Origin: Chara braunii
Taxonomy: Eukaryota > Plantae > Charophyceae
Assembly (NCBI GenBank): GCA_003427395.1
Contig: BFEA01000034.1
Location: 1,712,323-1,776,322 of the forward strand
DNA: 64,000 nt
Reading direction: 5' to 3'
How positions within the stretch are numbered: position 1 is the first letter of the stretch; every line of letters begins with the position of its first letter. The notes beneath the pieces were generated by a model, which did no database searches, was not told the DNA's origin, and saw nothing but the letters and a program-made list of their open reading frames with translations. Below are positions 1 to 64,000 of this stretch, in pieces. The translations under genes were made by a program, and so were the position numbers.

Positions 1-10
1 CTGGAAAATC

Positions 11-12
<2 letters not shown>

Positions 13-83
<71 letters not shown>
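13..83. repeat. (TAA)n microsatellite
   Basis: Perfect TAA run read directly. Confidence 0.95.
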
Positions 84-85
<2 letters not shown>

Positions 86-358
86 GAAATATGAATATGA
101 CAAAATGAAAATCTAACTATCTAACTACTACCCTGTCTTGCCATCTGTCGTGCCCTCGTTTTCAAACGAGGCCAACTACAACAACTAACTCTAACTAACC
201 TATGATCTTGAGGTCACGGGTTCAAATCCCCGCCAGTCATCCGCGGGTGAAAACGGAAGTAAAGCTCCTTGTAAGAAAAAACTAACTCGAGGTCAGGGCA
301 GATTCAATCCCTGCATCTCCAGCTTGACAGTCTGCCCCAAAACCTACTGATCTAGCTC

Positions 359-1000
359 CTACTTCAAGTAGAAGAGGAGCTGCTCTTCTATATGTACAGG
401 AGTGGCGCTCAGTCCGCCTAGTGGCCTGAGCCCGTTTTCTAAGTATGCGTGTGTGCACGCCTGGTGGTTTACATGCCTGCCCGAGTACGTGTCGGCTTGA
501 ATGTGTGTACGACCAGCCAGGGTGCTTAGTTCATTGGAAGGCCCGAAGGGCTGGTACTTAGTCGTGGTCGCGACATTGAGGGTCGCGGCGGGAAAAACAC
601 TCAAGTGGCGGGTAGGCCGGTACCACTCCAAGAGAGATAGATGCACCGAGTACTCGATGTCGAGCAGAAGAAGATAAAATCTGATATTTTTAAAACAATT
701 GGTACCAATAGGTAGACAGGTACCAGGCCAAGTCTCAGTGTGTGCCGTAGATCTACCTGACACATTACTAACCCAATCATCCCTTCCACCTTCTCGGTCG
801 GAGGTATTACTACTAATCCTAACCATCACAGCGAGCGGTTTAACAACACGCGGGCATACTCTCCAAATTTTTCTCACCGATTCGCCCCGGCTTCAATGGC
901 CGAGGAAATCGTTTCAAGTGTGACGCCAAACGTGCACACCCTTTTCATCCCAAACTGGTTTCGTCATGGTAGCCGACGTCGTCGTTATGTCAAGTGCAAA
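359..1000 (-). pseudogene. Possible inverted C-terminal fragment of LINE ORF1
   Basis: KNIRFYLLLLDIEYSVHLSLLE resembles KRIKFFVPLMDVRFAHGQLEMLE at the ORF1 C-terminus of the LINE at 47249-47605. It abuts, in opposite orientation, the ORF2 starting at 1114. Confidence 0.3.
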
Positions 1001-1113
1001 AGCATTCTTGATCCGACAACGGTCTGTTGGAATATGAGCGACGAGTAGGTACAAATAACAATTCAGAGGCCTGAAGGTCAATTGTTGAGGACTCTGTAGT
1101 TAGCCAACGTAAT

Positions 1114-4100
1114 ATGGCACAACTGCTGCGAATCGCATCGTTGAATGTGAGAGGGTTGGGTGCATCCTCCTTCCGAACGAAGTGGAAGGAAATCAAGGGA
1201 CTGGTAGATCGAGACCGCATTCACATCCTCTGTCTACAAGAAACTAAATTGTCTGAAAACAAACTAACCGACGGAGAATTGTCGCCGGTCACCGCAAACC
1301 TCCGTGCCGGCTTCCAGCTTTGGGCACCTGCAATTGGCACGGCGGGGGGGGTGGCCATCCTTTGCACCAAGTATTTTAAGGGGCAGATTTTGGACTTTTT
1401 TGTGGATACACAGGGTCGCTGGGCTTGGGTGTATATTGACTTGGTCGGGGAGCGCGCCCTAATTGTGACGGTGTACGCCCCGTCACAGCTTAGGGACAAA
1501 TGCCAGTTTTGGAGAGCTTTTTCCGCTAACATCCCGGAAGTGGATAAACTAATTTTGATCGGCGACCTCAATACAGTGGTAGACTCGCCCCCTCGTTCTG
1601 ACACCCGCGCCCCCTACTCGCCTGATGTGCTCGCCATGATTGACGCCTTGACAGACATGGGGCTACAGGATGCTTTTAGAATACTCTGGCCCCATGAGAG
1701 AGGCGTCACATTGGTGGGACCGACCCTTAAAAAACGCAGCATAATTGATATGGCTTGGCTGTCTCAGGCCGCCATACAGTGCCTGTTGGATTTCAACATT
1801 GTCCCGGTGGCTCGCTCGGACCATAAGATGATCGCCATCGTCCTGGCGATCCCTACAGAGCTACATACCAGGCCCCCGCCGTCTACAGTCCCAGGGTGGA
1901 TTTTCTAAGAGGAGCGGTACTGCAATATGGCAAATCAACATTGGCTCTACTGGACACCGCTTCGACACCCGGATCAATCCGCCCTCCAATGGCTAACGGA
2001 TGGAACGGCGGCCCTGGCTAGATTGCTCAAGCAGGTCGTGCTCACCTCCAAGCGGACTTGGCGGCTCACAGCGGAAGACTTCATTAAAAGGGCGATGGAA
2101 TTGGGGGATGGCCCGTCGACAGAAGAAGGAAAGGAAGAATGGTGGATGAAATGGGTGGCGCTGCAGGATGAGTGGGAGGAGTGGCAGATTAAAGATGCGG
2201 AATCTTGGGGACTGCGTAACAAAGCCCAATGGACAGTAGTTGCGGGACGTATGACAAAGACGTTCTTCCGACGTCTCCACTTCAAACGGCCAGCCTCCAT
2301 GATGGTGACACTACAGGCCCCGTTCCAACAGGAGGGACCACTAGCTGACAACACCCAGGACATTCTGCAGTTTGCTCATGAGTTCTACCCCTACCTCTTA
2401 ACTGAAGAACAGTCCTGGCCGCCGGACGAAATGGCAATAGCCCCGGCCAAAGAAATTTGGCAGAAGATGGCCACAAGACTGTCGGACTCGGCCCAGAGAG
2501 ACCTCGACGAGCCAATCAACGAGCAGGAGATCTGCGAGGCGTTGGCGAAAATGCCCTCAGGGAAAGCCCCGGGACAAATGGAATGCCTGTGGAACATCTC
2601 AAGGCCTGCGTGGATATGCTCCCGCCGCATCTTCTCGAGGGCTTCAACGACGTTAGACAGGGAGTCAAACCCCTCCCCAAGGATTTTGGCCTTGCTACTA
2701 TCATTCTGGTGCATAAAAAGGGCCCTCCCAAAGAGATCCGCAATTGGCGCCCCATTTCCCTGCTGTCGGCCTCGTACAAGCTTCTGGCGAAGATTTTGGC
2801 GAACCGCCTTGCCCGCAAGCTTCCCCAAATCATCGACTCCACGCAAACAGGCTTCATCCCAGGCGGATCTTAACTAAGATTTTGCTCGCTAGGCAGATAG
2901 TATGGCAAGCCTCATATCATGACCCGCCCCTGGCGTTTGTCCTGCTTGACTTTGAGAAAGCTTATGATCGAGTCTCGTGGTCATTCTTGGTCGAAGGCCT
3001 GAGACAAAGGGGATTCGGCCCGAGATTCCTCGCCATGGTCAAGTGCCTCCTGGGGTCGGTTGCATCTCGACTCTTGATCAATGGCTATCTGTCGGAGCCG
3101 ATTGTCGTCACGTGCTCAGTTCGTCAGGGCTGCCCCTTGTCCTCGACACTATATGCACTATACATCGAATATCTGCATGAAATGATCAGAGCAGACGAGG
3201 AGCTGGAGGGTCTGCACCTCCCGGGTGGTAGACAGCTCAAATCATCCACGTTCGCGGATGATACTGGCGCAGTCACCGCAACCACTTTGGTCAGCGTCCG
3301 GGCGCTGTGGAAGCAGGTGAGTACCTTCGAAAAGTTTGTAGGGGCCCGCATGAATTGGCACAAGCCGGTGGCCCTGGTGCCCGACTTGACTACAACCCCC
3401 CTGTTCGAAGGAATGAGGGTCCAGCCAACAACAGAAACAGCAACCTATCTGGGCATAGAGCTTCCTTGGGCCCTCACTGATCGCTCCCAGATGGAGCAGT
3501 TGATGCGAAAAGCGGCCACGTGACTCGCCCTCTGCGGCAAAACTCTGGACGCTGGGATATTCAGCAGAGTGCTCCTCTCGAACACAGCGGCCTCGGCGAT
3601 GCTCTGGTATGCAGCCCCGGTCTCAACCCCTGAGCTTGTCCCTCAGCGTGGGTACAGATTTGCGCTTTCCAAGTTCATCTGGACGAACGAACTGTTTGCT
3701 CCACACGCTATCCATTGGGTCTCCTCGCGCAAGCTCATCCAACCGAAAGCAAGTGGGGGACTGGGCCTGATCGATCCGGCCACCCAGATACAGGCGCTGC
3801 AGTTGCGCACATTAATCTGGCTCCTTCTGGAACAGGACGACGCTCCCTGGAAGATTCTCACGTTGCAGACTATGGCCGAAGCAGCCCGACTGCACCCGAC
3901 GGATATGGAGATGGCCCTGATGCAACCGGCCATTCTTACTGAGCTCAAACGAGTCACTCTTTGGTTTCCGTTCTTGAAGGCATGGCGAGAGCTGGCACCA
4001 CTCGCCCTCAAACCACCGGAGTCAACAGAGCACATTCTCCAGCAGCCATTGTTTGGCAATCCGTTGATACGGGATAGCAACGGCGAACAGTTTCCATGGG

Positions 4101-5227
4101 CAAGCCCCAGAGGCACTTTTGGTAAAGCTTGGCTTAAAGCCGGAGTCGCAAGAATAGCAGACCTCTAGGACCGACAGGCTAATGATTGGCAGCAGGAGGC
4201 GGCTCTGCTCAAGCAGTTGGATGGCCAGACGCATAAAAAGGACCGGCTGCAGTGCAGTAAGCGGGCGATTCCGGAGAAATGGGTGGAGGCTCCCAAGATG
4301 ATCCAGAGGTTCGATAGGGAATGGGTGACGATGAGATCTGAAGACCCGGTGCACCTGGTATTTCAGATCACGGTGCACGTCGGGGAGAACTGAGTGGTGG
4401 CCGAAGCCTGGGAGAATCCTCCCTCTGACACTGCACTCGGACATCCCTTGGTCCGCGGCCCGACCAGAGACGGGTGGGTGCCCAGGGACCTCGTCAGACC
4501 TATCACAGTGGTCACGGATAGGAAAGCTCTGGGTCGGGGCGCCCACCACGTCTTCTGCCTAGACAAGCGTCCATCGCAGCTGGAGGTCGACCCTGCAATG
4601 TGGACCTGGAGGAAGCAAGGCCTTCAACGCCACGCCCTCCCGTTGCATCAAGTCTCCATGAAAGCTATCTATACATCGCTGTCTACTCCCTATCGGATGG
4701 ACCAGGAACTCCGACATCGATGGGCTAGAAAGGAATGGATCACGGGGGCCCTAACTGCAAAATGGTCCCCTGCCGCATGGAAGTCTATGGCCAGCCGCCT
4801 CCAGACGCTTCCCAATCAGAAGCATGCAGGACTTTTATGGTTGAACATACATCTGGCGCTCCCAACAAACCAGTGGATTGCGAAGCGTTCATCTTTCTCA
4901 GACGGGAGGTGCCTACACTGTGCTGCAGAATGCGAGGATATCCCGCATGTATGGAGCGGTTGCACCCCGCAACAAAAATTCTGGAAGTGTTGGAGACAAG
5001 AGGTGGGCGGCGACATCGACGAGATGCGACCAGATGATTGGGCCGACTGCTTATCGGTCGGCCCGGCCTTTATGGACCCCCCGCTTCGAGGTCAACGGGC
5101 GTATGCCATCGAGATCATCAAGGCGGCCTTTTTGGGAGTGGTCAGGAAACTCAGAACGCAGCTTCTCTTTCAACAGCGCCCTCCTACCTTCGCGGCGTTG
5201 CGTGCAATGACTCTTGTTAATCTTTGA
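1114..5227 (+). mobile_element. Decayed L1/Tx1-like LINE ORF2 (APE endonuclease, reverse transcriptase, C-terminal Cys/His finger)
   Basis: APE motifs SLNVRGL, LCLQET, VYAP, GDLN, SDH. RT motifs NWRPISLL, LDFEKAYDRV, VRQGCPLS, FADD. C-terminal CLHC...HVWSGC. Broken by several stops and frameshifts (e.g. 1908, ~2575, ~2870, 3523, 4168). Confidence 0.93.
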
Positions 5228-5975
5228 ACGACCATTGATGCGGACGTCAAAAGGAAATCGGCCACGGCATGGCCCCTCCTTAAGCAAATCTGGGCGCCAT
5301 ATTCCAAATTGGTGCAGATCCACGATCAGCCGGGGTCCTGGAAATGGATCCCTGATGTTGCGATTGGCCTCTCGGAGGGATCACAGTGAGGGGGCAGACA
5401 GCGGAGTTTGGAGGGTGCGATTGGCCGCTTGGAGGGACCACGGTGAGGAGGCTAGCAAGTGTTGAAGAACGGTTAGTGCAAATACTATAGGAGTGTGTCA
5501 GCAAGAAGAAATAGATGTACGGTGGGGATTCTAAATAGTTTAGGTGGTGTAGGGGGGAGATTGAGGAATAGGGTGGAAAATCTGATAAGTAATTGGTTGT
5601 CTGAATAATGAGTGTAGAAGTGGTGGTTTGGCAGGATTTGAGATCATAGGTATGGTAAGTCCCGCAGTTGCTGCGGTTGAAACCTTCATAAACCCCTTGG
5701 AAGGGGATTGATACGAAGACAGTCGGGAGAGAGAAACTATCACATTGTAAGAAAAAATGAATAAGAGGTAGAGGGCATATGGCCTTGAAATGGAAACCCC
5801 ACCCCGCCTGGCTAAGTATAGAAGGACCGGAGTGGTCATAGAAGCAAGAGGGGGGATTGAGTTAGAAGTTTGGAATAAGTTTCGGTGGCTTTTTGTGTCA
5901 TTACCTTCGGGGGGAGTGAGGGGCTTGCCTTTAGGCATTGCAGGTTTCGCCATCTCAGGCAACCTCTTCTGTGTC

Positions 5976-6320
5976 TGCAACAAAAAAAATGTGGCAATTT
6001 TTTTGCCACGTTGAACCTATGTTGACACCACATTTCAACTGTTTATAAACCGTTGGCTGGGGGGGGGGCATGTGTTCAACACAAACTGAAGGAAACCAAC
6101 ACTGACCGTATATTGGGGACACTGAAACTTGTGTGTTCAACTGTTGGATCAACTGTTGATAGACAGTTGGTCCAACTGTTGATCCATTGTTGGTAGCTTG
6201 TTGAAATCTTGTTGAANAGTTGTTGAAATGTTGTTGAAACCTTGTTGAAATGTGTTGAAACGTGTTGAAAGTGTGTTGGAATGTGTTGAAATGTGTTGGA
6301 CCGTGTTGAAACAGGGTATT
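5976..6320 (+). repeat. Putative left TIR and GTTGAA-rich subterminal repeats of a CACTA/Plavaka-like DNA transposon
   Basis: CAACAAAAAAAATGTGGCAATTTTT (5978-6002) matches the reverse complement of 41647-41671 at 21/25 positions. It is followed by dense (T)GTTGAA repeats. Confidence 0.55.
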
Positions 6321-6520
6321 GGACCGTGCACAATAGCAGTTTCGGTTACGGGTCATTTGCGTTGTCCGGGGGTGGGTTGTAGCTGTGTTTTCCTCGTTTA
6401 AGAACTGAGCACGTTTTGGAGTACGAAGATCACATGGGCGAGCGTTGGGTTTGCGCGCGTCGACCGGGCACGTGATGATTGCAGTGACTGATGGAATTGA
6501 GGGATCAGAGACTGATGATC

Positions 6521-6573
<53 letters not shown>

Positions 6574-6682
6574 TGTTGTAGGCTGCCGAAGAACACATTT
6601 TGGGCCTCGTACAAACAAGGTTGACTTTCGGTGTCCGACGAAGACATTTCGATTAAATGTTGGGCTGCCCTCGTACAAACAA

Positions 6683-7003
6683 GGTTGACTACTGCGGGCC
6701 GAAAATTGTCCAACACGGCGGTGTCCAACACAATTTGGCACGCAGTAGCCAACCTTCCTTTTCTGTGCCCCTAAGATTGTTGTGCGTGGGGAGCCGAAGT
6801 CCACGTCACCCTGCCCTGCAACAAACACTTTTCACCACAGGTTAACAAAATTTTTGGACTTATTCTCTCACGTGTACGGAGCAGACGTGGGAGACCATCG
6901 ATTAAATGCTGGGCTGCCCTCGTACAAACAAGGTTGACTACTGCGGGCCGCAAATTGTCCAACACGGTAGGGTCCGTCACATTTTGGCACGCAGTAGCCA
7001 ACC
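6683..7003. repeat. Two 72-bp inverted-repeat modules, class A (GGTTGACTACTGCGGGCC-N36-GGCACGCAGTAGCCAACC), in a ~250-bp tandem duplication
   Basis: Arms at 6683-6700/6737-6754 and 6932-6949/6986-7003. Confidence 0.9.
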
Positions 7004-7347
7004 TTCCTTTTCAATGCCCCTAAGATTGTTGTGTTCCATTCTATATAAGGCGATTTGGCGTGGGGAGCCTAAGTCCACGTCACCCTGCCCTGCAACAAAC
7101 AAGTTTCACCACAGCTTGACAAAACACATTGTCGTGTCATGTTACCATTACAGAGTCAGCCGCACACACCACTCAATCGCACAAAGATGAGCATTACAAA
7201 TGTTTGTACAATTGTGTATCAAAAATAACAGAAGTTGTGTAGTTATCAGACTGTATGGAGCATACGGCTCGCAATCCTCAGGCGGTGCACGTGCGTGCAA
7301 GCACTCGCTCTCTCTCTCTCTCTTCTGCAAAATTGAAGGTCTTCATA

Positions 7348-7403
<56 letters not shown>

Positions 7404-7948
7404 TCTCTCTCCTGCACCGATTGTGGCCTTCGATTTTGCATCTCCTGGTTCGAAACGTCTACAAAAAGAACCTTTCGTTCCACCGTTTGGTCATTGCCCC
7501 GTATCCTCCCTTCCATGTCGAAAAGTCGCCAAACTGTCCCTCGTTGTTCAGGGTGCGGCGCACAGACTGTCGGTGCGCCTGTCCCCGTCTCCGGCTGCTG
7601 TACTCTGAGGGAGAATGAACTCGATGTCGTAATCGTCATCCGTTATTGTGGTGCTTGGAGGCCCAGGCCTGTGGACAGACGGCGTGCCAGAGCGAAAGAG
7701 CGCTGCTGCCTTCTAGGCCACGGATACGGAACGGTCCAGTTTGAAGACGGAAAAACTCATTACTGTGTCTCGGCTACGGAGAGATGAGACGATTGCCTGC
7801 TTTATAGATACCAATTTTTCTATCTGCTACGCAGCTCGTGTCGTCTTCGTTGTCTGTTCTATCTCACATTGAATGACCATCTCCGCAAAAGCCAGTTGCT
7901 GCATGGTGACGCCCAGGTTCCAGCCTTCCTTCCTCATCTGAAAAACTT

Positions 7949-9325
7949 TTAAGAGTGTCGTCTGAAGGCGGGGGCGCCCCACGGATCGTCGCCGCTCCGT
8001 CTCCACGTCTTGTTCTCCTTCATCTCGGTGCGCATCTTGTTGCGAGCGAGGAGGTGGTGGTCCATTTGCTGCGATCCGACGAGCGGAATTCCCCTATGAC
8101 AGCTCGAATCCCGCATTCTGCTATGTGAGACCGCAGCCCTTCCTCTGCTGTCTCCCCTGCCAGTTTCGCCGTCGCTTGCACCGCCGCGAAAAACGCGTCC
8201 TCTGTCGGGTACAGAGTTGCGTCGTTTGCCGCAGAGAACGCAAAGGCTTTGGCAACGGAACGCAACAGTTTGCCCTTCATTTTCTTCGCGAATGCGGCGC
8301 CCTCGTCCTTCGGTCCTTGCACGGCTCCGCCGCTTGCAAGCACTTTCGTTCGTGACGTTGCGATCGGTGGGAAACAGAAGACACAACGCACAGGAGAGTG
8401 TTAACAACTCAGCGCCTTGTTTTGAATACAGCACTTGCAAAATTGAAGATTCGACTATCAGCTGTGCGTTTACAATGACACTTCTCCGTGCGTAAAGGCG
8501 TGCACCGCGTGGGGGCACGGGATTATGTGATCGGAGTGGGAGGGGAGTCAGTGCGACGAGGGGTTTTTTACCTTTTCCGGCGGCGCTGACGTGCTGTACG
8601 ATTTGTCTGTCACCGACACGCTCCTCAGTGTCGCTGCCATTGCGTGCCTGCCATTCTCCTTCTCTGCGCAGCGTCCTCGAAGGAAATGACGAACCACCTC
8701 TTTCCGAAGCGGCGCTCTGGTCTTCGCCGGTTCTCTCGCTGGCCGACTTGCCGTCGCTGTCGTCGTCCTCATCGGTGTCTTGCGATTGTCTGNGGGAAGA
8801 ATCGTTGTCGTCTCCCTCGTTTCCTGGCTCCTCGTCCTCCGCACCATCTGACTTCTCTGGCGCAGAACGGTCGTGTTCCTCCTCTTCTTCCACTTGGGGT
8901 CCACTGTGCCTGTCGTCAGACCCTCTAATATCGATTGTCTCCATTGTTCTGTCGTCTTTGTAGGATATTCTCTTCTTTGTTCTGCGGTGCGTAGTCGCGC
9001 TTCTATCATCCCGCGATCTTTTTTCCGGGACCCTTGGCGGACGGTTCTCGGCGCCGCTTCCGCGCTTTCCCCGGACGGGGGTCGAGGGGGGCGACTCGTT
9101 ACGTTCTTTCAGCGTTGAAATCTCCCGTGCACTCGAAGGGACTGTAACTTTCGATCCGGATTTGCGGGTGCGCTTGTGCTCCGTTTTCGTAGAGGGGCCG
9201 GCGCCGCTTCTGCAATGCTCTTTCGACTGCTTCTTTTCGGCCCTCGATTTCTTCCGGCACTTGTCCTTCTTTCCCGCGGCTTTCAAAGACCTGCACAGAT
9301 CCTCGTATTTTGGCCTTGGAGCCAT
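7949..9325 (-). CDS. Uncharacterised transposon cargo ORF or exon (Lys/Arg-rich N-terminus, acidic middle)
   Basis: Long ORF from MAPRPKYEDL with low-complexity charged sequence. No recognisable domain; probably spliced or decayed. Confidence 0.35.
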   Translation of the reverse strand: MAPRPKYEDLCRSLKAAGKKDKCRKKSRAEKKQSKEHCRSGAGPSTKTEHKRTRKSGSKVTVPSSAREISTLKERNESPPSTPVRGKRGSGAENRPPRVPEKRSRDDRSATTHRRTKKRISYKDDRTMETIDIRGSDDRHSGPQVEEEEEHDRSAPEKSDGAEDEEPGNEGDDNDSSXRQSQDTDEDDDSDGKSASERTGEDQSAASERGGSSFPSRTLRREGEWQARNGSDTEERVGDRQIVQHVSAAGKGKKPLVALTPLPLRSHNPVPPRGARLYARRSVIVNAQLIVESSILQVLYSKQGAELLTLSCALCLLFPTDRNVTNESACKRRSRARTEGRGRRIREENEGQTVAFRCQSLCVLCGKRRNSVPDRGRVFRGGASDGETGRGDSRGRAAVSHSRMRDSSCHRGIPLVGSQQMDHHLLARNKMRTEMKENKTWRRSGDDPWGAPAFRRHS

Positions 9326-10076
9326 CACCCCTTTTTTCCCACATGCATCAAAGTGGAATAAGAACCACAAGTGCGTCAGTGNNNNNNNNNNNNNNNNNNN
9401 NNNNNNNNNNNNNNNNNNNNNNNNNNNNNNNNNNNNNNNNNNNNNNNNNNNNNNNNNNNNNNNNNNNNNNNNNNNNNNNNNNNNNNNNNNNNNNNNNNNN
9501 NNNNNNNNNNNNNNNNNNNNNNNNNNNNNNNNNNNNNNNNNNNNNNNNNNNNNNNNNNNNNNNNNNNNNNNNNNNNNNNNNNNNNNNNNNNNNNNNNNNN
9601 NNNNNNNNNNNNNNNNNNNNNNNNNNNNNNNNNNNNNNNNNNNNNNNNNNNNNNNNNNNNNNNNNNNNNNNNNNNNNNNNNNNNNNNNNNNNNNNNNNNN
9701 NNNNNNNNNNNNNNNNNNNNNNNNNNNNNNNNNNNNNNNNNNNNNNNNNNNNNNNNNNNNNNNNNNNNNNNNNNNNNNNNNNNNNNNNNNNNNNNNNNNN
9801 NNNNNNNNNNNNNNNNNNNNNNNNNNNNNNNNNNNNNNNNNNNNNNNNNNNNNNNNNNNNNNNNNNNNNNNNNNNNNNNNNNNNNNNNNNNNNNNNNNNN
9901 NNNNNNNNNNNNNNNNNNNNNNNNNNNNNNNNNNNNNNNNNNNNNNNNNNNNNNNNNNNNNNNNNNNNNNNNNNNNNNNNNNNNNNNNNNNNNNNNNNNN
10001 NNNNNNNNNNNNNNNNNNNNNNNNNNNNNNNNNNNNNNNNNNNNNNNNNNNNNNNNNNNNNNNNNNNNNNNNNNNN

Positions 10077-11109
10077 AGTTTTGATAACTTCCAGTACGTC
10101 CTTGGCCGTCAGATCCTTTGTCGCGGTTCTTCCAAGAAATTGTATTACGGTGGTAGCGATACAACACACATAAACACCACCGTCCGTGTGATTGTTCTGT
10201 TGCGGGCATTCCGCATGCACAAGTTTACTTCCTTCCAGATCCCTGCATGTCACCCACGAAAAATGAACCTTTTTGGGTTTCAAAGCCTGCAAATTCGATG
10301 CCTCGTGAAGGTACTCGTGCCACAAAAGTGTTCACAACGCCGTCCATTCGTCTCGGTTTTTTTCTCTCATTGAGTCAACGACGATAGCAATGGGAGGGTC
10401 GGATATGCGGCTGTCCGCAGTGACCTCCAAGAAGGACCTCGCATTCAGCAACAAAAGAAGAATCCAGTGTTTGTTACGGTTCACTGGTATCACAGTGACC
10501 GGCGCGCGTCGCAGTTCGTTGCTCAGTCGATGCAATTTTTGTGGTCTCTTCTTAATTGCGTCCTCCCATCTTTTTTTCGTCATTTCCAAATTTTTGATTG
10601 GCGACGACCTCGGGGTGCCAGAAAGTTATGCAGACATGAACATAAGACCTGTCCTGGCCCCGCCCAACCTCTTCATACACAGACTGCAAATAAATGTCAA
10701 TAATATTGTCGTTCAGCCATCCGTCTTCCGACAACCGTTCAATGTCGGATTTTGATACGGGTATGGCGTGTTGCGGAGATTTCCATGTAAAAGGGAACAA
10801 TTCGACCACGTCAGTGATGTCGGTCTGCTCATCTCTCACTCTTGTCTTGTCCCCTGCTTTCCGTTTTCCCATACAACAGAAAGACTGTTCCCCGCAGGAC
10901 TGGAGCCACTCTGCTGCACCCTCAGTCAGTAAATCGTACATTTTCGCGCACCATGGGTCTGATAACATGTCCTGCCAGCTCTGTGCTGACCTCTGGCTCC
11001 TCGATGGCAACAACGGTTTTCCGTCCCTGGCACCATTACCCGTTTCGGTGCGCTGGTATGGCCCCTTCGCAACGGCCGACCAATTACTACTGTTGTGCGA
11101 CTCTGCCAT
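10077..11109 (-). pseudogene. Ulp1/SENP-family (peptidase C48) SUMO protease, frameshifted
   Basis: DIERLSEDGWLNDNIIDIYL, IPVNRNKHWILLLL (catalytic His), VVDS (Asp), CPQQNNHTDGGVY (Gln retained; the usual DCG reads DGG). Split over several ORFs and runs into the N-gap. Confidence 0.88.
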
Positions 11110-11370
11110 CGTTGATCCCCTTCTCTTACCTGCACCCTGTTACTCTATGTTCCGTGTCGCTTCTCCCCCTTCGCCCCCTCCCCTGTTACTCTGCAAGCGT
11201 CAGAACCAGGAATTAAGCAAGACATGAACGCCAGAACGCATGCAAGTAAATACATATAAAACGGTTGCGACAGAGACACAGAGAGAGAGCCCTATTCCGG
11301 ACCCAGATATAGAGACAATCGCCACGAACAAAGAAACTGTTGGATGGATCGCCATTCTGATGTTGACCGA

Positions 11371-11437
11371 AGTTGGCTACTGCGGGCCAAAAATACACAT
11401 GCACATCGATGCGTGTGCCGGTGGCCCGCAGTAGTCA

Positions 11438-11440
<3 letters not shown>
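11371..11440. repeat. 70-bp inverted-repeat module, class A
   Basis: AGTTGGCTACTGCGGGCC-N34-GGCCCGCAGTAGTCAACC, next to (CT)n. Confidence 0.9.
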
Positions 11441-11494
<54 letters not shown>

Positions 11495-11495
11495 N

Positions 11496-11554
<59 letters not shown>

Positions 11555-11770
11555 GCTATGAAAAAAGCGAAAGAAATGACAACGTTGCAAAGGGGGAAAA
11601 AATAATTGCAAAGACGCACCCTCCTTCCTTCTCTCTCCCTATCTTTCTTTCTGTCTTTTTTTCGCGCAGGGGATTGGAGGTGCGACCTATCCACATTCAT
11701 TGAAAAAAAAATGTATGTACATGAAGGTTACACTAAAGAAATAGTAATCTGTTAATTTCATTTTTCTATT

Positions 11771-11841
11771 GGTCGGTAGGTGCATATTAATTTTTGTACA
11801 ATTTATATGTCTAGCGTTAATGTAGTATGCACCTACCGACC
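11771..11841. repeat. 71-bp inverted-repeat module, class B (GGTCGGTAGGTGCATA-N39-TATGCACCTACCGACC)
   Basis: Perfect 16-bp arms read directly. Confidence 0.9.
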
Positions 11842-13458
11842 TTTCCTACGGAACACATGTTTAGAAGCGCTGACTTCATTTTGAAAGACTTTGTTATTTA
11901 GATGTTTGTTTGTCACAAATATAAACATACACTAAAATGTAAAATTAAATAAGTGTTTGATAAATTATCTGAAATGAAGGACTATTTTTCAATAGGTTCA
12001 TACTAATATCGCCGCACTTGATGCGTCCAACCTTAAATTCGTATATCCGTCCCGACTCTCTCTCACTAATATTGTTTTTCAATGTCTAAGTGTACTTTAT
12101 ATAGTGTATTAAACATATGATATCAACGAGAAAGAAAAATGAGTAGCGGTGTTGACGTTGTTCATTTTCTTTGGTGTCTCGTTTTGTTTTGCTATGAAAT
12201 GTGCATGTTATTTCTGCAGGACGACGAGACTGTAAAACAAAAAGTTGAACGGGAACCTTCTCAGGCATGCAAATGTTTTTGGTTCCGCCCGCAGCAAGCC
12301 TCGTACCCACCCTAAGTGAAGGCGTGTCTGTACATCCACGAGAGGCCTATTTTCGACATTTTTTGTATGTGGGGTATCAGATAGTTGCACACACCGGTTG
12401 GTTACAGAACAACATGAGCCTTTTGTGGCTCATTTTAGAAGCAACAACTGCGTTGTACAATTGAGCCCAGGGTTTAGTTGGTTGCACCCTCTGCACACAT
12501 AGTGGGAGGCCGACACAACATGTAGTGGCAGTGGACCAATGGCAATGCAGCATTGTCGTCACACATCTTTCACGGGTCACGCAGCATTCTCGTCACACAT
12601 CTTCCACGGACCAACAAAAATGCGGCAAACACTTTGAGCGTGGAGGACTAACTGAACGTGCCCTCAAACACAGTGTCCGGACCAATGTTTGAAACTAGGC
12701 CTGAGGCGCAGACACTTTGGGCCAACTTGAAGCTACTGGGACCCACACCAGGTACAGGGAGGCCAGCGGTAGGGCGCACTTTCCATATAAGAAAGTGTGA
12801 GCTCATGGGCACGACATTCTGGCCTGAGCAGGCATTGCCACGGTGTTGCTTTGTTGCGCCAGACTGCGCGAAGCACACAGGCTGGGGCGCATGTGGGCGC
12901 ATGAGGTGCGAGGGTGCTGCAGTGGCAGTGGGCGCACGACATCCATAGTCGGGTTGTGCGTGCGGGTAGTAGTTGATGGCGATGGTGGTCTTTAGATACG
13001 AGGCATATGCAGAAGGGAGAAAAGAGAACGTACTTAGTGTTTGCTGGTGTTCGGTTTTTTGATGACGTCACGTACATTGGCCTTCAACTTCGATGCGATC
13101 TAGTTGCAAGAACGTAGGCAGACGTAAATAGGTTGAGTAGCATAGGTTGGGCGTTGGGAAGAAATCAGTAGGAGTGACAACTAATACTGTGTTGGTGAGG
13201 CCAGAGAGCGTTGACATTGACATTCGAGTTCATTGTATTGCTCTGAGTTTAATGGTATCTTGGTGCATTGTGCTCTCTACTGGCACATAAGTATCTAGAC
13301 TACTTCTCGATTCCACTCCCAAATATTTGGATGGTATCTTATGTGGCCGAGTGCGTGGGTGGGTATGTTGCAGACTACAGACATATCGATAATTATTCAT
13401 GACAACGCAAAATGGTTTTTCATGTACATAAATGAAAGTTTACAAAAGCGAAGTTTTC

Positions 13459-13526
<68 letters not shown>

Positions 13527-13592
13527 GAGAAAGAGAGAGTTTGGTATAAATTCAATGTTGTTTTCCTAAGGTTGCACAACAAACAAAGTGGC

Positions 13593-13813
13593 GGTCGGTA
13601 GGTGCATGCAAATTTGTCTTCGTAAATATTGATTGCCTTTGTTTTACTATGCACCTACCGACCACTTTCCATTTTTTTTATTCAAAGACATCTCTATAAA
13701 TTCAATGTTGTTTTCCTAAGGTCACACAACAAACAAAGCGGTGGTCGGTAGGTGCATAGGAATTTGTCTTTGCAGATGTTGATTGTCTTTGTTTTACTAT
13801 GCATCTACCGACC
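13593..13813. repeat. Two 71-bp class B inverted-repeat modules in a 150-bp tandem duplication
   Basis: Modules at 13593-13663 and 13743-13813. Their spacer differs from the 11771 copy. Confidence 0.9.
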
Positions 13814-13866
13814 ACTTCCAATTTTTTTGTTCAAAGACATCTCATGTTTTTTTCTTGTAAGATATA

Positions 13867-13984
13867 TCAGCCTCCTGATGAGTAGGTGAAACTCCGACGA
13901 AATAGTGACCCCACTTTCGCCCCTACCCGTTTGTTGTTTTTTTCCCCCTCTCTGCCTCCAACCCAGGACAACTCTGTTTGACTC
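13867..13984 (+). ncRNA. 5'-truncated hammerhead ribozyme-bearing short repeat
   Basis: CCTC-CTGATGA-GTAGG-TGAAACT-CCGAC-GAAA. Lacks the GUC site and the 5' strand of stem I. Flanked by TA repeats. Confidence 0.7.
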
Positions 13985-14005
13985 TATATATATATATATA
14001 TATAT

Positions 14006-14155
14006 CGTCACAAATAGAACTGCCCGGTAAACCATAAGCAGAGAGAGAGAAGAGGACAACAAACGAGGGGCTGTGACAAACTGTTTCGNACAACAAACGA
14101 GGGGCTGTGACAAACTGTTTCGTCGGAGTTTCACCGACTCATCAGGAGGCTGAAC

Positions 14156-14157
<2 letters not shown>
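14006..14157 (-). ncRNA. 5'-truncated hammerhead ribozyme-bearing short repeat
   Basis: Reverse complement GGGTTCAGCCTC-CTGATGA-GTCGG-TGAAACT-CCGAC-GAAACAG. Starts ~2 nt after the cleavage site of the intact 62634 copy and lies between two (TA)n tracts. Confidence 0.78.
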
Positions 14158-14222
<65 letters not shown>

Positions 14223-14409
14223 TATACACACACACACACACACACAGACAAAGAAAGAAATAGACTCAACCTAACACGCACGAAAGAGAAACTTCGTTAA
14301 GGGTTACCAAAGACAAAATTGGAGCTGGAAAAAATTTGGATACATGACATCAATGCGGACTACACATCGAAGACAATTCATCCCACTCTTAAAATAATCC
14401 CTATATAAA

Positions 14410-14737
14410 AAGTTGAACCGATTTTCAAGATTTTTTTTGCATAATTTTGCAACATCACCACCAACACTGGATTTCAACATGATTTCAACAGTTTATCAAC
14501 AGGTTTTCAACAGATGGGAGAGAAGATAAACAGTCGATGACCTGTTTGTAAACAATTAAAAAATTGTCAAACAATGATATCCGATTTGATCATTGATTAT
14601 AGATATAGGTTAACCTCCTTCATGATTATCAACATGAACATAAAGATAAACAGTTTATAAACTGATTAAAATTTGATGTTATACACAAAGGTCCCCATTA
14701 AACTTTAGTGTTAACACACTCTTTTTTTTCTGTTGTG
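14410..14737 (-). repeat. TCAAC-rich subterminal region and a second putative right TIR (rc CACAACAGAAAAAAAA)
   Basis: Mirror image of the 5976-6320 composition, with a CACTA-like terminal motif. Confidence 0.45.
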
Positions 14738-16652
14738 TAGGAATTTCAGTAAAGATCGACACCGAAGATGATTGGTTCAAAATCAAGTGAAGGAGGTGTA
14801 TGAAAGATCAAAACTCCCCTTTAATTCATGATTGACCTACCTCAGTTGGTACACATACGAATTGAATTCTTGAAATAGTATGTGGTAAACAAGTTCTCAG
14901 AAATAGCATGTCTTCAGGATCTTATTTCCGACCTGGGTTTAGGAACTGGTTTGGGATGTTGTTTGACCACGTGGTCCTGTGCAGTCTGCGTAATACAGAA
15001 AATATGGAACTAAAGATCTAGAAGAACCTCGTCCGAACGTAGCCAACATAATTTCTACATCCAGCACAGAGAATCATGTCGTGAATCATAGTCATGTTGA
15101 AAAAACTTAGAATAGAGCAGCATCTCAGACCAAGAATAACTCGTTGATTGATGATGATGAGTGGATGTTATCCGTGTGAGTCGTGAGTCAGATCTTTGTG
15201 CATCAGTCTTCCACTGCATTTCACTTGCTCCGTATCTTGTTGATCAACTCTCGATTCTCCACCACACTTGTGAATTCTCACATGTATGTGACACAATGAC
15301 TCCTTTACTCAACCCTCCAAATTGCCACATTGTATCGCTTCTCATGCAACTTCCTCGACATCATCTAGGGCTCTGACGGGTGTAGTGGCATCACCCTCTC
15401 TCTCTCTTGTTGCTACCTTTGCTCTGAGGTGGCACACAACGCCTTAGCTTCAGACACGGCTTTCAGTTACTGGTCCATCTCCTTGTCCTCTAGTCACTGA
15501 TGCGTACCTTAACCTGGATGTTATCCTTTGATATTTGTTGTTCTTCTTCAGTTGGTGTCTCAGGGCGTAAGCAGCATCCTGCACAACCACCTACCATTTG
15601 TCTTCTCCTCCTCCCGGCTGTTCGTTAAATTTGTCCGCCACTTGCCTCTTTCTGCACAACCACCTACCATTTGTCCCCCACTTGCCTCTTCCTGCACAAC
15701 CACCTGCACCACCCCCTTCTTATCCTTTGAATTTTTCCTCTTTCTTTGTTTTTTTCATTCTCTGTCCTCCCTGCCCTTCGTTTTTTATTTGCACCTACCC
15801 AACAAAATTGATCTTGTACCTATGCCTTGGCAAACTCTTACCTCTCTAGTGCAGGAACCCTCATATCCTGTTGCATGCTCAGTGAGTCTGTTGCTCTAGC
15901 CATTTGTGACAACTGGTCTAGCTGTTGTATTATGCACCAGCACCTATCTGAATTGTACTCAATCTCTGAAAGGTGCGTAGTGTACCTAAGCTGCTTGCAT
16001 GTTTTTTTCTCCCTTTTTCCTTTTTAACTTATTGGGAAAGGGAAGGTGAGGTGTCAAACATGTAACCTGGTGTGAGAAGTTGTCTGTAGTTCTAACAAGG
16101 CCAATGATGCAACTGTCTCTTGTGGACCCAGGTTCCCAACACTTATTCGGCCCTTTGTGGCTAAACCAGATACAACTGAAACATCCAGAGAAGTTGATGG
16201 GACTGCGGAGATCCCAAATCCAAAGGAGACGTTAGATTTGTTATAGCCAGACCAAGGTCCATTGACTTACAGCGATGGTTCGCGTTCCTTGGAAGTGATG
16301 GCGAGTTGATCTCGGATCATGACGTATATCACTGAGGAGGAATGGGTGGGAGGGCTCTGTGTTGAATATTGCTTGTTTTATTGTTGGAGTTAACATGGTG
16401 CGGAGGATGATAGCATTGATGGTGTCAGGTTTGTTGGAAGTGTTGGATCCTGAGTATCCTTGTTGTAATAGTGGGACAGCGGGGGTCTGTACCCGTTTGA
16501 AGGAGAAAGATTGTTATTAGCACGTTAGTTGTGCTGATAGAGCATAATTGTGTGGTTCCATTGGTCTCTGCTACATGGCAAATTCTTCTTCCATCTGCAA
16601 TAGTTTTATCCCAGTGAGAATGTTAGGGTTTTTACGACGAATGCTCTGATGC

Positions 16653-17033
16653 ATGGCGAGGTTTGTACACCACCGGTTACACCCATGCGAATCAGGCATC
16701 TTAGGACTAATTTATAGACAGTTTTGTAAAATGATCTCAATTCATGGTAATTTCTCAAATGCGTTCATATACATACATGTAAGGCAAGGGATAGTGAGGG
16801 GTGTACTCTTCACTCTAAGCATTAATGGTGGAGTGAATCTGATGAAGCGATGGGGATCAACGTTGACTTGTTATTTACGTTTGACAAGAAATAACTTCTT
16901 TTTTTTTTCGATCACTAATACTTTTTTACAAAGGTCAGTCCTATATTTGGTCTTGGATATTGGGATCAGAGAGGCCAATGCAAGTCTAGTTGTTTTTTGG
17001 AGTTACCCCCACCTTGAGAGTAAACCTCCCTGA
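16653..17033 (+). pseudogene. Possible very old LINE RT relic
   Basis: SIHGNFSNAFIYIHVRQGIVRGVLF loosely matches the NG.S..F....VRQG.PLS..LF RT motif. Confidence 0.25.
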
Positions 17034-17116
17034 TATCCCCTAGTTCTTTTTGGCATGGTTCCTTAATCTGATACTTGGTTTATAAGGGGTCTTACTAGGA
17101 TCTTCCTTGGACTGCA

Positions 17117-19395
17117 TTAAAAATCCTGAACGATTCTTAAGTGGTGAAGGGTCTGAACACCCTGAAAAACAACATATCTTATCTATCTTGACAATTGTTT
17201 AGGCAGTCTGAAAAATCCTGAACAATCATGAAGTGTTGAAGGGTCTAAACAACCTGAAAACAAATTGTTTAGGCAGCATGAAATTCATGAACGATCCTGA
17301 ACTGGTGAAGGGTCTGAACACCCTGAAAACAACAAGTCTTGACAATTGTTTAGGGAGTAAGAAAGTCCCGAACGAATCTGAAGTGGTGAAGAGTCTGAAC
17401 ACCCTGAAACGTGTTTAGACAGCATGAAATTCGTAAACGGTCATGAAGTGGTGAAGGGTCTGAACACCCTGAAAACAACCAGTCTTGACAATTGTTTAGG
17501 CAGTTTGAAAGTCTCGAACGAATCCGAAGCGGTGAAGGGTCTGAACACCTTGAAAACGACGTGTTTAGGCAGCATGAAAATCCCCAACGATCTTGAAGTG
17601 TTTAGGTAGCATCTAAAGTGGTGAAGGGTCTAAACACCATGAAAACAACGTGTTTAGGCAGCATGAAATTCATGAAGGATCCTGAAGTGGTGAAAGGGTT
17701 TGAACACCCTGGAAACAACCAGTCTTGACAATTGTTTAGGCAGTCAGAAAGTCCCAAACGAATTTGAAGTGGTGAAGGGTCTGAACACCCTGAAAATGAT
17801 GTGTTTAGGCAACATGAAATTCATGAACGATCCTGAAGTGGTGAAGGGTCTGAACACCCTAAAAACAACCAGTCTTGACATATGTTTAGGCAGTCTGAAA
17901 GTCCCGACCAAATCTGAAGTGGTGAAGGGTCTGAACACCTTGAAAACGACGTGTTTAGGCAGCATGAAAATCTTGAACGATATTGAAGTGTTTAGGCAAC
18001 ATCTGAAGTGGTAAAAAGTATGAACACCCTGAAAACAACGTGTTTAGGCAGCATGAAATTTATGAACGATCCTGAAGTGGTGAAAGGGTCCGAACACCCT
18101 GAAAACAACCAGTCTTGACAATTATTTAGACAGTTTGAAAGTCCTAAACGAATCTGAAGTAGTGAAGGGTCTAAACACAATGAAAACGACTTGTTTAGGC
18201 ATCATGAAATTCATGAACGATCCTGAAGTGATGAAGGGTCTGAACACCATGAAAACAACCTATCTTGACAATTGTTTAGGCACTCAGAAAGTCCCAAATG
18301 AATCTGAAGTGGTGAAGGACCTGAACACCCTGAAAATGACGTGTTTAGGCAGCATGAAAATTTTGAACGATCTTGAAGTGTTTAGTCAACAAAAATGGTG
18401 AAAGGTCCGAACACCCTTAAAACGACGTGTTTGGGCAGCATGAAATTCATGAACGATCCTGAACTGGTGAAAGAGTCTGAACACCCTAAAAACAACCAGT
18501 CTTGACAATTGTTTAGGCAGTCCGAAAGTCCAACGAATTTAAAGTGGTGAAGGTCTGAACACCCTGAAAGCGACGTGTTTAGGCCGCATGAAATTCATGA
18601 ACGATCCTGAAGTGATGAAGGGTCTGAACACCCTTAAAACAACCAGCCTTGACAATTGTTTAGGCAGTCTGAAAGTCCCGAACGAATCTGAAGTGGTGAA
18701 GGATCTGAACACCTTGAAAACGACGTGTTTAAGCAGCATGAAAATCCTGAATGATCTTGAAGCGGTGAAGGGTATGAACACCCTGAAAACAACCAGTCTT
18801 GACAATTGTTTAGGCAGTTTGAAAGTCTCGAACGAATCTGAAGTAGTGAAGGGTCTGAACACCCTTAAAATGACGTGTTTAAGGAGCATGAAATTCATGA
18901 ACGATCCTGAAGTGGTGAAGTGTCTGAACACCCTGAAAACAACCAATGTTGACAATTGTTTAGGCAGTCTGAAAGTTCCGAACGAATCTGAAGTGGTGAA
19001 GGATTTGAACATCTAGAAAACGACGTATTTAGGCAATATGAAAATCTTGAATGATCTTGAAGTGGTGAAGGGTTTGAACACCCTGAAAACAACCAGTCTT
19101 GACAATTGTTTAGGTAGTCTGAAAGTCCCGAACGAGTCTGAAGTGGTGAAGGGTCTAAACACCCTGAAAACGACGTGTTTAAGCAATATGAAATTCATGA
19201 ACGATCCTGAAGTGGTGAAGGGTTTGAACACCCTGAAAACAACCAGTCTTAACAATTGTTTAGGCAGTATGAAAGTCCCGAACGAATCTGAAGTGGTGAA
19301 GGGTCTTGACACCCTGAAAACCACCTATTTAGGCAACATAAAAATCCTGAACGATCTTGAAGTGGCGAAGGATTTGAACACCCTAAAAGCAACCA
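17117..19395. repeat. Tandem satellite, 150-bp monomer (81+69-bp subunits) with 300-bp higher-order alternation
   Basis: Equivalent positions at 18601, 18751, 18901, 19051, 19201, 19351. Subunits alternate AAATTCATGAACGATCCT and AAAATCYTGAAYGATCTT. Confidence 0.95.
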
Positions 19396-19559
19396 TCCAA
19401 AATAAGAGCAACTTGCACAATGAGAAACCTGTCACTTTTCAATTGAGTCGTGAAAATTGTAACTTGGAGTGAGGAAACTCTATGACAATGAAAAAACAAG
19501 TAGGGAGAACATGCAGAAAACATTATCTATGATGAAAAATACAATTGTTGTTAACCTTC

Positions 19560-22500
19560 TCTCTCCCCACCTGTCCCATAACCGTTTCCTAGACTTAAGA
19601 GTGTCAGGGACCTTTCTCCTCATGCAGTCGCTAGTTATAACCAATCTGATCTGTTGGGCTATCATAGTTTTTATTTGGACATTCGAAGTTCTTGTACATC
19701 GAAACGGCTCGTTATTCAATTTACGATTATCCCAAATGACTTTCATCAAATAAACTTTTAAGTTTTGTGCGGCACACAACCAATCTAATTTCATTTTACT
19801 CTCAGACCTATGAACGCTAGACGAAATTCATTCATCAGTCTACTGAAAAACGTCCTTTGTAAGTTTTCTCCGGTGTTTGATCCATCAATCCCAAACTCTT
19901 CTAGAGGTCGGGCAAGAAAGTCACAAATGTCAATTCTTGTCTCACGGTCATTAACATCTTGAACATGCAGTAGAAATCTTCATATTCTTGTTTGCAAGGC
20001 TAAGGGTCGAGGCTGGAGCAAGGTATGTTTGCAGCCATACTATACTTGCAAGCTTCTGAGATGACAAAGCCATATATTGTTTCCAGACGCCTGAAAAAAA
20101 ACTCATTTGTTAGACTCAACATCCTTGCATTCATTCTCCTTGAATCTTCTGAACCGATGAACGCAGGATGGTCACTCCAACTTTAACTTTGTAGGCATCA
20201 ACAGAAACTCTCTTCCGAGTTGAATCAACATACCATCCAATCGAACTTCGGACAAAGGTCGTAGCCACATTGGGAGATAGAGACACCACTTTACTCCCCT
20301 GACACCCGATGTTTTTTCAAAAGTAGGTTCTCTGAGATTTCCTGCATGCCTTTCACATCCGAGAGATTGACTGATATTGACGACGGTGGAAACTCTTTTG
20401 AAAAATCAACAATTTCTGAAATTTTTCATTCTCTAGCTACCCAGCCATCCTTCCCGAAGTCATCTGTAATCTGCAAGATCTAGTGGATTCTAAGAGAAGG
20501 ACAATAGAACCAAAGGCCTATAGGGGGGATGTAAGAGTTCCTCAACAACAAGATCCACATAAGAGGAATAACCTGTTGGATTTCAGACAATCTAGATTGA
20601 ACATTCCTTAGTCTATAAAGTTGCAGCTTCGGTTTCTCCAGCGGTTTCCAGCCCTCTTTACCCAGATCTCATAAATCCCTTACCCGTATCATTCCCCTTT
20701 CTACCCAGGATTTTTCAAAACAGGCCGGGGACTCCTGCGTTGAGAATTATCTTCCATTACCGTCTTTTATGAGAGGATTTTCAAAGATAATCTAATTTAG
20801 GACTGCATCTTTGTGTTCAAGGAGGTCCCTCTCAAAGGGGAAGAGTTTTCTCCAAGCCACCAATATACCTTCGCAAAATTTGGACTTTGGTTGCTTATTC
20901 ATATATGACTTAATTAACAAGCAGGCCAACACGTCTTCATCTCTGCTCAGGGATCATTCCCCTCTTAGTATGTATATAGCCAGTCTGAGCTAAGAGGTAT
21001 CACGCTCAACCGCCATTGCCTTAATAGGTCATTTTGTTAGTAGTGTCATATTCTGCTGATGCGGGTCCAAAATTCCTAGACCTTCTTCTTGTCTGAGAAA
21101 GGAGATGGTTTCCCAGGTAATTCTGAAAATGAAGTCCCCTTGAGGGTTACCTTCCGGCTTCTAGATTACCCTCACTGCAACTTTTTTGATGTGCCCACAA
21201 ACTTGCTCCCCCAACAAGTGTACCGCCAAGATGAACCATAACACTCGAAAGGCCGCATATGATATTACCAAAGCTCTTTCGATTATGAAGAGGTGGCGTA
21301 AGCTTTTCCAGGAAAGCATTCTTCTTACCAATTTTTCTTCCAGCAGCGAAGCCTGAAAAACAGAGTTATCATACAAGGACACTTGCACTCCCAAAAATCG
21401 GTCAGATGTATCTCCAGGAACCTTCGTCAAACCCCAATTAACTTGCAAAGTATGTGATTCAGGTAAGAAATAAACAAGCTTATTTAAGTTAATCGAAGTC
21501 TCTGAAAGGTCACAATATACATTTAAAACTTTCGTTACTTCACTCAAATTAGCCCGGTTATTCAGACAAGTCAAGGTTACATCATCTGTCAACGGTCCAC
21601 CTTTCCACTACAATTGATTTCTTGGTGAGAGTCTCTTCACCGAGGTATTAAATCTCACATTATCCAATAAACTTTTCATATATAAAACAAACAACAGCGG
21701 AGTCAAAGGGTACACCTGGCGGAGGGACCGAGTGAGGGAGAAGATACGAGAAATCCGCCCATTCACCATTACCAATATTATGGTACAAAAATTCATTACA
21801 GTCACCCATCTGCGGTAATTAGGGTCAAAATTCATATGCTTTAGTACAGTAGATACAAAGGTCCGACCCACCCTGTCACCAGCTTTCGGCATCTCCAGTA
21901 GGATAATAGCCGCATTTTGATCTTCCTTAACAATAATCTCCAAAGTCTGTATAATACAGGCAATATTGTTCAATATAAACCGATGCTTCACAAAAGTCCC
22001 TTGATCCTTCCCGATTAGGTTTGGGAGGTGTCTGGCTAAACGAATAGCAAGTACTTTAGCGAACAATTTATAGGAGACATTTAAAACTGAAATCGGTTTT
22101 CAATTTCGGACTTCAGACCTGTCCTCATTTTAATACATAAGCATAATAATCCCTTTCATCATTTCCTTCGTCAACGAACCTCCTGAAAGCACTCCATTAT
22201 ATATGCCTGGTAAATAGGGGTTAAACTAGTCCCAAACAGCTAGATACAGTTCAATAGTCAAACCATCACCTCCCAGACATTTGCCCTTAGCCATCTGCTT
22301 CGCTATCACGTGAATTTCGTCATTAGTGATTGGGCGTTCCAGATCTAATTTGCCCCATGTTTGAAGAGATGTTTTAGAGAATCTCAAGAAGTCGGAGGAA
22401 TCTCTAAGATCATAATCAAAGACCTGAAATGGTGTGCGTGTAAATAATATACAATAAAAATATAGAGTTGCAACTCACACATGTCCTCTAACGTATCTGA

Positions 22501-23060
22501 GATTTGAGGAACTACTGTAAAAGGGTGTGCTAACTCCGCCATCGGGGTCCTAGCATTCTATAAAAGGAGGGATCTAAAGGTATATTTGGTCATTCTGTTC
22601 TCTGTGATGATGTTCATTTGTGCTAGCCACTGTCTCCATTATTCGGGTTGTTTGATTTCCAACACCTCTAGTTGTTGTAAGGATATGTTACATACTGTTG
22701 TCCAATAAACATCTGAAATGGGATGCTTACCAAATTCCTTCTCTGCCTTCTACATTTTTTTTAATATTTTTCTTTCTTGCTGCTTTTTATTGATTACCTT
22801 AATTCTTGAAAAATTATTTAGAGAGCCTTATAGAATTTGGATCCCCACCATGGTCCAGTCTTCCACTAAAGTAAAGAGGGTCCTAGGTGTTTCTCACTAC
22901 TGTAAGTGACATTGAATCCATAAGATACTTTTCGAGTCATTCAAATGTTGGGTATTCACTTTGAAATATGAATGTCACTCTGTCAGGATTCAAACTTCAC
23001 TTTGCTCATCAACCATTCAAGCAGATGGGTTTTGTCCACCCTAGTCCATGTGGCTGAAGG
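19560..23060 (-). mobile_element. Heavily decayed L1/Tx1-like LINE ORF2, copy 1
   Basis: KVLAIRLARHLP, LTRSLRQVYPLTPLLF, LTDD (for FADD). Many stops. Confidence 0.85.
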
Positions 23061-23095
23061 TAGTCGGCTTTTTAGAAAGGAAAAGTTATTCTACG

Positions 23096-26000
23096 TTTTT
23101 TTTTGTTTTTTTTTTTTAGAACATTAGAAACTTTGTATTGATCAACCAAAGGAGCTGGGGCCGGGAAACCACACAATATCTCGAGAAACGTTAAGCCTTA
23201 GCTCAACGTAAATCCTGGAAACCGGGTCCAGGGTCCCATTTGGTGACAAAAATCTCCAAAATAAAAAAAACAAAGTTGAACCCAGACACTAAACAGAAAG
23301 ACCGCACTACCCTTCTCCATCCTTTGTTAAGAAGGACTCTACGGGGGGGGAGCTAAAACGCTCCTCATGTCCTAATGAGGACAACAACCACAGACAAAAT
23401 TGAAGTATACCTCTAGAGTTAAGTTTAACCAAGGAGGAGTTTCTTCCCCACCTGTCCTATAACCGTTTCCTAGACTTAAGAGTGTCGGGGACCTTTCTCC
23501 TCATGCAGTCGCTAGTTATAACAAATCTGATCTGTTGGGCTATCATAGCTTTTATTTAGACATTCAAAGTTTTTGTACATTGAAACACCTGGTTATTACG
23601 ATTATCCCAAATGACTTTCATCAAAACAACTTTTAAGTTGTGTGCACCGTACAATCAATCTAATTTCATTTTACTCTCAGACCTATGAACACCAGACAAA
23701 ATTCATTCATCAGTCCATTGAAAAACGTCCTTTGTAAGTTTTCTCCGGTGTTTGATTCATCAATCCCAAACTCTTTTAGAGGTCGGGCAGGAGAGTCACA
23801 AATGTCAATTGTTCTCTCACGGTCATTAACATCTTGAACATGCAGTAGAAATCTTCATACTTTTGTTTGCCAGGCTAAGGGTCGAGGCTGGAGCAAGGTA
23901 TGTTTGCAGCCATACTATACTTGCAAGCTTCTGAAATGACAAAGCCATATATTGCTTCCAGAGGCCTGAAAAAAAAATTATCGGTTAGATTCAACATCCT
24001 TGCATTCATTCTCCTTGAAGCCACAAACACTTTTGGTCTCTTCTAAACCGATGAACGCAGGATGATCACTCCAACTTTAGCTTTGTAGGCATCAATAAAA
24101 ACTCTCTTCCGAGTTGAATCAACGTACCATCCAATCAAATTTCGGAAAAATGTTGTAGCCCCATTGGGAGATGGACACACCACTTTGCTCCCCTGACACC
24201 CAACTTTTTTTCAAATATAGGTTGACTGAGATTTCCTGCAGGCCTATCACATTCGAGGGACATACGGATATTGACGACGACGGAAACTCTTTTGAAAAAT
24301 CAACAGTTTATGCAATTTCCCATTCTCTAGCTACCCGGCCATCCTTCCCGAAGTCATCTGTAATCTGCAAGATCCAGTGGATTCTAAGAGAAGGACGATA
24401 GAACCAACGACCTATAGGCGGGATGTAAGAGTTACTCAACAACAAGATCCACGTAAGAGGAATAACCTGTTGGATTTCAGACAATCTAGACTGAACATTC
24501 CTTAGTCTATAAAGTTGCAGCTTCAGTTCCTTTAGGGGTTTTCAGTCCTCTTTACCCAAATCCCATATATCCCTTACCCGTACCACTCCCTTTTCTACCC
24601 AGGATTTTTCAAAACAGCCCGTGGACTCCTGCGCTGAGAATTCTCTTCCACTACCGTCTTTTATGAGAGGATTTCCAAAGATAATATGATTTAGGACTGC
24701 ATCTTTATGTTCAAGGAGGTCCCTCTAAGAGGGGAAGAGCTTTCTCAAAGCCACCAATATACTTTCGCAGAATTTGGACTTTGATTGCTTATTCATAGAT
24801 GACTTAATTAACAAGCAGGCCAACACGTTTTCATATCTGCTTAGGGTCCATTCCCCTCTCAGTATATATATAGCGAGTCTGAGCCACGAGGTATCACGCT
24901 CATCCACCATTGCCTTAATAGGTCATTTTGTTAGCAGGGTCATATTCTGCTGATGCGGGTCCAAAATTCCCAGACCTTCTTCTTGTGTGGGAAAGGAGAT
25001 GGTTCCCTGGTAATTTTGGAGATGAAGCCTCCTTGAGGGTTACCTTCTGGCTTCCAGATTACCCTCGCTGCAACTTTTTTGATGTGTCCGCAGACTTGTT
25101 CCCCCAACAAGTGTATGGCCAAGGTGAACCATAACACTGGAAAAGTCGCCGAGAATATCACCAAAGCTCTTTCGATTATGGAAAGGTGGTGTAAGCTTCT
25201 CCAGGAAAGCATTCTTCTTACGACTTTTTCTTCCAATAGCGAATCCTGAAAAACAAAGTTATCATACAAGGATACTTGCACTCCGAAAAGTCGGTCAGAT
25301 GTATCTGTTGGAACCTTTGTCAAACCCCAATTGACTTACGAAGTATGTGATTCAGGTAAGAAATAAACAAACTTGGTCCAGTTAATCGAAGTCTCTGAAA
25401 TGTCACAATATACATTTAAAATTTTTATTACTTCACTTAAATTAGCCCGGTTATTTAGACAAGTCGAGGTTAGATCCTTTGCCAACGCTCCACCTTTCCT
25501 CTGCAATTGATTTCTTAGTGAGAGTCCCTTCACCGAGGTATTAAATCTCACATTATCGAATAAAATTTCCATATATAAAACAAACAGCAGCGGAGTCAAA
25601 GGACACCCCTTGCGGAGGGACCGAGTGAGGGAGAAGGTACGAGAAATACGCCCATTCACCATTTTCGATGTTGTGGTACAAAAATACATTACAGTCACCC
25701 ATCTGCGGTAATTAGGGTCAAAATTCATATGCTTTAGTATAGTAGATACAAAGGTCTGACCCACCCTGTTTTTAGCTTTCTCCATCCCCAGTGAGAGAAT
25801 AACCGCATTTTGATATTCCTTAGCAATAATCTCCAGAGTTTGTATAATACATAAAATATTGTTCAATATAGACCGATGCTTCACAAAAGCCCCTTGATCC
25901 TTCTCGATTAGGTTTGAGAGGTGTCTGGCTAAACATATAGCAAGTACTTTAGCGAACAATTTATAGGAGACATTCCAAACTGAAATCAGTCTTCAATTTC

Positions 26001-26355
26001 GGACTTCTTTGCAACTCTATATTTCCATGATACATTATCGACACGCACACCATTTAAAGTCTTTGATTCTGATATCCAAGATTCCTCTGACTTCTTGAGA
26101 TTCTTTAAAACATATCTTCAAACAGGAGGAAAACTAGATCTGCAACGCCCAGTCACTATCGACGAACTTCACGTGGCAACGAAGCAGATGGCCAAGGGCA
26201 AATGTTCAGGAGGTGATGGTTTGCCTATTGAACTGATCTAGTTGTCTGGGACTAGATTAATCCCTATTTACTAAGCATATATAATGGAGTGTTTTCAAGA
26301 GGTTCGTTGACTAAAGAAATGATGAAAGGGATTATGATGCTTATGTATAAAAAAG
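23096..26355 (-). mobile_element. Decayed LINE, copy 2 of the same family, with poly(A) tail and 5' inversion
   Basis: Poly-T at 23096-23118. 23446-26010 is colinear with 19565-22113. 26011-26355 is the reverse complement of ~22125-22480. Confidence 0.85.
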
Positions 26356-26482
26356 TCTCACAACCGTGTTGTTCCATCTTGCACGATCGTGCCGGTCTGA
26401 AATACAGTTTCGCCGCTTGAAAAATTTACCGATGTTTGAACTCCATCTTTACAAAATGACTATTGTCGGTCAAACGCTTCTG

Positions 26483-26595
<113 letters not shown>

Positions 26596-26722
26596 GAAAT
26601 ACAAAGGCTAAACGCATGCTGTAGTCTAAAATTGCGACTACGCCCACCACATATTTTTCTCGGAAAAACATTCAGCCTTTGAAATTCAGGTTTTTTTTTT
26701 TTTTGTAATTCCCTGTACACTT

Positions 26723-29439
26723 CTAGAGTATATATCTATTGAACAAAAAACTGTCCTCTCTCTCTTTTGCATGCTTCTTCAAGCCCCACTGTGGTTTACA
26801 AAAACGAGGAATAATGTGAACGGTCTCGATGATGGTGTCAATCGTTATGACGGTACTGTGCTGATGACTGTTTACCTTCTCCCATTGCAACTTCTTACAA
26901 CCTCTTGTGTGTTCCCTTTCGCTGTCCACCTCTTTGTACCATTGCACAAATCAACACATGTGCATCTCCGCAACACCCCTGTGCAAGTGTTCATGACGAA
27001 AAACATGGTTACTGATGCATACCGTATGTTGTCATTCCCACCTCTCACTGCAACATCGCTATGCACAACTCTCCTGTGGAACAATGGTGAAGCTCTTGCG
27101 GTGCGTCCCGTCGTATGTGCAGGCGATAGTCAAGTGTGTTCGAGTGTGTATCACTTGGTCATCAGATGGAGGTTGATAGCCGTTCTCTGTCATGAACGTC
27201 GTGAGTGCAGCTCCAAAATTATCTCTGCAGGGAAGCTCATTAAGTATTCTCAACGCCGCGTCGCTTATACCCTCCACCTCCGGCAAATGCACACCGTTCA
27301 TCTGGAACCACCGGAGTTGTAGAGTTGTTGTGTCGCGCGTTGCGAGGGCATTAATTCCGGTGGCCATGCAGTCTGTTACGGATTACCAATTTTCTGTCGA
27401 CCTCTTTTTTCGTTTTCTCACAATCTTCATCTCATCCTGCAAAGCCAATGAGCGTCGGACAAGATTCACCATCTGGGAAGCAGCCTTGCGCTTGTTCGAT
27501 GCCAGATATGGTTGTTTGCAGAACCTCCGATGATGATGCTCCCACACATCAGCTGCAAAGGTGTCAGAGACACCGGATCGCTCTATGTATGTTCTCAGAT
27601 GCACAAGGTCGTGCAACTTCGGAATTTTCCAATCCGAGGTTTGATATTTTCTCATCTTCGTTTTTATACTCGTTATGAAATCACCTATCAATGCGTCACA
27701 TACATCGAGAGAAGCCGCAGTGTGGGTCAACTTACGAAACACATGTATGTACATTTCCATGAGTTTGATGAAACAAGTGGAAATGGATTTGTCTGTCGCA
27801 CGCAGGAAGGTATCACAAATAATAAACACGCAAACTGTCATAACAGATCGATTTTGCTTCGCTTCAGATCGCCCTTCTCTTGAAAAGAAATCACAACCTG
27901 TGGTCATGGGCAACACGAGCTGCAGGTATGTCCTCACACATCTCTCACTGATGCTCTGCAACCTTGCATCCATCTCGTGCAATATCTCGCTTTGCGCGAT
28001 ATCCGGCAACTTCTTATAAGTTGTTGCCTTGAATGCATCTATCATATGCAAGAAAATGTCGTGTTCAATGGTGTACATACGGCCGGTTGCAAAACGAGAT
28101 GGTAATCTAGTTGAGGATCGTCACCATGCGGACCCCTGTAGAATCCCCAAAGGCCGTTCTCTTGAACACGCTTATGCATGTTCAATTCTGACATTCGTGC
28201 CTCTGCGGCACGACGAATATCGTTGTCCCCATTGCTGAAGCAGTTCGCAGCAAGTTGTGTCTCTACCGTCTGCAATCTCCTGCAGTTGGTGAAATCGGCG
28301 ATGACATCGAAATTGTCTTTGGACACTGTGCATGTTGGACAAACACCGAATTTCACATATGCAAGGGCACAACTTTCATGATAGTCCTGTATATAGTTCA
28401 TGACGAAATGGTGGACTGTTATCTCGCCGAACCACTCCGTTATAACTATCATGCCGTCATGGGATACCTCCTTTACGGATTACAATACTATTGACAACGC
28501 TTTATGCAATATCACAGCTTTCCGTTTTCTAAACGCGGTGGAGTGCAGACCCCAGTCCTTGTCACGTGGCCGGTGTTGAAGCACAGGAAGATACGTAAGG
28601 AGTGTGGCGTCCGATGCGCGATCAGCTATTGACATCATCAAAGGATACGTTGTCTGCTTTTGACGACCGTCTACATGAGTCTTGTCTAAATACAGAGACA
28701 GAGGGATGACATAACGTGTTTTACCATTCGTGTTCACACCCTTGTCCGCTCTGATAATAGTTTGGACATGGTGACTCAACTGGCTCGTGCGAGAGCCACA
28801 TATATTGATCCCCTCCCCGGGAGGTTGTATTTCGAGGCAAGAAACCGTTTCAACGTTGTGCAGTGCAGCACATACGAGGTCAGCGAACGTTATGCGCCAG
28901 TTGCGGTACCACAAAATGGCGTGCGCTTCCTCTGGCCAATCATCACTACGTAGATTGTTCTCTTGCCACCCTGCAGCCTTTGCCTGGCGGCTTGCCCATG
29001 TCATACACTCACGACTGTTACGAAATGCGATATTTCTTGGGTCGAATCTAGGATTCTTGAGGAGTGACAACAAACAGTCAACGTCAGTTTGGGACATGCC
29101 CACACCGCCCCTACATGAAAAAATCAATGCCACAAGTTTGCGAGAGTTGTCGAATGCCTCTGTGTGTTGTTCTTGTTGTTCTTCGGATCTGCAGTCTGCC
29201 TCTACATCGGGAGGGGCCTCAACCTCCTCGCTTTCCCCACTGGCCAGATTAATGGGACCACTATTTGACGGTCCACCGATAACCTCCCCAACTATCTCTT
29301 GTGTCGTGCTCCTCTCTTCCACAGCGGACGGACATGCCCGCGCTCGGTGTGAGTTCATCGTCCGTAATGACATGAAAGGCCGCCCACAGTCACACACGTG
29401 ACTCACACCATCCATTACAACTACGTGCGAGAAATACAA
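26723..29439 (-). pseudogene. Plavaka-type (CACTA/Mirage-related) transposase, disrupted
   Basis: N-terminal C2H2-like finger CDCGRPF...HRARAC; IPLSLYLDKTH...YPLMMSI; YIQDYHE...CPTC; WKIPKLHDLVH...IERSG...WEHHH..FCKQPYLASNKR; C-terminal IDTIIETVHIIPRF...FLFNRY. Confidence 0.85.
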
Positions 29440-29714
29440 AGTGATGTCACTTAAGACCTATCGCAGATGGAGGATGCGCGTTCGGTTTGAAATTCATGAG
29501 TTCCTTTCACACTACCCCCACCCCCGTCCCCCCTCTCCCTCCCGTCGACTCAACACCGCTGCTACGCACTGCTGACAGATTCCAAGACAACGACAACATT
29601 CCAAGCGGTATTAAAATCAAGAATTGTGGTGAATTTTTTTCCTTTTTTTTTTTTTTTTTCTTCGAGGCATGCCACATTTTCTTTCTAAGTGTCACATCCT
29701 CGTTTCCTGAGCGC

Positions 29715-29755
<41 letters not shown>

Positions 29756-29814
29756 GCACACACACACACACACATACACACATGGCAGGCGCACACACAC
29801 ACACACACGCACAC

Positions 29815-29867
<53 letters not shown>

Positions 29868-30195
29868 ATTTATAAAAGAAAAACATTTATAAAAGTGCGG
29901 ATTTTTTGAAACATTTATAAAATAATAAGTGCAGATTTGTTGGAACATTTATAAAAGAAAAACATTTTTCTGCTCTCATTGAAAGGAACACTAATAAAAG
30001 ATATGTAACAACACACGCGCACAGACACTGTATACTTTGAGCAATAACAAACTTGAACAAGCATTCCACATCATCAACATGAAAGCCAAAAAGTCATGAC
30101 CTCCAACCAAAAGCAGAATTGCAACTCGAATCACCCCTTGGGGCCCCCACATTTATGCCTGGGGTTGAAGGGGCTCATTGCAGGTTGTAGCCTCG

Positions 30196-30233
<38 letters not shown>

Positions 30234-30343
30234 ATGTACACCGTTGTCGAGCACTCGAACACCTAAAATATTGCACATACTCCGTAAATGCGTTGTGCAG
30301 AATTAATCATGATATGCATAGCCTGTCCATCGAACAATTGCAT

Positions 30344-32116
30344 TCAACGCAGTCCACTACCAATGTTTGTATCACCGCTCTCCACCATGGTCTCTGGTGT
30401 GCAGTCAAACCATGTGTGAGCACGAAGTATTTCCTCTCCTGTTGATACTGCCGGGTGCAATGTAGCATCAGAACCGCTGGCTACAGCCCCGTGCAGGAGG
30501 CAACTAAGGTCCAGGCCCCACGTAAGTGATGTTGCGAGGACAGCCTCTCTGTTGACCAAGACAAACCATGACTTCCCCATACGTGACCATCTTTTTTCGT
30601 TCGAGCATGATCTCATAATGATCGTCAATGCTGCATACTGGATTGCGCCCTCAGGTGTTGCCTCCTTCAGCACGACACGCAATAGTAAATGGGGATTAGA
30701 GAATACACGTGCCAACCTAAGAATCGCATGTGCCCACCTTTTTGACGCTTGTCCTCCCCCTACTACCATATCCCAGTAGGCATCATATTCCTCACCCTCC
30801 TCGTCGCTGCTCACATCGNTGTCACTCACTTCCACCTCATAGTTAGGGGCCCTCGCATCTTTTTCATTGTTCCTCACTCTTGTTTCTTCAATGTCATATC
30901 CGAAATCGATCGGTAAAGAAAAGTCTTCGAACCCTTATTCCCGTTGTTGTTCTTTAATTGTCCACTCATTGAACATATCTTCTTCTTCTACCTCCTCCGT
31001 GGACATTGTGTTTATTAGAGAACGCACGATGGAGACTGTTCTCACAATTTTTTCCCCTGCTGAAGTGTGTCCATCTGTTGCATGAAGTGCAACATCTGCT
31101 TCCCTGGCCACCAACTTTCATCCTTCTTTCCTTGACCTCTTTCTGTCCACCTCAGAAGTCGCAATGCTGAGGCGATACAAAGTTGCCATTAATATTTCAT
31201 CCCACAATGGAGTACCACATGCGACATCCTCGTCCACACGCCGCACCCTATAGTTAATGAGGTCATTGCCCGCCAATGCTTGCTCTGTCACATCATGCAA
31301 TGCCTGATGTATGACATTCTGATCACCAGGTTTCTTTTTCATGAAATCCGCCAGTTGGTCGAGTAAAACATACTCCACCCCGTTTGCAATAATTACTGGA
31401 AGATCTTGGAAGTCTTGCGGGGGAGCTTGCGGTATGTCCTTCAAACGTGAGAGTACTAAAATTTATGTTGCACCGCTCTTCATCTCGTCCTTAGAATCTT
31501 CAACAAGCATTCCCCATTTCTTCGCCTGTGTCATCCGCATCTGCTTGAAATCGGTTGGCATGTATGTTCCACCCTTCTGCCGCTTTGTCATATCCACGTC
31601 CCCTTCATCGGGCATCCCTTCTGTGCACATCCAACCAACCACTTTTCTCAAAACTGTATGCACTGGTATCAGCATTGTTGTCTACACGCAAATCATGCGC
31701 CTCAGTGAACCGTGCCAATAGCATCCGTGCTCTGAGCGACTCCTCTCCGTTCGCAGCGATGCTTGCACGAATGTTCACTCTGACATCGAAGTAACTCGGC
31801 ACTCTCTCCGTGAGTAGTCGAAGTTCCCCGTCGTCATCGTAGTGGATGCCCTCCTCCGCGTATTGCATCACATCTTGAAGAGTTGCCCTCGCCTGCGCCG
31901 CTGACATCGACATGATGGTTGTGCTTTTGTCTATGTGTCTGTAAGTGGAACGACAAAACGATGATTTCAAGCTCCGTGAGGGTTTGTTTAATGTTGTTTG
32001 TGTTTCCCTCAGCTGGAAGTATGCGGTCGTTCGACGCTGCCAGTCAGTACACGGACGTCATACGAGGGTTGGCTATTGGGTGCCATTTTTTCTTCGAATC
32101 AATGAGATCGAAATGA
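30344..32116 (-). pseudogene. Uncharacterised disrupted cargo gene
   Basis: Chain of same-strand, globular-looking ORFs (31970-31605, 31675-31463, 31444-31118, 30877-30344). No recognisable family. Confidence 0.45.
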
Positions 32117-32429
32117 ATCCAGCACGCAGTAGTCAACTCCTCCGACCCTGCTCTCACTCTCCGCCCAAACCACTTTCCATTTGTGTCTGACAGTGGCAGG
32201 GGGTGTGTCGCGGTCCAATGACATGTTTCCCCCAACCACCCCGCCCCCCCGCCCCCCAACCCCGAATCTAGAAACACGCTCACCCAACCAAAGACAAAGC
32301 CACCATGACACCCCCAGCTTCCCAAACGTGTGAAGCATTGTACGTATCACAGGACCAGGAACCATTCATTCATAAAGCCATGGACGGCAGAGTACAACTT
32401 ACCTAAGACGGAATAGTCCTCCGCCAAGA

Positions 32430-32468
<39 letters not shown>

Positions 32469-32812
32469 TGTGTGTGTGTGTGTATANNNNNNNNNNNNNN
32501 NNNNNNNNNNNNNNNNNNNNNNNNNNNNNNNNNNNNNNNNNNNNNNNNNNNNNNNNNNNNNNNNNNNNNNNNNNNNNNNNNNNNNNNNNNNNNNNNNNNN
32601 NNNNNNNNNNNNNNNNNNNNNNNNNNNNNNNNNNNNNNNNNNNNNNNNNNNNNNNNNNNNNNNNNNNNNNNNNNNNNNNNNNNNNNNNNNNNNNNNNNNN
32701 NNNNNNNNNNNNNNNNNNNNNNNNNNNNNNNNNNNNNNNNNNNNNNNNNNNNNNNNNNNNNNNNNNNNNNNNNNNNNNNNNNNNNNNNNNTGTGTGTGTG
32801 TGGGTGTCTGTA

Positions 32813-32858
<46 letters not shown>

Positions 32859-35718
32859 TGTCTGTATTTGTGTATGTGTCTGTGTGTGTCTGTCTGTGTG
32901 TGTGTATGTCTGTGTGGCTTCTCCACATCAGCGCCCTGAGTTCAAGCGCTCAATACCACAGCACAAACTCATGTCCGTGTGTCTGTGTATCTATATGTCC
33001 GTGTGTCTGTGTCTGTGCGTGTGTATGTCCGTGTGTGTGAGTATGTATGTGTATGTGTCCGTGTCAGTGTATGTCTGTGTGTCTGTGTCTGTCTGTGTCT
33101 CTATATGTGTATGTCCGTGTGTTCGTCTGTGTGTGTGTGACATGTATGTGTGTCTGTGTATGTCCATGTGTCTGTGTATGTATGTGTGTATGTGTGTATG
33201 TGTGTATGTAAGTGTGTCTGTGTATGTCCGTGTGCCTGTGTATGTCGGTGTGCCTGTGTATGTCTGTGTGCCTGTGTATGTAAGTGTGTTTGTGTATGTC
33301 TGTGTGCCTGTGTATGTCCGTGTGTCACAGAAAGTCACGGAATGTCACAAACACGGAAAGTATGATAGTCACTTCCCGTCACCACCGCAGACATCATGAG
33401 TGTGTTTCAGTTGGGAGTATGCATGTTGTAGGGAGAAGAAAACAAACATGGGGATCGCAGGACATGGGATATAGGAGCAAGAAAGTGAGGGCAGGCTTGA
33501 GTTTCAAGGTACGCAGGCAATGATACCTTCCTCGACGAAAACAACGGCGTACACTGTAGACTGAATGCTTGGGAAGATGCAGATTTTGGTTCGACAATTC
33601 TGCTTCGGTGGTTCAACCGTGCGGCGCACAAGACAACACAAACAGACAGAGAATTAGTGAACAATGTGTCACACACACTCACACAAACTCTACGATACAC
33701 ACAGACTCTCGGTCATTGATGTGTTATGAACATGATTGTCCGCTGCAATTTCGCCAGCCCTTACTCACATAGACTCTCGTACACGCCCATACATGCAGAG
33801 AAGGAAGGGGAGAGGAAGTAGAGTGCCACAACGCGGAGAAAAGAAAACGCAGTGGAAGACTTACAGAAGCAAAGTGACAGAATACACAGTACAGTGAATT
33901 CTCTCTACATATGCATTGAGCCTTCCCCGCTGCACTTACGATAGAGTGGACATGTCACCTTGCATTGTCACACATGTCGCAGTCTGACATTAAGCAGAAT
34001 GACGTCACCTCCATCAGACTGCAGAAAAGGAGTAGATGTCGTTGACCACAAAACAAAATCAATCATTATAACCAGTATCCAATAAGAGAGTCAAGAGTTC
34101 CTGGATTCAACGCTCAACAAAGTATCACGTCCCCTTCGTTACCAGAAGTTATCTGCCCGGCGTTGTCTGCGCTCATCATCAACAACACGAATTGCGAAGT
34201 CCAGGTAAGAACAAATCATCTCCACATATTCTCTCTGTTGTGTACCTCACAATGGCAGAAGTCTTCACACCATGAGCCGCAAGTGTGTTCACAGCATGCA
34301 TCGTCAACAACCAGAATGAGCACAAGTCCTCACTGTTATGAACTTGGTTGCCTGACGAATTTTATCGCCAGTCACACACAGACAATCTCACACATGCCCA
34401 TACATGCATAAGAGAAGAGGAGAGAGGAGACAGAGTCCACACTGCACACAAGTGAAAATAAGCAGCGGAAGACAGACATGCACAGGTGGGGAAAGAACAC
34501 GCAGTGTTTCTTACTCTCTGACACAACTCCCAACAACCAATCACAAGAAAGAACCTGCGAAGATCATAATTGGAAAGGTCACTGATGATGAGTCACTCAT
34601 ACAATTATCGTAACAGAGTTTATTCCAGTATCTCGCCACACTCAGAACTCACACCCCACTCTCTATCCTACACCCAGTTAGTAGCACTGCATCAGAACAG
34701 CCTCCCAGAGGCCAGCGCCAACCACCCTGATGAAGAACAGGTCCTGCGATGATGTCTTCAGTGCCGATGGACAACTCTGACGAAGGAACAGGCAGCTATG
34801 GCTGCCACCACCTACGAACCACCACTGTAGAGCCTCGGTCCAGCCCGACCATACGCAGATACCCCCAGGGGTAGATGCGCTGAGGATGCCTCAGCTATGG
34901 CAGACTCAGATGTGGCCGGCTATGGCTGTTGTCACGGTGCGTCTCAGGATGCCGCCTGCAGACCAACACCGCCACCAACTTGCTTGGCTTCTCCAACACT
35001 GTGTAGCGAGAAATGAACTGCCAAAAGTCCTGAACCGGTAGGCCTATCCTATCTATAGACTCTCTAGACCTAGACCGGACTGACTGACCGACCGGTACCG
35101 TGCTGTTTCGGTCTCTCGGCATCTACCGGACCCGGCTATAGGCTATAGGACCGTCTAGCAGCATAGGCCACTTAGGGTCTGTCAGTCCTAGGGGTAGCCC
35201 GGGCCTGCTATAGGGTAGCTGTAGGAATTCGGTTAGTACCGGGCCTGTATTTTCCCTGATTTACAGATCTGTCCCTCACGAATTTCTTTACAGGCAGGTC
35301 TCTCGGTTAGACCTCAACCAAATAAAATTACGAATCTAACTCTACGGGTTAGTGTACAGCCTCGCAGTCAATCATCTCATGCAGCACACATTTGCACAGC
35401 TCATGCAGCACACAGTTGCACAGCACACACCACACAGCAGCTCATGCAGCATACAACACACAGCACACAGCAGGATAGCCAGACCGTTGTTGGCCCCATA
35501 CTCGTGCAGCACACGTCGTGCGCCGGCGACAGTACACAGCACACAACACACTACAGTACACAGCACAGCACACTATAGTACAGCCTCTGTGCGCCGACGC
35601 AGGCTGCAGAAAACAGCAAGTCAATGCAAGTGCATACAGTCAACACCGCACCTACACACTCATACACATTATATTTGTGTGTGTGCGAACTGGTCTCAGT
35701 GCAGTCTTCACTGTGTTC

Positions 35719-36417
35719 TTATTTCATGTTTTTCTTTGCTGCATTGCCTTTGCACGGCGCTCCTTTCCTCTTCGACGACCCCACTGGAGTGTCACCGCCT
35801 TTGCGTGATGCTGCTGTCTTCTCAGACACCCCCTTCCCTGCCTGCGTTTCTCTCTCGACCTGCCTTGCAGCATTCATCTGCCGTAGCTTTTCCGCTCTCT
35901 TCTGCTCGTCGATAATGCCTTCATATTTGTATACGCAGTGAGCCTTGGCCAAGTTATCAACCAGCCTCAGGTCCTTCAGTTGGATCGTCACCCTCTTGCA
36001 GTGGATAGCAATGATGTTTGTTCTCTCGAAATGGTTTATGAGATATGCTTCGACCGCTTCCAGCAACGCACGTATGGCGTTCATATGAAACCTGATAGAT
36101 TGCCCTGGTGCGATTTCTTTCTCGACGACCTCGCGCACCACCCTCATGAACGGCCTCAAAGCGATGCACAAGTGAGTAGATCGTTGGAGTTGCCGAATTT
36201 CTGCCAATGCTGCCATCCCTGCGCGGCGCCTGCGCTTTGGAACTGGGGCAGCGGTTACTTTTGCTTTTGTGGAACTCCCGAGTCCACGAGGCGGCCTAGA
36301 TGTGCACTGCTTCTTCTTCTTCTCTGCCCTCCCTGTCACGTGCTCCACAGGGGTGTCACCATCGTCGGGTTCTGCATTAGAACATCCCCCATCATTTGCT
36401 GTTTCCGGGCCGTCGAC
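35719..36417 (-). CDS. Divergent histone H3-fold (CENH3-like) protein with ~75-aa basic C-terminal extension
   Basis: PKRRRRAGMAALAEIRQLQRSTHLCIALRPFMRVVREV...IRF..NAIRALLEAVEAYLINHFERTNIIAIHCKRVTIQLKDLRLV aligns along the whole H3 fold (36240-35947). The frame is open back to 36417 with no ATG upstream of the fold, so it is probably the last exon or domain of a larger gene. Confidence 0.9.
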   Translation of the reverse strand, partial: VDGPETANDGGCSNAEPDDGDTPVEHVTGRAEKKKKQCTSRPPRGLGSSTKAKVTAAPVPKRRRRAGMAALAEIRQLQRSTHLCIALRPFMRVVREVVEKEIAPGQSIRFHMNAIRALLEAVEAYLINHFERTNIIAIHCKRVTIQLKDLRLVDNLAKAHCVYKYEGIIDEQKRAEKLRQMNAARQVERETQAGKGVSEKTAASRKGGDTPVGSSKRKGAPCKGNAAKKNMK

Positions 36418-38157
36418 CTAAGTTGGCAAATGTGAAATGTCATGCTGCTGCTGTGTTGTTGGTTGTGCATTCGATGCAGCACGAGCGTCGTCATCACCCA
36501 CGTATTGAATGTATCGCAGCAGTCCATCTATGTACGTGAGTTGGAAAGAGACACCCAGAGGGTCTCTGAATCTCATGCACATCTGTTCACCATGCTCATA
36601 TGTCATGGGACAGACGACAGGGACCCACCCAACTTGAAGAAGTGATGTGCACCCGTGTCTGCTTCGTATGCCCTCCAGAAACATGTCATCCGTCGAGGGT
36701 CATGCTTGCTCGGTGCACGAGTCTTCCACGATCAACCACATCGCCTGGTCATTATGGGAGTCATATCCCATGCACACCATCTGTCGTTCTTCCTCCCTTA
36801 TCTTCTCCCAGCAACGCTGCGCGTGTTCCTCCAGCAATCCCCGGTCCTTCACATAAGGATTGCAAACGGAGACACGTGTCACCACCACCAAGAACTACTA
36901 ATGCTCCACAATGCCAGCATGCATCCAACCCAAAGGCAGCCACTCACCAAATTGCATTCTTGCTGCCAGTGTCACTTTGCCATCAACAACTGCTGGATGC
37001 AAAGAACCAGGTACCCATACATGTCACGGGCCACATGCTGGTACAACTGCCCTTCTTGAATCACATGGGCCTCAATGTTACTGGCTGCAACCACAATCTT
37101 CCACATTGCCACATGGTCCCATACGTCCATACATATGTCAACAAATGTGGCTTTTTTCCCCCTTACGTGGACGTATGTGATGCACTTCTCACCGCTAAAC
37201 ACCATCCCTTCAGCGAGGGCCAACTCGACAGGATTGCCAAGTGGGTGGTCGAAGATGCATGCATCGCGTGACCGGCATGTCATCGCCTCCTTTTCGTCTG
37301 CAGTCGCTTCTCTGTCGAAATGACGGAAGGAAAACATGTCGTTCACGTAATGCACGCTCCACACATTGCCCATGATATCACGCACTTGCATTTTAACATG
37401 GCCATATCCAAATGGGATTGCAGATGGCACCCAACCCCATCGAGGATCCCTTCTTGCATCGTCCTGGCTAACTGGCGTCCCCCCCTTGCGTTGCTGGCCA
37501 CCCAACACCCACAGTTGTCCGCAGTCAAAGTTGTCATATACGAAATCGTTGAGCCTCAACTCACCCTTTGCCTGTAGAACACGATACATCTCCACTGCGT
37601 AGTGGCAAGCATCATCGGTCGTTGCCCCATCATTCAACCTCAACACTCTGTCATAGATAAATGACAGACATACGTTACGCCATGTTCCTTTCTTTAGGGC
37701 AGGAACAACAACCCACTGATCAACAACCTTGAAAGCAAAGCAATGGACACCTCCAACGATTCCTGGCTGAACACGACCTGGCACCAAATTCACATCATAC
37801 GGGTATCTATCTCCTGCCATTGTCTTTGTCACATTTTCAGACAATGCATCCACTGTGAGGACCCTCGCTGCCAACATCTTCCTCGTTTCTCTCTCCACCC
37901 ACCTTCTCTATCTCAGCATTGTTCCCTCGTGCACCGCTATCGTTGCCATCCACGTCAGCAAGCATCTGCTCAGTTTCCATATGAATCGTGGCAAACACCT
38001 CTTCACATGCAGCAGTGGTTGTGCCCCCGCCGCTGGTCTGCTGATGAACTGTCGTTTCGTTGACCTCACTTGCAGGGGAACGACCACTTAGAATGACTTC
38101 TGTTTCCATGACGTTGGTCTCTCCAGCATTGACGGCTGTTACAATGGCGGGTTTCAT
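36418..38157 (-). pseudogene. Uncharacterised disrupted ORF chain upstream of, and partly in frame with, the H3 fold
   Basis: 36891-36700 and 36684-36418 are in the H3 frame, separated only by TGA/TAG stops. A 308-aa ORF at 37898-36972 lies just upstream in another frame. Confidence 0.55.
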
Positions 38158-38215
38158 CTAAATATTTACACAGCACATAAGGTCGTGAGTCAACGTCGAT
38201 GAGAAAATGTTTCCA

Positions 38216-38290
<75 letters not shown>

Positions 38291-38293
<3 letters not shown>

Positions 38294-38485
38294 TGTCTAC
38301 TGCGGGCCAGAACGACGTTATTGAGTAACGTTTAACCGTATTATGGCACGCAGTAGTCAACCGACTCATTCGTAGGCTGAGACGGGTTAAATAGGCGAGC
38401 CTGGCGATAAGAACATAATGACATTAAAGCAGACACTTCATACATGTATACATATATGCATATGAGAGAATGAGAGAGAGAGAGA

Positions 38486-38526
<41 letters not shown>

Positions 38527-38920
38527 GTTGGCTACTACGGGCTAGAACGACGTTATTGAGTAACGTTTAACCCTGTTATGGCACGCAGTAAGTAGTCAAC
38601 CGAGTCATTCGTAGGCTGAGACAGGGGTTGAATAGGCGAACCTGGCGACAAGAACATAATGACATTAAAGCAGACAGTTCATACATGTATACATATATGC
38701 ATATGAGAGAATGAGAGAGAGGGAGAGAGGTTGGCTATTGCGGGCCAGAACGACGTTATTGAGTAATGTTTAACCCTATTATGGCACGCAGTAGTCAACC
38801 GAGTCATTCGTAGGCTGAGACAGGGGTTGAATAGGCAAACCTGGCGACAAGAACATAATGACTTTAAAGCAGACACTCGATACATGTATACATATATGCA
38901 TATGAGAGAGAGAGAGAGAG
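38291..38920. repeat. Three tandem ~200-235-bp units, each with a class A inverted-repeat module and (GA)n
   Basis: Modules at 38291-38362, 38526-38601, 38729-38800. Confidence 0.9.
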
Positions 38921-38925
38921 GTACA

Positions 38926-39682
38926 TCAAACTTCTTTAACGAGACGTTCAACCACGACTTTACACCTCTTATAGAGTGCCCTTAGTCGGTCATTGATGTG
39001 GAGTCCTTTCTTGCAATGTTGACAATCGATGGCCTCCACACGACGCTCTGCGTTTGCTACGACCTTCGACATCATCTCTTTTGCAAAAGAAATGAGATGG
39101 GATATACAGTCCGCCACGAGCCTTGCCATTTGTCGTTTATTCGCACTTGACACGAACTGTTCAAATATTTTCATGGTCATAGGTACTGCTGACTCTTCAT
39201 TGCTTGTCAACGGTGCTTTGCTGGCGACGACGCAAGGAAAATTGTGTCGAATTTCATGAGATTGAAAGGATTTGATATCTTTGCAGTCTAGCAACAAGTG
39301 TGCCGCTGACTCACAGACACTTCGACCTGTGTTGCTATCGCACATCCGCATAGTGAGATCATCTTCCCGGCTTGCATTCGCGACTTGCGCATTGTATGTT
39401 TTCATGGTTTCTACGGGGTTCGGCGTTACAGACAATTGTCCCGATGCCAGGCGGCCTCTGGTGTACTGAAGAGAACATACAATATCGGCGCAGCTGTTGA
39501 GCAGAGACCTCAAGTTCCCATTAAGGCCATCGTATCCCATATGTGCACCATCGGTCTGCAGGCGATGGTTAAGAGTGTAGTGCTCTATGGTCTCCGTGCA
39601 ATGACGGATGCAGTCCTCGGCAAAAGCCAAGAGGTCTACAAGACTTTTCGACGAGGCTGTCAGCGGACCGCTGTTCAGTTCC
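38926..39682 (-). CDS. Uncharacterised helical cargo ORF, 5' end in gap
   Basis: About 250 codons open from the gap to the stop. CQHC near the C-terminus. Confidence 0.4.
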
Positions 39683-40288
39683 NNNNNNNNNNNNNNNNNN
39701 NNNNNNNNNNNNNNNNNNNNNNNNNNNNNNNNNNNNNNNNNNNNNNNNNNNNNNNNNNNNNNNNNNNNNNNNNNNNNNNNNNNNNNNNNNNNNNNNNNNN
39801 NNNNNNNNNNNNNNNNNNNNNNNNNNNNNNNNNNNNNNNNNNNNNNNNNNNNNNNNNNNNNNNNNNNNNNNNNNNNNNNNNNNNNNNNNNNNNNNNNNNN
39901 NNNNNNNNNNNNNNNNNNNNNNNNNNNNNNNNNNNNNNNNNNNNNNNNNNNNNNNNNNNNNNNNNNNNNNNNNNNNNNNNNNNNNNNNNNNNNNNNNNNN
40001 NNNNNNNNNNNNNNNNNNNNNNNNNNNNNNNNNNNNNNNNNNNNNNNNNNNNNNNNNNNNNNNNNNNNNNNNNNNNNNNNNNNNNNNNNNNNNNNNNNNN
40101 NNNNNNNNNNNNNNNNNNNNNNNNNNNNNNNNNNNNNNNNNNNNNNNNNNNNNNNNNNNNNNNNNNNNNNNNNNNNNNNNNNNNNNNNNNNNNNNNNNNN
40201 NNNNNNNNNNNNNNNNNNNNNNNNNNNNNNNNNNNNNNNNNNNNNNNNNNNNNNNNNNNNNNNNNNNNNNNNNNNNNNNNNNNNNNNN

Positions 40289-40357
<69 letters not shown>

Positions 40358-41479
40358 CCCCCTGTGCCCAGACTTTTGCAGATGCTTAAGCGTTGAAGAA
40401 CGTCACACACACGTGGAGAGCACAAGGACAAGGAGGTGTTGATGGGGACACGAAGCACGAAGGAGAATGTGAAAACGGAGAGGCTGAAAATGAAGACAAC
40501 GAAAAACATCAACGAACGTCAACAGCAATGAGGTGAAACTGGTGTCTAGACAACTAGGTACCGGTAGGGAAAAGAAAAAAAGCAGGCTCAACCCAGGCCA
40601 ACGAAGAGTAGGCCTTGGAAAAAAAGTACATGTGGTATACAAGGCAAACAAAACGGTACTACTGGCACAATAGGCCAAAATGCTGTAGTAAGAAAAAGCA
40701 AGGCCAAAATGGAGAGGCACCGTGGTGGCACCGGACCTAAAAAAAAAAAAAAGGAACCGGTGCACGCCGCAAGGGGGCACAAGAGAGAGAGTTACGGAGG
40801 GTCCAGCGTCGTGACAAAAAAATAAATGGCCTCGGCACAAAAACAAAAAAAACGGACCTGCGGGAAAAAAAAAGGGGCTCGGCCTAGGCCAACCAAGCGG
40901 GGGCCTTCGAAAAAAAAGGCACCTGTGCTATGACGGGCAAACAAAACTACCCGATGCCAACATAGGCCGAGACATCGATAAAAAACGCAGGGCCACAATG
41001 AAGAGGCACCGTAATGACACGATAGCAAAAACGAAGGGGTGGGGGGAAAGGGGGGGGAGCCTGTGGGCGCGGAACGCACCTTAGTCGCACAGGACCTCGA
41101 CAAAAAAGGCGAAATTGGAGACGCGCCGTAGTCGCACGGGACCTTGACAAAAAAGGCGAAACTGGAGACGTGCCGTAGCCGATGCCACCATAGGTCGAGA
41201 GACCAACAAAAAACATAGGGCCACAATGACAAAATATGTCAGATTAAGGAAGGATATATGTTTTTTTTTTTTTTTCCTTTTCGGGTCTCTCAAGTTAACC
41301 CCCCATTTCTTTTTATTTTGGTCTGCGCATCCACAACATCAAGCCTTCCCGATAAACATCAACGTTGACTGCTGCGGGCCAGCCCAGCACAAACGGCCGC
41401 CATTTGCAACATCATTTCCACGCACTTGTCAACTCCCAGATCCGGAGAAGGTTAAAAAAAAAAAAATCTCCAACGTGGA

Positions 41480-41673
41480 CGTGTTGGAATCATGTTGAAC
41501 ATATGTTGATCAACAGTTGAAAACATATAGCCCACATGTTGGCAAACGGTTGAAAACATACAAACGGCCGGTCAAAACGATTGGGCCAACCATTTCACCC
41601 TCTTCATATGTTGGTCCCAACTTGTATCGAAGTTGAAACCATGATGAAAATTTGCCACAATTTTTCTGCTGTC
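41480..41673 (-). repeat. Putative right TIR and subterminal region
   Basis: rc CAGCAGAAAAATTGTGGCAAATTTT, preceded by GTTGA/CAAC motifs. Confidence 0.55.
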
Positions 41674-42684
41674 CATATTCCCTGGACAGTTCGAGACTTG
41701 CACGAGGTAACGTATCCTACGTCGAATGCCGCGGCATGGGGGCGAAGAAGCCTCCAAGGGCTCTGGCATGCAGGCAAGGCATTTGCTTACGCCATCTTTC
41801 CACCTTACGTTTTCGGCAGAGGTATCAGGCCTCGCTCCACTACTCGCCAGTTGGTGAGCAGTGTGCGAGCCATAGCGCCTCGCCGCACGACTCACTAAGA
41901 GGTGGCCCCCACCGGACGGCGGCTTGGAAAAAAAAAAGCGCCCAATCGTTTTGGAGACCTCACCGGTGATGGAAAGAGGTGTGGAAAGCCTCTTTGGAAA
42001 GGTTTTCCAGACCCGACCGGTGATGGAAAGGGTTTGCCAAAATGCTGACGGGGCGTTTCTATATGGTCGGTGGTCTGGAAAGTCGCTGCCCGATCGCAGC
42101 ATTCCTTTTCCAGACATGGCCCCCAGCAGAGTAGGGGGATGAGCATGTTCTCCGATGGCATCGGAGGGCCAGACGACATGGTCCACTCAGCGGTGGAGGG
42201 GACTATTTTTTGGACCTGCGTACAGCCACAACGGAAGGCCATGGACCGGTGCCCCTCCGGAAGTTTTCTATTTCGGACCTGGCCTTTCAAGTTCCCTATT
42301 CGGGCAAGTGCGGCCGTTTCCAATGCCAAACTTTGCGGTCGCGGTGGGGTGCCAACAAAATCTGCCAAACACGGTTTTTTTTTTGTTTTTTTTTTTTTTT
42401 TACAAAACAACTTTGCATTCCATTATAAAAAGAAGGAGGCCGGGAATTCCTCCACAAACAACCCAAAAAACATGGCTTCTGGGACCATTACCCAGCTTAT
42501 GGTGCAGGCATTGGGAATTGTAGTCCAAAGGCAGAGATGGCCAAATCCAGACCGCTGCCCTGACATTTCCCAACCCTGGGAATAAAAGAAAAGAATGCCA
42601 TCACGGCCAAAAAAAACACACAAACCAAACTCCAGGAATCAAATAAACCTCCCCTAACACAGAACTACACAATCCTAAACTCCA

Positions 42685-42720
<36 letters not shown>
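42685..42720. repeat. Poly-G tract (poly-C in the LINE 3' UTR)
   Basis: Run of about 36 G. Confidence 0.9.
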
Positions 42721-42721
<1 letters not shown>

Positions 42722-45700
42722 AGAAGACTTAAGCCCGTGGAGTATTAACGATAACCTATAAGCACAAACCAAGCTAAACAAAAATACACAAGAACCAGAA
42801 AGGACTGTAAAATATCACCTATGGCTACTATCTACTATCTATGCCATCTTCTTATACCCACTGCAAGTGAGAGCATAGACATGTAGCGAACAAAAGCAGA
42901 CGAAAACCAAGGTGAAAAACCACCCCTAATACGGGGGAAAGTATAATCCCTCGGAGGATTCTAAGAGAAGAACACTGCGCTCCTATCCCAAACCAAGACC
43001 TTACTGCCTGTCTCCAGCGACCTGGCCTGTTTTCAAGCAACCGAGTGCAGCAGGTTGCAGAGGACCCTTCTTTTACTACTTCTGAAGCAGCCACGAACTG
43101 AATACCAGACGATTGTTTTCCACCCATGCAATTGATTTCCGCAGGACCCAAGTTTCCTCAAACCATCGAAGGTCCTGGGTTGAGGGATTACTGCCCACTT
43201 TCCTCCGCCAATCAGCCTGGATAGCATGTTTGAGATGGAGGGTAAAGGAAGATCGAATATGTTTGTTAGAGCACTCTTTGTTATCGAATACCCTCTCGTT
43301 GCGACTCTGCAAGATGACAAAGAAACTGGCTGCACGAATATTTTGGGCCACGTAGCCCCATCCTTTGGATTTTGAGAAACTTGAAGGAATGCCGCCCATC
43401 AAAGTCCACTCCTTAGTCCAAATGAAGGTTGTGTTGGAGATTCTGCACCAATGCTTGATCACCCAATTGGCAGGGCAATCCCACCAAAGATGAGTAAAAG
43501 ACTCGAAGGCTCATTCACATATAATACATTTCATATCAATTTTCATTCCTCTTTCTGCCATCCAAACTGCAGATGGAGTAAAAACAAGGGATACTAACCA
43601 TAACAGCGAGGCATGTCTTTGATTTGGGATCAGTTTAGATTGTTCCCAGCACGACGTAAGATCCTCATCAATATCTGCAGATTCGGTTAGCAGACAACAC
43701 GTGGATGCTTTAAGGGTTGATTAACTGTATATCCAATTTTAATCGTGTAGTCCACCAAGGTAGCATTTGAACCTCTGTTCCCCTTAGTGTTCCATTCCCA
43801 TTGAGCAGGATCAAGTTTCAATTGAGACACCGGATTGCCTTCCCCAAATAATTGACAGTTGAGTGAACCGTCTGAACGTGGTTCTTCAAGTACTCTAATC
43901 TGATGAAGCTCCGAACCTACCGGTGGTGCAGACGGTACGTCATCCTGCAACAGTAAGTCGGGGCCTACCACTGTCCATGATTGGAAATCCCGTTTGCCTT
44001 CATTGTTAATAGACATTAGCTTCCAAACTTGCTTATGGGGTGGTTGGGAAACTCCAAACCAAGTGTTGGGGGGATTTGTACCCTCTGCGGCCAAGATTGC
44101 CTTCCAATTATCAGGAATATCGTCAATAAGTGAGTCCCTTCGAACTTGAACCTCGATAAAGCGTGCTTGGCCTAGCGGTTCTCTCAGTTTCTCCACTGAG
44201 ATCCAGTTCCCCAAAATGGGGTCCCACATGTCCTTAATGCGCAGTATTCCCTTTTTGATCCATGAACGACCGAAACTGGTTGAAGAGGAGTCAGTTTTGA
44301 ACCAATCACCTGAGACATCCCATATTCTGGGATTCTCGAATAGTGGTTGGGAGAGCACCTCAGCTTTGGTCTCGGGTTCTACCCATACATCCGGACAAAG
44401 TTTCTTCCAGGCATGAACAATGGCCGACCAGAAAGGAGATTTAATGTGTCGGCATTGGAACGAGTACATGAATAAGCATGTCCAGACGTCTTCTGGTCGA
44501 CTTAGATTCCACTCTTGACTGAGGATGTGTTCAGCCAGGTAAACCCAGTGAGGGATAGGGAACATTAATGTCGCTTTCACTATCCACAGACAAAGCATTG
44601 CAGCAATTTGTATGAACGGATCTAGCATACCTAACCCACCCTCTTCACGTGGGAAGCATAACATCTCCCAGGCCACTTTAGGAATGAAGGAATCGTCATT
44701 ATTTGAAAAAGGTTTCCAAATAAATTGAGCAGCCCTACTTTTAATGAGGGCATAGGACAACTTACCTATGCCCCGCACTTTACCCACGTACCACAGGAGT
44801 GCGAACAGAGTACAGTTTACAACCATGGCTCTCCCGAGTAGAGACAAATGTGGTGCTTGGGCCCATGATGCTAATCGTTGGAAGATTCTCTGAGTCAATA
44901 AACTTTTCTGTGCATCTGAGCATTTACCTAGCGCTATTTAGACTCTGAGAAAACGTTCAGATTCTTCATCGCTGATCCTCTTCATGCCCTATTCCACACA
45001 GAGCGAATAGTCCTGGGGGAGGAAGTACGCAGATTTGTGTCAGTTTATTGCGGCTTCAGAGAGATTTGCATATTCATCCAGGCATAACTTGAGAGCAGCC
45101 AGTGACTCAGGTGAATTCTGAGATACCACGAATAAGTTATCTGCTAAGGCTTTTACCTTGAGGGGCGAAGGGCCCGCAGATAGTCCCCTGATTAGTGAAT
45201 GAGCTCGGATATTCTTGAGTAGTCCCTTCATTTGAATAGCAAAAAGTAAGGGAGCCAAAGGGCAGCCTTGACGCAATGATCTCGTCAAGGAGAATTCGCC
45301 CGAAAGTCTTTCATTTACCAACACAGCAGCGGTCGAGAGCGAATAGAGGGCAATTACCCAGCACTGAAAGTTCGAGCCGAAGCCCATATGATCCAACGTG
45401 GTCAAAACATATGACCAATTAACACAGTCATATGCTTTTTCCAAGTCAAGAAGGAAAACTGCAATGTCTAGATTCTCATTTTGTACTATCTCAAGGGTTT
45501 CGATGGCGGTTTCAACATTATCAAAGATTAATCTACCTTTGATGAAAGCTGCCTGATCCGAATGAACTATTTCAGGCATATAACAACCGAGCCTTCTAAC
45601 AAGTACTTTCGCTAGAATCTTGTATGAAACGTTCAAAACTGAAATAGGCCTCCAGTTACGGATCTGAGACTTCTCACCTTTCTTAAATAAAACCGAGATT

Positions 45701-47248
45701 ATACCTGTGCACATACTGGCTGATAATTTTCCTTCAGTCAAGACTTCATTATAGTTTTCCACTAGGTGAGTTCCCACAACATCCCAAATAGCTAGAAAAA
45801 GTTCGGTAGGCATGCCATCATCACCAGGAGATTTCCCGGCTGCCATTGAATTGAGGGCCGTAAGTGCTTCTTCTACCGTTATGGGGCGATCCAAATCAAA
45901 CTTGCCCGCAGGTGAAAGTCGGGCTTCAGTATTATCCCAGTGGGTGGTGGATTTGTGCAAATCAGACCGAATGAGTGTGTTCGGGTGACGAGAGGTCAAG
46001 ATATCTCTATAATATAGGGCAACATACTCACAAAGATCCTTGAGTTATTTCGCTATGGGGGCAACTTCATCAAAAGGATGTTTCAATTCCTTCATAGGAG
46101 TTGAGTATCCTTTCGGCAGTAATTTATGAAACGTATCTTTGGTCATTCGATCATTAACCACAATCCCCTTGACACGCAAGCGTTCCACCCAAATCTCTGA
46201 CTGTTTGATCTGGAGGTTGTCCCATTATGAGAGGAGATGCACTCTTTCCTTATTCCAAATATTTTTCGAGACAGGGTGCTCCAGCATTCTGGCCTCAGCG
46301 TAGACAATCTATTTCTGAATAGAAGCAGCTCGGTTATTCCTATCAAAAGTCATAATTCGGGAGATTAAGTTCAATAGATTGGAGAACATTGAAGAGTCAG
46401 CATCCCACCAAGTGGTCGTTGAGTCAAAGGACGGACGAGAAGTGGACCAGTCTAGCCAAAATTGTTTCATCCAGTTGACTAAATCTGGTTCGTTCAAGTT
46501 CTGTGTGTTGAACCTAAAGAGACCTCTTCCCCTTGTGATTTCAATTGTGTGCATCGTCAAGATAATGGGTTTGTGATCTGACATAGGGTGAGAGCTAATT
46601 TAAATCTTGTCTGTTAAGTCCCACATGTTAGAGGAGGTCAAGAAAAAATCCAAACGTCGAGCTGTAATTCCGGACGAATCTCTATAATGTGAGAACCACG
46701 TTGGGTCATCCATGTCCGGATGGGAAAGACGGAATGGATCAATTAGATCTGATTCCTCCATCAAGTTAGACAACTCGACTTTATCTTGCGAGCACCTTGC
46801 ACCAGGAAGGGCATCCAGGAAAAGGTTCTAGTCTCCTGCAAAAATTATCCTGTTGCCCTCTGGGATGAGTAATAATAATTCAGCGAAAAAAACAGCGCGT
46901 TGTTTGACGTCGGTGGGAGCATAAATACACACGAAAACCCAGTAGCACCCGTCTATATACAATTTGACCCAAGACCATCGACCCCAAAGATTGGAATAGA
47001 AATCAACAATTTCAGCTTTTATGGATCTATGGATAAGTATGGTTGTTCCTCCCTTTGAGCCAACTGCGGGAGACCATAATTGCGGGTCATCCCACCAATT
47101 ACCAAGCGTTGTTATTTTCTCTTCGTTTAACTTCGTTTCCTGGAGGAAAATAATTTGGATATTATTGTCGAAGATCCATGATTTGAGTCTGTCCTTTTTA
47201 AGCTTGCCTGTGGACTCGCCTAACCCTCTAACGTTCCACGATGCCAGT

Positions 47249-49408
47249 CTAACTTTGCCCATCTCTTAGTGGACCCTTGCTGCTGGACTGGATGTGAGGG
47301 GAACCCTGAAAGGATGTCAACCATAGAGAGGTGAGCATGGAGAGGAGAAAGGGAGAAGAGAGTTTCTTATCCTTAAGTAACTGCCCATCAACGTCGACCA
47401 AGCATTCAGTAGTTGGTAGAGGAGGGATTTTAATCCTCCTCAACTCTTGTCGCCTTGGTTCAGCAATCCAAGCCAGGGGGAGTTTCAGTCCCTGGCTTTC
47501 CAACATCTCCAACTGTCCGTGAGCGAACCTGACATCCATGAGGGGGACGAAAAATTTAATTCTCTTACCCCCTCCATCAGGATGGTCTATAATAATACGC
47601 GGCATCGTACACTCAGGGATCAGTCTGAAAATGAATTGATCTTAGATGGCTGAGCGAAGCAGCGTTACCATCGAAGATGGCATGGGCTGTTCTGGCGAAG
47701 AAATGCTCATAAAAGCTACAGAGCTATCAGGGGACAACCAAGCTATTACCCAGAGTGAATTCCGAGCAGCAGTGCAAAACAAAAGGAGGATCCGATTCTC
47801 GACTAATTGCAATTGACCCCGTAACAGGGAGGAAATTGGGGATCTCCTACGAGTAGTTTTGTTACCCGGAGTGCCAATTTCCTCAACCTGATTGTGTGAT
47901 GAGTCAGAAGAGTCGGAGCACTCACCATTGAGGTTATCGCTCGTGGCAAAGCTACCTTCGAGGTCGAGGCGTCTCTGTTTACCTGGGGTACTCTGCCTTG
48001 GTCTAGCTGCACTGCTCGAACCCCCTCGAGGGGGGAGGGGGGACACCAGAGGAGAGCTTGCGGCCCTGTCTTGGAGTGCTGACGTCGCCGTCGCTGCTGC
48101 TGCCTATGGGCCTTGTTGCTGGTTTATTAACTGCTGGAGTCCAATTGCTCCTGAAGGGTTGTCTCCTGATCCCGAAGGGTGATTCATGTGAGGGGTGAAG
48201 CTTCCTCCCTGTTGCTGCAACTGGACATGAAGTGGCTGTTGCAAACCTCCTGCTGTTGGCATGAAGGCATGGCCAGCCCAAGGCGGCATACCGTAGAGTG
48301 GCAACTGTTGACCTTGAAGAGACAGGGAAAACACTGGGTTGAAATGCAAACTTGAAAATACTTGAGATGGAGCGCCCTGGCCGTTCCCGCCACCTAACAG
48401 TACTTGGGATGGTGAAAGGCCCAAGTGATTCATGGGACCGCTGTAACCTGAAGTACCTTGATGGTTCGAAGGACCCTGTGGTCCCGGAGTCCCTTGATTG
48501 CTCCTTGAACCGGCATGGGGTCCTTGGTTGCCTTGCGAAGTTGCATGTTGGCTGGCTCTGCGTCTGCATTCATTTGCTGAGTGAAAAAATGCACGACAGC
48601 GACGACATCTCGGAATGTCCGAGGAGGCCAATTTGATCTCCAGCTCATCACCTTCCGAAGTTACGATCCGCATCTTGTCCTTCATATTAGGGCGCGATGC
48701 TGGGTCGATGTCGAATTTGACATTAATTAATGGCGGCTTCAGGCGGTCAGGTTCGATAGGATAGGTATGAGTCACTGGGCCAGTTGCCTTCCTAACCTGA
48801 GCCTCAAGATACAGAAACGAATCTAGCGGCACTTAGACAACTATCACCCAAAAGGACTGCCGATCTTCTTCCTGTCGTTGTTCCCGTAGCTGAGCCTTAG
48901 TAAGCCAAGGCTTAAACTCGAGTCTATAGTTGATGGCTCCCACCGTGATTTCATCATGACCTTTCGTAACTAGCCAAGAGGCAATAGCCCTATTCTTAGC
49001 TACGTAGGACACTACGTTAGGACTTTCAACCTTGACCCTGCCTCTTTTGAAATTCTCCGCTTCGAAACTGCCGTCCTGAATCTTCTCATCCTCGTAGGCT
49101 CTAACAATATCATCCTTGACCTTTTTCGGTAAAAAACGAGCCCCTTCTCTGAAGATTACCGTAACTGTGTGCTCCTTGAGCCAATGAATTTTGACTCTGT
49201 CTAGAGATGCATTCACTCGAAAGCAAACTTCTCGGCCGTCAACTTCCATTTCGGCAGGATCAATATCCGACGGCATTATCCCTTCTTCGTAGCAAAGCCT
49301 CATCAATTCCCTTACCCGAGCTTCATCTTCTCCATCTAACCCAGGGTTTGGAGGAGGGGATCGAGGTTCCCTTTGGTTTATGGCATCATCCGTAGCAGCC
49401 TCTAACAT
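47249..49408 (-). pseudogene. LINE ORF1 (gag-like, CCHC zinc knuckle)
   Basis: CRRCRAFFHSANEC knuckle, Gln/Pro/Gly-rich linker, in-frame stops. Its end overlaps the ORF2 ATG. Confidence 0.85.
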
Positions 49409-51180
49409 AGGAGGAGGGGGGTAATTCCAGCCACCAGATTTGAGAACGGGAGTTTAAGGCTCGAGGGCCCTTGTTGTTGTTGCGAAGAGAAGATGACACG
49501 ACTATGACTCAGCTATAGCGCAGAGTATAGATGGCGCATAAGCGACTTCTCATAAAACTCTTATGTAGGGGGTCGGACAGGCTGGACACTATGTTGTCGT
49601 CGTCTAACCCTACTGTGAGCGATAGTGTAAGGCGACTCCCTGACAAAGCAGTGTGAGCAAGACAACACAACCTACCATGGCGTCATCATGCTGGTGACGT
49701 CAACGGTCGTCGCAGACCTTCGTTGCCGAAGAGATAGCGCTTGGTCCGAAACGCAATAGTGCCGGCGGAAGCGCTCCGGTCGACCCCCCCCAGTTTCCAA
49801 ATGTCGCCAAACACGTTCCAACGACGGTGGGCCGTTTTTAATCGCCTCGCGGGTTTTCCAGCCGCCGTCCCGTGGGGTCCACCTCTAAATTTGGGACATG
49901 TTGAATCCATGTTCTAAATTTGGGACATGCTGAATCCATCTTCCGCTAGAACGTCGACAGGTGCACCTGCCATACAAAGGGTCTTGTGGCAGGGAATTGT
50001 CGTGGTTCCCTAAAAGAAAAAAAAGAGAATTGTCGTGGAGATTCGAGCCCAGGATCTGCTTATTCAATGGCTTCCATACACGTGCAACTGTCCATAGACA
50101 GATCGTCAGTTCAAATCCTGGCAACAAATATTAACTTATAGGGCCAGTTCCACGAAGAGGCGAGGTGGTGTATGTAGCCTCTGGAGTCGTGGGCGAGCCT
50201 TCTGGGTGGGCCACACCGGCGAACATCGGGAGCGTATGCGACCTCAATTGGCGTCACATTCATCGCTGCTAAGTCCCACCATTTGACCCAGTCGGTCTCT
50301 CAAAGACTTACTTGACCGACGTAACGCGTGTCGTGAATTGGTCGGTCGGTCGTCCACGCAGTCAACTCTCTGCATTGCAGAATGGCGGCAACGGCTGATC
50401 GATGTGGAAGCGGTCGTCAATCTGCGATCACCGACGGATCGGTGTGAGGCCTGCCCTGTCCAGATTTGTGTGATCAATAGAATCAGTAATCACTCATGGA
50501 ATTCATGGCGGGTTAGTTGGATTATGATCGATTCTTCGTATTGTGATTGAAGAGAGTTCTCGTAAAAGAATTGACGACAATAAAAGAATTGACGGCAAAG
50601 AAGACGATTATTCCGATGGTTGGCAGCCTCGTCGGCGGGAACGAACTAAGTCATCATAGCCATAATAATAAGGTTATCGTAGGCAGTCAAGTTTTCTATG
50701 AACTGATTGCCTGTAGTTTGTGCAAGGCAGATGCCGAAGGGAGAGGAATAATTCACCAATTCTTCCCCGTTCCCAGCTTCCCCGTCCTTGCTTTTCCTAT
50801 TTTTTGTGTTTTGTTCCGTTTGTTGTTCCTCATCTCCTACTGCTCCCGCTTCTTCTTCCTCCTCCCCCTCGCCCTCTTCCTCCTTCGGCATTCCTGGTCT
50901 TCCTTCTCCTCCTCCTCCTCCTGGTCTCCTTCTTCTTGTTCTACTTCATTGTATCTTTTCTACTCGATTTGGTTTCGTTTCTTCCTTGCCTCCTCCCTCT
51001 TCCCGGTGCCGATCGACTCGACTCCATTACAATCGATTAGAATCTGTGGCAAAATGAAAGCTAGAAGAGGCATTTTGTTGCTTGTCTTTCCGTCTCGACA
51101 TCGCTTCTACCGGTAGTCGGTTTCGTTGCGGACCTTCTCCTACGAACACATTTTGGCTCGACGGAAGCCAGCGTCGAACG

Positions 51181-51257
51181 CACGTGCACGACGTGCAAGT
51201 CGTGCGCGTGGGTTTTGGCCAATGGAAAACAAAGCGTCTGCGCGGGTTTTGGCCAAT
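51181..51257 (+). promoter_or_regulatory. Putative VPS8 promoter elements: G-box and duplicated GGGTTTTGGCCAAT (CCAAT boxes)
   Basis: CACGTG at 51181. The 14-mer repeats at 51210 and 51244, ~550 bp upstream of the ATG. Confidence 0.4.
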
Positions 51258-51278
51258 CACTCCAGTGAATGACATTCG

Positions 51279-51336
51279 ATGTCATAGTGAAGAGATTCAA
51301 CTAAGCGCGGGTAAACGGCGGGATTAACTATGACTC
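51279..51336 (+). rRNA. 58-bp fragment of 28S/25S rRNA (not a gene)
   Basis: ATGTCATAGTGAAGAGATTCAACTAAGCGCGGGTAAACGGCGGGATTAACTATGACTC matches the conserved eukaryotic LSU sequence, as I recall it, at 54/58 positions. Confidence 0.88.
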
Positions 51337-51502
51337 CCGATGCGAACAGAATTATTACTAATACAGAATAAATGAACTGATAGCAAACGATGACAATGGG
51401 CACGGATTTGGCTGGGCCAGTTGTTGGCCTCGTACCTTGACATTAGGTGGACCGTGCTACGCTACCCACCAATTCAAATCTGGTATGTTTTGTCTGGCCT
51501 TG

Positions 51503-51576
51503 ATCATCACCATCAACATCATCATCATCACGATCATCATCATCACGATCATCATCATCATCATCATCATCATCAT
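51503..51576. repeat. (CAT)n microsatellite, imperfect
   Basis: Read directly. Confidence 0.9.
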
Positions 51577-51779
51577 CGTCTCATCATCACCACCGCCCTC
51601 CCAGCGTTCTCGGCATCGTTACCGACAACTTGCCGTCATTGTCGTCGTGGGTGTCATCATCGTCGACCTCCCTCCTCCTCATTGTAACCTTGTGAACCGA
51701 AGGTGGAAGTCGAGTCCGAGTCCTAAGCCGGACGGCAAAGTCAATAGTCAACGCTGGAGGTCGGGGCAGAGTCGTCGCC

Positions 51780-54700
51780 ATGTCCAGTAACACGTCGTCG
51801 TCCATGATAGATGCTCTTCTTGGTGAGATAGAGGATGTGAGCAGCGACGACGACAGTGCCACGTGTCATCAAGGCGTTACGGTGGACGATTTGCTTGGAG
51901 ATGAGGACGAAGATGACGATGACGTTTCCCAAGCCGGGAAGGAGAAAGAGCAGCCAGGGGGGAGGAGGACGACATGGAGAGAGAAGGAAAGTATCGTTAC
52001 GTCTCAGACGGGTATTGTTCCCGCCTTCCGCAGCGTTGGGTCATCAACGGTGGAGGAGAGGCGGGCGCACCTTCTCGCCCGAGATGCGGCCACGGCGGCG
52101 TCTGCGCGAAGGACGGCGGCTTCTCCGCCGCCGCCGCCGTCAATGGGCACGACTTCGCTTTCCCCCTCCCCGTCCGGTTCGTCCTCTGGCGTCTCGAGGA
52201 GTGCAGAAGCTGCCGTGGAGACCACCAGTGCTGTAGTTGGCGGGCAAGACTCGGATGATCACGCGTGTCGGGTTCCCCTGGACGCAGGGCATGATGACGT
52301 GCCCACTACTGGCTTACGAGACCTACATCATTCTTCGTCGAATCTTCGCCAGGAGGGGGCACGTGATGGAGATGGAGTTCCAGCTTGGCCCCTATTGCCT
52401 GGCAAGGCACGTACTGCGTATAGTTCTGAAGGAGGAGGAGGAGGAGGAGGAGAGAAGGGAACGGCATCTGGCGTGTTCTTGTCTGCAGGTAGAGCTGAGG
52501 ACACGGGCAGATCACGAGATCAAGCCGAATCTGCATCGGTGCTGAGTGGCATGAGGAAAACCGGGTCGCTCATTGGCGAAAGTGACAACGGTGGGGAGGA
52601 TTTTGGGGTATGTTCAAAGGAGCAGGATGAGGAGGAGGGAGAGGAGGAGCGGGAGGAGGACGGGAGGAAGGGAGATGAAGGTTCCCTATTTAAGGGAAGC
52701 ACATCACGGAAGACCGGGCAAATTAGGAAAGCACCGGGAAGGGACAGGGAGGTGGGTGGCTCTATTGCGGCGAATGACGATGATGATGACGACAGCAGAA
52801 TCAAGAAGCACGACGATGTGCCGCTGTCAAGGGAAGAGAGTGGCTCAAGCGGGGGAATTCAGGCGGGGGGGGTTGGTGATGCTTCTCCAGGTCATGCAGT
52901 GTCCGTGGATGGAAGGGCAGGGGATTGGGAGAGGGAGGAGGTCGAAGTCGAGGGCTCGACGGGCGATCGAGAGATAATGGACAATGTCGAAGGACAAACG
53001 CCGAAGCCTTCTCCTGTTAGCACAGCGCTCCTTTCATCGATTGTGCCTCCTCCTCCTCCTCTTTTTCCTCTTTCTCCTTCTCCTCTTTCTCCTTCTCCTC
53101 TATCTCTTTCTCCTCCTCTTTCTCCTCCTCTTTCTCCTCCCCCGCTGTTATTAACAACAACGGCTAGGGTTGATGATGATTCGTCCACTTCGCGTGCGAT
53201 TTCCGTTGAGGTGGAACCTCCTCCGCGTCTCACCATCTCCATCGCGAACGGTTCAGGGCAGAGGGAAGTAGGAGGAAAGGTCAATGGTAATGGTAACAGC
53301 GGTGCGTACGCGGACCATACCGCGGGCGGAGACATTGACCGCAAGTCCATCCCCATCGTGAAGGAGGATGACGCGTCGGCAATTGACACGTGGCGGCGAT
53401 TGGGGGGACAGGTGGCGGCGGCATTTGATGGCGTGGATGTCGACCTGGCACCGCAACAGAGATTGCGACGGCTTCCCGGAAGCGCGGTCGCTGCCCTACT
53501 GGCGGTGGAAGCAAATGTTCAACGGACTCGGGAGAGTAGTCGGGTTCCTTCGCTGCAACTACAGCATTTCCGATCGCCTTCATCGTCGTCATCATCTTCT
53601 CCTTCTTCATCATCATCTTCTGCTTCTTCTGCTATCAGTTTGTCAACGTCTTTCATGCACAGAAGGAAGACGGCTGCGGAGTTCTCTAGTCCGAAGAGTT
53701 CACCTTCTCTGTACAGTTGCAGCCCGCTGGCGTTGGACGAGATAGTGGGAAGGGGAGGCGCACCCGGGGCATCGACCACGGATGCGGCTACAGCGGACAC
53801 GACGAGGATAGCGATCCCGGCAACTGGCAGCAGTAGTGCGGACGAAACGGCGGCGGAAGTTCTTCTTTCTAGACAGAAGCAGACGGGGGAGGAGACCACC
53901 GCCATCCTCTCTGGCTCGAGGGGAAAGGCAGGGCGTTTAGGTCTGTTGATTGTGAACTCTCGCGATGATGCCGACATGTCTGCGATCAGACAAGGGGAGC
54001 AAGAGGAAGTACGTCATGATTCCGCGATTGCAGCTCTACTCTCTTCACCTTCTCTCGCTGTTCCTGACTCCATGATCAGCTGCCCGGTCGGCACGTCATC
54101 TCTCTTGCCGCATGCCTTGCCATCTGTCCCTCGGATTTTCTCCTTAGGAAGCTGTTCCATTGAGGATACACCGCCACGTGTATCGTCGGGGTCGGGCGTT
54201 GGGATTTGGGACAGCCGTTGTGCAGCACAGGAGGAACGCGATGGCGGTGGGGGGAATCGCTGTCGTCCTCTGTTTCGTGAAGGCGGTCCCGTCCAAGCTA
54301 ACAACGTCGGGATCGGTATGCGGAGCTATGTCGATAACTCGTCGGCAGCGGCGATGGCGGTATCCTCCTCTTCTTCCATCATGGCGGTCGTGGTCGATCG
54401 CCACGTGGCTGATGGGGGCGAGTCGTTTAGGTTACGTGGGCGGGAGATTAGCAGCAGCGCCGCCAGTACCAGCTATGGACGAACGACCGGTGATTCCGGT
54501 CACGGTCGCACGTCCTCTGGGACCTTGTCGCTTTCGCAGCAAATCAGTCTCGCGTCTCTTGATCTCGACGCGTTCGAGATGGACATGCCAGAAATATATT
54601 GGGACAGCATCAGCGATGGCGGCGAAGATAGGAAATCGGAGATGCTCGCTCATGCCTCCGAAGTGGAGAACGACCAAGGCGATGACGATGATGAAGATGA

Positions 54701-57700
54701 TGATGCTGAAGATTATGATGATGGTGGTGATGATGATGGTGATGATGATGATGATGATGATGAGGACGAGGACGAGGGGATGGACAGTACGCAATCGTCG
54801 ATAGAAGAAGAAGGCTGCGGCGACGAACAGGAAGAAGCGGAGAGGTCGGCGGCGGCAGGTGGTGAAGATACGGGTGATTTGTCGTCGGGGGAAGAGGAGG
54901 GGTTGGACGCGCTAGATGCTGCGGAGGAGCAAGAGAGGAGGCAAGCGACATCGGGCGTGGACTTAGAGGAAGGGGCAGCCTCTGTTCCGATGAAACTTGA
55001 AGGTTTGAAGAAGAGTAAACCGGCCGTAGGGCTGCTGAAGGTGGACGCGCTCGGGCAGCTGTCTTCCGCTCTGGCCACCAGCCATTTGAGGAAGGATCAT
55101 GGCAATCCTCAGTGCATTGCGGTTCATTTGAGCTACGTGGCGGTCGGGATGTCCAAGGGCGGGATCCTGATGGCGCCCATCAAGTACAACTCGCAGCGGA
55201 GCGAGGACAAGACACGAGACAAGGCGCTGTTGCTTGCGGGTGGCGGGGGAGGAGGAGGGCCGGTGGTGTCGCTCGACTTCCACAGCTCCGGAGACCTGCT
55301 GCTCGCCGGCTATGCCAGCGGGACTATCATTCTGTGGGATGTGCTTCGTGCTACGCCTGCTAAGATCATCGTCGGGGAGCATTCTACGGCCGTTGTGAGG
55401 GTGGTTTTCGTCGGTCAGGACGCCGCCGCCGTCGGTGGTAGAAAGGCGTTGTCGGCTGATGCCAAAGGAGTGGTCTGCGTGCACACCTTCACGGTCGTTC
55501 CACTGGTTCGCAGGTACGCCGTCGGGACACAGCCGCTGCTGGATGGTGCACGGATGGGCCCCATCCTCTCGCTGTCCGCCGCGATGGCGATGGACGACGA
55601 TAACCTCCAGAGAGCGGCGGGGGCATCGTTATCGGCGGCGGACGCGGCAGGGACTGGGGGGACCGGGATCACGGGGGCGGCGGCGACCTCCTCGTCGAGC
55701 ATGGGACTGGGTGCCACGTCGCTCTTTCAGCAGTCGTTGGGGTTGGTCGCTAACGCGGCGGGAGTGGTCGCTGCGACGGCAGCAGAGGACATTAGCCGGC
55801 GGTTTCTGCATGATGTTGGCGGAGGAGGAGGGGGGGGAGGAGGAGGCGCAGCAGGAGGAGCAGCAGCAGCAGCAGGAGGGGCAGGAGGAGGTGGAGGAGG
55901 AGCTGGTCAGGAGTCCCTCGGATTGGTTGCGCTCGTCTCTCAGCAGCTCGCGTTGGTTGTTCGCATCGTCCCATCACTGGTGGTTCTCAAGAGCCTTCCT
56001 CGCCCCGAGGATATTCGTGACGGAGCGATGCCGTACACCGCGTGGAAGCGTACTCGCAAGTTCTCTTCTCCCGCTTATTCGCCGACCTTAACGACCACAG
56101 GCGGGACGCCGTTGTCTTCTTCGCAATCCTTCTTGCAAGGTGTTGGGGATGGCGCACACCAAAACGGAATTGCTGCGGGAGGAACGGGAGGAGGCGGAGG
56201 AGGTTGTGGCGGCAATGGATCGGTCTCTATGGTGGACGATGAACGAGTGCCGATGCTAGGGCTGGTGTGGGATCGTCACGTCATACTGGTGCAGGTCATT
56301 CGGTCGGAGTTGAAGGTCGTGTCTAGCTGGCAGGTTGACTGCGAGATGACGGGTATTGCGTGGATCGACGATGCGATTATTGCCACAACGGACGTGCGAC
56401 ACGTGCTGCGTCTGTATTCGATAGACGACGGAGCTGTAACGACGGAGCTCGAGAGAGTGCAATTGGGAGGAGTAGGTGATGGTCTCGTGTTCCACACCTA
56501 TCTGAGCACTTCTTTCGGAGTTCCGCTTAAGTCTTATCATAACTCGTTGGCCATTCGAGGAGCAGCTATCTGCGTTCTGAGCTTCTCGCAGCTGAAGCAG
56601 GTGCGTCTCCTGCCCTGGAAGGAGCGGATACGAGTCCTGCAGGATGCCGGGGATTGGATGGGAGCGTTCAAAATAGCGATGGACTTGTATGACGGCACGG
56701 CAAAGGGAGCAACAGGGCTTCCTAGGGACTTGTGGGCGGCCAGAGCAGCTATGATGCAGACTCTCGTTGCTCTTCTTGTCGCCTACATCGAAGAGGCGTT
56801 CGCCTACATAGTCATCGCTTCTGTCTCAGCCCCGACTGCTCCCGCCAATTCTGTTCCCGGCAGAACGTCGACGACGAGCGGTGCGACAATCGCGGCAGCA
56901 ATACCTGCTTCTTCTCCTGTGGACAAGGAGAGCGTGAAGATGGCGGGAGAGATGAGCGTCGCCAGAGGCACGACCAGCGAGGAAAGTGGTGCGGTGCTTG
57001 GAAATTGCGAGTCCGGAAGGGACAGCGGTGATGGGAGTAATCTTAGTAGTAGTAGTAGTAGTAATGGCGGAGAAAAGCCGGGAGGAGGGGAAGAAGAGGC
57101 GGCGCAGCTGGTCGTTGCGCAATATGCCGGTGTGGGTGGGGTTGCAGTTGAGTTCTGTGTGCACATCGGACGCACGGACGTTCTGTTCCAGCAGGTGTTC
57201 GGCAAGTTCGAGGCAGTTCACCAACGCGGGACTTTCTTGGAGCTGTTAGAGCCGTATATCCTGCGGGATATGCTTGGCGCGCTTCCACCAGAGATCATGC
57301 AGGCGTTGGTGGGTTGGTACGCGGCCAGAAGGCAGCTGGGGCGAGTTGAGCAATGCGTTCTTCATATGGATATCGGGTCATTGGACTTCAATCAAGTAGT
57401 GCGCATCTGCAGGGAGCACAGGCTATACAGCGCACTCATCTATGTTTTCACCAAGGGGCTGGACGATTTTGTCTCTCCATTGGGAGAGTTATTGTCGGTA
57501 GGGTTAGGAGAACGAGAAGGAGAAAGAGGAGGAGGAGGAGGAGAATCGACGACCTCGTCATTGCTACCGAGGCCTGACCACGACTCAGGGTACAAATTGT
57601 TGGTGTTTTTGAAATATTGTTTCTTGGGGCTACGTTTTCCGCCTGGGCACGGCAGTCTCTCGGCGAAAAGGTTGCCGTCCTTGAGAGAGGAGCTTGTCCG

Positions 57701-60700
57701 CTTCCTCATCGAGAAGAAGAATACAATCGAGGAGGAGGAGGAGAAGGAGGAGGAGGAGGAGGACCATGCCGCTCACGATGGCGGCGGAAATCGTGATTAT
57801 TTTGATGTCAAGAAATCGTATAACCGTGCGGCAGCCACTGCATATCCACGGTTGTCCTATCTGTTGGAGCTGGATGCGAAGGCGACTCTTCGGGTACTCT
57901 CCTTTGCGTTCCCTGAGGAAGGACCGCTAGGGGTAGGAAGTACGGGTTGGACATATGGAGGAGGAGGAGGAAAGGTAGGAGAGAGAGTAGAAGAGACGGT
58001 GAAGTCGTCGGATGAAGAGGAACGAAAAATAGAAGAGAAGCAGGGAGATGAAGTGGATGGGGGAAAGGCAAATGGTGAGGAAGATGGCCGCGTGCATCTT
58101 CTTCTCCAACAGTTGGTGAATGCGCTGCTGGAGGTTTGCGGTTTTCGTTCTTCTGATGAGTCGCGGTTGTCAAATGGTCTCGTCGTCGGCGTTTTAAATA
58201 TGGAGCAACAGCAGCAGAAGCAACAGGACGGAGGAGGAGGAGGAGCAAGAGGGGGAGGAAGAAGGCGCAACAGGAGCGAAGAAGATATGGAGAGTGGGGA
58301 AGTAGGCAGGGGAACGAAAATCCCGTTGTCTTGGGAGGAAGTCGGAAGAGTTTTGGAATTTGTGGCAAAATACATTGCCAGCAAACATGTTGAGGTGTCT
58401 GGGGACGTGATTCTTCGGATCGTGGAGCACCTGGCCTCCGGCAGCTCGAGGAGAAGAGCGAGGAGGGCTAGGAGGGAGGAGGAACTGATGCTTGCCGTCT
58501 TGCTCGCTGTGCCACCGACGATTATCAACGAGGACGAGGTGTTGCGTATTATTGACGAGAAGGGTGGGGGGTTCTGGCAGGTGGCGGCCTTGCTCCAGAC
58601 GCGAAGGGGCAACATGGCGGGAGCCTTTGAGAGTCACTTGAAGGACAAATCGAAGCCAGACAAGGTGTTCACTTTCGTGACCAGCATGCTTGACAGCGAA
58701 TCTGGCTTGTCAGCGGAGCAACGGTCACTTTTCATGGAGACGGTCCTCGGACATCTTCGAGAGTTATTGACGCTAGACGTCGAGGCGGCGCTAGAATGTG
58801 TGCTCGTGCATTTCGCAGGAAACGTTGAGCGCGTGATGAGGGAGCTGGACTGCGAGCCCAGGTTGCGGTTCCAATTGCTGAGAGGTATCCTGGGTGGTGC
58901 AGAGGCTCACTCTCGTTCTCCCAATTCGACGACGAACTCCGATTCCAGCTCCAATAATAAGGTCAGGTCTAAGAAGAGGAGTGGTGAGGAGCAACAGGCG
59001 CAGGCTCCTGCCTCACAACGTCCGCATAACCATAACTCTCGTTTGACGGAGCTTTTGAATCGGTCAAACTTGCAGGTCACGGATGCCATGGTCACCTCTT
59101 ACGTGGAATTGATGTGCCGGTTTGAGAAGACGGCCGTCTGTCCTTTCCTCGAAAGGAATGAGAACTACAAGCCTGAGGAGTGTCTTGCTCTTTGCCGCGA
59201 GTATGGGGTCACGGATGCCGCTGCCTTCCTTCTGGAACGGATGGGTGATGTCGGCGGTGCGCTTGACCTGATATTGGAGGTTGTGCAGAAGAGAATTCGT
59301 GCAATGGATCGTGCAGTTGCTCGGACGTTCGGAGAGCGAGGGAGAGAGGATGGAAAAGGAGGAAAGGAGACGAAAGAAGGTCAACGAAGTGGTAATGACC
59401 TCCAGATGAAAGGGGAAGAGGAGGAGGATAAGCAGCAGCAGCAGCAGGAGGAGAAGGAGAAGGATGTGATCGTTCTGGAGAAGCTGCCCCATGTGGTTGC
59501 TGTTAATGATGCAATGGCTATGGCTGTTTCACTCTGTCAAAAGAACAACCAACGCTTAAACGTGAGGGCATCCGAATCGCTTTGGTTTCGTCTGCTAAGC
59601 GCCTATGTGGAGCCCTTGCGGCAGCTCAAGGCCATCTCCTCTTCCTTCTCCTCCCCCTATTTAGGTTCTCTGGAAAGAGGGCGGAAAAGTCAGGCCATGA
59701 ATCTGAAGAACACGAACAAGGAGAAAAAGAAGAGGAAGAAGAAAGAGAAGCCACGTGAAGAAGATGGCCTTTTGCATGACCAGTTGCTTTCTCCTCTTTC
59801 GCTTATCTCTTGGATGAAGGGAGGCGGTGGGAAGGGGGATGATGTCCGCAGGGGGTCTCAGGGCAGCAAGTCGCAGGCCTCTTTGTCAAGAAAGTGGAAA
59901 TGCGCCAAGAATGCTGCCGCCACTGAGCAGATGAGGACGCTCTTGGTTGGGATGATGGGGAAAGTAATGTCGGGTATGGTCGGCTATGTTCCCCTTCCGG
60001 TTCTGCTTTCAAAGATTGTGAGTCAACATGGCAGTGATCAGTTCGGTGAGTTCAAGGCAACAATCCTGGGATTGCTGGGGACATATGGCTTTGAAAGGTC
60101 AATTTTGAAAACAGCCAAGAATCTGCAGGATGGAGATGCGTTTGCATCCATGCATGCTCTGAAGAGGGGAAGAACGCAAGCTCTTGGACCCAAGTCGCTA
60201 ACTTGCTGCGTGTGCAAACGGAACCTGCAACAGGAGGTAGCTGCGAGGCCTGTGCTTGTCAGAGCAGCTGGTGGGGAAGGAGGAAAGAACGGGTCTTCTT
60301 CTTCAGCAGCGTCATCTTCCTCCTCTTCTTTCGAGGGAGCTGGTCGAGGCGGAGTGAGCGGGCCAGTGCGTGGAATCCCTGTTGTGTGCAGCCCTGCCGA
60401 GAACCATTTCAGCACCTTCACCATCTTTGTCTGTGGGCACATTGCTCATGCAGTTTGCCTGGCTGGGCATGGTCAGCTTCCGGCTGAAGATACAGGAAGA
60501 GGAGGGCGGATAGCCATTGGTAAGGGCAGCTCGGAGCCTCCAGGAGGTGTTGCGAACGACTCCATCTGCCCCATTTGCCATCATGATAAGTTGACAGGAG
60601 GGAGCACTGACTCTTTGGCAGAGGGCTCTGTATGGGAATCTGCTTTCGTCAGCAAAGGTTGCAACTTTCCCGACGAGGGTGCCACGGCATCACAAGAGGT

Positions 60701-61466
60701 GGGAAGGGCAAGGAATGACCAAGGAGCTGCAAATGGGTCCACTGCAGCAAGTGGAAACCGAAGAGAAAGAGGTGCAAGAGGTGGCCAGTATGCCTTGCCA
60801 AACGAGGAGGTAATGAGGCGGCTGGATCTTGTCCGGAAAAGTGAGGCATACACTTTGCGGCGATCGCGTCTGTCGTTGTTGAATGATCTTGAAGAAGGAC
60901 TCGAGGCTTACGAGAAGGAGAAGTGGCAGGGCCTGAATCTTAGACCACCCGCTGTTGGCAGAAAGGATGGTGCAATGAGCAAAGAAAGAACACAGCTTAG
61001 ACAGGCGGCGATGGTAGCCAAAGCGAGGGCAACAGTGAGGACCACTTCATCAAGCTCAGCCTCGTCCGTCGTCTTCAGTGCAGGTGATGGGCTGTTACGT
61101 CAGTGGAAAGGCATTGCTGGTTCCAGTACCTCTTCAGCTTCCAAAAGCTTGCAACGTTCTCCTCCTCCTCCCAATCCTCAGCCTTTGGCATCGTCCTCAG
61201 GCACCAGTGTGAAACAGTCAGACGACAGTGCCTGGATAAGATCATCGGCTTCTCAGCCTTCGTCAATACTATCTGTGAAGAGCAGGGTAGCGAATGTGAG
61301 AGAAAATGATGATCCGAGCCCTGCAGAAAAGGGGAGTGAACGGAACTCCCCTCTGCGTTCCAGGTTCCTGTCTGCAGCAGAGTTCTTTGGAGATGCTCTC
61401 AGAAGTACTCCCTCCATTGAGGGTGCCAAAGCAGCGGCAAGGTCGCTGAAAGAAAGCATCTTTTAA
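51780..61466 (+). CDS. VPS8: Vacuolar protein sorting 8 homolog (CORVET subunit), 3228 aa, single ORF
   Basis: WD40 propeller (GDLLLAGYASGTIILWDV); LLPWKERIRVLQDAGDWMGA; Vps8 domain FLELLEPYILRDMLGALPPEIMQALV...LHMDIGSLDFNQVVRIC...GLDDFVSPL; CHCR repeat (YVELMCRFE...DAAAFLLERMGD); split C-terminal RING (CCVC...CGHIAHAVC...CPIC). Confidence 0.93.
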   Translation: MSSNTSSSMIDALLGEIEDVSSDDDSATCHQGVTVDDLLGDEDEDDDDVSQAGKEKEQPGGRRTTWREKESIVTSQTGIVPAFRSVGSSTVEERRAHLLARDAATAASARRTAASPPPPPSMGTTSLSPSPSGSSSGVSRSAEAAVETTSAVVGGQDSDDHACRVPLDAGHDDVPTTGLRDLHHSSSNLRQEGARDGDGVPAWPLLPGKARTAYSSEGGGGGGGEKGTASGVFLSAGRAEDTGRSRDQAESASVLSGMRKTGSLIGESDNGGEDFGVCSKEQDEEEGEEEREEDGRKGDEGSLFKGSTSRKTGQIRKAPGRDREVGGSIAANDDDDDDSRIKKHDDVPLSREESGSSGGIQAGGVGDASPGHAVSVDGRAGDWEREEVEVEGSTGDREIMDNVEGQTPKPSPVSTALLSSIVPPPPPLFPLSPSPLSPSPLSLSPPLSPPLSPPPLLLTTTARVDDDSSTSRAISVEVEPPPRLTISIANGSGQREVGGKVNGNGNSGAYADHTAGGDIDRKSIPIVKEDDASAIDTWRRLGGQVAAAFDGVDVDLAPQQRLRRLPGSAVAALLAVEANVQRTRESSRVPSLQLQHFRSPSSSSSSSPSSSSSSASSAISLSTSFMHRRKTAAEFSSPKSSPSLYSCSPLALDEIVGRGGAPGASTTDAATADTTRIAIPATGSSSADETAAEVLLSRQKQTGEETTAILSGSRGKAGRLGLLIVNSRDDADMSAIRQGEQEEVRHDSAIAALLSSPSLAVPDSMISCPVGTSSLLPHALPSVPRIFSLGSCSIEDTPPRVSSGSGVGIWDSRCAAQEERDGGGGNRCRPLFREGGPVQANNVGIGMRSYVDNSSAAAMAVSSSSSIMAVVVDRHVADGGESFRLRGREISSSAASTSYGRTTGDSGHGRTSSGTLSLSQQISLASLDLDAFEMDMPEIYWDSISDGGEDRKSEMLAHASEVENDQGDDDDEDDDAEDYDDGGDDDGDDDDDDDEDEDEGMDSTQSSIEEEGCGDEQEEAERSAAAGGEDTGDLSSGEEEGLDALDAAEEQERRQATSGVDLEEGAASVPMKLEGLKKSKPAVGLLKVDALGQLSSALATSHLRKDHGNPQCIAVHLSYVAVGMSKGGILMAPIKYNSQRSEDKTRDKALLLAGGGGGGGPVVSLDFHSSGDLLLAGYASGTIILWDVLRATPAKIIVGEHSTAVVRVVFVGQDAAAVGGRKALSADAKGVVCVHTFTVVPLVRRYAVGTQPLLDGARMGPILSLSAAMAMDDDNLQRAAGASLSAADAAGTGGTGITGAAATSSSSMGLGATSLFQQSLGLVANAAGVVAATAAEDISRRFLHDVGGGGGGGGGGAAGGAAAAAGGAGGGGGGAGQESLGLVALVSQQLALVVRIVPSLVVLKSLPRPEDIRDGAMPYTAWKRTRKFSSPAYSPTLTTTGGTPLSSSQSFLQGVGDGAHQNGIAAGGTGGGGGGCGGNGSVSMVDDERVPMLGLVWDRHVILVQVIRSELKVVSSWQVDCEMTGIAWIDDAIIATTDVRHVLRLYSIDDGAVTTELERVQLGGVGDGLVFHTYLSTSFGVPLKSYHNSLAIRGAAICVLSFSQLKQVRLLPWKERIRVLQDAGDWMGAFKIAMDLYDGTAKGATGLPRDLWAARAAMMQTLVALLVAYIEEAFAYIVIASVSAPTAPANSVPGRTSTTSGATIAAAIPASSPVDKESVKMAGEMSVARGTTSEESGAVLGNCESGRDSGDGSNLSSSSSSNGGEKPGGGEEEAAQLVVAQYAGVGGVAVEFCVHIGRTDVLFQQVFGKFEAVHQRGTFLELLEPYILRDMLGALPPEIMQALVGWYAARRQLGRVEQCVLHMDIGSLDFNQVVRICREHRLYSALIYVFTKGLDDFVSPLGELLSVGLGEREGERGGGGGESTTSSLLPRPDHDSGYKLLVFLKYCFLGLRFPPGHGSLSAKRLPSLREELVRFLIEKKNTIEEEEEKEEEEEDHAAHDGGGNRDYFDVKKSYNRAAATAYPRLSYLLELDAKATLRVLSFAFPEEGPLGVGSTGWTYGGGGGKVGERVEETVKSSDEEERKIEEKQGDEVDGGKANGEEDGRVHLLLQQLVNALLEVCGFRSSDESRLSNGLVVGVLNMEQQQQKQQDGGGGGARGGGRRRNRSEEDMESGEVGRGTKIPLSWEEVGRVLEFVAKYIASKHVEVSGDVILRIVEHLASGSSRRRARRARREEELMLAVLLAVPPTIINEDEVLRIIDEKGGGFWQVAALLQTRRGNMAGAFESHLKDKSKPDKVFTFVTSMLDSESGLSAEQRSLFMETVLGHLRELLTLDVEAALECVLVHFAGNVERVMRELDCEPRLRFQLLRGILGGAEAHSRSPNSTTNSDSSSNNKVRSKKRSGEEQQAQAPASQRPHNHNSRLTELLNRSNLQVTDAMVTSYVELMCRFEKTAVCPFLERNENYKPEECLALCREYGVTDAAAFLLERMGDVGGALDLILEVVQKRIRAMDRAVARTFGERGREDGKGGKETKEGQRSGNDLQMKGEEEEDKQQQQQEEKEKDVIVLEKLPHVVAVNDAMAMAVSLCQKNNQRLNVRASESLWFRLLSAYVEPLRQLKAISSSFSSPYLGSLERGRKSQAMNLKNTNKEKKKRKKKEKPREEDGLLHDQLLSPLSLISWMKGGGGKGDDVRRGSQGSKSQASLSRKWKCAKNAAATEQMRTLLVGMMGKVMSGMVGYVPLPVLLSKIVSQHGSDQFGEFKATILGLLGTYGFERSILKTAKNLQDGDAFASMHALKRGRTQALGPKSLTCCVCKRNLQQEVAARPVLVRAAGGEGGKNGSSSSAASSSSSSFEGAGRGGVSGPVRGIPVVCSPAENHFSTFTIFVCGHIAHAVCLAGHGQLPAEDTGRGGRIAIGKGSSEPPGGVANDSICPICHHDKLTGGSTDSLAEGSVWESAFVSKGCNFPDEGATASQEVGRARNDQGAANGSTAASGNRRERGARGGQYALPNEEVMRRLDLVRKSEAYTLRRSRLSLLNDLEEGLEAYEKEKWQGLNLRPPAVGRKDGAMSKERTQLRQAAMVAKARATVRTTSSSSASSVVFSAGDGLLRQWKGIAGSSTSSASKSLQRSPPPPNPQPLASSSGTSVKQSDDSAWIRSSASQPSSILSVKSRVANVRENDDPSPAEKGSERNSPLRSRFLSAAEFFGDALRSTPSIEGAKAAARSLKESIF

Positions 61467-61594
61467 TTAATCCCGAAGGTGCAGCAGTGGAAGAAACTGG
61501 TGCCTTGGTCCATGTGGTATGTTCTCTTAGTAGCTGCTCATGCCGTCCCATTTCATCTTGGCAACCATCTCTCTCTCTCTCTCATACACACACA

Positions 61595-61637
<43 letters not shown>

Positions 61638-61788
61638 ACACAAACACACACACACACACATATACACACATTGGTGGCCACACATTTTCTTTTTGGGAGG
61701 GGATGTATGTTTTGTGGGATGATTTGTAATGATTTGTGGGGGAAAGGAGAGAGAGAATTTGGGGTGCTTTAACAGCACGCACACACAG

Positions 61789-61820
<32 letters not shown>

Positions 61821-62633
61821 AGTTTTATGTCTGTTGGTCCTTTTCCTATTGTCTGTCTCCCCTCTGATTTTTTCTAAGTATTTTTGTGTGGGCCCAACTG
61901 AGCACCCTTAGGTAGTGCCAAACAGTCAGTGGTTCCTCGTTTGGAGTGCCAACTGCACTCTTAGGGGGGCCGCTCGGTTCGGGTTATCTGTGTTGCCTGT
62001 AGGTGATGACGGATGCTCGTCGGAGTGTCTCCCTGGCTCAGTGGGTGGTGGGAACCAACAGTCGTGGGGTTCACCCGTGATGTGAGTAGGTGATGTGCTG
62101 CTTTGCTCCGTGTTGGATGTGTGGACGACTCCGTCTGTGCTCCACCACTGCCTTGCTGCCCGTTTGGCTTGCCTCGCAGGTCGTTCTTGGCATGCTGCTG
62201 TCTTCACTGTGTGGTGTGGCCGGGTTGTGGTGTTGCCTTGCGCTTCGCTGCTTCGCTGCCTTGCAACCTGTCCGCTGGTCGTGCCTTCCGGGTCTTTTGC
62301 TTGCGCGCCCTGTAGTTTGGTTGCCGTGTTGCGGTTGCCTTGTGCTCCTCAGCATGGTCGCTCTGCTGCTTGTCCGCTTGCCCTCTCGTCCCTTGCAGTG
62401 TGGTTGTCTTGGTCGTGTTGCCTGGTGCTTCACTGCTTGGGTGCCATGATGCGAGTTCGGCGTGCCGTGTCGTTCCTTGCAGTCGTTTTGCCGTTGTGCA
62501 GCCGTGTTGCCTCTACTGCGCTGCCTGGTGCTCCGCAGGGTTGCTGCCCGCTGCTATGTTCTGCTTGGGGACAGTCTGCCTTCAACAAGGGTCAAAGGGT
62601 TCATGACCCAAACCATCAATACGGGCACTCCGC

Positions 62634-62689
62634 AGATTGTCGAGGGTTTAGCCTCCTGATGAGTCGGTGCAACTCCGACGAAACAATCT
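62634..62689 (+). ncRNA. Type III hammerhead ribozyme, intact
   Basis: Stem III AGATTGT/ACAATCT; GUC cleavage after 62641; stem I GAGG/CCTC (loop GTTTAG); CTGATGA; stem II GTCGG/CCGAC (loop TGCAACT); GAAA. Confidence 0.93.
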
Positions 62690-63501
62690 ATCATCAGTGT
62701 TATTTTTTTCGGTTTTGCATGTTTTGATACTTCATTTTTTTTTGGGATGTTTCTTTGGCATGTTTTTTTTGGACACACACACACACACGCACACACTCTT
62801 CGTTGGTTCTCTATTTTCCTCTGTTTGTTATGTCTTTCTCACTGTGTTTGCTGCATTTCCTTTTCTTTTCTGTTTCTTTTCAATGTGTCCAGCGACCCTC
62901 CTCAGTATGTGTTTTGCAGTATTTTTGGGCTGGGGGTCGGGAGGGCTTGTGTGTCTGGTGTCCTCAGTGGTGAGAGATGTTCGTTCCTCCTGTAACTTCA
63001 TGGTCATTGACAGTGGCGTGAACCCATCGGCTGCAGAATTGCACGATTTTTGTGATGTGATTGTCCACCTCGATCTGTGATATAGGAGTGGGCTGCTGAT
63101 CTGCTTGTCTTGCTACTTATCCCTCTGCCTTGTTGCCTTGTTGCCTTGCTGCGCCTTGCCACTTGCCTGGCCTTTTCCCTGGCCAGCTCGCTGCTTGCCT
63201 TCCTGTCTCCCTGCCTGCCTGCCTGCCTGCCTTGTTGACTTGCTGCTTACCTTGCTTCCTACTTGTCTGCCTGCTTGGCTCATGCCTTGCCGCTTGTCCT
63301 GCCATTTGCATGCCTTGTAGCCTTGCGGCCCTGTTTGCACCCGATTTGTTGTTTTCTTTGTTGTTTGCATGCTGCTTACCTTGCCATGCTTGCTGCCTTG
63401 GTGCCTGCTTGTCGGCCTGTGTTGTGGCCTCTCTGTATTTCCATTTTTCAGCTGGAGTCGAGACAGATTATGACTTGAAGCACCATAAGGAGATTCTGCT
63501 G

Positions 63502-63553
63502 ACTGTCGAGCGCTCAAGCTGCTGATGAGTCGGTGAGAGTCTGATGAAATAGT
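63502..63553 (+). ncRNA. Type III hammerhead ribozyme, degenerate second copy
   Basis: ACTGT-C-GAGC-GCTCAA-GCTG-CTGATGA-GTCGG-TGAGAGT-CTGAT-GAA-ATAGT. Core intact, with G-U wobbles and one stem I mismatch. Confidence 0.78.
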
Positions 63554-64000
63554 GTGTCATTATGGCGTTTTTAATGCTCTTTTTTTCCTTTTTGTATGTT
63601 TTCCCTCACTTTATGATATTTCTTGCTCGTTCATTCTTGCAGTATGATGAGGTTGGTTAGTCTGATGCTGGAAATCTGATGTATCTTTTGAATCCTTTAT
63701 GTCAACACTCTTTACCTTGCACATGAGACTATGCCTTGGTGCCAAGCTGTATGGCTGAAGGTTTTTATCATACACAGCTAAAAGGGCCTTTACCCGATAT
63801 AGGCCTCAGGCCTTGTAAAAATAAAGCAGCACGGGCCTTGAAAAAGTAAAGCATTGTGAAAAGGTATCTCGTCAGAGCTCAGAAACGTGAAAGCAGGTCA
63901 AAGGGCAAGTTCTCTATCAACAGGCATATTTAAAACTAAGGCAAAGGGCATTGTCAAAAGACTTACCTGTTCACCAGGAGATGTGTATGTCATGTCTGTT

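Follow-up and report, generated by a model that had tools for sequence, protein, structure and literature searches.

Does a DNA transposon of the alga Chara braunii carry a histone of its own and, if so, which kind of histone? The question is raised by an open reading frame in the window, i.e., the whole 64,000-nucleotide stretch of contig BFEA01000034.1 (positions 1,712,323 to 1,776,322) that was analyzed. The first-pass annotation had described this frame as a CENH3-like histone gene with a basic C-terminal tail, carried between the putative TIRs of a Plavaka transposon.

The histone frame and the gene that contains it

The frame at 35719-36417 (-) was uninterrupted over 232 aa and held the complete H3 fold that had been reported, with H3 as the top PDB matches and a three-residue insertion in loop 1. 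No ATG occurred upstream of residue 68. The frame started immediately 3' of a TAG codon (36418-36420), the place at which paralogs carried CAG, GAG, or CTG. This TAG is a CAG-to-TAG nonsense mutation that made the apparent start of the frame; a splice acceptor at 36418 was rejected because the change falls in a frame that is continuous in the paralogs.

The 232 codons formed the C-terminal end of an intronless gene of about 817 codons (Table 1). All close relatives of the 232-aa sequence were C. braunii proteins. One of these, CBR_g34262 (P0008), matched across all 232 residues at 89% identity, and the match was located at its C-terminus. At the CBR_g34262 locus (L002; family loci are given as L numbers) the 817-codon frame was open but for one stop. 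The window gene differed from it by two frameshifting deletions and four stops, and is a pseudogene. The gene was broken in every copy examined. What had been taken for a stand-alone histone gene is thus the last 232 codons of a damaged fusion gene.

The encoded protein was comprised, in order, of an acidic leader, two copies of a ~190-aa domain, a linker, the H3 fold, and an extension, and the open in-frame fusion was conserved across all subfamilies. The N-terminal repeats had no Pfam, PDB, or atlas match, their fold searches were empty, and AlphaFold models of the N-terminal domain reached pLDDT values of 30 and 49. A suspected likeness to B3 domains gained no support. Of the ~75 K/R-rich residues described past the H3 end, an extension of ~70 residues stood (76 from the end of helix 3, with 19 K/R and 8 D/E), but its first ~31 residues were of mixed charge and helix-like, and the sequence was clearly basic only thereafter. 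The basic tail ended in a motif common to three subfamilies.

Table 1. Coordinates of features in the window, listed from the 5' end of the H3-bearing copy.
Feature	Position	Strand	Evidence
5' TIR of the H3-bearing copy (CAGCAGAAAAATTGTGG...)	41647..41671	-	Homology with L001, L002, L003, and L009 begins here, flanks unrelated; same terminus in L010/L011
Degenerate subterminal ~72-bp palindromic unit	41364..41436	.	Motif scan; folds no better than shuffles
Cargo gene A, 5' part lost in N gap 39683-40288	38929..39682	-	Same position in 9 loci; dN/dS about 0.2-0.3 between subfamilies; no Pfam/PDB match
235-bp tandem repeats ahead of the H3-fusion gene, with three ~72-bp palindromic units (GGTTGACTACTGCG ... 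CGCAGTAGTCAACC)	38291..38800	.	Motif scan; z = -6.2 for one unit
H3-fold fusion gene, broken, ~817 codons, intronless	35719..38157	-	ATG at 38157; 94.5% DNA identity to L002
H3-fusion gene, deletions	5 nt near 37840; 16 nt near 37017	-	Comparison with L002
H3-fusion gene, stops	36898-36900, 36895-36897, 36700-36702, 36418-36420	-	Comparison with L002
N-terminal domain repeat 1 (approximate ends)	37290..37830	-	Internal repeat, E 2e-6, 24% identity
N-terminal domain repeat 2 (approximate ends)	36493..37030	-	Internal repeat and alignment; dN/dS 0.22-0.33 between subfamilies for the two repeats
H3-like domain (alpha-N helix and histone fold)	35950..36240	-	Pfam Histone E 1.9e-22; PDB H3 E 9e-22; dN/dS 0.12-0.34
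C-terminal extension: conserved charged helix-like segment, then basic tail	35722..35949	-	Family sequence comparison
Cargo gene 3, broken; half palindrome upstream at about 32125-32138	30347..32057	-	Same position in L004-L012; motif scan
Plavaka transposase, broken	26720..29457	-	PF18759 E 5e-8 on one piece
Plavaka transposase, breaks	stop 28480-28482, 1-nt deletion near 28082, stop 27383-27385	-	Sequence comparison
3' half of a separate copy (subfamily B): Ulp1/SUMO-protease-like gene, further ORF, palindromes, 3' TIR	5978..11440	-	96% to L004/L005

A family of Plavaka elements with the fusion gene

Twelve other loci were fetched via the family proteins. In 12/12 of them a co-oriented Plavaka transposase lay downstream of the H3-fusion gene, so the linkage expected by the first-pass annotation was borne out. 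Wherever sequence was available the order was: 5' TIR, gene A, H3 fusion, gene 3, transposase, Ulp1-like protease, last gene, and 3' TIR. Whole elements with ~25-bp TIRs and a 2-bp TSD were present in L010 (23,851 bp; TSD TT) and L011 (19,430 bp; TSD CA); L004 had no clear TSD. The 5' ends were CAACA/CAGCA at seven loci, and the 3' ends were mostly TGTTG, with TGATG in L010. The L004 transposase was a 935-codon open frame with DDE-type, CxxC, and HxxxH motifs (the last two between the catalytic D and E), and PF18759 matched a paralog at E 7e-25. The Ulp1-like gene had a weak Peptidase_C48 match (E 0.003). In C. braunii the H3 fusion is carried by Plavaka DNA transposons of the CMCT clade, 19-24 kb long, that form a family with about 85 annotated proteins and at least five subfamilies in which fold and transposase were inherited together.

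The PF18759 transposase with CxxC and HxxxH, the CA..TG ends, and the 2-bp TSDs of L010 and L011 agree with the CMCT clade (Kojima 2025, PMC12730594), in which PlavakaB members carry the chromatin enzyme TET/JBP where the Chara element has H3-fold cargo. The Chara termini (CAACA/CAGCA..TGTTG, one TGATG) fit neither PlavakaA nor PlavakaB exactly, being neither CATCA..TGATG, the PlavakaB termini, nor TGT..ACA. A PlavakaB CATCA terminus was discarded, as it was seen only in L001, whose flank ends in CAT. The element also departs from described Plavaka in its green algal host, its size, its six genes, and its cargo.

No histone partner (H4, H2A, or H2B) was found in the element, and an H2A/H2B doublet suspected by eye in gene A had no Pfam or PDB match. 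Single-protein scans, which detect close relatives only, returned no relatives in viral or metagenome contigs, and a viral origin of the fold was rejected. Viral histones and histone doublets (reviewed in PMC9145170) are also divergent, fused histone folds encoded by a genomic parasite; the Chara case differs in being a transposon, in lacking a partner histone within the element, and in its lack of viral relatives in those scans. Within single copies, L010 had lost the Ulp1-like gene through an internal deletion (20100-20600), and L004 was flanked by 225-bp inverted-repeat arms (1644-1866 and 24893-25117).

In the window, the H3-bearing copy extended from 41671 to 26349, where element homology ended. 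Its transposase was broken and, as annotated, co-oriented with the H3 frame. The claim that the frame sits inside TIRs held on one side: the 5' TIR is its own, but the 3' end is lost beyond 26349, and the TIR at 5978 is the end of a copy from a different subfamily. No TIR was found between 26200-26950 and the right end. The segment at 5978-11440 was only 65-70% identical to the subfamily of the H3-bearing copy (L008/L009), versus 96% to subfamily B, and the ends at 5978 and 41671 had no common TSD. A single hybrid element with a 15-kb insertion was rejected on these two grounds and the halves were treated as two copies. They may also be parts of an old recombinant, given that the breaks of the two halves lie close to one and the same palindrome.

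Several further features surrounded these copies. A second TIR end (CAACAGAAAAAAAAAG, -) at 14735 paired with the 3' TIR at 5978, and the flanks showed a 2-bp CA duplication (a 2-bp match has a chance of 1 in 16); the 8.8-kb interval may be another element of this group, either hybrid or shortened by deletion. The region 11771-13815 held a palindrome variant (GGTCGGTAGGTGCAT) of the same geometry as the units described below. A tandem satellite with 69+81-bp subunits (17100-19400) was not counted as part of the element, being absent from that place in other copies; a satellite-related inverted-repeat insertion within the H3-fusion gene of L007 (9412-9769) hints at a MITE-derived satellite. A LINE fragment was duplicated (19564-22114 and 23445-26007, 89%) along with inverted pieces (22128-22473 and 26009-26353) that adjoin the break of the Plavaka copy. 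Short repeats lay at 13867-14157 and 62629-63560, with a 94% copy within L007 (15563-15657). Beside the 5' end of the element was a broken L1-like LINE (43076-49408, -; gag-like, endonuclease, and reverse transcriptase pieces), and 51780-61466 was a single 3228-codon open frame with many low-complexity runs, by eye resembling a Vps8-type trafficking protein. An Rfam search at the gathering threshold gave no match.

A ~72-bp palindromic unit with inverted arms of 14-19 bp recurred near both ends of the elements; most genes also had it about 130-300 bp upstream, frequently as an array. The window contained 15 half-sites versus about 1 in shuffles, and one unit folded better than shuffles (z about -6). 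The geometry was fixed; the arms varied among subfamilies A/B1, B2/B3, C, and D yet stayed self-complementary: GGTTGACTACTGCG (A, B1), GGTTCACTACTGCG (L010, L011), GGTTCACTAGTGGG (C), and GGTTGGGAAGTTGG (D). Arm mismatches occurred in both orientations, so protein-binding half-sites would suit the arms better than an RNA stem. Four arm variants on one geometry amount to subfamily-specific arrays of non-coding motifs of the VANDAL/VANC type.

Transcription was followed in three poly(A) libraries, with 6-13% of each library sampled and reads accepted down to 85% identity. Read depth never exceeded 1.6 over the H3-fusion gene, its palindromes, or gene A, i.e., there was almost no RNA for the window gene. 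The only covered part was an insertion at 34300-35380, common to the window, L002, L008, and L009 and absent from L001 and L003. It drew many poly(A) reads that came from other copies and were mostly 90-95% alike, as a transcribed high-copy repeat does.

The fold compared with H3 and CENH3

The fold was surveyed in 17 family members and was about 50% identical to H3. Ten residues were invariant or nearly so: R83, F84, E105, T107, N108, H113, R116, T118, D123, and L126. Twelve were replaced: Y41, T45, R49, K56, R63, Q68, K79, D106, L109, C110, R128, and R131. Residue 68 was M/L/V and residue 128 was D in 17/17 members, while F84 and T107 were each present in 17/17; A98 and N108 were of H3 type. 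We take the kept residues to be the H4-facing core and the central DNA contacts, and the replaced ones to be the entry/exit DNA contacts and all main modification sites, with a rewired H3-H3' surface. Residue 90, in the chaperone-specificity region of H3, was R throughout the family. Canonical H3/H3.3 proteins have ~136 aa and identities over 90%; measured against them, the fold had no N-tail (K4, K9, K27, K36) and had lost K56 and K79. The residue-level description given earlier for the window frame (M at position 68, loop 1 longer by three, F84 and T107 retained, canonical N-tail absent) was confirmed throughout.

The CENH3 hallmarks read into the fold were a mixture. As in CENH3/CENP-A, identity to H3 was about 50%, loop 1 was longer, Q68 was absent, and no canonical tail was present. 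Comparison by eye added likenesses to plant CENH3: residue 68 was hydrophobic, some subfamilies had IP at 62-63, loop 1 opened with AP, and one distant subfamily (GBG89535/90511) had LIPFAPF as in Brachypodium CENH3. F84, A98, T107, and N108 were nevertheless H3-type. In CENH3, F84 is replaced, usually by W as in plant CENH3s (a feature cited in PMC3156773), where the family had F; T107 is the weaker criterion, T being found also in fungal CENH3-type matches. CENH3 is, further, a small free-standing protein from one or few loci, unlike this multicopy, mobile domain of an ~817-aa fusion with a long C-terminal extension.

In a quick tree search over 147 folds, the 25 family members grouped together (SH-aLRT 100), and the long stem of this clade led to no resolved sister. 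Plant CENH3 and the fold of GBG61392 were compared with the family by eye, outside this tree. A published survey (bioRxiv 10.1101/2021.11.30.470311, supplementary file 7) auto-labelled 86 Chara proteins cenH3 by best HMM, and its text is silent on them. GBG61392, whose fold is truncated in the table, scored 190 and had an unrelated Gly/Arg-rich N-terminus; the others scored 74-132 and nearly all had transposon-family sequences. Other divergent H3s also bear the cenH3 label in this table. GBG61392 is a candidate for the host CENH3, separate from the transposon family. The transposon fold, with F84 in 17/17, about 85 copies, and this separate host candidate, appears to fail as a CENH3 member, and the stand-alone CENH3-like histone of the first-pass annotation gives way to a fusion domain in a pseudogene copy.

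The survey file was also the source of four diverged sequences: GBG83333/GBG85499, with the same N-terminal domain and a very divergent fold, and GBG89535/GBG90511, with an H3/CENH3-like alpha-N, LIPFAPF, a very long loop 1, and then gene-3 sequence. These are key to rooting the family.

If derived from CENH3, the fold could direct the element, or where it inserts, toward centromeric chromatin, one of three roles proposed at the outset. The longer loop 1, the loss of Q68 and R49, the IP/AP and LIPFAPF residues, and the automatic cenH3 label would agree with this role. The four H3-type residues and the HMM scores well below that of GBG61392, from a model that labels other divergent H3s alike, argue the other way. 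CENP-C binds the C-terminus of CENH3, and that end is extended by ~70 residues in the family. Copies were spread over many contigs among LINEs and genes, and the window copy lay 10 kb from a long host ORF. The centromeric role gained no support here and is very unlikely.

Selection on the fold and its possible role

Selection was estimated by Nei-Gojobori counts over 90 fold codons between subfamilies. The dN/dS of the fold was 0.12-0.34, close to that of the transposase (0.10-0.20), and that of the N-terminal repeats was 0.22-0.39; these ratios are rough because dS between subfamilies is near saturation. The fold pN/pS was 0.25-0.49, with bootstrap upper limits < 0.7 for distant pairs, and differences were mostly at third positions (26/10/52, window vs L004). 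Purifying selection on the fold spanned a dS of 1-2.6. Among 13 copies, fold and transposase distances agreed (Spearman 0.86, Mantel p 0.0005) and nearest neighbors mostly coincided, which shows co-inheritance of the two and does not speak to co-function. Several genes drifted near neutrally in very close copies, as expected of dead insertions. In this family, the constraint on the histone part has been as strict as that on the transposase.

Two outcomes would speak against a histone carried by the transposon: a single-copy gene orthologous to the host CENH3, or copies that evolve neutrally and without linkage to the transposase. Neither was observed, because the fold is multicopy, Plavaka-linked in 12/12 loci, and under purifying selection. 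A passenger of this kind is known from Dothideomycete hAT transposons that captured histone H3 (Dhillon et al. 2019, PMC6710886). There, as in Chara, H3-derived sequence sits in a TIR DNA transposon with tens or hundreds of mostly dead copies; the fungal sequence is a RIP-inactivated retrocopy of canonical H3 described as passive, whereas the Chara element is a Plavaka with a remodelled fold, a 640-aa N-terminal part, and purifying selection across old subfamilies. That the Chara fold is likewise a captured fragment amplified neutrally, or else the host's own CENH3 gene, is highly improbable. All copies seen were broken and silent, and close copies differ almost neutrally, as passive cargo would. 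Selection on the fold over such distances, a fusion open in all subfamilies, and co-inheritance with the transposase contradict it, and about 85 copies next to a separate candidate, GBG61392, do not suit a host CENH3 gene.

Of the three roles first proposed, action on silenced nucleosomes fits best. The fold would pair with host H4 and be deposited in place of H3 on the element's own DNA, at its promoters. Without K4, K9, K27, K36, K56, and K79 the particle would be unable to bear repressive tail marks, and without the DNA-entry contacts Y41, T45, R49, and R63 its hold on DNA would be loose. The tandem N-terminal domain, or another element protein, would supply the sequence specificity by binding the subfamily-specific palindromes in front of the element's genes; with no known fold, the N-terminal domain is linked to the palindromes by co-occurrence alone. 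The outcome would be self-directed anti-silencing, like that of VANC for VANDAL elements.

We hold this H3-substitute reading tentatively, at somewhat short of an even chance. It would account for the 12/12 linkage and gene order, the TIRs and TSDs of L010 and L011, purifying selection and co-inheritance, and retention of the H4-facing and core residues F84, E105, T107, N108, R83, R116, H113, D123, and L126 alongside loss of modification sites and entry contacts. Subfamily-specific palindromes upstream of most genes and a Ulp1-like protease, as in KIU-type VANDALs, also agree with it. The near-absence of RNA and the breakage of every copy examined stand against it. Nucleosome assembly with host H3 is uncertain given the altered H3-H3' interface (D106, L109, C110, R128 to D, R131), and the 640-residue N-terminal part may hinder incorporation.

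The rewired interface, alike across the family in R128 to D (17/17), would also suit a fold that serves outside nucleosomes, as a dimerization or DNA-bending module (cf. TAFs, NF-Y) in an element-specific transcription factor or transpososome helper. Fusion to a large duplicated domain, and palindromes placed like promoter sites, agree with such a module. However, the family keeps the alpha-N helix, R83, R116/T118, and all the H4-facing residues, and the domain scores as H3 rather than as another histone-fold class; we consider the module unlikely. The conserved H4-binding core and the family-wide R90 would in turn serve a sink or dominant negative, the third role proposed at first: by tying up H4 or H3-H4 chaperones, the protein would weaken silencing throughout the genome, with no preference for any sequence. 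This would leave the equally conserved N-terminal repeats and the subfamily-specific palindromes unexplained, and an effect on this scale would burden the host and favor rival elements; such a sink is quite unlikely.

The nearest parallel to the H3-substitute reading is the VANDAL/VANC system. KIU-type VANDALs of Arabidopsis carry Ulp1 (PMC13317346) and, like the Chara element, are large multigene DNA transposons with subfamily-specific arrays of short non-coding motifs. The Chara element differs in being a Plavaka with TIRs (VANDALs are non-TIR MULEs), in its histone-fold candidate effector, and in its fixed-geometry palindromes. Homology to VANC or MULE was absent: the transposase is Plavaka and the N-terminal domain had no Pfam match.

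In a stronger form of the H3-substitute reading, which is somewhat unlikely as a whole, the protein would be a sequence-targeted histone: a DNA-binding tandem domain joined to a tail-less, possibly CENH3-derived H3 fold would assemble with host H4, at the ~72-bp palindromes of the element, into tetrasome- or nucleosome-like particles that cannot be marked, and so keep the element's promoters from heterochromatin.

Chromatin readers, SET domains, TET enzymes (among them the TET/JBP anti-methylation enzymes of fungal Plavaka and other transposons, PMC12730594), and Ulp1 proteases (PMC13317346) are all known as captured cargo of transposons, and fungal hATs hold passive H3 copies (PMC6710886). 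In literature of incomplete coverage, no paper was found on a transposon-borne, remodelled core-histone fold under long purifying selection. For C. braunii, the firm consequence is that about 85 of the 86 automatic cenH3 labels are not host CENH3 and nearly all are this Plavaka family. Because the fold was selected as strictly as the transposase, the transposon probably once used it to manage the chromatin on its own DNA. If the fold acts on the chromatin of the element, this would be a new anti-silencing route in which the histone is replaced rather than its marks edited, and a natural example of a sequence-targeted histone.

Follow-up and report, generated by a model that had tools for sequence, protein, structure and literature searches.

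High-copy Chlamys Penelope-like elements have been described in the alga Chara braunii, one type of which carries a canonical 3′ hammerhead (Craig et al. 2021, PMC8557442). Insertions of Chlamys elements are biased towards (CA)n, and 5′ truncation as well as tandem or inverted neighbours are typical of Penelope-like elements (Craig et al. 2021, PMC8557442); the hammerhead type of the C. braunii elements is not stated in that paper (PMC8557442). The retrozymes of plants are built from two ~350 bp long terminal repeats (LTRs), each with a hammerhead, and are further marked by a primer site for tRNA-Met, a polypurine tract, target duplications of 4 bp and a distance of 600-1000 nt from one cut site to the other (Cervera, Urbina and de la Pena 2016, PMC4918200). 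Non-LTR retrozymes, for which an origin from Penelope-like elements was proposed, have been reported from metazoans (Cervera and de la Pena 2020, PMC7229834; Li, Clavereau and Pollet 2026, bioRxiv 10.64898/2026.07.22.740005).

The window, that is, the whole stretch of DNA that was analysed, covers 64 kb of C. braunii BFEA01000034.1 (assembly GCA_003427395.1). Two hammerhead motifs, HHR1 and HHR2, lie on the same strand (+) 3′ of a VPS8-like gene, and their cut positions are 866 nt apart. An earlier note on this DNA had proposed that the pair makes up a single retrozyme from which a monomer or circle of 866 nt is released. In the reading preferred here (probability roughly 0.7), HHR1 and HHR2 are two separate old copies of an abundant, short and non-coding retroelement family, and not the two ends of one retrozyme. 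The observation from which the note started holds for HHR1 and partly for HHR2. The coordinates of all features are collected in Table 1.

Table 1 Features of the 64-kb C. braunii window
Feature	Position	Strand	Evidence and remarks
LINE with endonuclease, RT and zf-RVT ORFs	1114-5227	+	Not Penelope-like
5′-truncated family copy	13859-13912	+	R1 49.7 bits; begins 9 nt downstream of the cut site, behind a short (TA) run; its tail stops at (TA)n 13988-14007
Family copy beginning 2-3 nt downstream of the cut site, right after a long (TA)n	14108-14162	−	Rfam 25.5 bits; R1 66.1 bits
Second LINE-like RT, stop-interrupted	43690-46200	−	Not Penelope-like
VPS8-like ORF, 3,228 aa, uninterrupted	51780-61466	+	Pfam TPR_Vps8 1e-50; Vps8 beta-propeller 6e-22
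GT..AG intron downstream of the VPS8 stop, holding HHR1, 1,935 nt	61517-63451	+	RNA contig and one raw read
A-poor (5% A), CTG-rich low-complexity block	62058-62587	+	Ends 47 nt before HHR1
Unit A homologous block (~45 nt, HHR, ~36 nt)	62590-62725	+	Base-level match to 63456-63602
HHR1, intact type III hammerhead	62634-62689	+	Predicted cut after C62641; Rfam RF00008, descriptor scan, MFE fold
Unit A T-rich 3′ tail	62690-62772	+	Holds UCAUCAG, 62691-62697
(CA)12 microsatellite directly after unit A	62773-62797	neutral	Microsatellite scan
Second A-poor, CTG-rich block	63044-63464	+	Ends 36 nt before HHR2
Element-derived exon, 81 nt, 5′ half of HHR2	63452-63532	+	Contig match; ends G|GUGAGA in helix II / loop 2
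Unit B homologous block	63456-63602	+	Base-level match to 62590-62725
HHR2, decayed homologue with intact core and weakened helices	63500-63555	+	Cut-site equivalent C63507; Rfam, family model R1, folding

Results

An intact hammerhead and a decayed homologue

HHR1 consists of an open helix III of 7 bp, a GUC triplet, a helix I of 4 bp with a 6-nt loop, the CUGAUGA core, a helix II of 5 bp with a 7-nt loop, and GAAA. It was the sole fully paired hammerhead found in the 64 kb by a strict descriptor scan of both strands. Against Rfam RF00008 (Hammerhead_3), HHR1 scored 46.1 bits (E value=2e-8 in 2 kb and 6.3e-7 in the whole window), and as this is 2.4 bits below the gathering threshold of 48.5 bits, it is missing from a scan at that threshold. 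The minimum free energy (MFE) structure of HHR1 folded alone is the canonical hammerhead fold (−16.9 kcal/mol), with a probability of 0.32 for all three helices together. The perfectly paired type III hammerhead of the earlier note was thus borne out, and cleavage of intronic RNA by HHR1 after C62641 is predicted to be possible.

Just 2 nt behind helix III of HHR1, the heptamer UCAUCAG forms an exact 7-nt complement of the CUGAUGA core. In longer sequence contexts the core pairs with this heptamer, and the thermodynamically predicted probability of the hammerhead drops from 0.32 to between 0.17 and 0.0005, so that cutting by HHR1 would be confined to a brief co-transcriptional window. In such a model, the anti-core heptamer may serve as an attenuator of self-cleavage. 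Weaker anti-core versions are also present behind HHR2 and behind the family copy at 14108-14162.

All core positions and the GUC cleavage triplet of RF00008 are kept in both motifs, yet the three helices of a type III hammerhead, present in HHR1 with 4, 5 and 7 bp, are not convincingly formed in HHR2. The score of HHR2 against RF00008 was 17.8 bits (E value=2.1), also short of the gathering score, while that against the family model R1, which was built from the window's own copies, was 77.8 bits. When HHR2 and ~45 nt of its tail were aligned to HHR1, the score was 46, compared with 20±3 for shuffled sequences (z ~9); by this alignment HHR2 is a true homologue of HHR1 and not a chance match. 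Half of the 16 pairs of HHR1 are unchanged in HHR2, two are changed on both sides, three have become G.U and three are broken, namely the first helix I pair, which adjoins the core and is now G.G, and the two outer helix III pairs. The two both-sided changes are not significant given so few sequences (as many were found in 83 of 500 shuffles). For HHR2, the hammerhead fold is at −7.0 kcal/mol versus −13.2 kcal/mol for the MFE structure, which corresponds to a probability of 1.4e-5, and on these folding models HHR2 is probably inactive. Therefore, the description of HHR2 as a diverged second copy in direct orientation with its pairing partly preserved stands as to homology, strand and distance (866 nt) and as to the two pairs changed on both sides, but the motif is decayed, with a probability of folding of only ~1e-5, and the helix I that had been put forward for it (GAGC/GCTG) includes a mismatch.

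Family copies next to microsatellites and their transcription

Exactly four family copies were found in the window with R1: HHR1, HHR2 and the two copies at 13859-13912 and 14108-14162. The latter two are placed tail-to-tail around a (TA)10 and are both without the 5′ strand of helix III, and the copies are accordingly arranged as one inverted pair and one direct pair. All four adjoin (CA)n or (TA)n, and two of the four are truncated close to the cleavage site. The insertion pattern of Penelope-like elements, which comprises microsatellites, 5′ truncation and tandem or inverted neighbours, was therefore found here in each of its parts. Many copies of the family begin right at the cut site or immediately past it, which is the footprint expected if the RNA cuts itself before being copied into DNA from its 3′ end. 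In the same region (13859-14222), a single N at 14089 lies between duplicated stretches of ~34 nt and looks like an assembly join. At the border of helix II and loop 2, all family copies carry G|GUGNA, which resembles a 5′ splice site (62664-62672, 63530-63538 and the equivalents at 13.9-14.2 kb).

The RNA depth over the HHR1 core was 130-260, and nearly all of the reads show the bases of other copies (62649 C and 62670 A); for example, C was replaced by A at 62670 in 518 of 519 reads. In many reads, (TA)n or varied sequence immediately precedes 62646-62650, the loose read ends beyond 62685 agree with the tail of the 14108-14162 copy, and in RNA contigs of other copies 62536-62619 is joined to a hammerhead continuation. 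Sense reads of the family were in 4-5 fold excess over antisense reads. As the reads at the HHR1 core stem mostly from other copies, the family is abundant and transcribed, mainly in the sense of the ribozyme. With four copies in the window, their microsatellite flanks and the abundant transcription of other copies, the suggestion of a dispersed, non-coding and ribozyme-bearing retroelement family has held up.

An association with Penelope RT or GIY-YIG ORFs had also been proposed as a check. No ORF for a Penelope-like RT, with its GIY-YIG endonuclease and CxC motif, was detected in the window, whether close to the copies or further away, and the two RTs that are present look LINE-like (Table 1). 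Since the window has no Penelope-like ORF, the mobilising enzyme proposed below is drawn from the literature; and since the element itself has no RT or GIY-YIG ORF, the only Penelope-related label that could apply to it is that of a putative ‘non-autonomous derivative'. Microsatellite-targeting LINEs are an alternative mobiliser.

In metagenome contigs, no match to the exact family core was found. A looser pattern retrieved 23 metagenome contigs (L002-L024; for example, L016:8186-8246, L008:1669-2182 and L002:600-1553) whose type III hammerheads share helix II (GUCGG/CCGAC) with the family; despite this common helix, they were rejected as members of the Chara family. The loop 2 of L016 and L023 is identical to that of the abundant Chara variant. 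Several of the contigs harbour two to three same-strand hammerheads 350-700 nt apart, and in L008 an ORF of 2,977 aa lies beside the hammerheads.

Extent of the homology between units A and B

The homology between unit A (around HHR1) and unit B (around HHR2) spans only ~135 nt around each motif, with 55-80% identity in 20-nt steps. Upstream of the homologous blocks, a stricter alignment was at chance level (z 1.3). Thus, the ‘similar flanks' of the earlier note are similar for ~45 nt on either side of the motif, but not beyond. The ORFs between the motifs are of low complexity and without a Pfam match, in line with the previous statement that no credible ORF lies there.

Ahead of unit A, (CA)n runs longer than the one that follows it are present at 61586-61670 and 61776-61817. 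Each motif is preceded by an A-poor, CTG-rich block (Table 1). Merely three A-poor blocks exist in the 64 kb, and the third (50738-51040) is of a different kind, being the CT-rich promoter tract before VPS8. In unit A, the A-poor block contains an internal tandem duplication of ~83 nt (71% identity; 62308-62483). When 61823-62579 was aligned collinearly with 62815-63499 under lenient scoring, the score was 294, versus 217±15 for shuffles that keep the local composition (z 5.1), while the word matches between the two units show no sharp diagonal and are scattered as expected from shared low complexity. The likeness of the A-poor blocks and the lenient alignment are explained by shared low complexity, or by two copies of a longer variant of the element, no less well than by an ancient tandem duplication.

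No tandem repeat unit was found at the locus by TRF, and the spacer is not a repeated unit. A third, degenerate ribozyme junction near 63643, which would have implied tandem units of ~135 nt, was considered and rejected, with z values of 0.8 and 2.7 and no match to R1 with filters off.

Retrozyme signals and circular RNA

Direct LTRs of ~300-400 bp, each holding a hammerhead, are absent from the locus, as the homology extends over ~135 nt only. For the tRNA-Met primer-site 12-mer there was no match within two mismatches in 61-64 kb, and no purine run of at least 8 nt, as a polypurine tract would require, exists in 62690-63499; hence neither of the two signals that had been suggested for inspection was found. 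The flanks are (CA)n microsatellites, and no LTR ends can be defined at which to look for a 4-bp target-site duplication. Among the defining features of plant LTR retrozymes, the one found at this locus is the spacing of 600-1000 nt between cut sites (866 nt). For an array of the metazoan type (head-to-tail units of 170-400 nt with type I motifs), there is neither a tandem unit nor a third copy, and the motif is of type III. The copies at 13.9-14.2 kb were also considered as circularly permuted monomers, whose 3′ ends would equal the sequence upstream of the cut site, and were rejected as such (z ~0).

In three oligo-dT runs and one contig set, libraries of a kind that misses circles, the spacer at 62815-63216 had an RNA depth of 0 and no back-joint. 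Nor did read ends pile up at 62641/62642 or 63507/63508, the cleavage sites predicted previously, in these libraries, where the locus-specific depth is near nil and where oligo-dT selection leads to blindness to circles and most cleaved fragments. With no LTRs, primer site or polypurine tract, a spacer that is unrepeated and free of RNA, and an HHR2 that is unlikely to fold, the proposal of a single retrozyme releasing an 866-nt monomer or circle is not upheld.

The VPS8 transcript, its intron and a small exon

The ORF with the Vps8 domains stops 1,168 nt before HHR1, in agreement with the distance of ~1.2 kb given before. A 2,927-nt RNA contig runs collinearly with the genome from 60061 to 61515 (the 3′ end of VPS8) and then continues with 63451-63532 without a mismatch; the splice joint (61515/6 to 63451/2) was seen in this contig and in one raw read. 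The intron donor is GTATGT and the acceptor is located behind a pyrimidine run. As the skipped 1,935 nt have GT..AG ends, HHR1 is intronic and spliced out. The RNA depth is ~0 over 61609-61876 and 62815-63216, and the skipped stretch is otherwise covered by repeat reads only. In all reads from the VPS8 exon the first mate is on the − strand, thus the library is stranded and the transcript is in + sense.

The small exon begins where the homology to unit A begins, and hence is derived from the element. The contig match stops at 63532, and the further 1,390 nt of the contig were found nowhere in 60001-64000. From this end of the match and the genomic G|GUGAGA at that point, we infer that a 5′ splice site lies inside helix II / loop 2 of HHR2, with its partner acceptor outside the window. 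A mis-join of the contig via the repeat is unlikely, because the stretch in common with another copy reaches 63553 and not 63532. If the donor at 63532 is used, the mature RNA would keep just the 5′ half of HHR2. The exon at 63452-63532 and the VPS8 coding exon are covered to a similar depth, so the transcript is not destroyed wholesale by either motif. The suggested encounter of the motifs with VPS8 transcripts was correct in that a transcript crosses the region, but HHR1 is spliced out of it and HHR2 straddles an exon-intron border. Past the end of the window, the VPS8 transcript may run on into an adjacent gene.

Several further observations concern the surroundings of the transcript. The VPS8 stop is ~50 nt before the exon junction (61464-61517) and seems to be followed by at least two introns, with the 9.7-kb coding region being uninterrupted. 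At 61877-62144 and 63779-64000, many variant-bearing RNA reads and contigs represent copies of other expressed repeats. Reads of the former stretch come mostly from the opposite strand, and words like the A-box and B-box of tRNA genes occur in it near 62035 and 62069; no tRNA was found by ARAGORN at 61877-62144. A weak match to eukaryotic LSU rRNA (25.7 bits; E value=0.04) is located at 51257-51375, just upstream of the VPS8 start.

Discussion

Under the best explanation, the pair of HHR1 and HHR2 is not a functional two-ribozyme unit. The family is one of non-coding retroelements with a type III hammerhead near the 3′ end that adjoin (CA)n or (TA)n, and its most likely life cycle can be put together from the features above and the published biology of Penelope-like elements. 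The element would be transcribed, the hammerhead would cut the RNA, and the 3′ fragment, or sometimes a longer uncut RNA, would be reverse-transcribed at a microsatellite nick by an RT supplied in trans by a Penelope-like (Chlamys) element. The presumed outcome is many copies that start at the cut site and a few, such as HHR1, with a complete ribozyme. At this locus, two copies lie in the same orientation in the part of the transcript that follows the VPS8 stop. Unit A is removed with an intron, and unit B has decayed and provides its first 81 nt as a small exon, with helix II / loop 2 of the ribozyme apparently acting as the 5′ splice site.

Of the other readings, a rather unlikely one takes the locus as the relic of a tandem, dimeric non-LTR retrozyme or of a partial tandem in the style of Penelope elements, in which a unit of ~0.87-0.95 kb was inserted or duplicated head-to-tail, once cleaved twice to yield unit-length RNA and has decayed since. 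This would account for the common orientation, for a spacing (866 nt) within the 600-1000 nt of plant retrozymes and for the parallel order of (CA)n, ~240 nt, the A-poor CTG-rich block, ~40 nt, hammerhead and T-rich tail in both units, and would agree with the lenient alignment (294 versus 217±15) and the two compensatory pair changes between the copies. However, a dimer is at odds with word matches that lack a sharp diagonal, with a stricter upstream alignment at chance (z 1.3), with ~30% divergence beside a perfectly kept HHR1 and with a (CA)12 run between the units; moreover, HHR2 is not expected to fold, the spacer is without RNA cover, and the 3′ ends of the monomer-like copies are unlike the sequence upstream of the cut site, which leaves circular permutation unsupported. 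A broader and quite unlikely proposal is that the family includes type III non-LTR retrozymes of ~0.9 kb, of which this locus would be a decayed dimer, that tandem units would release and circularise an RNA of ~866 nt, and that helix II / loop 2 (GUCG|GUGARA) would be a portable 5′ splice site that seeds host exons.

It is very unlikely that HHR1 has been kept as a cis-regulator, with co-transcriptional self-cleavage in the intron competing with splicing and thereby tuning either the 3′ end of the VPS8 mRNA or its level. The ribozyme is indeed intact, in sense orientation and inside a confirmed intron of the VPS8 transcript, the 7-nt anti-core segment directly behind it could gate its folding, and hammerheads reportedly occur in introns and 3′-untranslated regions of amniotes and rodents; yet the depth of the downstream exon in spliced transcripts is similar to that of the VPS8 coding exon, and intactness is equally explained by a subfamily that is still active, given that another expressed copy has the same helix III strand (loose end 62619). 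As for a classical LTR retrozyme of plants mobilised by Ty3-gypsy elements, the two direct type III hammerheads with cut sites 866 nt apart and a non-coding interior are what it would predict, but the direct repeats of 300-400 bp, a nearby tRNA-Met primer-site match within two mismatches and a purine run of at least 8 nt between the motifs are all missing, and microsatellite flanks are found rather than 4-bp duplications, which renders it extremely improbable.

The hammerhead-bearing Penelope-like elements of C. braunii are already in print, and the locus reveals no new system. What is new is the intron downstream of the VPS8 stop by which HHR1 is removed, and the element-derived exon of 81 nt, whose donor appears to lie inside HHR2. 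The locus is a clean, RNA-supported example of hammerhead retroelement copies that landed inside a host transcription unit, where an intact ribozyme is tolerated in an intron and a decayed one was made into an exon, apparently via the donor in its own helix II / loop 2. Type III hammerheads in an LTR-less, microsatellite-seeking element of a streptophyte alga also bear on the origin of plant retrozymes. Should the locus be a decayed dimer after all, a streptophyte alga would be a missing link between the LTR retrozymes of angiosperms (type III) and the Penelope-derived non-LTR retrozymes of animals (type I).

Vertebrate HH9 and HH10 and the discontinuous hammerhead of rodent Clec2 are conserved single-copy motifs. 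The vertebrate hammerheads of introns and 3′-untranslated regions are comparable to the present ones in that a sense hammerhead is part of a host transcript, whereas the motifs here are copies of a dispersed repeat, one of which has decayed. With the non-LTR retrozymes of metazoans, the family has in common that it is short, non-autonomous, hammerhead-bearing, LTR-less and probably mobilised by Penelope-like elements; those, however, form head-to-tail arrays of 170-400-nt units with type I hammerheads, while here the hammerhead is of type III, no array was found and the spacer is unrepeated. Similarly, the LTR retrozymes of plants (PMC4918200) are non-coding and exhibit two same-strand type III hammerheads 600-1000 nt apart, but their ~350 bp LTRs, primer site and polypurine tract have no counterpart at this locus, which instead has microsatellite flanks and one decayed motif, and from which no unit-length RNA was seen in the oligo-dT libraries. 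Compared with the Chlamys elements, the copies here are without an ORF and the window is without a Penelope-like RT, and the likeness is drawn from their published description. Nevertheless, Chlamys-2_cBra and the EN-less ‘PLE-X' (PMC8557442) agree with the family in species, in a hammerhead near the 3′ end, in high copy number, in (CA)n bias, in 5′ truncation and in tandem as well as inverted neighbours, and the Chlamys elements of C. braunii are its closest published match.
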